A stretch of DNA of 32,000 nt, taken from an uncultured Actinomycetes bacterium (lineage in GTDB: Bacteria > Actinomycetota > Actinomycetes > S36-B12 > CAIYMF01). Location of the stretch: contig CAWJMG010000001.1 of the NCBI GenBank assembly GCA_963843975.1, positions 630,001 to 662,000 of the forward strand, read 5' to 3'. A program made the position numbers and the translations under genes. Below the pieces are notes generated by a model. It worked only from the letters and a program-made list of their open reading frames with translations, had not been told where the DNA came from and ran no database searches. The first letter of the stretch is position 1. Each line of letters starts with the position of its first letter. This document shows, piece by piece, positions 1 through 32,000 of this stretch.

Positions 1-131
1 AACTCCGCTTCCAGCGCTGCCTCCGACTGATAGGCGGAGGCCCCAGCGTCATCCGACTTGAACTCGGCAACAACAGTGCTCTCCGAGCTCAAGGCAATGG
101 GCTCGTAACGGCGAGGAGTCGAGTCGCTCAT
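1..131 (-). CDS. hsdR: Type I restriction enzyme R subunit (HsdR), first 43 codons only; gene continues beyond window start
   Basis: ATG at 131-129 overlaps the hsdS stop (ATGA). My translation is MSDSTPRRYEPIALSSESTVVAEFKSDDAGASAYQSEAALEAE... The YQSEAxLE start resembles HsdR N-termini, and the gene sits directly downstream of hsdM-hsdS. The fragment is too short for motif proof. Confidence 0.5.
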   Translation of the reverse strand, partial: MSDSTPRRYEPIALSSESTVVAEFKSDDAGASAYQSEAALEAE

Positions 132-1381
132 ACGGCCAGATCCTCGAACTTGAGCAGGCGATCTCGATAGAACTCATACTGACGACTGCGCGCGTTCATC
201 TCTGCGGAGATGTCGCTGCTGAGGCCGTTCGTTAGCGATTCGAAGCGGTCGAGTACGGATGCGATTCGCCGCTGCTCGGCAAGCTCTGGGATGGGAACCT
301 GCACCTTGGCCAGCCGAGCCTTGGAAACGTTGAAGCGCGTTACACCGCTGGCCGTTCGGACGATTTGCGATCGCAGCTCTGCCGAGCGGAACAGGTGCTT
401 CGCAAACTCTGGCTCGAGAATGTGTGGATCGTCCAGGCGCAATCCAAAGCAGAAGCTGTTCAGATACAGCGGCTCGTCGACGTCTGAGGTCACCACCGAA
501 GACATGCCTACCTCGTCTGCCGTCTCGGACGAACCGGTAAAGAGGATGTCGCCTTTCCGTAGGGATCGCTGCTTCTCACCTGGCTCAACGTGAACCAGGT
601 CTTCGATGTCACGATCGACGGCCAGGTTGTTGAAGACGTTGACATAGGAGACGTACCGCGCGTTGCCGCCGGTGAAGTCCGCCTTGGACTTTCCCGAGAG
701 TCCGCCGAAGAACTTCCCAAGGTCGGACATAGACATCCGGCGGACACTTTCATCCGGGAACGCCATGAGCGAATCCCGATAGAACTCGTACTGACGGCGC
801 CTTGCGGCCAACTCCGCTTCGAGCTCCTCACGTAGCCCGGCGTGTAGCTCCGTGAAGTGATCCAAGACGTCGACGATCTCCCTCTGCGCTTCCAACGGCG
901 GAAGCGGGATCTTGAACTCCTTGACGGCCCGGTCCGTGATCGCCGGATAGCTAGCGCCTCGCTCGTTTGCTTCGACGTAGGCGTAGAAGTCCGCGGTTCC
1001 GAGCAAGTGAAAGAGGAACCCAGGGACGATCTCTCGCTGCTTTGGTCGAAGTACGCAGTAGCCCGTACTCGCTACCTGCCCGTCGTACTCCGCTTCGACG
1101 AGAACGTAGCGCTTGAGCATCGGCCGCGTCGTGGCGAAGAGGACGTCACCTTCGCGCACCAGTTGTTGGGCCCTACTCGGAGCATCATCGCTCGTGATAC
1201 TCGTCGCGGTACGGATCCGGTGAGTCAGGCGATCGACCGACGTCAAGTCGATGTAGAGGAACTCCCGCCCGGGAACCTCAGCCCATCGGACGGTTGAGCC
1301 ACGCTCCACGACAGAGCCCATGGACACGGATTTGACGCCTTGTGGGCACAGCTCTCTGATCAGCTCATGGATACGACTCAT
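128..1381 (-). CDS. hsdS: Type I restriction-modification specificity subunit HsdS
   Basis: 417-aa ORF with two variable target-recognition halves. Each half is followed by the conserved HsdS helical spacer (..LEAQREIVDVLDHF..RRRQYEFYRDSL and ..LAEQRRIASVLDRF..RSRQYEFYRDRL). The start shares one base with the hsdM stop (TAATG). Confidence 0.9.
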   Translation of the reverse strand: MSRIHELIRELCPQGVKSVSMGSVVERGSTVRWAEVPGREFLYIDLTSVDRLTHRIRTATSITSDDAPSRAQQLVREGDVLFATTRPMLKRYVLVEAEYDGQVASTGYCVLRPKQREIVPGFLFHLLGTADFYAYVEANERGASYPAITDRAVKEFKIPLPPLEAQREIVDVLDHFTELHAGLREELEAELAARRRQYEFYRDSLMAFPDESVRRMSMSDLGKFFGGLSGKSKADFTGGNARYVSYVNVFNNLAVDRDIEDLVHVEPGEKQRSLRKGDILFTGSSETADEVGMSSVVTSDVDEPLYLNSFCFGLRLDDPHILEPEFAKHLFRSAELRSQIVRTASGVTRFNVSKARLAKVQVPIPELAEQRRIASVLDRFESLTNGLSSDISAEMNARSRQYEFYRDRLLKFEDLAV

Positions 1382-2979
1382 TACGCGCTCTCTAGGTCGG
1401 CGACAATGGCGTCGATCCCGGTGCGGAGTTCAGCTTGTCGGTCGACCATTCGGGCGATCTGTTCGTTGAGCGCCGAGATGTCCGTCGCTTCGCGAGTGTC
1501 CTCCGCCTCGACGTAGGACGAAACGGAGATGTTGTAACCGTTGGCCTCGAGGTCACTCGCCGGCACGAGCCGCGCGAAGTGTTCGATGTTCTCGCGCACC
1601 GTGAAGGCACTGAGGATCTTCTGCTGAAACTCTGGCAGGAGCTTGTTCTTGTTGCCGCTGCGAACACTGAGCGCCGACGCATCGATGAAGAGGACAGCGT
1701 TGTCCGTCTTCGACTTCTTCAGGACGATGATGCAGGTGGCAATACCTGTGCCGAAGAACAGGTCGGGCGGAAGCTGGATGACCGCGTCGACGTAGTTGTT
1801 ATCGATGAGGTACTTGCGGATCTTCGCTTCAGCGCCGCCTCTGTACAGAACGCCCGGGAACTCGACGATGGCCGCCGTTCCGTTCACCGCCAACCAGCTG
1901 AGGATGTGCATCGTAAAGGCGAGATCGGCCTTGGACTTCGGCGCAAGCACGCCAGCCGCAGCGAATCGCGGATCGTTGATCAGCATTGGGTTGGAGTCGC
2001 CATCCCATTTGATCGAGTACGGCGGATTGGAAACGATCGCTTCGAAGGGCTCGTCGTCCCAGTGCTGCGGGTCAATGAGAGTGTCGCCGTGAGCGAGGTT
2101 GAACTTCTCGTACGGCACGTCATGCAAGAACATGTTGATTCTGGCGAGGTTGTAGGTGGTCAGGTTGATCTCCTGCCCAAAGTAGCCTTGCCGAACTTTG
2201 CCGGGACCGAGAACCTTCTGGAACTTCAGCAGGAGTGATCCCGAACCGACGGCCGGGTCGTACACCTTGTTGACTTCTGTCTTACCGACGACGGTGATGC
2301 GCGCGAGAAGTTCGGAAACCTCCTGGGGCGTGTAGTACTCGCCGCCTGACTTGCCTGCCTCCGATGCATACATCTGCATCAAGTACTCATAGGTGTCACC
2401 GAAAGCGTCGATCGTGTGGTCTGCGAAGTCGCCAAGGTTGAGATCGCCGATCGCGTCGAGGAGCTTCACGAGACGCTCGTTACGCTTTGCAACAGTTGGG
2501 CCAAGCTTCTGCGAGTTGACGTCGAGGTCGTCGAACAAGCCCTTGATGTCGTCCTCGCTCTCGGCTCCCACGGCCGAGCCTTCGATGTTGCTAAAGGCTC
2601 GCGCGAGGGTCTCGTTGAGGTTCTCGTCACGCGGGGCTCGCTTGCGAACGTTCACGAACAACTCGGACGGAAGGATGTAGAAGCCTTTCTCCTCGACGGT
2701 TACCTTCCGACCGAACTCAGCGTCGTTGTCGTCGAGCTTCGCGTAGTCGAAGTCTGGCCGCCCGGCTTGGCGCTCCAAGTCGTTCAGGTATGCCGTTAGA
2801 TTCTCGGAAATGAATCGGTAGAAGAGGATGCCGAGCACATAAGACTTGAAGTCCCAGCCGTCAACGCTCCCGCGCAGATCGTTCGCGATTCGCCAGATGG
2901 TCTTGTGCAGCTCTGCGCGCTGGGATTCTTTTGTGATTGGCGGCATATCTGGGTTCCTCTTTGTTGCTCGATTTGTCAT
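1381..2979 (-). CDS. hsdM: Type I R-M N6-adenine DNA methyltransferase subunit HsdM
   Basis: 532-aa ORF. It has an HsdM N-terminal helical domain (WRIANDLRG..WDFKSYVLGILFYRFISE), a SAM motif (VYDPAVGSGSLL) and the catalytic NPPY motif (SNPPYSIKW). An alternative start at 2946 (MPPITKE) has the better SD (AAAGAGGAA, 8 nt, ATG). Confidence 0.92.
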   Translation of the reverse strand: MTNRATKRNPDMPPITKESQRAELHKTIWRIANDLRGSVDGWDFKSYVLGILFYRFISENLTAYLNDLERQAGRPDFDYAKLDDNDAEFGRKVTVEEKGFYILPSELFVNVRKRAPRDENLNETLARAFSNIEGSAVGAESEDDIKGLFDDLDVNSQKLGPTVAKRNERLVKLLDAIGDLNLGDFADHTIDAFGDTYEYLMQMYASEAGKSGGEYYTPQEVSELLARITVVGKTEVNKVYDPAVGSGSLLLKFQKVLGPGKVRQGYFGQEINLTTYNLARINMFLHDVPYEKFNLAHGDTLIDPQHWDDEPFEAIVSNPPYSIKWDGDSNPMLINDPRFAAAGVLAPKSKADLAFTMHILSWLAVNGTAAIVEFPGVLYRGGAEAKIRKYLIDNNYVDAVIQLPPDLFFGTGIATCIIVLKKSKTDNAVLFIDASALSVRSGNKNKLLPEFQQKILSAFTVRENIEHFARLVPASDLEANGYNISVSSYVEAEDTREATDISALNEQIARMVDRQAELRTGIDAIVADLESA

Positions 2980-3070
2980 TTAGACTCAGTTTGAGCGATT
3001 AGTACATATTCATTTAACTCCGACTTGCTCTAAAAGTCGACAATTGAGCAGGGTTCTCGTCGCCGTCTCA

Positions 3071-3084
3071 AGCCTTCGAAGGCT
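3071..3084. promoter_or_regulatory. Perfect 14-bp palindrome AGCCTTCGAAGGCT in the AT-richer divergent intergenic region between hsdM and the toroid/wHTH gene (candidate operator)
   Basis: The sequence equals its own reverse complement. It lies in the 2980-3267 non-coding gap, which contains the lowest-GC stretch of the window. Function is not demonstrated. Confidence 0.3.
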
Positions 3085-3267
3085 ATCGGTCCCCACCCAC
3101 GGTGCCCCGGACCTTGATCACGAACGGTCGGTGTCGGAGAGATGGCAACCGGCGGACTCCCTGGTCGTGGCGCACGCTGCGCTGAGCGTCGTGATCACTA
3201 CACTCCGAGCGTGCCCACCGAGGACGCCTTAGCGCCATACCCGGCAAGGCTGCAGCAGTCAGCGGAG

Positions 3268-4609
3268 ATGCTGCTACGCGTTCAGAATCGAAACTACGGT
3301 TGGGGAGTCAAGGTCGGATCCACCTCCTCCATGGTCAACACGGCCGAGGCGCTGGTAGTTCTGGCAGCCGCGGGATACGCCGGGGACTCCCGTGTCGACG
3401 GGGCTGTCGCATACATCTGCAAGAACGTGGCGATACACACGCAGACAGATGAACACGAAGGTGGCCGGGGCGAGAACACTCGATTTCCCGTATTCGCGCT
3501 AATCGGCCTAACCCAGGTTCCAGACCTCTTCATTCAAAGAGAGTCGTTGGAGGCCACTGCGTGGTGCTTGGAATGGCTGAACAGGAACAGAATCGAGACT
3601 TGGATGGCCCGAGCAAGTCGGCGGCACGAAGCCATCGGCGAGTCAGGCCGGCGGAGTTCTGTACGGGGTGGGTACCGCCTACGCACACCTATCCGCGTAC
3701 CGCAGGGCCATCGGCAAGGCGATCGGCGCGGCCCAGACGGAGAAGCTCACGGCGTCATTGAAGGACGTCGCCAGCCACGCGCTCAACGCCGTCCTCAGCC
3801 TGAGGCTCGACAGTGGCCTCTGGCCGAAGGACGAGTTCGTTGGCAGAGCACCCAGCCCGGCCAAGACCGCCCTCGTCCTCCTTGGGCTCGAACGGGCCCT
3901 TTCCTCCGACTTGCCGTTGCCGCAGACGGGACTCTTCGGCGGCGCTTGGGGCACGCCGACAATCCGTCCCTGGCGCGAGACCATCGCGTCGTCGGCCGAT
4001 CAGCTTGCTGGCATGCATAGCTCTTGGGAGCGGAAGGTCGAAGAGGACGCTGCGGTTGAGACGGCGCACTGGGTGAACCCTGCCTACGCCCTCGGGCTTG
4101 CTGGGTGCGTGAGCGGTGGCGTCCGCCCGTCCGACCGTCGGCTCGCCGCCGCCTGGCGTTACCAACATTCGCTCTGGTCGACGCAACACGCGACCTGGAA
4201 GGAGCCGGGCGGGCAGGTAACAATTCGTGCGGCCTACCACGCCGTGCGTGCCTATGAAGTCGCCCTTCAGCGTCAAGCAGGACAGGCGGTCCTGCCCGAC
4301 CTGCGAGCGGGATCACTCGGCAGCGTAAGTCATGTGACGATCACGGGAAGCTCCGTGCGTTTCCAGTTTGAAGCGAAGACCTACACCGTGTCCCTGTCGC
4401 CGCGGCTGCTGGCCGTGGTGACCCACCTGCACGACGCCACGGATGGTGCCAGCGCCCACGACTTTGCCAGTGCTCTCAACATCGAGCCGGCAAGCGTTCC
4501 TAAGTACATCGGGCGAGTGAACGATCGCGTGCGCGAAGTCACCGACCACCACGTTGGCCGGCTCATCGACGACGCGAAGGACGGCGTCTACCGGTTCGCG
4601 TCTGGGTGA
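3268..4609 (+). pseudogene. Alpha/alpha-toroid (prenyltransferase / squalene-cyclase repeat) protein with C-terminal OmpR/PhoB-type winged-helix domain; frame interrupted by a +1 shift near 3581-3600
   Basis: The frame-1 ORF (3142..4020) looks protein-like only up to ..ATAWCLEWLNRNRIE, then becomes Arg-rich junk. Frame 2 is open from 3581 (..SRLGWPEQVGGTKPS..GVLYGVGTAYAHLSAY..) to the stop at 4609. QxxxGW-type repeats are present (QNRNYGWG, RLGWPEQ, LDSGLWPKD). The C-terminus, LSPRLLAVVTHL..SVPKYIGRVNDRVREV..DGVYRF, fits the trans_reg_C pattern. I chose ATG 3268; GTG/ATG codons further upstream are possible. Confidence 0.6.
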
Positions 4610-5079
4610 TGTCGGAGCGCGTAGTGGGCCAAGGACCGCACCTGCTCGAACGTCTCGATCTCCTCTAGCTCCTTCGCACTGAACCGACGCACCTCATCCA
4701 CCTCGCTGAGCTGAGGTGTCGGCACCTGATCCGGGTGCCTCTGCCGTACGAAGTAGAACTGCACCAGCGCTGGACGCGCGAACCCCTCGACCTCGACGTC
4801 GGCATAGAACGGCACCGGCGTCGGGGTGGCGTTCGAGTCCGGCGGATGGATCACTGGGGCGGCACTCAAGACCTCGACGGCTAGGCCGGTCTCCTCGCCG
4901 AACTCTCTCTCGACGGTTCCCGCGAACGTCTCGTCGGGCTCGAGGTGCCCACCTGGTGGCACCCACAAGCGAAAACGGTTGTGGTAGACGAGAAGTACCG
5001 AGTCGCCAGACACCAGATAGCCGGAGCAGATCAGGTCCAGGCCATGGTCCTCGCCAGCGATCTGGATGCGCGACTTCAT
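4588..5079 (-). CDS. Nudix hydrolase
   Basis: Nudix box GGHLEPDETFAGTVEREFGEETGL (GX5EX7REUXEEXGU). The start at ATG 5079 (MKSRIQ..) follows GGAAGG at 8 nt; ATG 5115 is an alternative. The longer ORF back to 5346 is Arg/Pro-rich and unlikely to be coding. Confidence 0.85.
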   Translation of the reverse strand: MKSRIQIAGEDHGLDLICSGYLVSGDSVLLVYHNRFRLWVPPGGHLEPDETFAGTVEREFGEETGLAVEVLSAAPVIHPPDSNATPTPVPFYADVEVEGFARPALVQFYFVRQRHPDQVPTPQLSEVDEVRRFSAKELEEIETFEQVRSLAHYALRHHPDANR

Positions 5080-5210
5080 GGTCGCAGCCTTCCATAGGGC
5101 CTCGACCGCTGACATGTCATGCCCTCTGTCAGCGAGTTGTCCGCGTGCCGGGGTGGGTGCCGTCGTCGTCCCATTTGAGAGACCGAGAACCCCATCCCGA
5201 GGAGCGAGCG

Positions 5211-5441
5211 ATGACAGCCCACTCAGCCACGGCGTCGATGCCGGATGTCCCGGATGACGATCTCCTGCACATGTACCGAGTGTACGGCGCCGGTACCGAG
5301 CTCGACGGTTTTGCTCGGGCGTTGCTCGAGCGCGTGACCGACTCACGCCTGAACGAGACGGGCGGTGGCTCGGGCGAGGAGCTCGCTACCGCCTACCTGT
5401 GGGGCCTGATCCTCAGCGACCCCGGCACCGTCACCACCTAG
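5211..5441 (+). CDS. Hypothetical small acidic protein (76 aa)
   Basis: ATG 5211 is preceded by GGAG (5201-5204). It is the first gene of a tightly packed plus-strand gene string. I recognise no motif. Confidence 0.55.
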   Translation: MTAHSATASMPDVPDDDLLHMYRVYGAGTELDGFARALLERVTDSRLNETGGGSGEELATAYLWGLILSDPGTVTT

Positions 5442-5452
5442 GGAGGACTGTC

Positions 5453-5785
5453 ATGAGTGAGATCGTCCGGCGGAGTCAGCTCTCCGCCTCCAACCAGATC
5501 GCGAGGGTCGACCGCACCACGGGCAAGGCGCTCGAGGCGATCCGCAACGACGGCCTCCTGCACGAGGCCGACGAGTTCGTGGCGGCCCGCCTCGCGCAGC
5601 TCCGGATCGACGCCGCCAACCAGCTCGCCACGCGCGCCGTGTTCGAGATCAAGGGCTTGCACTCGCTCGTGACCGAGCTGACACGCGACAACCCCGCGCT
5701 CGAGATGGAGCTCCGGAGCTTCGCCGGCATCGTTTCCATCGGGAGCCAGCAGGTCATCGCGAACTACCTGATGAGGCCGCTGTGA
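5453..5785 (+). CDS. Hypothetical helical protein (110 aa)
   Basis: ATG 5453 is preceded by GGGAGGA (5441-5447), 12 nt after the previous stop. The composition looks coding and is predicted all-helical. No motif recognised. Confidence 0.65.
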   Translation: MSEIVRRSQLSASNQIARVDRTTGKALEAIRNDGLLHEADEFVAARLAQLRIDAANQLATRAVFEIKGLHSLVTELTRDNPALEMELRSFAGIVSIGSQQVIANYLMRPL

Positions 5786-6012
5786 GCGACGACTGGTTCT
5801 GGACCGTGGAGGGGTGGCTCCTCAAGCTCCTCATTGCCGACTTGGTCCTGCTCGGCCTGATCACGTGGGTCGAGTGGGCCCTCACCTGGTGGCGCGGGCC
5901 GTCCGAGAAGGCGGACGAGTTCGTCGCCTACATCGACGCCGAGCGTCGTCTCGACGACGTGATCGACGACGGTCGTCGCATCATCATCCAGCGCGCGCAG
6001 GAGAAGCAGTGA
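5782..6012 (+). CDS. Small membrane protein (76 aa, one TM segment)
   Basis: GTG 5782 overlaps the upstream stop (GTGA). The hydrophobic stretch WLLKLLIADLVLLGLITWVEWAL is followed by a charged tail. Confidence 0.55.
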   Translation: MSDDWFWTVEGWLLKLLIADLVLLGLITWVEWALTWWRGPSEKADEFVAYIDAERRLDDVIDDGRRIIIQRAQEKQ

Positions 6013-6167
6013 CGGTTCTGAAGTGGGCACTCGCCGCGGCCGGCGTCCTCGTCGGCACCACGCTGCTCGCCCATCTCATCACCGCCGTGATCGACCCGCT
6101 CCTCCCGCTCCTCTTCGTCCTGATCTTCGTTCTCGGAATCTTCGCCGTGGCCATACGTGGTCGATAA
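6009..6167 (+). CDS. Small hydrophobic protein (52 aa, two predicted TM segments)
   Basis: GTG 6009 overlaps the upstream stop (GTGA). The sequence VTVLKWALAAAGVLVGTTLLAHLITAVIDPLLPLLFVLIFVLGIFAVAIRGR is almost entirely hydrophobic. Confidence 0.45.
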   Translation: MTVLKWALAAAGVLVGTTLLAHLITAVIDPLLPLLFVLIFVLGIFAVAIRGR

Positions 6168-6215
6168 CGCTTGACCTTGACGGCGTTGCATTTCTGGAAC
6201 AAGATCATTTACAGG

Positions 6216-6253
6216 AAGAGGGGCTGGGGCCGAAGTAGGCCCTGGCCCCTCTT
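6216..6253 (+). terminator. GC-rich hairpin after the small-protein genes (terminator-like, or 5'-UTR structure of the next operon)
   Basis: AAGAGGGGCTGGGGCC gaagta GGCCCTGGCCCCTCTT forms 9 bp, a 2-nt mismatch, then 5 bp. It lies 49 nt after the stop at 6167 and is followed by a T-containing tract. Confidence 0.4.
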
Positions 6254-6301
6254 GCTGTCTCGCTTCGTTGCACGAACGGGACAAGTAATGAGGGCACGAC
6301 C

Positions 6302-6448
6302 ATGAGTGGACGCATCCGCATCCGAGAAGTCCGGCGCGACGAGATCGACCTCGAGAAGCTCGCCGCCGCCCTGCTGCGCCTAGCGCGTGAGCAGCTCGCG
6401 GAGCGCCGCGCCGCGGCACCCAAGCCCGCGGAGGCCCGCGATGAGTAA
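6302..6448 (+). CDS. Small ORF (48 aa) translationally coupled to the coupling-ATPase gene
   Basis: Found by hand and not on the ORF track. GAGGG lies 7 nt before ATG 6302. The peptide is MSGRIRIREVRRDEIDLEKLAAALLRLAREQLAERRAAAPKPAEARDE. Its stop TAA (6446-6448) overlaps the next ATG (ATGAGTAA). Confidence 0.4.
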   Translation: MSGRIRIREVRRDEIDLEKLAAALLRLAREQLAERRAAAPKPAEARDE

Positions 6449-8702
6449 CCCCGTTGTCATGCTCACGTTCACGGCGGTCGCGTCCATCTTCATGTTCGCG
6501 TTGCTCATGGAGGCGAGGCGCCGAGACCAGGCCGGCCGCGACCAGCGCCGCCGCGTCTTCGAGGTGCGCTTCCCCCGCAACGTGACGTCGGATCAGGTGC
6601 GCACGTTCCTCGCCGGGCTCGTCGGTCTCGCCTCTCCGCGGCGCGAGCTGGTTGGTCGTGACGCCGCCGTGCTCGAGCTCATCGGGACGGGCCGCGGTGT
6701 TCGCCACCGCCTGCGCCTGCCGGCGTCATCGGCCACCCACTTCATCGCCCAGCTGCGCGCGGCCATCCCCGGCGTCGCCATCGAGGAGATCAAGGACACC
6801 GACAAGACGTACGTCCTCCCCCGCGTCGGCGCCGCGTGCGAACTCCGCCTCACGCAGTACGGCACACCGCTCGCCATCCCCGACGTCGCCTCCATCTCCC
6901 GGCAGCTCATCGCCGCATGCCTGTCGCTTCGCTCGGGCGAGGTCGTCGTCTGGCAGTGGGTCATCACCGGCGGCACGCCAACCCCGGTCCCAGCGCCGCC
7001 CCCGGACAGCCAGACCTCCCCGTTGTGGGCGCTCGTCTGGGGGACCGGCTCGCGTCGACGCCCAGCCAGTCGGCGCACGCAGGACGAAGGGCTCATCCGC
7101 GCCACCGCGCGGATCGGGGCGCGTGCCGTCGAGCCGCGCCGCGAGGCCGAGCTCGTCGCCCGGGTTCGTCGTGTCGCGGCCAGCGTCAGTGCGCCGGGTG
7201 CCCGGCTCGTTCCTCGACAGCTTCCGAACCTCGTCGTCGCCCGGCGGATCGGCCGTGGGTCGACGCCGCTCATCGAGTCGCCGGTCGTCCTCGCCCGTGA
7301 CGAACTCACCGCACTCCTCGGTTGGCCCATCGGGGGGCCAGCCCTCCCCGGCCTCGCCCTGGGGCGTAGTCCGCAGCTACCGGTCGCGCCGGACGTTCCG
7401 CGAAGTGGTCGACCGCTCGGACGCGCCACCGTCGGCAACGGCCGGATCGTCTCGCAGTCGCTCCGGGGCGCTCGGGAGCACAGCCTCTACCTCGGGCCGA
7501 CGGGCTCCGGCAAGACGTGGCTGGCCGCGCAGGTCGCGCTGGCCGACATCACCGCCGGCCGCGGCACCCTCGTCCTTGACCCCAAGGGCGGCACGGTTCG
7601 CGCGATCCTCGAACGTCTCCCGGAGGAGGCGGTGTCACGAACCATCGTGGTCGACCCGACCGACGAGACCCGGCCGGTGCCGTTGCCGCTCCTGAGTCAG
7701 GAGGCCGGCGGCATCCCCGAGCTCGCGGCCGACACCCTGGTAGGCCTGCTGCGCCACCAACACGGCGACCTCGGACCCCGCTCCAGCGACATCTTGAGCT
7801 CGAGCCTCTACGCCCTCGCCCGCACGCCCGGGGCGACCCTGTTCGACCTGTTCCGGCTCTGGAGCTCCCCGCGCTACCGCGCCCAAGTCGCCGCCGCCTG
7901 CGCGGACGACCCGGCCTTGGTCAGCTTCTTCGCCTGGCTCGACGGACTGTCTCCGGCCGAACGCAACTTCGTCTTGGCCGCCCCTTCGAACAAGATCCGC
8001 CCGCTGATGCAGCGCCCGGCCGTCCGCAACGTCATCGCGGCACCACGCGCGACCTTCACGCTGTCGGAGGCGTTGCGCGACAACTTCGTCGTCTTGGTCA
8101 TGCTCCCGGAGGGCGCGTTGGGCTCGGAGGCGACGACGCTCATCGGGCAGGTGCTCCTGAGCCGGCTCTGGTCGGCAGTCCAAGGGCGCACGACGCGAGC
8201 CGCGGCGCACCCGTACTTCGTGACGGTCGACGAGGCTCCCCGGTTCGTCGACCAACCGACCGACCTCGGCGATGTCCTTGCCCGGTCGCGCGAGTACGGC
8301 GTCGGCGTCACCCTCATCGCCCAGACCCTTGCCCAGTTCCCGGCCGCGCTGCGCGGGGTCGTCGTTAACAGTGCCCGGACGAAGGTCGCCTTCCAAGCCT
8401 CGGCTGAGGACGCGCGTCGCCTGGCGGACGAGTTCGGGCCCATGGTCACGGCCGACATGCTCACCGGCCTGACGGCGTTCGAAGCCATCGGGGCGGTGTC
8501 GGTCGGGGGCGCCACAAGCGACCCGTTCACGTTCAAAACGGTGCCACTCGGCGACCCAATCCCCGGTCGCGCCCGTGCCACCCGAAGCGCCTCGCGCGAG
8601 CGCTGGGGCATCGCCCGCGAGGAGATCGAGGCGAGCTTCACGACCACCCCGGACGCGCCGCCAGACGCCGCCGGCCCTGTCGGTAGGAGGTCAATGCCAT
8701 GA
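6441..8702 (+). CDS. Type IV coupling protein-like ATPase (VirD4/TraD family, TraM-recognition-domain type)
   Basis: ATG 6441 follows GGAGG at 6 nt. It has an N-terminal TM helix (VVMLTFTAVASIFMFALLM), Walker A GPTGSGKTW followed by LVLDPKG, Walker B-like FVTVDEAPRF, and C-terminal EYGVGVTLIAQTLAQF. I have not excluded an FtsK/TraB-type assignment. Confidence 0.78.
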   Translation: MSNPVVMLTFTAVASIFMFALLMEARRRDQAGRDQRRRVFEVRFPRNVTSDQVRTFLAGLVGLASPRRELVGRDAAVLELIGTGRGVRHRLRLPASSATHFIAQLRAAIPGVAIEEIKDTDKTYVLPRVGAACELRLTQYGTPLAIPDVASISRQLIAACLSLRSGEVVVWQWVITGGTPTPVPAPPPDSQTSPLWALVWGTGSRRRPASRRTQDEGLIRATARIGARAVEPRREAELVARVRRVAASVSAPGARLVPRQLPNLVVARRIGRGSTPLIESPVVLARDELTALLGWPIGGPALPGLALGRSPQLPVAPDVPRSGRPLGRATVGNGRIVSQSLRGAREHSLYLGPTGSGKTWLAAQVALADITAGRGTLVLDPKGGTVRAILERLPEEAVSRTIVVDPTDETRPVPLPLLSQEAGGIPELAADTLVGLLRHQHGDLGPRSSDILSSSLYALARTPGATLFDLFRLWSSPRYRAQVAAACADDPALVSFFAWLDGLSPAERNFVLAAPSNKIRPLMQRPAVRNVIAAPRATFTLSEALRDNFVVLVMLPEGALGSEATTLIGQVLLSRLWSAVQGRTTRAAAHPYFVTVDEAPRFVDQPTDLGDVLARSREYGVGVTLIAQTLAQFPAALRGVVVNSARTKVAFQASAEDARRLADEFGPMVTADMLTGLTAFEAIGAVSVGGATSDPFTFKTVPLGDPIPGRARATRSASRERWGIAREEIEASFTTTPDAPPDAAGPVGRRSMP

Positions 8703-8824
8703 GCACCCGACGTCCAACCACCCGTCCAATCGCCGCCCGAGCGGTCTGTACAAGCTTGCAGGTCAACGCCGGACGCACGCAGGTAAGCGCGACGACATTC
8801 GCGCACGCGAGGTGTGCGCGATGA
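8699..8824 (+). CDS. Possible 41-aa micro-ORF bridging the coupling-ATPase and replication-relaxation genes
   Basis: It has ATGA overlaps at both ends (8699-8702 and 8821-8824), and 126 nt is in frame. The peptide is MSTRRPTTRPIAARAVCTSLQVNAGRTQVSATTFAHARCAR. It has no SD of its own and could simply be a spacer. Confidence 0.25.
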   Translation: MSTRRPTTRPIAARAVCTSLQVNAGRTQVSATTFAHARCAR

Positions 8825-9585
8825 GTACTACGCGACTGAGCCAACGCCGCCTCGAGCAGCTCGCCCGTGAGCTCGCCCCAAAGGACCGCGCCGTCATCGA
8901 GACGCTGACGCGGGTCAAGCTCGCGACCGGTAGCCAGCTGGTGCGCGCGCACTGGCCCCACGCCACCGACGCCGACGGTCGGGCCGCCCGCCGCGCCCTC
9001 AAGCGGCTCGTCGACTGGCGAGTTCTGGCACGCCTCGAGCGCCGCCTGGGGGGCCTCGGCCGCGGCTCCGACTCCTTCACCTACGCGCTCGACGTCGCCG
9101 CCCACCGGGTCTTGCGGCTCGAGGGCGTCGCCCGGCGGCCACACCTGCCCGGTCCCCCGATGTGGCACCACGCACTCCTCGTCGCTGAGATCTACGTCCA
9201 GCTGCTCGAGTCGCTTTGCGGGACCGAGCGACGCCTGGTCGAGTGGGAGGGCGAGCCCGCCTGCTGGCGCGACTTCGCCGGCCAGTACGGCGAGGGCGTC
9301 CGGCTCAAGCCCGACGGCTTCGCGCGCATCAGCGGACCGGGCTACCAAGACCTCTACTTCATCGAGGCCGACACCGGCACGCAGTCTCGCACCGTCATCC
9401 GCGCCAAGCTCGAGGCCTACCGCCGCTACGCCGCCGGCGGCACCGAACAGGCTCGTGAGGGCGGCGTCTTCCCCCAAGTCGCGCTCATCACCACGAGCCC
9501 GGCCCGGCACGCCGTTCTCGTCGACCTGGTCGGCGAGCTTGCCCGCCCAGTGGTGGCCGCTGTTCGTCGTCGGCCTCGCCAGTGA
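8821..9585 (+). CDS. Replication-relaxation family protein (putative relaxase/initiator of the element)
   Basis: ATG 8821 follows GAGGTG. The N-terminal winged-helix-like region LSQRRLEQLARELAPKDRAVIETLTRVKLATGSQLVRAHW and the overall layout match my recollection of the replication-relaxation family (PF13814). Its position next to a T4CP-like gene is consistent. Confidence 0.68.
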   Translation: MSTTRLSQRRLEQLARELAPKDRAVIETLTRVKLATGSQLVRAHWPHATDADGRAARRALKRLVDWRVLARLERRLGGLGRGSDSFTYALDVAAHRVLRLEGVARRPHLPGPPMWHHALLVAEIYVQLLESLCGTERRLVEWEGEPACWRDFAGQYGEGVRLKPDGFARISGPGYQDLYFIEADTGTQSRTVIRAKLEAYRRYAAGGTEQAREGGVFPQVALITTSPARHAVLVDLVGELARPVVAAVRRRPRQ

Positions 9586-9664
9586 CACCGGCTCGCTCCT
9601 CGGTGGGGAGGTGGCCTCATGAGCCGCGGTCCGCCCAGTAGAACCTCGGCCCCCCTTCCTCGGT

Positions 9665-9735
9665 GGTCTGCGGCCGTCGTCGTGAGCTCGTCACCTGAGC
9701 TCACCGGCCGCAACACCCCTGAGGAGGCTCCGGTG
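9665..9735 (+). promoter_or_regulatory. Structured leader L1 upstream of ArdC-like gene 1 (bipartite stem-loop + SD + GTG)
   Basis: Outer helix 9670-9676/9705-9711 (GCGGCCG/CGGCCGC), bulge TCGTC, inner helix 9682-9689/9697-9704 (GTGAGCTC/GAGCTCAC). The flanks are identical to L2 at 10667-10736. Confidence 0.6.
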
Positions 9736-10575
9736 GACACCACCGAAGACACCACGCTCACCCCGTCCCGACGCGAGCAGATGCTCGCTCAACTCGGTGA
9801 GCAGGCCGAGAAGCTGCGTTCGAGCGAGGGATGGGTCGCTTGGCTCAAGTTCGCTCGCAGATTCCGTAACTACTCCCTCGGCAACCAGCTGCTGATTCAA
9901 GCCCAGCAGCCGGGCGCCAAGTTCGTCGCCGGCTACCGGGCGTGGGAGTCGCTCGGTCGCCACGTCAAGAAGGGCGAGAAGGGCATCGCCATCCTCGCCC
10001 CGATGATCCGCAAGGCATCGCTCGAGGAGATCGCAGAGGACGGAGCGCTCACCGTGCTACGAGGCTTCAAGCCGGTCTTCGTCTTCGACCTGGCTCAGAC
10101 GGAGGGCGACCCGCTCCCCATCCCGGAGATGCCGCCGACCTACGTCCCTGACGACGCGCTGTTCGACCAGCTCGTCGTACTGGCGGCCAAGGCCGACATC
10201 GCGACCCGTGTCGTCGACAACGCCCCGGACGGGCTCTACGGCTGGTGGGACCCCTTCGACCGGATCATCTCCATCACCGAGGGCCAGGACATCGCCTCGA
10301 AGACCGCGACCATGCTCCACGAGCTGGCCCACGCCTTCGATCCCGAGTGCGAGTCCCCAGCCTCCGACAAGGCGGAACGCGAGCTCGTCGCGGAGTCCGC
10401 CGCCTACCTCGTCGGCACCGAACTGGGCATCGACATGCGTGAGGCCTCCTCGCACTACGTCATGACCTACGGCGCCACCAGTGATCGACTGCTCGACCTC
10501 GCCAACGAGGTCCTGATGGTCGCCACCTTCCTCGCCGACCTGACCTCGGAGCTCCCGCTCCCCCTGGCCAGCTAG
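9733..10575 (+). CDS. ArdC-like protein: N-terminal ssDNA-binding (ArdC-N/DUF1738-like) domain + C-terminal HEXXH metalloprotease domain
   Basis: GTG 9733 follows GAGGAGG. YSLGNQLLIQAQ..VAGYRAWESLGRHVKKGEKGIAILAP matches the ArdC-N pattern as I recall it. HELAHAFD is the zinc-protease motif. The ORF-track start at 9619 would run through the leader hairpin. Confidence 0.75.
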   Translation: MDTTEDTTLTPSRREQMLAQLGEQAEKLRSSEGWVAWLKFARRFRNYSLGNQLLIQAQQPGAKFVAGYRAWESLGRHVKKGEKGIAILAPMIRKASLEEIAEDGALTVLRGFKPVFVFDLAQTEGDPLPIPEMPPTYVPDDALFDQLVVLAAKADIATRVVDNAPDGLYGWWDPFDRIISITEGQDIASKTATMLHELAHAFDPECESPASDKAERELVAESAAYLVGTELGIDMREASSHYVMTYGATSDRLLDLANEVLMVATFLADLTSELPLPLAS

Positions 10576-10580
10576 GACCC

Positions 10581-10614
10581 GGGTGGGTAGGGCGCAGCCG
10601 CGTCCTACCCGCCC
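10581..10614 (+). terminator. Hairpin T1 after ArdC-like gene 1
   Basis: GGGTGGGTAGGGCGC agcc GCGTCCTACCCGCCC forms 15 pairs including 2 G-T wobbles. It starts 6 nt after the stop and has no U-tract. It is homologous to T2. Confidence 0.45.
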
Positions 10615-10666
10615 CACCCCGCACCTTGAAAGGTCGATCTCATGGAACTGCTCACCCTCCTTGGGC

Positions 10667-10736
10667 GGTCTGCGGCCGTCGTCGCGATCTGGGTCTCCAG
10701 ATCGCCGGCCGCAACGCCCCTAAGGAGGCACCCGTG
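10667..10736 (+). promoter_or_regulatory. Structured leader L2 upstream of ArdC-like gene 2
   Basis: Outer helix 10672-10678/10706-10712 (GCGGCCG/CGGCCGC), bulge TCGTC, inner helix 10684-10692/10697-10705 (GCGATCTGG/CCAGATCGC). Spacing to AGGAGG and GTG is the same as in L1. Confidence 0.6.
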
Positions 10737-11363
10737 AGTACCACCGAGATCAACCCGTTCGGCGTCGAGCTGACCTCCGACCTGCCGGTCGACAGCGCGC
10801 GCCTCCGCACAAGCGACGGCTGGGTCGCCTGGCTCAAGATCGTCCAGGCGCACCCCCACCTGTCGCTGACCGACCAGCTGCACCGGTTGAACCGGGGACT
10901 CGTTCCTGACTTCGAGCCGCGGCTGGACAGCCTCATGGCCGGACGCGACGAGCTGCTGACGCGGCTCATCGGCCTCGCCCGAACCCGAGGCTTCTACGTC
11001 GCCATCGACGAGCTCGACTGCGGTCGAGACGGCGAGTGGCACCCGATCGGCGGGGCGATCCGCCTCTCCGAATCGCTGGAGCCCGGGCGCATGGCCGCCG
11101 TCCTCATCCACGAGCTGGCCCATGCGCTCGACCCCGGCACCCGGTCTTTCGACGGCCCAGACCCGTCCGAGCGGGAACTCGTGGCCGAGTCCGCCTCGTT
11201 CGTGGCCGGCCGACGTCTCGGCCTCGACATGGACGAGGTCTCGGCCTACTTCACCGTCACGTTCGGCCTGACCGCCGAGCGCGCCGTCACGCTCGCCCAT
11301 GACGTCATCGACGTCAGCCGACGCCTCTCGGCCCTTGTTGCACAGCTGGAGGGCGACGCGTGA
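10734..11363 (+). CDS. ArdC-like paralog retaining the HEXXH protease domain but lacking the recognisable ArdC-N ssDNA-binding core
   Basis: GTG 10734 follows AAGGAGG. It shares SDGWVAWLK, IHELAHALDP and ERELVAESA.. blocks with gene 1. The YRAW..GRxVxKGEKG segment is absent. Confidence 0.65.
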   Translation: MSTTEINPFGVELTSDLPVDSARLRTSDGWVAWLKIVQAHPHLSLTDQLHRLNRGLVPDFEPRLDSLMAGRDELLTRLIGLARTRGFYVAIDELDCGRDGEWHPIGGAIRLSESLEPGRMAAVLIHELAHALDPGTRSFDGPDPSERELVAESASFVAGRRLGLDMDEVSAYFTVTFGLTAERAVTLAHDVIDVSRRLSALVAQLEGDA

Positions 11364-11369
11364 CACCCC

Positions 11370-11401
11370 GGGCGGGTAGGGCCTCACGGCTCTACCCGCC
11401 C
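11370..11401 (+). terminator. Hairpin T2 after ArdC-like gene 2
   Basis: GGGCGGGTAGGGCC tcac GGCTCTACCCGCCC forms 14 pairs including 1 G-T wobble. It starts 7 nt after the stop. The arm sequence is nearly the same as in T1. Confidence 0.45.
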
Positions 11402-11444
11402 ACCTCCCACCTGACCGTTGCAGAAATGAGACAAAAGGTTCAAA

Positions 11445-11855
11445 ATGGACAGGCAAGGAGAACTTTCCAAGGTGAACAGCAACAACCCATCCCAACTAGC
11501 CAAAGCCCTCCGTCAGGCACGCCGCCGTAGTGGACTCACTGTCCGGCAGGTGGCCGATGACGCGGGCATGACGCCAGCGACCGTGTCCCGCCTCGAGACG
11601 GGTCACATCGAGTCGCCGCGCCCAGACCACCTCGCGCGGCTCGCCCGCACGCTTGGTCTGGAGCTGGAAGACCTCTACGCACTGGCCGGCTACCTCATGC
11701 CCGAGGGACTCCCCGAGCTGAGGCCGTACCTGCGCACCAAGTACGGGCTCTCCGATCGCGCCGTGGAGCAGCTCGACGAGTACTTCCAGGCCTTGAAGCC
11801 CGGTTGGGAACGTGACAAGGAGGTTCGTCATGAACCATCAGACTCCGCCCCTTAG
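11445..11855 (+). CDS. XRE-family helix-turn-helix transcriptional regulator (ImmR-like)
   Basis: HTH_3 pattern LAKALRQARRRSGLTVRQVADDAGMTPATVSRLETG. The region upstream (11415-11444) is unusually AT-rich for this window. GTG 11472 is an alternative start. Confidence 0.85.
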   Translation: MDRQGELSKVNSNNPSQLAKALRQARRRSGLTVRQVADDAGMTPATVSRLETGHIESPRPDHLARLARTLGLELEDLYALAGYLMPEGLPELRPYLRTKYGLSDRAVEQLDEYFQALKPGWERDKEVRHEPSDSAP

Positions 11856-12408
11856 CGTTCTGACCCAAGTCCGCGACACCCTCCCGCTACGACCCCTCGC
11901 CCCACAAGAAGTCCGCGCCGTCCTCGAGCGCGCCGCCCTGAAACTCCTGACCCTGATGGACATCCCGGGGCCACCCGTCGTCGTCGGGGAGCTCATCGAG
12001 CAGCTGCCGCGCGCGATCGTGATCCGCGTCGACGGGCTCTCCACGTCGGGCCGCACCCATTGGGACGGCGTCCGCTGGATCATCGAGATCGCGGCCGACG
12101 AACCGCACGTGCGACAGCGCTACACCCTGGCCCACGAGCTCGGCCACATCCTGCTCCACCCCATCGCCGACATCATCCTGCCGAGCAACGACAACACCAC
12201 CAGTGAGAAGCGACTCGAGGCCGCCTGCGAGTTCTTCGCCGCCTGCCTGCTCATGCCCCGCGTCTGGATGAAGCGCGCCTATTTCGGAAGTGACATCCGG
12301 GACGTACCGTCACTAGCCCGGCTGTTCGAGGTCTCCTGGGGCGCCATGCGTACCCGTCTCGAGCAACTGGGTCTCATCGCCAGGATCGACACTGTGAGGG
12401 CAGCATGA
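11830..12408 (+). CDS. ImmA/IrrE-family zinc metallopeptidase
   Basis: ATG 11830 follows AAGGAGG at 6 nt. It carries the HEXXH motif YTLAHELGHILLH plus downstream ..ACEFFAACLLMP, typical of the M78/ImmA family. It overlaps the XRE gene by 26 nt and the recombinase start by ATGA. Confidence 0.85.
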   Translation: MNHQTPPLSVLTQVRDTLPLRPLAPQEVRAVLERAALKLLTLMDIPGPPVVVGELIEQLPRAIVIRVDGLSTSGRTHWDGVRWIIEIAADEPHVRQRYTLAHELGHILLHPIADIILPSNDNTTSEKRLEAACEFFAACLLMPRVWMKRAYFGSDIRDVPSLARLFEVSWGAMRTRLEQLGLIARIDTVRAA

Positions 12409-14204
12409 CCACCGAGAACGCCGTCCAAGCGGACAACCTCGCGAGCGCCGTCTCCTACCTCCGCGTCTCGACGAAGGAGCAAGCGGAGCGCGACGGCGAC
12501 CCCGAGGGGTACTCCATCCCGGCGCAACGCGAGGCCAACCGCCGGAAGGCCGCCACGTTCGGCGCCGTCGTGGTCCGTGAGTTCGTCGACCGAGGGGAGT
12601 CGGCGCGCTCAGCCAACCGCCCGCAGCTCCAGAAGATGCTCGACTTCATCGCCGGGAACCCTGAGATCGAGTACGTCATCGTCCACAAGGTCGACCGACT
12701 CGCTCGCAACCGCCTCGACGACGTCCAGATCAACCTCGCGCTCAAGAAGGCCGGTGTCACCCTCGTGTCGGCCACCGAGAACATCGACGAGACGCCATCG
12801 GGAATGTTGCTGCACGGGATCATGAGCTCAATCGCCGAGTTCTACAGCCAGAACCTCGCGTCCGAGGTCATCAAGGGCATGTCCCAGAAGGTCCAGACCG
12901 GGGGCACCCCCGGTCGAGCACCGTTGGGATACCGCAACGTCCGCGTCCTGAGCCCTGAAGGCCGCGAGGTCCGTACCGTCGCGCTCGACCCAGAGCGCGC
13001 CGAGCTGATCCGCTGGGCATTCACGGTGTACGCCACCGGCGCATGGACCATCGACTCACTCACGCAGGCGCTGGCGGACCGTGGCCTGACCAACACCCCG
13101 ACACCGAAGTTCCCGGTCCGTCCCGTGCGTCCGAATCACCTCAACGACATCCTCAAGAACCCTTACTACAAGGGTGAGATCGTCTGGCGCGGTGCTCGGT
13201 ACGCGGGCCGTCACGAGCCACTCGTCGACGGTCCGACCTGGGCCCTCGTCCAGGAGGTGCTGGCTGCTCACGCTCCCGGGGAGAAACAACGCACCCACCA
13301 CCACTATCTGAAGTCGACCGTCTACTGCGGCATGTGCGGCAGCCGCCTCATCATCACCAACTCGAAGAACCGTTACGGCACCGTCTACCCGTACTTCGTC
13401 TGTATCGGACGCCATCAGAGGCGCACCGAGTGCTTCCAGAAGGCACTGCTCATCGCCGACGTCGAAGCCAAGGTCGAGGAGATCTACGCCGGCCTCCAGC
13501 TTCCGCCCGAGCTGCGGGTCAAGATCGAGGTGATGTTGCGACGTGAGCTCGCCGAGACTCGTCGTCAAGCCGAGTCCGAGCTGCGCTCACTCACGACTCG
13601 ACACGAGCGGCTGACGCACGAGCGCACCAAGTTGCTCCACGCGCACTACGCCGGTGCCATCCCGCTCGCGCTACTAAAGACCGAGCAGGACCGCATCGCG
13701 GCGCAGCTCGAGGTCATTGAGGCGCGCTTGGCTGCCAGCCAAACCCACTTCGACGACATCGAACGAAACCTCGCGATCGCTCTTGACCTCTCGTCAGACT
13801 GCCACCGCGCCTATATGACCGCCGACGACCACACGCGGCGCCTTCTCAACCAGGCGTTCTTCACGAAGCTCTACGTCGACGAGGAGCCCCGAGCTGACCT
13901 GGCCGAGCCGTTCAAGACGCTGCTGGGGATCGACGTCATGAGGGCCGTAGGCATGGCGGGGGATGACGACGCGGAGCTCATCGGGCATCGAGCACGAACC
14001 CGCGTAGGAGCCGGAGTCGCCACTGACGGAGTCGGCGTGCCCGCCGGCTGGTCGGTCAGCTACATCCGACAGGTCCGGAGCGTCGGGAAAGCTCAGGCCC
14101 CTCGAAAATCAAAACCTCCACGTGGCCGAAGCCTTCGTGAAGGTTTGAAAGAGAACTATCTGGTGCCCCCGGCAGGGCTCGAACCTGCACTTGTCCCGGT
14201 TTAA
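12405..14204 (+). CDS. Large serine recombinase (integrase of the element)
   Basis: Resolvase catalytic domain (SYLRVSTKEQ with the Ser nucleophile, VHKVDRLARN), recombinase domain, zinc ribbon CGMCGSRL..FVCIGRHQRRTEC and a coiled-coil segment. The last ~100 aa are low complexity. The stop TAA at 14202-14204 lies in the tRNA anticodon loop. Confidence 0.92.
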   Translation: MTTENAVQADNLASAVSYLRVSTKEQAERDGDPEGYSIPAQREANRRKAATFGAVVVREFVDRGESARSANRPQLQKMLDFIAGNPEIEYVIVHKVDRLARNRLDDVQINLALKKAGVTLVSATENIDETPSGMLLHGIMSSIAEFYSQNLASEVIKGMSQKVQTGGTPGRAPLGYRNVRVLSPEGREVRTVALDPERAELIRWAFTVYATGAWTIDSLTQALADRGLTNTPTPKFPVRPVRPNHLNDILKNPYYKGEIVWRGARYAGRHEPLVDGPTWALVQEVLAAHAPGEKQRTHHHYLKSTVYCGMCGSRLIITNSKNRYGTVYPYFVCIGRHQRRTECFQKALLIADVEAKVEEIYAGLQLPPELRVKIEVMLRRELAETRRQAESELRSLTTRHERLTHERTKLLHAHYAGAIPLALLKTEQDRIAAQLEVIEARLAASQTHFDDIERNLAIALDLSSDCHRAYMTADDHTRRLLNQAFFTKLYVDEEPRADLAEPFKTLLGIDVMRAVGMAGDDDAELIGHRARTRVGAGVATDGVGVPAGWSVSYIRQVRSVGKAQAPRKSKPPRGRSLREGLKENYLVPPAGLEPALVPV

Positions 14205-14237
14205 GCGGGATGCCTCTGCCAGTTGGGCTACGGGGGC
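14161..14237 (-). tRNA. tRNA, anticodon UAA (nominally Leu) but with a short 5-nt variable loop; identity uncertain
   Basis: Hand-folded cloverleaf of GCCCCCGTAGCCCAACTGGCAGAGGCATCCCGCTTAAACCGGGACAAGTGCAGGTTCGAGCCCTGCCGGGGGCACCA. Acceptor GCCCCCG/CGGGGGC; anticodon stem TCCCG/CGGGA with loop CTTAAAC; T arm GCAGG-TTCGAGC-CCTGC; A73; CCA encoded. The D stem has one mismatch or extra base. Confidence 0.75.
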
Positions 14238-14275
14238 GCGCGCACCAGTCTGCCGCGTGCGGCGGCGTCCAGGGG

Positions 14276-14797
14276 CTAGAGGTAGGTCTTGCGTGGGAAG
14301 ACGGCGTGCGGTCCGACGACGCGGTCGAGGAAGACGAAGCCGTCGAGGTGGTCGAGCTCGTGCTGGAGCGCGCGGGCCTCGAACGCATCGGTCTCGACGA
14401 CGACCTCCTCGCCCGTGCCGGGCAGGAGACCACGCACGACGATGCGCGAGGCGCGCTTCACGTCGCCGGTGAAGTCGGGCACCGACATGCAGCCCTCGCG
14501 CGACTTCTCGTTGCGCGACGACGACTCGACGTGCGCGTTCACGAGCACGTACTCGCCGTGGTGGATGCGCGCCTTGGGGTGCTGCGAGACGTCGAGCGAG
14601 AAGACACGCCATCCGACGCCGACCTGGTTGGCCGCAAGACCGACGCAGCCCGGCGAGACACGCTGCGTCGCAAGGAGATCCGCGGCCAGCTGCACTACGG
14701 CGGGGTCGGCGGGGTCGACGTCGACGCACGGCGTCGAGAGCACGTCCGCGGGCACGGTGACGACAGGCAGCACGCGGCCAGAAGGCAGCGATGGCAT
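14276..14797 (-). CDS. def: Peptide deformylase
   Basis: The three PDF motifs are present: GVGLAANQVG, EGCMSVP and QHELDHLDG. The start is uncertain (ATG 14797 or GTG 14824). Confidence 0.9.
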   Translation of the reverse strand: MPSLPSGRVLPVVTVPADVLSTPCVDVDPADPAVVQLAADLLATQRVSPGCVGLAANQVGVGWRVFSLDVSQHPKARIHHGEYVLVNAHVESSSRNEKSREGCMSVPDFTGDVKRASRIVVRGLLPGTGEEVVVETDAFEARALQHELDHLDGFVFLDRVVGPHAVFPRKTYL

Positions 14798-14833
14798 GAC
14801 GATCCGGCCGTCGACGATCCCCACGGCAGCGGC

Positions 14834-15352
14834 CTACAGCTCGTCGACGTCGGCGGCCTGGAACGAAGCGCGGACGCCGAGCTCGGCCGCAGCGGCTGTG
14901 ATCCGGGCGGTGAGCGTGTCGACGTCGGCATCCGACGGGAGCGCGACCTCGGCCACCAGCAGGTAGACGCCGGTGCCGAGGCGCGTCGTGAGGTCGGTTA
15001 TGTTGCCGCCGGCCTCGGCGACGACGCCGGTGAGGCCCGACACGATGCCCGGGCGGTCGGCGCCGTGCACCGAGAGGAGCCACGACGTGCCCTCGACGGC
15101 GGCGGCGTCGACGTCCGGCACGGGGAGCACCGAGACGACGAGGCCCTCGGCCGTGAGGTGCTCGAGCCGGGCAGCGACCTCGTCGGCGTCGGCCTCGACC
15201 GACACGACGAGCGTCCACGCGAAGTGCCCGCGCAGGAGAGTCATCGAGGAGTCCTCGAGGTTGCCCCCGAGCGCCGCGAGGGCGCCGGTGACCTCGGCGA
15301 TGATGCCGGGGCGATCGTGCCCGAGGACCGTGACGGCGAGGCTGCGAGTCAT
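14834..15352 (-). CDS. ACT-domain protein (GcvR-like, two ACT repeats)
   Basis: Two repeats of the ACT signature: VLGHDRPGIIAEVTGALAALGGNL and VHGADRPGIVSGLTGVVAEAGGNI. Confidence 0.75.
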   Translation of the reverse strand: MTRSLAVTVLGHDRPGIIAEVTGALAALGGNLEDSSMTLLRGHFAWTLVVSVEADADEVAARLEHLTAEGLVVSVLPVPDVDAAAVEGTSWLLSVHGADRPGIVSGLTGVVAEAGGNITDLTTRLGTGVYLLVAEVALPSDADVDTLTARITAAAAELGVRASFQAADVDEL

Positions 15353-15407
15353 GCAGCCAGCCTAGGCAGCCTCAGCCTCAGCCATGGATCCACCCCCACG
15401 CTGACAC

Positions 15408-15452
15408 TGATCAATCCGTCGTCTCCTGGCCCGGGAAACGACGGTTCGATCA
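15408..15452 (-). terminator. Imperfect long hairpin downstream of ndh
   Basis: TGATCAATCCGTCGT / ACGACGGTTCGATCA arms (15 positions, 2 mismatches) with a 15-nt loop. It begins 14 nt after the ndh stop and has no U-tract. Confidence 0.35.
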
Positions 15453-15466
15453 GGCTGAGCGGGGGG

Positions 15467-16805
15467 TCAGCCGGCGTGGCGGCGCGGGGCTCCGGTCTGC
15501 GTGAGCGAGGAGTTGCGGCGGAGGTCGTCGTGCGTGCCCCACAGGCTGGTCACGTCGCGCTTGAACAGGAACGCGATCGTCCAGTCGGCGACGACCGACA
15601 CCTTGCGGCGCGTCGTCGGCACCTTGCTCATGTGGTACGTCCGGTGCAGGAACCAGGCCGGGAATCCCTTGATCTGGATGCCCTTCACCTGCGCGACGCC
15701 CTTGTAGAGGCCGAGCGAGGCGACCGAGCCGTTGTGCTTGTGCTTGTAGTCGCTCGTCTCGAAGCCGCGCATCACGGCGATGACGTTGTCGGCCAGCACC
15801 TTCGCCTGGCGCACGGCGTGCTGCGCGGACGGCGAGCAGAACGTGCCCGGGTTCGTGAGGTCCGGTACGGCGGTGCAGTCGCCCGCGCCGAAGGCGTCCT
15901 CGAGGCCGACCACGCGCAGGTCGGTCGCGCACACGAGCCGGCCGCGCTCGTCGAGCGGCAGGTCGGTCGCCTCGAGCAGCGGGTTGGCCTTGACGCCGGC
16001 GGTCCACACGACGGTGTCCGACAGCATCTGTGCGCCGTCGGACAGCACGACGTGGCCGTCGACGGTCGACTCGAGCCGCGTCTCGAGACGGATCTCGATG
16101 CCGCGCTCGCGCAGCTGCTCCACGGTCCAGCGGCCCATGTCCTCGCCCACCTCGGGGAGGATCCGGTTCGTCGCCTCGACGAGGACGAAGCGCAGGTCGT
16201 CGGGGGTGATGTTGCGCATGTAGCGGGTCGCGTAGCGCGCGAGGTCCTCGATCTCGGCGAGGGCCTCGACGCCGGCGTACCCGCCGCCGACGAAGACGAA
16301 GGTGAGGTTGCGCTCGCGGATCGCGGGGTCGGTCGCGGTCTCGGCGATGTCGAGGCACTCGAGCACATGGTTGCGCAGCGCGATGGCCTCCTCGACGTTC
16401 TTGAAGCCGATGGCCCACTCGGCGAGACCCGGGATCGGCAGCACGCGCGGGACGGCGCCGACGGCCATGACGAGGACGTCGTACGGGAGCTCGTAGGCGT
16501 CGCCCTCGAGCGGCACGATCGTGGCCACCTTGCGCTCGTGCTCGACGGCCTGCACCGAGCCGGTGATGACCTCGGCGTCCGGGAGCGTCTGGCGCAGCGG
16601 GACGACGGTGTGGCGCGGCTGGATCGATCCGGCACCGGCCTCGGGCAGGAACGGCTGGTACGTCATGTACGAGCGCGGGTCGACCACGGTCACCACGGCC
16701 TCGCCGCGCTGGAAGCTTCTTGCCGAGGCGCAGCGCGGTGTACAGGCCGACGTAGCCGCCGCCGACGATGAGGATCCGCGGAAGGGTGCTCGTGCTGGTG
16801 GTCAT
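15467..16805 (-). pseudogene. ndh: Type II NADH dehydrogenase (NDH-2, FAD/NAD-binding oxidoreductase) with an apparent 1-nt frameshift near 16711-16718
   Basis: The N-terminal Rossmann motif MTTSTSTLPRILIVGGGYVGLYTALRLGKKL is in the frame starting at 16805. The rest (QRGEAVVTVVDPRSYMTYQPFLPE..FVFVGGGYAGVE..GDC..) is in the frame of ORF 15467..16696. The switch occurs at AAGAAGCTT-C-CAGCGC. Confidence 0.8.
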
Positions 16806-16951
16806 GAGTCCAGGTTAGGGCTGCCTCACCACGGCCGCACGGCCGGAACGCCTTGATTCCCAGCGCGAATCGTTCGCATCAAGCCCTGACATGCGGCGAC
16901 GCGCACCTGAGCGGAAACGCCTGTGCCGGACGTCTCACACCGGCGATCGGA

Positions 16952-17446
16952 TCAGGCGCCGAGCGCAGCCTCGACCGCGGCGACGACCTCGGGGGCGTCC
17001 GGCACGGTGGTCGGCGCGAAGCGGGCGACGACGTCGCCGTCGGCCGACACGAGCCACTTCTCGAAGTTCCAGCGGACGTCGCCGCCGTGGCCGGTCGCGT
17101 CCGCGGCCTCGGTGAGCTCGGCGAACAGCGGGTGGCGGTCGGCGCCGTTGACCTCGAGCTTGTCGGTGAGCGGGAAGCTCACGCCGTACGTCGTGGAGCA
17201 GAAGGTGGCGATCTCCTCGTTGCTGCCGGGCTCCTGGCCGAGGAACTGGTTGCACGGCGTGCCGAGCACGGTCAGGCCGCGCGGGCCGTAGGTGCGTGCG
17301 AGCTCCTCCAGCGCCGCGTACTGCGGCGTGAGCCCGCACTTGCTCGCGACGTTGACGACGAGCACCGGACCGTCGCCGGCGAGCTCGCCGAAGGTCGTGG
17401 TGGAGCCGTCGAGAAGGGTCAGCGGGACATGCGCCAGGTCGCTCAT
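16952..17446 (-). CDS. Glutathione peroxidase family protein
   Basis: VVNVASKCGLTPQY (catalytic Cys), LGTPCNQFLGQEPG and WNFEKWLV motifs. The likely start is ATG 17446 (MSDLAHV..). Confidence 0.88.
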   Translation of the reverse strand: MSDLAHVPLTLLDGSTTTFGELAGDGPVLVVNVASKCGLTPQYAALEELARTYGPRGLTVLGTPCNQFLGQEPGSNEEIATFCSTTYGVSFPLTDKLEVNGADRHPLFAELTEAADATGHGGDVRWNFEKWLVSADGDVVARFAPTTVPDAPEVVAAVEAALGA

Positions 17447-17502
17447 GCCTCCACCCTCGCAAGCGGTGCTTGAACCCGCAACAGACCCTGCTGTGGCGGC
17501 CG

Positions 17503-18408
17503 TCACCCGGAGAGGTCGCGGTACCGGTCGCTCGCCAGGAACGCCAGGACGAAGCGGGCCCCCGACTCGGTGAGATCCAGCGCCGGGATCTCGGCCGGGT
17601 CGACGAACACGATCGCCTGCCCCTCGCCGACTACGACGTCATCGTCGGCGAGATCCGTCGCCGCGGTGAACAGGTGGTAGGCGGCGGTCGAACCATCGCG
17701 CCACGTGAACGGCTCCGACACCCACGGAGTCAGCGTGCCTGGCTCGAGGTCGAAGCCCGTCTCCTCGAGCAGCTCGCGGTACGCCGCCTCCTCGGGCGTC
17801 TCGCCGGCCTCGACCGCGCCGCCGACGCAGCCCCACCGCAGCGGCGCCCGCGGCGCGTGCTCGTCGCGGTGCTGCAGCAGCACCCGCCCGGCGCGGTCGA
17901 CGAGCAGGATCGCGGCGTACGTCGGGCGCGCGGTGCCGAGGTCGACCCGCATCCACACCGTCGCATCGGCGTTGTCGTTGTAGCGGTCGACGTCCACGTA
18001 ACCCGCGGCGAGATAAAGCCGACGCGCGTCGAGGAGCTCGCGCTTGCTGTCGAGCACCACCTGCGCGAGGCCGCGGTGACGCGCCTCGTCGTGCAGGCGC
18101 TCGACCAGCGCGCGGCCCGCACCCTGCCCGCGCAGCGCGGGCGAGACCCACATCCGCTTGATCTCGGCGACCGCGCCGTACGCCTCGGTCTCGATCGTGC
18201 GCAGGCCCGCGCAGCCGAGCACGGTGCCGTCGCCGGACACCACGACCAGGAATGTTCCGCCCGGTGCACGGTAGTCGTCGAGCCGCGGGTCGTTGATCGT
18301 GGGCGACGACGGACCGAGCAGCGCGTCGAGCTCGGCGGAGTACGCGGCCACGGCGGCCGCCGAGTCGGGGTGCGCCGGGTCGCGCGGCTCGATCCGCCAG
18401 CCGGTCAC
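17503..18408 (-). CDS. GNAT acetyltransferase - Nudix hydrolase fusion protein
   Basis: GTG 18408 overlaps the ppx stop (GTGA). The N-half has the GNAT motif A (MWVSPALRGQGAGRALV). The C-half has the Nudix box GGAVEAGETPEEAAYRELLEETG. The upstream part of the 634-aa ORF is out-of-frame overlap with ppx. Confidence 0.75.
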   Translation of the reverse strand: MTGWRIEPRDPAHPDSAAAVAAYSAELDALLGPSSPTINDPRLDDYRAPGGTFLVVVSGDGTVLGCAGLRTIETEAYGAVAEIKRMWVSPALRGQGAGRALVERLHDEARHRGLAQVVLDSKRELLDARRLYLAAGYVDVDRYNDNADATVWMRVDLGTARPTYAAILLVDRAGRVLLQHRDEHAPRAPLRWGCVGGAVEAGETPEEAAYRELLEETGFDLEPGTLTPWVSEPFTWRDGSTAAYHLFTAATDLADDDVVVGEGQAIVFVDPAEIPALDLTESGARFVLAFLASDRYRDLSG

Positions 18409-19340
18409 GGCGCCGACTCGGCCAGGGCCCAGGCGAGGCCGTCGAGGATGTCGTGCTCGGACACCAGCACCTCGCTGACGCCGGTGCGGTGCATGATGCC
18501 GCGCAGCACGAGGACTCCGGCGTTGATCACGTCGACGCGCCCCGGGTGCATGACGCCGATGGCGGACCGCTCCGCCTGGTCGAGCCCCAGCAGCCGCTCG
18601 GACACTGCGACGACCTCGGCGGCGCTGATGCGCGACCCATGGATGCGGTCGGAGTCGTACTCCGACAGGTCGAGAGCGATGCCCGCAGCGGTCGTGACCG
18701 ACCCCGCGAGGCCCACCAGCGTGCGCGCCTGAGCGAGCGGGACAGCCTCTGCCGCATGGGATATCGCCGCATCGACGTCGGCTCGGATGGCAGCGACCTC
18801 CTCCGGCGACGGCGGGTCGTGCCGCACGTGCCGCTCGGTCATGCGCACGCAGCCGACGTCGACGCTGCGCGAGGCCACGGGCGCGTCGGTGCCGAGCACG
18901 AACTCCGTCGATCCCCCGCCGATGTCGACCACGAGGTACGGCGGCTCCGCGCCGACGAGGCCGCGGGTCGCGCCGGTGAACGAAAGCGCCGCCTCCTCGT
19001 CGCCCGTGATCACCTCGGGCTCGACGCCGATGCGCGCGAGCACGCCCGCGACGAAGTCGGCGCGGTTCGAGGCGTCGCGCGAGGCCGAGGTCGCCACGAA
19101 CCGCACGCGGGTCGCGCCGTACGACGTGATGAGCGCGGCATACGCCTCGCACGCGGCGAAGGTGCGCTCGAGCGCGCCGTCGGAGAGCCGACCGGTGGCG
19201 TCGACACCCTCGCCGAGCCGCACGATCTCCATCCGGCGGTCGACGTCGACCAGGGTGCCCGACGCGAGGTCGACGTCGGCCACGAGCAGGCGGATGGCGT
19301 TGGTGCCGCAGTCGATCGCGGCGACGCGGACGACGCTCAC
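18405..19340 (-). CDS. ppx: Exopolyphosphatase / Ppx-GppA family phosphatase
   Basis: AAIDCGTNAIRLLVADV and VVDIGGGSTEFV actin-fold ATPase motifs. GTG 19340 overlaps the upstream stop (GTGA). Confidence 0.85.
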   Translation of the reverse strand: MSVVRVAAIDCGTNAIRLLVADVDLASGTLVDVDRRMEIVRLGEGVDATGRLSDGALERTFAACEAYAALITSYGATRVRFVATSASRDASNRADFVAGVLARIGVEPEVITGDEEAALSFTGATRGLVGAEPPYLVVDIGGGSTEFVLGTDAPVASRSVDVGCVRMTERHVRHDPPSPEEVAAIRADVDAAISHAAEAVPLAQARTLVGLAGSVTTAAGIALDLSEYDSDRIHGSRISAAEVVAVSERLLGLDQAERSAIGVMHPGRVDVINAGVLVLRGIMHRTGVSEVLVSEHDILDGLAWALAESAP

Positions 19341-19840
19341 GCGGACTCGTCGCGCGTGCACGGACCCGTTGCACCCCAGTCGGGGAGGAGGTCGAGCGCC
19401 TCGTCACCGAACGGGTTCACGTCCGGACCGGCAGCGAGCGCGTGGCCGACGAGCACGTGCAGGCACTTGACCCGTGAGGGCATCCCCCCGGCCGTGATGC
19501 CGGCGATCTCCTCGACGTGCGAGATCTCCTCGCGCGAGGCGAGGTAGGCCTCGTGCGCCGCGGTATAGGCGGCAGCGAGGTCGGCGTCCTCGGCGAGGCG
19601 GTCCTGCATCTCGCGCATCGTGCCACCGGCCTCGAGCGTGCCGATCAGACCTGCCGCGCGCGGGCAGGTCAGGTAGTAGAGCGTCGGGAAGGGCGTGCCG
19701 TCGGGCAGCCGCGGCTCGGTCTCGACGACGTCAGGGTCGCCGCACGAGCAGCGGTGCGCCACGCGGCGCACGCCGCGCGGCTCGCGGCCGAGCTGGCGGG
19801 CGATGGCGGCGAGGTCCTCGGCGGAGGGCGCGTCGGTCAT
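19337..19840 (-). CDS. DUF501 domain protein
   Basis: CSCGDP..TLYYLTCP..VKCLHVLVGHALA pattern. It holds the conserved position between ftsB/divIC and ppx seen in actinobacteria. Start at ATG 19840. Confidence 0.8.
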   Translation of the reverse strand: MTDAPSAEDLAAIARQLGREPRGVRRVAHRCSCGDPDVVETEPRLPDGTPFPTLYYLTCPRAAGLIGTLEAGGTMREMQDRLAEDADLAAAYTAAHEAYLASREEISHVEEIAGITAGGMPSRVKCLHVLVGHALAAGPDVNPFGDEALDLLPDWGATGPCTRDESA

Positions 19841-19902
19841 GGCGAGATCGTCCCAGAGTCGGGCGGCGGGGGTGTCAGGGCGAGGCCGAAGCGGCCGGTG
19901 CG

Positions 19903-20415
19903 TCAGCGCGCAGGGGTCGGCTTGGTCGGCTTCGCGGGGGTGCCTGCCTGGTCGGCCTCCTGCACCGACTCCCAGAGCGTGGCGTACCACGCGGAGGTCG
20001 GCGCCTTCGAGGCCGACGTCGGCGCGGGCGCCTCCTGCGGGTCGAGCACGACGTACCCGACCTCGCCGGGCAGCACGTAGTGCAGCCGCTCGCGGATCAG
20101 CGAGGTGACGTACGCCGGGTCCTTCAGCCGCTCCTGCGAGAGGACGAGGTCGTCCACGCGAGCCTGGGCGGCCTCGTTCGAGGTGCGCAGCGCGTTGATC
20201 TCGGCGCGCTGGGCGAGCAGCTCGCGCAGCGGCACCGCGAGCGTGAGGACGAGCATCCCCAGGACGCCTGCGAGGATCACGGCCCGGCCGGTGAGGGTCG
20301 GGCGCTCGCGCACCTTGGAGGCGGCGGCGCGGACGCGACCACGTGCGGACGGGGTCGTCGCAGCCCCGCGGCGCGCCGCCTGGCGCTCCGCGGCACGCTG
20401 CGACGGCCCCGTCAT
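19903..20415 (-). CDS. Septum formation initiator family protein (FtsB/DivIC-like)
   Basis: A basic N-tail, one TM segment (AVILAGVLGMLVLTLAV) and a coiled coil (LRELLAQRAEINALRTSNEAAQARVDDL), then ..YVTSLIRERLHYVLPGE. It lies downstream of eno. Start at ATG 20415. Confidence 0.8.
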   Translation of the reverse strand: MTGPSQRAAERQAARRGAATTPSARGRVRAAASKVRERPTLTGRAVILAGVLGMLVLTLAVPLRELLAQRAEINALRTSNEAAQARVDDLVLSQERLKDPAYVTSLIRERLHYVLPGEVGYVVLDPQEAPAPTSASKAPTSAWYATLWESVQEADQAGTPAKPTKPTPAR

Positions 20416-20434
20416 ACGTACGAGTGTGACTCGA

Positions 20435-21787
<1,353 letters not shown>

Positions 21788-22067
21788 TCACTGCCTCGGC
21801 GACGTTGCCGGGAAGGCGCCACGGGTGCGGCGGCCGGACGCCACCGGGCAGGTGCCCAGGTCACGAACCGGTCACCCCGACCCTATCGGCCCGCGCCCGC
21901 TCAGCGGACCACCACCGCCCGAGCCCCGGTGTCTCCCCCACCACTCGCGGCAAGCATCGGATGACGGTGCGTCTGGTCGCCCACGGGGCACGCCGACTCC
22001 CCCGCCGGCAGGATCCGATGCCCTCCACCGTGCGCCGTACGCCGGGAAGGGGCACCCTGGACGCACC

Positions 22068-22940
22068 ATGACCGAGACCTTCGAGCGCCCGCGCACCGGC
22101 ATCCGCAGCGGCTTCACCCCGATGGAGTCGCTCGACCAGTCGACGCCCGACCCCGGCTGCTTCGGGCCCGAGAGCATCTCGTGGCGGGTGCACCACGACC
22201 CTGCGAACGTCGTCGGCGGCATCCGGGCGCTGATCCTGCAGGCGCTGCACCCCGAGGTCATGCAGACCTTCCACGACATCACCTCCACCCGCGAGGACCC
22301 GTGGGGCCGCCTCGCACGCACCGGGAAGTACGTCAACGCCATCACGTACGGCACGCGCGACGAGGCCGAGAGCGCCGCCGCCCGCGTGCGGTTCGTGCAC
22401 CACAAGCTCGGGCTCGACCAGCCGGAGTGGCTGCTGTGGGTGCACTGCGGCGCCGTCGACTCCTGGCTCGTCGGCCACCGACGCTCCGGCGCAGCGATGA
22501 CCGACGCCGAGGCCGACCAGTACGTGCTCGAGCAGGTCGAGGCCGCGCGGCTGGTCGGGTGCGACCTCGACACCGTGCCGACCTCGGTCGCCGAGCTCGC
22601 GGCGTACTTCGAGGGGATGCGCCCGACGCTCCAGGTGACGGCGGAGACGCGCGAGTCGGTGCGCGACCTGATCTGGCCGCCGATGGCGCCCCGCGTGCAG
22701 CTGCTGACGCCGGCCCGGCCCGCGTGGACGACGCTCGCGCTCACCGGCTTCGGCCTCATGCCGCGCTGGTCGCGGCGCATGTTCGCGCTGCCCGGCCTGC
22801 CGACGACCGACGTGTCGGCCTCGCTCAGCGCCCGCGCGATGCGCGCGGCGCTGCTCACCGTGCCCGAGACCCGTCGCACCAACCCGCACCTCGCGGCGGC
22901 GCGCATCCGCCTGGGTCTCGCGGAGTCCCCCGCCGCCTGA
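22068..22940 (+). CDS. MpaB/DUF2236-like oxygenase family protein
   Basis: ATG 22068. The N-terminal pattern ..PESISWRVHHDP..GGIRALILQALHPEVM.. resembles DUF2236 as I recall it. The upstream part of the ORF is Arg/Pro-rich junk. Confidence 0.6.
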   Translation: MTETFERPRTGIRSGFTPMESLDQSTPDPGCFGPESISWRVHHDPANVVGGIRALILQALHPEVMQTFHDITSTREDPWGRLARTGKYVNAITYGTRDEAESAAARVRFVHHKLGLDQPEWLLWVHCGAVDSWLVGHRRSGAAMTDAEADQYVLEQVEAARLVGCDLDTVPTSVAELAAYFEGMRPTLQVTAETRESVRDLIWPPMAPRVQLLTPARPAWTTLALTGFGLMPRWSRRMFALPGLPTTDVSASLSARAMRAALLTVPETRRTNPHLAAARIRLGLAESPAA

Positions 22941-22943
22941 GCC

Positions 22944-23957
22944 TCAGCCGGCAGCAGCCGGGACGGTGAGGGTGAAGGCGCAGCCGTCGGGGGTGTTGGC
23001 GGCGGTCACGTCGCCCTCGAGTGCGTCGGCCAGTCCGCGTACGACGGCGAGCCCGAGCCCCGCGCCGGTCGCGGCCCCCGGCGTGCGCGCGGCCGATCCG
23101 CGCCAGCCCGCCTCGAACACGCGCGGCAGGTCGTCGGCCGGGATGCCGCCGCACGTGTCGGTGACGCGCAGCGTGGTGACCGCGCCGTCCGACGTCGCCT
23201 CGACCCGCACCGAGCCTCCGGGCGGCGTGTAGCGGACGGCGTTGGTGACGAGGTTGGTCAGCGCGCGCGAGAGTGCGGCCTCGTCGACGTACGCCCGCAC
23301 GTGCTCGTCGCAGCTGCCGCTCACGTCGATGCCGCGCTCGCGTGCCAGCGGCTCGGCGCCGGCGATCGCGTCGCTCACGAGGTCACGCAGGGGCAGCACC
23401 GACCGAGAGAGCTCGAGCTGGCCCGACTGCAGGCGAGACAGCGCGAGCAGGTCGTCGACCATCCCCGCGAGCCGGTCGACCTCCTCGCGGATGCGCCGGT
23501 GGTACGCCGCCGGATCGGGCGCGACGCCGTCCTCGAGCGCCTCGGTCATCGCGCGGATACCGGCGAGCGGCGTGCGCAGGTCGTGCGAGACCCACGCGAC
23601 CATCTCGCGGCGCCGAGCCTCGACCTCGGCCTCCATCGCGCGTGCGGCGGCCTCGCGCTCCACCTCGCGCTGCAGGGCCAGCGTGCGTCGGGCGAGGAGG
23701 ACGCCGACCACGATCGCGACCGGGAGGACGGCGAGCAGCACCGTCCACACGATCGCGAGGTCGGCACCCTCGAGCACCATCGAGCGGGCCCCGGCCATCA
23801 CGCCGGCCGCGACGGCCAGCACCACGATCACGGGGGTGAGCACGGCGGCCCACCGGGGCGAGCGACGAGCCACCAGCAGCACGACCAGCACTCCGAGCAG
23901 GCCGACCACCGCCGCGGCGAGAGCCGCCTGCACGGCCAGCGCGAGGTCGAGCGTCAC
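22944..23957 (-). CDS. Sensor histidine kinase (two N-terminal TM segments)
   Basis: H-box [12 protein letters not shown]-box [13 protein letters not shown], and G-boxes DTCGGIP / GAGLGLAVV. The GTG start overlaps the response-regulator stop. Confidence 0.88.
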
Positions 23958-24685
23958 GAGCCCTCGTAGGTCTGCGCGAGCGCCTCACCCGTGGACGACG
24001 GAGCCGGGTCCCACCGGTAGCCGACTCCCCACACCGTGACGAGGCGGATCGGCGTCGCCGGGTCGGCCTCGACCTTCTCGCGCAGCCGGCGCACGTGGAC
24101 GGTCACGGTGGACAGGTCGCCGAAGTCCCAGCCCCAGACGTCGCGCAGCAGGTCCTCGCGCGACATCGCGCGGCCGGGGTTGGCGAGCAGGAAGCTGAGC
24201 AGGTCGAACTCGCGCGTCGTCAGGGCGAGCGGCTCGCCGCTCTGCGTCGCCGAGCGTGCGGCGGTGTCGACCCGGAGGTCGCCGTCCACGAGAACAGGGT
24301 CGGCCTCGGCGGCGGCCTGCGGCTCCGCGCGCCGCAGCACCGAGCGGACGCGCAGCGCGAGCTCGCGCGGGCTGAACGGCTTCACGACGTAGTCGTCGGC
24401 GCCCACCTCGAGCCCGGCGATGCGGTCCTCCTCCTCGCCGCGCGCGGTGAGCATCACGACAGGAAGCGTCGGGTTGGTGGCGCGCAGGCGACGGCACACC
24501 TCGAGGCCGTCGATGCCCGGCAGCATGAGGTCGAGCACGACGAGGTCGGGCGGTGCCTGCTCGGCGATCGCGAGCGCGGCGAGACCGTCCGCGGCGTGGG
24601 CGGCGTCGAAGCCGTCGCGGCGGAGGTAGCCGAGGACCACCTCGGCCACCGTCAGGTCGTCGTCGACGACGAGCACTCGGGGCAC
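23954..24685 (-). CDS. OmpR-family response regulator
   Basis: Receiver domain (VLVVDDD .. [14 protein letters not shown] .. KPF) plus a winged-helix output ([12 protein letters not shown] .. TVWGVGYRW). The start is taken as GTG 24685, and the extension to 24808 is unlikely. Confidence 0.9.
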
Positions 24686-24844
24686 GCGCCCAGCGTACGG
24701 ATGCGAGCACGTAGGTCGGGGCGGCGCGACGACGGCGTCACAGGTCCGTAAGCCGCACCCCGGTTGCCCCGGAGGGCGCGCGGCCCCACCGTGGGACACG
24801 CACACCACGCCGCACGATGCGGCGTCGACGACGAGAGGGCACCG

Positions 24845-26422
24845 GTGACGGCGACCGACGGCACGACGACGACGGTCGCAGGCACGCCCGCGGCGCTCGA
24901 CCCGGCGCGTCGCACGCTCGCCGGCGCGGCGTCGGCTCTCCTGGGGCTCGCGACCTCCGAGGTGGCTGGTCTGGTGATCCCCGGCTCGCCCAGCCCCACG
25001 ACCGCCGTCGCCGGACGCATCATCGAGCTGACGCCGGACGGACCGCGCGAGGCGCTCATCGGCGCGGTCGGCACCGCTGACAAGCCGCTCCTCGTCCTCG
25101 GCATCATCGTCACCGTCGTCATCAGCGGCGCGCTCGCGGGCTTCTTCGCGCGTCCGGAGCGGGTGCCGATGATCTTCGCCGTCGCGGGAGCGGCGACCTG
25201 GGCCTTCACCTACACGGGCAACACCGACGACGCCCTCGGCCTCGCGATCGTGCTGGTCGCCGGAGTCCTCGTCGGGTCGCTGACCTGGAACCGCCTCGTC
25301 CGCGGCGCGGCGATCCCGCGGGGTGCGTCGTCTGCGCAGACCGACGCGGGGATGGACCGGCGTACCTTCTTGCAGGTCACAGGAGTCGTCGCCGCCGCGG
25401 GTGTGCTCGGCGTCGGTTTCGCCACGGTCATCAGGCGTTCCGGCGCCGCGGCGATCGACGCGGTGCGCTCCGCGCTCACGCTGCCCAAGCCCACCGACCC
25501 TGCCCCCGAGCTCCCGGCTGCGATCGATCCCGGCGTGCCCGGCCTCGCGCCCGCCGTCACGCCGAACGCGGACTTCTACCAGATCGACACCGCGCTGGTG
25601 GCGCCGTCGGTGGAGACCGACGGGTGGACGCTGACCGTCGACGGCCGCGTGACGACGCCGCTCACGCTCTCGTACGCCGACCTCCTGGCACTGCCGAGCA
25701 TTGAGCGCTACGTGGCGCTCACCTGCGTCAGCAACGAGGTGGGCGGCGACCTCGTCGGCACCGCCAAGTGGCAGGGCGTGCGCCTCGCCGACGTGCTCGC
25801 GAAGGTGGGCGTGAACTCCGACGCCACCGCGCTCGTCGGCGAGTCGGTCGACGGGTTCACCGCCGGCTTCCCGCTGTCAGTGCTCGACGACGGCCGCGAC
25901 GCGATGATCGCGTACGCCATGAACGACGAGCCGCTGCCGGTGAAGCACGGCTTCCCCGCGCGTCTCGTCGTGCCCGGGCTGTACGGCTACGTCTCGGCCA
26001 CCAAGTGGCTGAGCGCGATCCGGCTGACGACGCTCGAGGAGACGGTGCCCTTCTGGATCCAGCGCAGCTGGTCGGCGGACGGCACGATCGAGCTGTCCTC
26101 GCGCATCGACGTCCCGCGCACGAGCACGCGCATCGCCGGCGGCACAACGGCCGTCGGAGGACGGGCCTGGCACCAGCACCGCGGCGTGAAGGCTGTGCAG
26201 GTGCGGGTCGACGGCGGTGCATGGGAGGACGCGACGCTCGCCGCCGGCATGGGCAACGACGCCTGGCGCCTCTGGTCGTGGCAGTGGTCGGCGACGCCGG
26301 GGCAGCACCTGCTCGAGTGCCGCGCGCGGAGCCTCGACGGCACGTGGCAGACCGAGGACGAGCGGCCGGTCTTCCCCGGCGCCTCGAGCGGCCTGCACGC
26401 CATCACCGTCGACGTCGGCTAG
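24845..26422 (+). CDS. Molybdopterin-dependent oxidoreductase (sulfite-oxidase fold) with N-terminal multi-TM domain
   Basis: LTCVSNEVGG (Mo-ligand Cys) and HGFPARLVVPGLYGYVSATKWL motifs. About four hydrophobic segments precede an internal RRTFL twin-arginine-like motif (around 25352). The start (GTG 24845 after GAGGG) is uncertain. Confidence 0.8.
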   Translation: MTATDGTTTTVAGTPAALDPARRTLAGAASALLGLATSEVAGLVIPGSPSPTTAVAGRIIELTPDGPREALIGAVGTADKPLLVLGIIVTVVISGALAGFFARPERVPMIFAVAGAATWAFTYTGNTDDALGLAIVLVAGVLVGSLTWNRLVRGAAIPRGASSAQTDAGMDRRTFLQVTGVVAAAGVLGVGFATVIRRSGAAAIDAVRSALTLPKPTDPAPELPAAIDPGVPGLAPAVTPNADFYQIDTALVAPSVETDGWTLTVDGRVTTPLTLSYADLLALPSIERYVALTCVSNEVGGDLVGTAKWQGVRLADVLAKVGVNSDATALVGESVDGFTAGFPLSVLDDGRDAMIAYAMNDEPLPVKHGFPARLVVPGLYGYVSATKWLSAIRLTTLEETVPFWIQRSWSADGTIELSSRIDVPRTSTRIAGGTTAVGGRAWHQHRGVKAVQVRVDGGAWEDATLAAGMGNDAWRLWSWQWSATPGQHLLECRARSLDGTWQTEDERPVFPGASSGLHAITVDVG

Positions 26423-26484
26423 CACTTCACCCAGGCAAGTGCGCAGACCCACAAGGGTTTTCGGCCATCGTGCTTGGTGAGGAA

Positions 26485-27300
26485 TCAGGGCCAGGTACGT
26501 CGGAGCAGGTCGTTGAACGCCGCGGCCTCGGTGAGCTGCGGGTTGTGGCCCGACCGGTCGAACTGCGTGATCGGCACGCCGAGCCGGTCGGCCACCTCGC
26601 GCGCGGTCTCGCGGAACGCCGCTGCCGCGCGGATGCGCTTCGGGTCGGTCGCGGACCGCGCGGTCTCGGGCGGCCAGGCGCCGGACGCGACGACCGTCGG
26701 GCCGCTGATCCGGCGTACGGCGTCCCACGCGACGGGCGGGTCGAGCGGCATGGCCTCGACGCGGGTGGCCTCGGCCGCGATGCGGTCGAGGTCGCTCCAG
26801 CTGTTGACCGTGATCGACACCAGGCGCGGGTGCAGGCCGAGGACGAGATCGGCCCAGTCGGCGAAGAACTCCGCGCCGTCCTGGCCGGGTGCGCGGTCGG
26901 CGAGGCCCCACAGGTCGGCGGTGAGCGACTGCGCCTCGGGATGGTCGCTGATGCCGTACATCGGCGGCTCGACGACGACCAGCGAGCGCACGAGGTCGGG
27001 CCGCTCCCCCGCGGCGATCAGCGCGACGACGCCGCCGTACGAATGGCCGAGCACGTGCGCGCCGCCGAGCTGCTCGAGCAGTGCGACAAGGTCAGGGACG
27101 TCGACGGGCCACCCGACCGCACCTTGGTGCGGTGAGGCGCCGTACCCACGACGGTCGACGACGTGCAGGCGGTAGGTGTCGGCGAGGACGTACTGCTCGG
27201 CGAAGGTCTGCGCACCCCAGCCGAGGGCGCCGTGCAGCAGGACGACGGGCTCGCCGTCGCCGACCACCTCGATGTGCAGCCCGTCCACGGGAGGCATCAT
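26485..27300 (-). CDS. Alpha/beta hydrolase
   Basis: It has an HG oxyanion motif (VVLLHGALG) and a nucleophile elbow GHSYGG. Confidence 0.8.
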   Translation of the reverse strand: MMPPVDGLHIEVVGDGEPVVLLHGALGWGAQTFAEQYVLADTYRLHVVDRRGYGASPHQGAVGWPVDVPDLVALLEQLGGAHVLGHSYGGVVALIAAGERPDLVRSLVVVEPPMYGISDHPEAQSLTADLWGLADRAPGQDGAEFFADWADLVLGLHPRLVSITVNSWSDLDRIAAEATRVEAMPLDPPVAWDAVRRISGPTVVASGAWPPETARSATDPKRIRAAAAFRETAREVADRLGVPITQFDRSGHNPQLTEAAAFNDLLRRTWP

Positions 27301-27322
27301 CTCGGCCCTGCGGCAGCGACGC

Positions 27323-27694
27323 TCAGCCGCCCCACGTGTGGTGCACGGCCTCGACGTTGTTGCCGTCGGGATCGCGCACGAAGGCGCCGTAGTAGCCGGG
27401 GTGGTACTCGGGCCACACCCGGGGCTCGTGCAGCACCTCCGCGCCGAGGCTGACGGCGACGTCGAAGAACGCCTGCACCTCCTCGCGCGACCGTGCCTGG
27501 AAGGCGAGGTGGTCGGGCCGCGATCCGGTGTGGGCCTCGAGCGGTCCGATCCAGAACGACGGGAACTCCACGCCGTAGCCGATCGCGATGCCGCGGTCGA
27601 TCACCCGGCGGCCGCCGAGCGGCGCGAGCACGGCGTCGTAGAACGCAGCAGCGCGCGCGAGGTCGGAGCACTGGATCGAGACGTGGTCGAGCAT
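27323..27694 (-). CDS. VOC/glyoxalase family protein
   Basis: MLDHVSIQCSDLARAAAFYDAVLAPLG.. at the N-terminus and ..GYYGAFVRDPDGNNVEAV at the C-terminus are typical of the VOC fold. Confidence 0.8.
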   Translation of the reverse strand: MLDHVSIQCSDLARAAAFYDAVLAPLGGRRVIDRGIAIGYGVEFPSFWIGPLEAHTGSRPDHLAFQARSREEVQAFFDVAVSLGAEVLHEPRVWPEYHPGYYGAFVRDPDGNNVEAVHHTWGG

Positions 27695-27892
27695 GAGGAG
27701 CCCCTCCGGACGAGTGGCTCCAGCCTGACGCAGGGGTGCGACACGGCGCCAGAGCCCGTGGGCGTCAGGGCCCGGCCTGCGGCCGCCCCGTGCACGGTCG
27801 CAGGTCGGGACGATGGCTACGGGCCTGCACGGCCTGCTGCCTCCAGCCTGCCCCCGCCGTACGCCGGAGTCGCGCCGACCGGTCGGGCCGCG

Positions 27893-28195
27893 TCAGGCCC
27901 GACGCCAGCGCAGCGGCTTGCCACCGTCCCGCACGACCAGGCCCTTGGCCTCAAGGTCGAGCTGCACGCACTTGGTCCACCAGCCAGCCTTCTCCCCGCC
28001 CGGGAAGAGGTCCTGCGGGAGCCGCCCGACCGTCGCGTCCAGCATCTCGGCTGCGGTCAGGCCAGGGCCCTTCGTGGGCAGAGCGGCCAGCAGCGCGGCG
28101 CGCGCGGCGGCGTACTTCACGGCATCGACGTTGGTCGTCGTGCCCGGCTGGTTCACGTTCTCGACGGCGATCTTGCCCGCGGGTGCCTGCGCCAT
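27893..28195 (-). CDS. Conserved hypothetical protein (100 aa)
   Basis: Coding-like composition. I recognise no motif with certainty. Confidence 0.55.
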   Translation of the reverse strand: MAQAPAGKIAVENVNQPGTTTNVDAVKYAAARAALLAALPTKGPGLTAAEMLDATVGRLPQDLFPGGEKAGWWTKCVQLDLEAKGLVVRDGGKPLRWRRA

Positions 28196-28279
28196 GCACG
28201 GACGCTACAGGGAGGCCGCCGGTGCTTGGTTCGACCATGAGAAAAGGTCCGAGCCTCGGGGCCCGGACCTTTCCCTGCG

Positions 28280-28352
28280 TGGAGCTGAGGGGATTCGAAC
28301 CCCTGACCCCCTCGATGCGAACGAGGTGCGCTACCAGCTGCGCTACAGCCCC
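28280..28352 (-). tRNA. tRNA-Ala (anticodon CGC)
   Basis: GGGGCTGTAGCGCAGCTGGTAGCGCACCTCGTTCGCATCGAGGGGGTCAGGGGTTCGAATCCCCTCAGCTCCA. G3:U70 identity pair present; anticodon loop TTCGCAT; CCA not encoded. Confidence 0.9.
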
Positions 28353-28415
28353 TTGCGGTGAGCAGAGGGTAGCAAGGCCCGCCGGGGCTGCCCAAACCGG
28401 ATGCTGGTGACGTGC

Positions 28416-28452
28416 GACGGCCGGCCTGCGTGGGGGGAGGCAGGCCGACCGT
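28416..28452 (-). terminator. Strong GC hairpin between the secreted-protein gene and tRNA-Ala
   Basis: GACGGCCGGCCTGC gtgggggga GCAGGCCGACCGTC forms a 14-bp stem with one mismatch. Confidence 0.35.
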
Positions 28453-28509
28453 CGGTGCCCGGGGTGACCGGGCGGTGTGGGGCCTCGTGAGGAGACGAGG
28501 CGGTCGTAC

Positions 28510-28536
28510 GTCGAGCCAGTCGAGCCAGTCGAGCGG
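28510..28536. repeat. Short tandem repeat GTCGAGCCA x2 plus a diverged third unit GTCGAGCGG
   Basis: Read directly from the sequence. It lies in non-coding DNA just after the stop at 28544. Confidence 0.5.
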
Positions 28537-28543
28537 TGGTGCG

Positions 28544-29242
28544 TCAGGCGGCCGAGCTGGCCGTGGCCGACGACGACGTCGTGGTGTTCGGCGTCAGCGT
28601 GCCGGAGCCGCCGTCGCCGTCCGGGCCGTGGCCGCCACGCTGCGGGAGCCCGGCGGTCTCGACCATCGTCTTCACACGGGCCTCGAGGTCGGCCAGCTTC
28701 GCGTCGACCTCGGCCTGGGTGTGCTCGCCGGAGGCGACCTCCTCGGCGAAGTGGGTCTTCGCCTCGGCCACGATCGCGTCGATCACGGTCTGCTCGGAGA
28801 CGCCGTTGGCCGTGGCGACGTCGGCGACGGACTTGCCAGCCTGCAGCTGGGTGCGCAGCTCGTCCTCGGTGACGCCGATCGCGGTGGCCGCGGTGGAGAG
28901 CCCGCCGAAGCCGCCGCGCCCGCCGTGGTCGCCGCCACGGCCACCGGCCGGCATCTTGGCGGCGAGGGTCGAGGCGACCTTGTCGGCCTGCTCCTGCGTG
29001 AGGGTGCCGTCGGAGACGAGACCTGCGAGGTCGGACGCGATGCGCGACTCGATGTCGGCGGTGCTGTCGGCGCTCGTGCCGCCGCCGACCGAGGGCTTGG
29101 ACGAGTCGGTCGAGCCCGAGGACGACGACGCGCTCGGCGTCGGGCTGGTGGTCGACGCCATGGCCGGGATGGCGCTGGCACCGAGGGCGATGCCGCCGAC
29201 GACGGCGGTGGAGGCAAGGACGAGAGTGATCTTCTTGTTCAT
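28544..29242 (-). CDS. Secreted hypothetical protein (signal peptide)
   Basis: ATG 29242. The signal peptide MNKKITLVLASTAVVGGIALGASAIPAMA is followed by a Ser/Thr/Gly-rich linker and helical repeats. Confidence 0.7.
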   Translation of the reverse strand: MNKKITLVLASTAVVGGIALGASAIPAMASTTSPTPSASSSSGSTDSSKPSVGGGTSADSTADIESRIASDLAGLVSDGTLTQEQADKVASTLAAKMPAGGRGGDHGGRGGFGGLSTAATAIGVTEDELRTQLQAGKSVADVATANGVSEQTVIDAIVAEAKTHFAEEVASGEHTQAEVDAKLADLEARVKTMVETAGLPQRGGHGPDGDGGSGTLTPNTTTSSSATASSAA

Positions 29243-29383
29243 GGGAGGTGCTCCTGGGAGTCGGGAGGGCCTGCGCCCTCGACGTGCTCCTACAGTCCCG
29301 GCACCACGTGTGACCGCGCCCCGTTCAGCCTGGGACAGCACTGAGAGACCCCTCTGCGGGGTCGAGCGGATTCTCAGGAAGCG

Positions 29384-30400
29384 TCAGCCGTTGGCGGCGC
29401 GGCGGTAGCCGTCGCCTGGCAGCTCGACGCCCGTGCGCGGGTCCTCGAGCAGCGCGTCGAGGTCCTCGTGCGAGGCGAGGTGCTCGAAGGTGTCCTCGTC
29501 CTCGACGTAGCGGTCGGAGTACGCCGCCTGCTCGCGCACGGGGGGATCGACGAGCGTGCCCTCGCGCGGCTTGGCGATCTCGAACGTCTCCACGCGCATG
29601 CCGCCCTCGTCTACGGGCTCGGCCGCGAGGGTGCTGCGCGCCTGCTCGACCATGGCGGCGCCCGTCCAGGCGCCGGGGTGGGTGAGGTCGATGACGCGCG
29701 GCATCTTCGTGGCCCGCGGCGCGGTGACGTACGTCGGCAGCGTGGTCGGCACCGCGTGCCAGGCGTCGTCGGTGCCCGTGGCAGCGACGTACGGCGCATC
29801 CGCCTGCAGCTCGCCGCGGCGGTCGGACATCGGGGCCGGGTCCATCGCGCGGCCGCCGCGGCGGGCAGCCGTGGCTCCCGTGGTGTAGCGCTCGTCGGCG
29901 GCGCGGGCGGCCTCGGCGAGCGCCGTACGACGCTCCTGGCGGACGCGGATGTCGGCGGCGCGGGTGACCTGGCGGCGGGCAACCACGAGGAAGCCGAGCA
30001 CGAGGGCGAGCGGCGCGAGGGCCGCGAGCAGCGGGACGACCTTGGCCGCGCCGAGGGCGAGCACCACCGTGAGGAGGCCGAGGAGGACGAACAGGGTGCG
30101 ACGGCGGCGGGTGGCGGCCTTGGCCGCGGGGCTCTGCTCGGCGCGCGGGCCGGTGACGACGACCTGCGTCTCGCGCACCTGGCTCGAGCGGCCCGGCATG
30201 AGCACCTCGCGCTGGGAGGCGTCGGTCTCGCCGCGCGAGCGGCGCAGCGTGCCCATCGCGCGGGCGAAGCGGTCGGCCGACTTGGACTCGCGGGCCTCGT
30301 CGTGCTGCTTCAGCCACATCGGGACCAGGACGAGAGCCCACATGCCGGCGATGACCAGATAGATCCACGACCCACCTAGGACGCCGGATCCGCTCTGCAC
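29384..30400 (-). CDS. Membrane protein resembling actinobacterial divisome protein SepX/GlpR
   Basis: The N-terminus ..SWIYLVIAGMWALVLVPMWLKQHDEARESKSADRFARAM.. resembles the SepX/GlpR signature as I recall it. There is a second TM block (TLFVLLGLLTVVLALGAAKVVPLLAALAPLALVLGFLVV). It is located next to the moa/mog genes. Confidence 0.55.
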   Translation of the reverse strand: MQSGSGVLGGSWIYLVIAGMWALVLVPMWLKQHDEARESKSADRFARAMGTLRRSRGETDASQREVLMPGRSSQVRETQVVVTGPRAEQSPAAKAATRRRRTLFVLLGLLTVVLALGAAKVVPLLAALAPLALVLGFLVVARRQVTRAADIRVRQERRTALAEAARAADERYTTGATAARRGGRAMDPAPMSDRRGELQADAPYVAATGTDDAWHAVPTTLPTYVTAPRATKMPRVIDLTHPGAWTGAAMVEQARSTLAAEPVDEGGMRVETFEIAKPREGTLVDPPVREQAAYSDRYVEDEDTFEHLASHEDLDALLEDPRTGVELPGDGYRRAANG

Positions 30401-30511
30401 GAAGTCGAGGCTACGGTCACGGCACGGTAACCCCGTGGATCACACGCGTCACTGACAGTGCGTGTCGCGGACACCGGTGACCGGTGAGCGACGAGGGCCC
30501 CACGAAGCGGC

Positions 30512-31111
30512 TCAGGCGAAGCCGTGCGATGCCTTCCAGCGCACGAGAAGTCCCTCGGGCACCTCGTCGTTGGTCAGCGCGAACGACAGGTGGTCGCGCC
30601 AGTCGCCGTCGATGTGGAGGTACGCCGGACGCAGCCCCTCGGGCCGGAATCCGAGCTTCTCCACCACCCGGCGCGAGGCGACGTTCTCCGGCCGGATGTT
30701 GATCTCGACGCGGTGCAGCCCGATCGCGAAGCCGTGGTCGGTGGCCATCGCGACAGCCGTGGGGATGATCCCCCGGCCCGCGACGCGCTGATCGACCCAG
30801 TAGCCGATGTGAGCGCCGCGCAGCGACCCCCACGCGATCCCGCCGACGGTGAGCTGCCCGACCAGGCGGCCGCCGAACTCGACGACGAACGGCATCGAGC
30901 GGCCCTGCCGCGCCTCGGTCTGCAGCCGGCGCACCATCGCGCCGTACGTCGGGGCCTGCTCGGTGACCGGATCGGGGCTCGTGGCCTCCCACGGGCGCAG
31001 CCAGTCGGCGTTGCGGGCGCGGACCTCGCGCCACTCGCGGTTGTCGCGCAGGCGCAGCGGGCGCAGCACGACGTCGCCGTCCCGGAGGACGACCGGCCAG
31101 CCGGCGGTCAT
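30512..31111 (-). CDS. GNAT family N-acetyltransferase (RimJ/RimL-like)
   Basis: VVLRPLRLRDNREWREVRARNADWLRPWE and GYWVDQRVAGRGI.. patterns. The ATG overlaps the mog stop (ATGA). Confidence 0.85.
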   Translation of the reverse strand: MTAGWPVVLRDGDVVLRPLRLRDNREWREVRARNADWLRPWEATSPDPVTEQAPTYGAMVRRLQTEARQGRSMPFVVEFGGRLVGQLTVGGIAWGSLRGAHIGYWVDQRVAGRGIIPTAVAMATDHGFAIGLHRVEINIRPENVASRRVVEKLGFRPEGLRPAYLHIDGDWRDHLSFALTNDEVPEGLLVRWKASHGFA

Positions 31112-31602
31112 GACGGGCCGACGTCCGACCGAGGGTGGTCGCCACCCCTGATCTGCTCCACCGCGTGCACGAGAAGCTCGGACAGCACGGCCATGCCGTC
31201 CTTCACGCCGCCCTTGGACCCCGGAAGGTTGACGATCAGCGTCTCGCCGGCGAGGCCCGCACGTCCGCGCGAGAGCGCAGCCGTCGGCACCCCCTTGGCC
31301 ATGCCCGCCGCGCGGATGGCCTCGGCGATCCCGGGCGCCTCGCGGGTGATGACGCGCGCGGTGTGCTCGGGCGTGACGTCGTTGGGCGTGAGGCCGGTGC
31401 CGCCGGTGGTGAGGACCACGTCGAAGCCGTCGTGCACAGCGCCGAGCAGCACGCTCTCGATCTCGGGGCCGTCGGGCACGACCGTGGGGCCGGCGACGTC
31501 GAAACCGAGCGCCTCGAGACCGGAGACCAGCACCGGGCCGGAGACGTCGTCGTAGACGCCGTGGGCGGCACGGGTGGAGATGGTGACGACGAGGGCGCGC
31601 AT
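31108..31602 (-). CDS. MogA/MoaB-family molybdenum cofactor biosynthesis protein
   Basis: DVVLTTGGTGLTPNDVTPE motif and overall MoaB/Mog layout. The start shares a base with the moaC stop. Confidence 0.85.
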   Translation of the reverse strand: MRALVVTISTRAAHGVYDDVSGPVLVSGLEALGFDVAGPTVVPDGPEIESVLLGAVHDGFDVVLTTGGTGLTPNDVTPEHTARVITREAPGIAEAIRAAGMAKGVPTAALSRGRAGLAGETLIVNLPGSKGGVKDGMAVLSELLVHAVEQIRGGDHPRSDVGPS

Positions 31603-32000
31603 CAGGCCTCGAGCGGCTCTCGCTGCCAGAGGCCGGTCTTGCCCCCGCGCTTCTCCTCGACCCGGATGTCGGTGATCGCGGCCGACGGGTCGAGCGCCTT
31701 CACCATGTCGACGAGGGCGAGCGCCGCGACCGAGACGCAGGTGAGCGCCTCCATCTCGACGCCGGTGCGGTCAGCCGTGCGCACCTCGGCGCGGATGGCG
31801 ACGTGGTCGTCGTGCACGTCGAGGTCGACGACGACGCCGTGGATCGCGATGGGGTGGCACAGCGGCACGAGGTCGGGCGTGCGCTTGGCCGCCTGGATCC
31901 CCGCAATGCGCGCTACGCCGAGCGCGTCGCCCTTGGGCACGGTGCTGTCGCGCAATGCGCGCACGACGTCGTCGGACACGTAGACGCGACCGGTCGCGAC
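31602..32000 (-). CDS. moaC: Cyclic pyranopterin monophosphate synthase MoaC (5' end beyond window)
   Basis: KGDALGVARIAGIQAAKRTPDLVPLCHP .. TGVEMEALT .. VEEKRGGKTG. The reading frame stays open to position 32000. Confidence 0.9.
   Translation of the reverse strand, partial: VATGRVYVSDDVVRALRDSTVPKGDALGVARIAGIQAAKRTPDLVPLCHPIAIHGVVVDLDVHDDHVAIRAEVRTADRTGVEMEALTCVSVAALALVDMVKALDPSAAITDIRVEEKRGGKTGLWQREPLEA

Follow-up and report, generated by a model that had tools for sequence, protein, structure and literature searches.

A covarying hairpin pairs the Shine-Dalgarno sequence of ArdC-like genes in actinobacterial mobile elements and may act as a translational gate

The timing of anti-restriction and other establishment gene expression in mobile elements is little known beyond a few enterobacterial and Bacillus plasmids, which use ssDNA promoters, RHH repressors, or the EGeRS1 repeats, whose mechanism is still unsolved (PMC8708921). 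The stretch of 32,000 nucleotides analyzed here (the window) raises this question through two neighboring ArdC-like genes whose leaders carry the same structured element. What does this element do? The genes and associated features are as follows.

8821-9622, + strand: Replic_Relax (MOBC-class) relaxase-like gene, directly 5' of hairpin copy 1 (Pfam PF13814, 1.4e-34)
9733-10575, + strand: ArdC-like anti-restriction gene 1, 280 aa from GTG, with an ArdcN domain and a metallopeptidase-like C-terminus
10581-10614, + strand: GC hairpin after ArdC gene 1, z -3.4, without a U-tract, ~41 nt 5' of hairpin copy 2
10643-10737, + strand: 31-codon ORF from 5' of copy 2 across the entire hairpin to TGA 10735-10737
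10734-11363, + strand: ArdC-like paralogue 2, 209 aa, comprising the C-terminal metallopeptidase-like part with most of the ArdcN domain absent
11370-11401, + strand: homologous GC hairpin after ArdC gene 2, z -5.4

Gene 1 matches Pfam PF08401 (8.8e-11) and has 2513 homologues, many of which are named antirestriction protein ArdC; paralogue 2 has weak DUF6782 and Peptidase_M78 matches and is 35% identical to the C-terminal 145 aa of gene 1. Replic_Relax proteins constitute the MobC class (PMC5357655). Alignments to the relaxase of a related locus (L001) indicate that the relaxase gene of the window is frameshifted near 9540-9550, with the first 243 aa in the ORF at 8575-9585 and the conserved C-terminus in the frame ending with TGA at 9620-9622. 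The two GC hairpins that follow the ArdC-like genes have GGG(T/C)GGGTAGGG...CTACCCGCCC in common. A direct repeat of the tRNA-Leu end, as expected of an att site, was not found within positions 1-12000.

The initial annotation described the two leaders as sharing an 18/18-nt block, GGTCTGCGGCCGTCGTCG (9665-9682 and 10667-10684, 1002 nt apart), and a 3' block, CCGGCCGCAAC(A/G)CCCCT(G/A)AGGAGGC (9705-9729 and 10706-10730), which fold into an outer helix GCGGCCG/CGGCCGC, a TCGTC bulge, and an inner helix (GTGAGCTC/GAGCTCAC in copy 1 and GCGATCTGG/CCAGATCGC in copy 2). All of these are present, and the spacing from the end of the outer helix is indeed 10 nt to AGGAGG and 21 nt to GTG. The leaders are also better conserved than the coding sequences, as had been claimed, given proteins only 35% identical over a 145-residue alignment. 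The bipartite stem-loop corresponds to helices P3 and P4 and the bulge between them; its outward continuation through P2 and P1, which contains the Shine-Dalgarno (SD) sequence, had been missed. The full hairpin spans ~75 nt and is composed of four helices, P1-P4, in two copies on the + strand.

9655-9727, + strand: hairpin copy 1, recognized by RNA fold, covariance model (CM) matches, and covariation
9655-9663 / 9719-9727, + strand: copy 1 P1, anti-SD CUUCCUCGG with SD arm CUGAGGAGG
9665-9667 / 9715-9717, + strand: copy 1 P2, GGU/ACC
9669-9676 / 9705-9712, + strand: copy 1 P3, UGCGGCCG/CGGCCGCA
9677-9681, + strand: copy 1 bulge, 5 nt, UCGUC
9682-9690 / 9696-9704, + strand: copy 1 P4, with its loop at 9691-9695
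9722-9727 and 9733-9735, + strand: gene 1 SD (AGGAGG, in the P1 3' arm) and GTG start
10656-10728, + strand: hairpin copy 2, recognized by RNA fold and CM matches
10656-10665 / 10719-10728, + strand: copy 2 P1, anti-SD CCUCCUUGGG with SD arm CCUAAGGAGG
10667-10669 / 10716-10718, + strand: copy 2 P2, with 3' arm GCC instead of ACC
10671-10678 / 10706-10713, + strand: copy 2 P3, with its bulge at 10679-10683
10684-10692 / 10697-10705, + strand: copy 2 P4, GCGAUCUGG/CCAGAUCGC, with its loop at 10693-10696
10723-10728 and 10734-10736, + strand: gene 2 SD (AGGAGG, in the P1 3' arm) and GTG start

The basal helix P1 (9-10 bp) pairs an anti-SD sequence with the SD itself, and the SD arm lies ~6 nt 5' of the GTG start; the stem as a whole is ~30 bp long and is broken by the conserved asymmetric bulge. 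Folding of both leaders, which had been proposed as a check, gave RNA minimum free energies of -47.5 kcal/mol for copy 1 (z = -4.2) and -51.5 kcal/mol for copy 2 (z = -5.6; -53.5 kcal/mol in a second fold), with 0 of 200 shuffles equally stable in either case. Folds with DNA parameters had z-scores of -5.2 to -8.6, and CM matches scored 101 and 88 bits for copy 1 and 90 and 77 bits for copy 2. The complete structure is far above chance, unlike the bare outer-helix pattern, which is only weakly so (2 matches versus 0.30 expected, with 6 of 100 shuffles reaching 2). The two differences within the 3' block respect the fold: for one, the 5' flank carries the matching change (C9661-G9721 in copy 1 is U-A in copy 2), and with the other (A9716 to G) a U-A pair becomes U·G. 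Conservation of the 5' block is not protein-coding, because the ORFs that cross it are in different phases in the two copies (element lengths of 42 and 41 nt); P4 length differences that are not multiples of three likewise exclude a coding explanation.

Related metagenomic elements that encode a T4CP-like ATPase and a Replic_Relax/MOBC relaxase provided 28 distinct instances, composed of 26 in our alignment (A4) and two more (L116 and L117). An RNAalifold consensus of the 7 homology-derived copies contains 27 pairs, with compensatory changes in 8. Conserved pairing in homologous leaders had been set beforehand as the check on selection for structure: across the 26 aligned instances, 92.2% of cells were paired (80.8% in shuffles), and double compensatory changes occurred in 13 of 27 pairs (62 cells). 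None of 500 shuffles reached these values, and slid controls were 27-53% paired. This family-wide covariation strongly supports the initial view that selection acts on structure rather than on primary sequence. Conservation of P3, the first four P4 pairs, and AGGAG is partly imposed, as the search pattern that yielded 21 of the 26 aligned instances required these segments.

The SD of the following gene is base-paired in a conserved helix that is kept by compensatory substitutions. Double changes occur in 5 of the 8 pairs of the P1/P2 region, and a GGAG core lies within the P1 3' arm in all 26 aligned instances and in L116 and L117, with AGGAG in all but one. P4 and P1 sequences vary freely yet stay complementary, and the P3 arms are nearly invariant (GCGGCCG/CGGCCGC); the invariance of P3 and of the base of P4 suggests sequence-specific recognition by some partner. 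The P3 arms are separated by 22-31 nt, and the register toward the gene is fixed: P3 lies 10-11 nt from the SD, and the SD lies mostly 4-9 nt from the start codon. In every instance the motif terminates in the SD of the following gene, whichever of four unrelated families that gene belongs to (ArdC, the ArdC protease-domain paralogue, an RHH-type gene, or a gene of ~109 aa without an assigned function). The original description as a leader of ArdC-like genes thus holds for both genes of the window and is too narrow for the family, which also includes the RHH-type and ~109-aa genes. Tandem copies, direct and 0.5-1 kb apart, occur in five loci (the window, L099, L101, L103, and L109).

The fold is selected on the sense strand. 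At the second P4 pair we counted U·G in 10 instances, C-G in 9, U-A in 7, and C·A in none, though the search pattern permitted C·A, and the U·G cases are spread over ~8 sub-lineages (our own grouping); this wobble asymmetry identifies the sense strand as the one that folds. Over the whole alignment G·U outnumbers A·C by 40 to 17, with most A·C in loosely aligned P1/P2 columns, and in the copies that were not pattern-retrieved (L005, L116, and L117) P3 varies by wobble pairs only. The wobble evidence is the same for RNA and for + strand DNA. Comparison of folding energies (mean difference -1.06 kcal/mol, 17 versus 9) is too weak to separate the strands, and DNA folds are equal on both.

The hairpin matches no named leader or riboswitch, in agreement with the initial annotation: Rfam 15 at gathering thresholds returned only two tRNAs in the whole window, and an E-value scan of 9560-10780 returned nothing overlapping either hairpin. 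Among the matches listed from a scan of genome contigs with an ArdC alignment, all of at most 41% identity, two covariance models (R1 and R2) found no motif at the 80 loci, which sets a bound on its distribution. A blastn search of 9600-10760 against PLSDB plasmids and INPHARED phages matched ArdC coding sequence only, and a pattern scan of viral contigs gave a single match (L092), which lacks the anti-SD and looks like chance.

With moderate confidence, we posit that the hairpin is a cis-acting translational gate in the sense-strand mRNA, probably opened by ribosomes arriving from upstream. Post-transcriptional control, the first of three hypotheses offered with the initial annotation, is favored by the SD in a helix, the sense-strand wobbles, and the fixed register across four gene families. 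P1 would lock the SD of the next gene against the conserved anti-SD, and a stability of ~-40 to -55 kcal/mol would keep independent 30S binding near zero, so that the establishment gene (ArdC, the protease-domain paralogue, the RHH protein, or the ~109-aa protein) would be translated only once the 5' arm is pulled out, most likely by a ribosome. The hairpin would presumably reside within a longer transcript. A scan for sigma-70-like promoter consensus from the relaxase gene to ArdC2 found none, and this absence fits co-transcription with the upstream genes; TANNNT was not seen in the ~40-nt spacer before copy 2. No terminator-like site was found in 8400-11600. An intrinsic terminator was rejected for the hairpin itself, a GC stem without a U-tract in which P1 is followed by a spacer and a start codon.

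Upstream translation could open the gate in different ways. In loci where the motif follows a methylase gene (L093, L095, L097, L108, and L110), the methylase stop, a TGA, lies 20-24 nt before P3 and 3 nt before the anti-SD arm of P1, and an ATG or GTG overlaps it. In this subgroup, P1 would have to be melted by a ribosome that terminates or re-initiates there. In relaxase-type copies, represented in the window by copy 1, the candidate opener is a short upstream ORF (uORF) over the relaxase stop.

9619-9636, + strand: start of the uORF, with an ATG that overlaps the relaxase stop (ATGA, stop 9620-9622)

Codons 3-6 of this uORF encode R-G-P-P (9625-9636), and the frame runs on into ArdC. An R[GA]PP uORF with [AG]TG overlapping the relaxase stop is found at 10 loci, and in most of them, not all, it reads into or through the hairpin. 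Among these loci, only third positions vary in the Arg and Pro codons, and residue 2 alternates between Gly and Ala (GGN/GCA), so that the R-A/G-P-P sequence of relaxase-type copies appears to be under purifying selection. RGPP and RAPP are known arrest motifs, and uORFs encoding them precede diverse genes in Actinomycetota (PMC12992588). The RGPP codons (CGCGGUCCGCC) can form 10 of 11-12 pairs with the P2/P3 5' arm in the window, L002, and L004; we rejected this pairing as a GC-rich coincidence, as it is poor in L005 and L099.

Coupling to upstream translation cannot be a complete account, because a conserved upstream ORF is missing from copy 2 and from several more of the secondary copies. 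Candidate openers for secondary copies that follow a GC hairpin, copy 2 among them, would be RNase processing, a local uORF, or some factor recognizing the invariant core of P3, bulge, and P4 base. The stop codon of the 31-codon ORF across copy 2 overlaps the GTG start (GTGA), and this ORF is not conserved at other secondary copies. An [AG]TGA stop overlapping the main start was counted in 8 of 26 instances, a frequency that does not clearly exceed chance. If the relaxase frameshift is real, coupling to copy 1 would be broken in the window. Strong SD occlusion also sits oddly with the expected need for rapid anti-restriction expression in a new host.

Leader-peptide coupling of this kind, with SD-sequestering stem-loops opened by upstream translation, operates in plasmid R1 (tap-repA) and in ColIb-P9 (repY-repZ). 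The hairpin also resembles the stems of secM-secA and mifM-yidC2, in which the downstream SD is paired within a stable stem; in the methylase subgroup and in most relaxase-type copies an upstream ORF likewise ends at or enters the 5' arm. As in SecM-class monitors, relaxase-type copies have a short uORF with an arrest-type motif (PMC7897499, PMC12992588), and SecM-type stalls relieve an SD-sequestering stem (PMC7897499). In contrast to these systems, to which it has no sequence relationship, the hairpin is a reusable conserved module found before four unrelated genes and, in some elements, present twice; the stem lies 19-25 nt away from the putative arrest site, the uORF is very short and lacks a sensor domain, and some copies have no upstream ORF.

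A more specific proposal, which we consider rather unlikely, is that this family of integrative mobilizable elements has a dedicated switch for establishment genes, with the hairpin as its output stem. Either arrest at the RGPP/RAPP uORF, coupled to relaxase translation, would unlock the stem, or a host or element factor would bind the P3/bulge/P4-base core, so that ArdC, the protease-only paralogue, and the RHH regulator would be translated at one particular stage of transfer only. The geometry does not match an arrest switch, in which Pro3 in the P site and Pro4 in the A site should place the ribosome on the stem 5' arm. The P-site codon of RGPP in relaxase-type copies is 19-25 nt 5' of the anti-SD, and a stalled ribosome with its leading edge at the expected ~+13 would end ~8-10 nt short of P1 and therefore would not melt P1 directly. 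Nor does the uORF have the layout of an arrest protein, with a C-terminal motif and an N-terminal localization or sensor segment: only 4-9 residues precede R[GA]PP, and the motif is C-terminal only in L002 and L005. If arrest does unlock the stem, anti-restriction genes would for the first time be seen under the control of an arrest peptide, and the uORF allows the biology of arrest motifs to be tested on a mobile element.

A role in mRNA processing or stability is unlikely. The hairpin and the GC hairpins would then mark intercistronic cleavage (e.g., by RNase III within the long, imperfectly paired stem or by RNase E/J in the stretch separating the two hairpins), yielding monocistronic mRNAs with protected 5' and 3' ends, and SD pairing would be incidental or the SD would be freed by cleavage. 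The arrangement of gene, GC hairpin, 10-41 nt, motif, and gene recurs in the window and in L114, L112, L103, L106, and L101 (in these five loci at 10-15 nt), which leaves no space for a promoter between GC hairpin and motif. The GC hairpin at 10581-10614 is intercistronic, has two G·T wobbles on the + strand, and is terminator-like or 3'-stabilizer-like. Phage RNase III sites are long stems with an asymmetric interruption, comparable to the bulged stem described here, and sense-strand folding is expected for this role as well. However, stability alone leaves unexplained both the compensatory upkeep of anti-SD/SD pairing and the upstream stops that abut the 5' arm in the methylase subgroup.

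The sense-strand bias applies equally to + strand DNA. A DNA hairpin in the + strand, or a cruciform, could serve as an oriT-like site for the MOBC relaxase, as a single-strand initiation site where complementary-strand synthesis begins, or as a recombination boundary of exchangeable cassettes. This reading we judge improbable. It is suggested by the position of copy 1 directly 3' of the Replic_Relax gene, the high significance of the DNA folds, the G·T wobbles, which fit + strand DNA, and the conservation of both ends of the ArdC cassettes when the coding parts are just 35% identical. Adjacency to the relaxase gene, however, is restricted to first copies; elsewhere the motif is far from it, following methylase, recombinase, ArdC, or unknown-A genes. 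An oriT would be a single site per element, and direct tandem copies, as in five loci, would be expected to be unstable for it. A primer on the + strand hairpin would extend away from ardC, and the motif invariably finishes in an SD whose spacing to a start codon is fixed. The integrase of the element is a serine recombinase, not integron-type. An integron attC reading was rejected on the same ground and because the AAC that follows P3 varies (CACC, CAUC, or CCUC in other subfamilies).

Less probable again is a double-stranded operator for an element-encoded RHH or XRE repressor, the second hypothesis of the initial annotation, which would provide transient zygotic expression after transfer. 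The closest known systems of this kind are ArdK-type regulation in IncW and IncN plasmids and the EGeRS2/Reg576 operators. In p576, Reg576 operators precede ardC and other establishment genes (PMC6294495, PMC8708921). Similarly, one cis element precedes several establishment genes here, including an RHH gene in some elements, so that an RHH protein can be among those controlled, and the near-invariant P3 arms could be binding sites. EGeRS2/Reg576, however, consists of duplex-DNA heptamer operators in strong promoters (PMC6294495), whereas the hairpin shows sense-strand pairing and no -10/-35-like promoter overlaps it. The distance between P3 arms (22-31 nt) would vary the phasing of operator half-sites, P4 and P1 change yet remain complementary, and the occurrence of U·G but never C·A is unexpected in duplex DNA. 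In addition, no RHH gene adjoins the motif in the element of the window.

Repeated hairpins before anti-restriction genes are a hallmark of the leading regions of F-like and other plasmids (PMC11541004), and the Frpo/ssi hairpins of F and ColIb-P9 resemble ours in this respect. A Frpo-type ssDNA promoter, in which a hairpin in the transferred template strand drives ardC transcription before second-strand synthesis, was the third initial hypothesis, together with an oriT-like role, and is very improbable. The - strand folds well too, but a template-strand fold is disfavored because C·A, its equivalent of U·G, does not occur at the informative P4 pair. The tandem copies disfavor the oriT-like role; TANNNT is absent on either strand in 26 of 27 instances at an AT content of 25-35%, and the SD in the stem leaves the -10 and TSS no room upstream. 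The stem of ~30 bp is also much shorter than the Frpo region, which Masai and Arai are said to have put at ~330 nt in 1997. Frpo rebuilds -35, -10, and UP elements in its long template-strand hairpin (PMC11541004), and here such elements are absent and the SD is in a sense-strand stem.

Two further systems invite comparison. FinP/traJ-type antisense-controlled leaders have stem-loops that involve the RBS in the 5' leader of a conjugation-related gene, and their loops differ between elements, as they do here. An antisense partner is disfavored because both strands would have to fold, whereas the wobble asymmetry favors one strand, and no antisense promoter was detected from the relaxase gene to ArdC2. 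EGeRS1 of pLS20-family plasmids (Val-Calvo et al. 2021, PMC8708921) is likewise conserved, GC-rich, rich in inverted repeats, and repeated right before the RBS of ardC and other establishment operons; neither element has a SigA-type promoter, and for EGeRS1, too, an ssDNA-promoter role has been judged unlikely (PMC8708921). EGeRS1 differs in spanning 420-750 bp with multiple branches in low-GC Bacillus plasmids (PMC8708921), as opposed to a single ~75-nt hairpin that includes the SD. We compare the two by description, the blastn search of PLSDB plasmids having returned no leader match.

A translational gate would add a post-transcriptional solution to those listed at the outset: a family of high-GC integrative mobilizable elements would share a portable, covarying module that masks the SD and is used repeatedly before different establishment genes. 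The hairpin is short and well defined, and hence directly testable by compensatory mutagenesis, and the motif could mark establishment or anti-defense cargo in metagenomic elements. One related locus (L115) is without the canonical motif; there, a different hairpin directly after the relaxase gene pairs the SD.

The leaders of the two ArdC-like genes in the window each carry a structured element that is real, statistically solid, and uncatalogued. The initial annotation described an 18-nt block (9665–9682 and 10667–10684) and a 25-nt 3′ block (9705–9729 and 10706–10730, with two differences between copies), an outer helix GCGGCCG/CGGCCGC (hereafter P3), a bulge TCGTC, and two unrelated inner helices (P4), all of which are present as stated. 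The hairpin is longer than was proposed; 85-nt RNA folding places two further helices, P2 and P1, outside P3:

Both leaders, + strand: P2, GGU/ACC (GCC in copy 2), outside P3
9655–9663 with 9719–9727, + strand: P1 of copy 1, CUUCCUCGG with CUGAGGAGG, 9–10 bp
10656–10665 with 10719–10728, + strand: P1 of copy 2, CCUCCUUGGG with CCUAAGGAGG, 9–10 bp

Because P1 pairs an anti-Shine–Dalgarno (anti-SD) sequence with the SD region, the stem encloses the SD AGGAGG, which lies 6 nt ahead of the GTG. Taken by itself, the short outer-helix pattern exceeds chance only marginally (2 found, 0.30 expected; 6 of 100 shuffles reach 2). The complete RNA fold has a minimum free energy of −47.5 (copy 1) and −51.5 (copy 2) kcal/mol (z = −4.2 and −5.6), none of 200 shuffles was as stable as either real copy, and DNA parameters give z values of −5.2 to −8.6. 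Of the two 3′-block differences, one is genuinely compensated, the C-G pair of copy 1 being U-A in copy 2. Given that the two downstream proteins have diverged (35% identity over 145 residues) and that the shared 5′ block is crossed by ORFs whose phase differs between the copies, conservation is at the nucleotide level. The motif (hairpin plus SD) occurs exactly twice in the window. Each P3 arm includes CGGCCG, a self-complementary hexamer of the EagI type (9670–9676, 9705–9711, 10672–10678, and 10706–10712); pairing of this sequence in trans, or from one tandem copy to the next, is conceivable.

Across 26 distinct instances, standard pairs occupy 92.2% of cells, compared with 80.8% in shuffled controls and 27–53% with slid partners, both sides change in 13 of 27 pairs (62 cells), and 0 of 500 shuffles reach any covariation measure; the earlier claim of selection on structure is thereby strongly supported. 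P4 is almost completely changed beyond its first four pairs, with a loop variable in sequence and length, and five pairs in the P1/P2 region have double changes. The near invariance of P3 is partly imposed by the search pattern, yet it is also true of homology- and covariance-model-derived copies, in which P3 changes are wobbles only (CGGUCGC in loci L005 and L116; GCGGCUU/GGGCCGC in L117). P4 pair 2 is the most telling position: the search pattern had admitted all four combinations there, and we found U·G 10 times, C-G 9 times, U-A 7 times, and C·A never; the U·G cases fall into about eight separate sub-lineages by our own grouping. Overall there are 40 G·U versus 17 A·C wobbles, most of the latter in loosely aligned P1/P2 columns. 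Both biases indicate that selection acts on folding of the sense strand, presumably as RNA; folding of the + strand as DNA is less plausible. Single-sequence folding energies with RNA or DNA parameters do not separate the strands.

Homology-guided sampling of ArdC relatives at 85–47% identity found the same architecture in loci of related metagenomic elements (L001, L002/L003, L004, L005, L011, L116, and L117), and a degenerate-pattern scan of metagenome contigs recovered 22 loci, all 22 with a 5′ anti-SD, a 3′ SD, and a start codon. The same kind of scan of viral contigs gave a single match that looks like chance. The covariance model detected second, tandem copies ~520 nt upstream in L099, L101, L103, and L109, flanking a gene ahead of ArdC for a ~109-aa protein without an assigned family; two of these pairs are located as follows:

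L099, 2363–2451 and 1840–1926, − strand: tandem motif copies
L101, 1133–1224 and 1653–1740, + strand: tandem motif copies

In the first copies of L099 and L101, an extra 12-bp helix joins the start of an upstream ORF (uORF), AUGAGGCGAGUGC, to the region of the main start codon, GCACUCGCUCAUG. Neither covariance model finds the motif at 80 loci with distant ArdC (≤41% identity; among the matches listed), and plasmid and phage collections match the ArdC coding sequence only, never the leader; the motif is thus confined to one clade of elements. In L115, whose ArdC is 51% identical, the canonical motif is absent and a different hairpin after the relaxase gene (2620–2680; CGUCCGUGG...CCACGGAC, with CCUCUUUCG against CGAGGAGAGG) pairs the SD, which suggests that function is retained when the sequence is exchanged.

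The motif always ends in an SD, with 10–11 nt from P3 to the SD and mostly 4–9 nt from the SD to the start. The initial description of these sequences as leaders of ArdC-like genes is correct in that ArdC genes do follow, but they are not ArdC-specific. The downstream gene encodes a full-length ArdC, an ArdC C-terminal-only protein (window copy 2, L106, and L107), an RHH-like protein of ~109 aa (in some loci via a 14–15-codon ORF with an ATGA overlap), or a ~109-aa protein of no assigned family. Because the gene varies, we regard the motif as a portable 5′ module of establishment/regulatory genes.

The genomic setting, based on Pfam matches, is as follows:

128–2979, − strand: hsdS and hsdM (type I restriction-modification), in a lower-GC stretch (0.57–0.60) left of the element's unknown ORFs
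Between hsdS/hsdM and the ATPase gene: several ORFs with no Pfam matches
Upstream of the Replic_Relax gene: 771-aa T4CP-like ATPase (weak TraG/VirD4 matches)
After the ATPase, before ArdC-like gene 1: Replic_Relax protein
After the Replic_Relax gene: ArdC-like gene 1, then the shorter ArdC paralogue
After the paralogue: XRE, ImmA/IrrE peptidase, then large serine recombinase
12405–14204, + strand: serine recombinase ORF, its 3′ end overlapping tRNA-Leu on the other strand
14161–14237, − strand: tRNA-Leu(taa), overlapping the last ~44 nt of the recombinase ORF

Replic_Relax proteins are the MobC relaxase class (PMC5357655). Just past tRNA-Leu, GC content rises from ~0.66 to 0.72–0.75; the element probably integrated here and has its right end here, and a search for an att direct repeat to the left was negative. 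No VirB4 or other type IV secretion genes were identified among the Pfam matches, the module order is identical in relatives, and the whole resembles a small integrative mobilizable element, with hsdS/hsdM either its cargo or a neighboring island. Relative to L001 and L104, the Replic_Relax gene is frameshifted at ~9540–9550 by one extra base in CTTGCCCGCCCAG (ORF 8575–9585 versus a frame that closes at 9622 and holds the final ~24 conserved residues), which points to a pseudogene or else to an error in sequencing. A strong GC hairpin without a U-tract follows each ArdC-like gene (10581–10614 and 11370–11401); the two are homologous, the + strand of each contains G·T wobbles, and at one position a change between copies is compensated. 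The ArdC cassettes are thus conserved at both ends around coding parts only 35% identical, a pattern that gene conversion or a cassette-like organization could explain. Judged by eye, the sole promoter-like region of the ArdC–XRE interval is a stretch of comparatively high AT content (ttgcagaaatgagacaaaaggttcaaaatgg, 11400–11480) ahead of the XRE gene.

Three upstream situations occur. Where a DNA-methylase gene (N6_N4_Mtase) precedes the motif, its TGA stop, overlapped by ATG/GTG, lies 3 nt from the anti-SD in 5 of 5 distinct loci; a terminating ribosome would necessarily occupy the P1 5′ arm, the textbook arrangement for coupling by SD unmasking. In the relaxase class, to which window copy 1 belongs, the ATG/GTG start of a tiny uORF overlaps the TGA stop; the sole conserved feature of this uORF, preceded by 4–9 residues, is R-[G/A]-P-P (10 loci: window 9619–9636, L001, L002, L004, L005, L099, L101, L104, L116, and L117; for example, MSRGPP, VRRERGPPV*, MTRIERAPP*, MRRVLCRGPPP, and VSAAWWSRGPP). 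Arg and Pro codons vary at third positions only and residue 2 alternates between Gly and Ala, which indicates selection on the peptide. The uORF runs into or through the hairpin in most loci, in frame with ArdC in the window, L104, and L001; the relaxase frameshift, if real, would uncouple it from relaxase translation. In the third class, which includes window copy 2, another cassette gene is followed by a strong GC hairpin without a U-tract, 10–41 nt before the motif, with neither room nor signal for a promoter in between and usually no upstream ORF. A 31-codon ORF at 10643–10737 begins 13 nt ahead of copy 2, with AAAGG 8 nt upstream of its ATG; it spans the whole hairpin and closes with a TGA that overlaps the GTG of ArdC-like gene 2 (GTGA), and it is not conserved in other loci.

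From these sequence comparisons, the best-supported reading is an mRNA hairpin on the sense strand that masks the SD. The stability of ribosome-binding-site structure is related to translation efficiency, and on this basis independent initiation at a hairpin of −40 to −55 kcal/mol would be negligible. Downstream translation would depend on displacement of the 5′ arm, which ribosomes from upstream clearly could achieve in the methylase subgroup and plausibly in the relaxase subgroup. The near-constant core (P3, the bulge-terminal C, and GYGA-UCRC) suggests that an extra sequence-specific partner may exist. With the SD inside the stem and a sense-strand wobble bias, post-transcriptional control is favored among the functions initially proposed. 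A processing or stability element would accord with the paired intercistronic hairpins, would leave the selected SD pairing unexplained, and is unlikely. The wobble statistics are also compatible with a + strand DNA function (oriT, ssi, or cassette boundary), which we consider rather improbable because tandem direct copies, motif occurrences remote from the relaxase gene, and a fixed register to start codons fit it, and the oriT-like proposal, poorly. An operator for an element-encoded regulator, bound as duplex in the manner of Reg576 of p576 (PMC6294495), is still more doubtful: the P3 arm spacing varies (22–31 nt), the variable sequence stays complementary, the wobbles are strand asymmetric, and a promoter is absent. 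A Frpo-like single-stranded DNA promoter (PMC11541004) is very improbable, as the opposite strand would have to fold and −35/−10 elements are required, whereas 26 of 27 instances lack even TANNNT.

SD masking is a familiar principle, which groups the hairpin with the SD-sequestering coupling devices of secM-secA, mifM-yidC2, R1 tap-repA, and ColIb-P9 repY-repZ; the setting is under-studied. The hairpin belongs to no Rfam family, so that the initial failure to match a named leader or riboswitch holds, and we found no described equivalent in the literature. In biological role, the closest sequences are the establishment gene regulatory sequences of the pLS20 family, conserved structured repeats directly upstream of the ribosome-binding sites of ardC and other establishment operons, among which the mechanism of EGeRS1 is still unsolved (PMC8708921). 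The uORF beside the hairpin, here in a mobile element, is the most intriguing lead. Its R-[G/A]-P-P matches exactly the RAPP/RGPP ribosome-arrest motifs reported in 2021–2025. These are the two strongest arrest motifs; they are EF-P-refractory, act in varied N-terminal contexts, and in Actinomycetota precede diverse genes (PMC12992588). Under the SecM paradigm, the SD-sequestering stem is opened when a ribosome stalls (PMC7897499), whereas here the P-site Pro codon lies 19–25 nt before the anti-SD, so that a stalled ribosome would end 8–10 nt short of P1.
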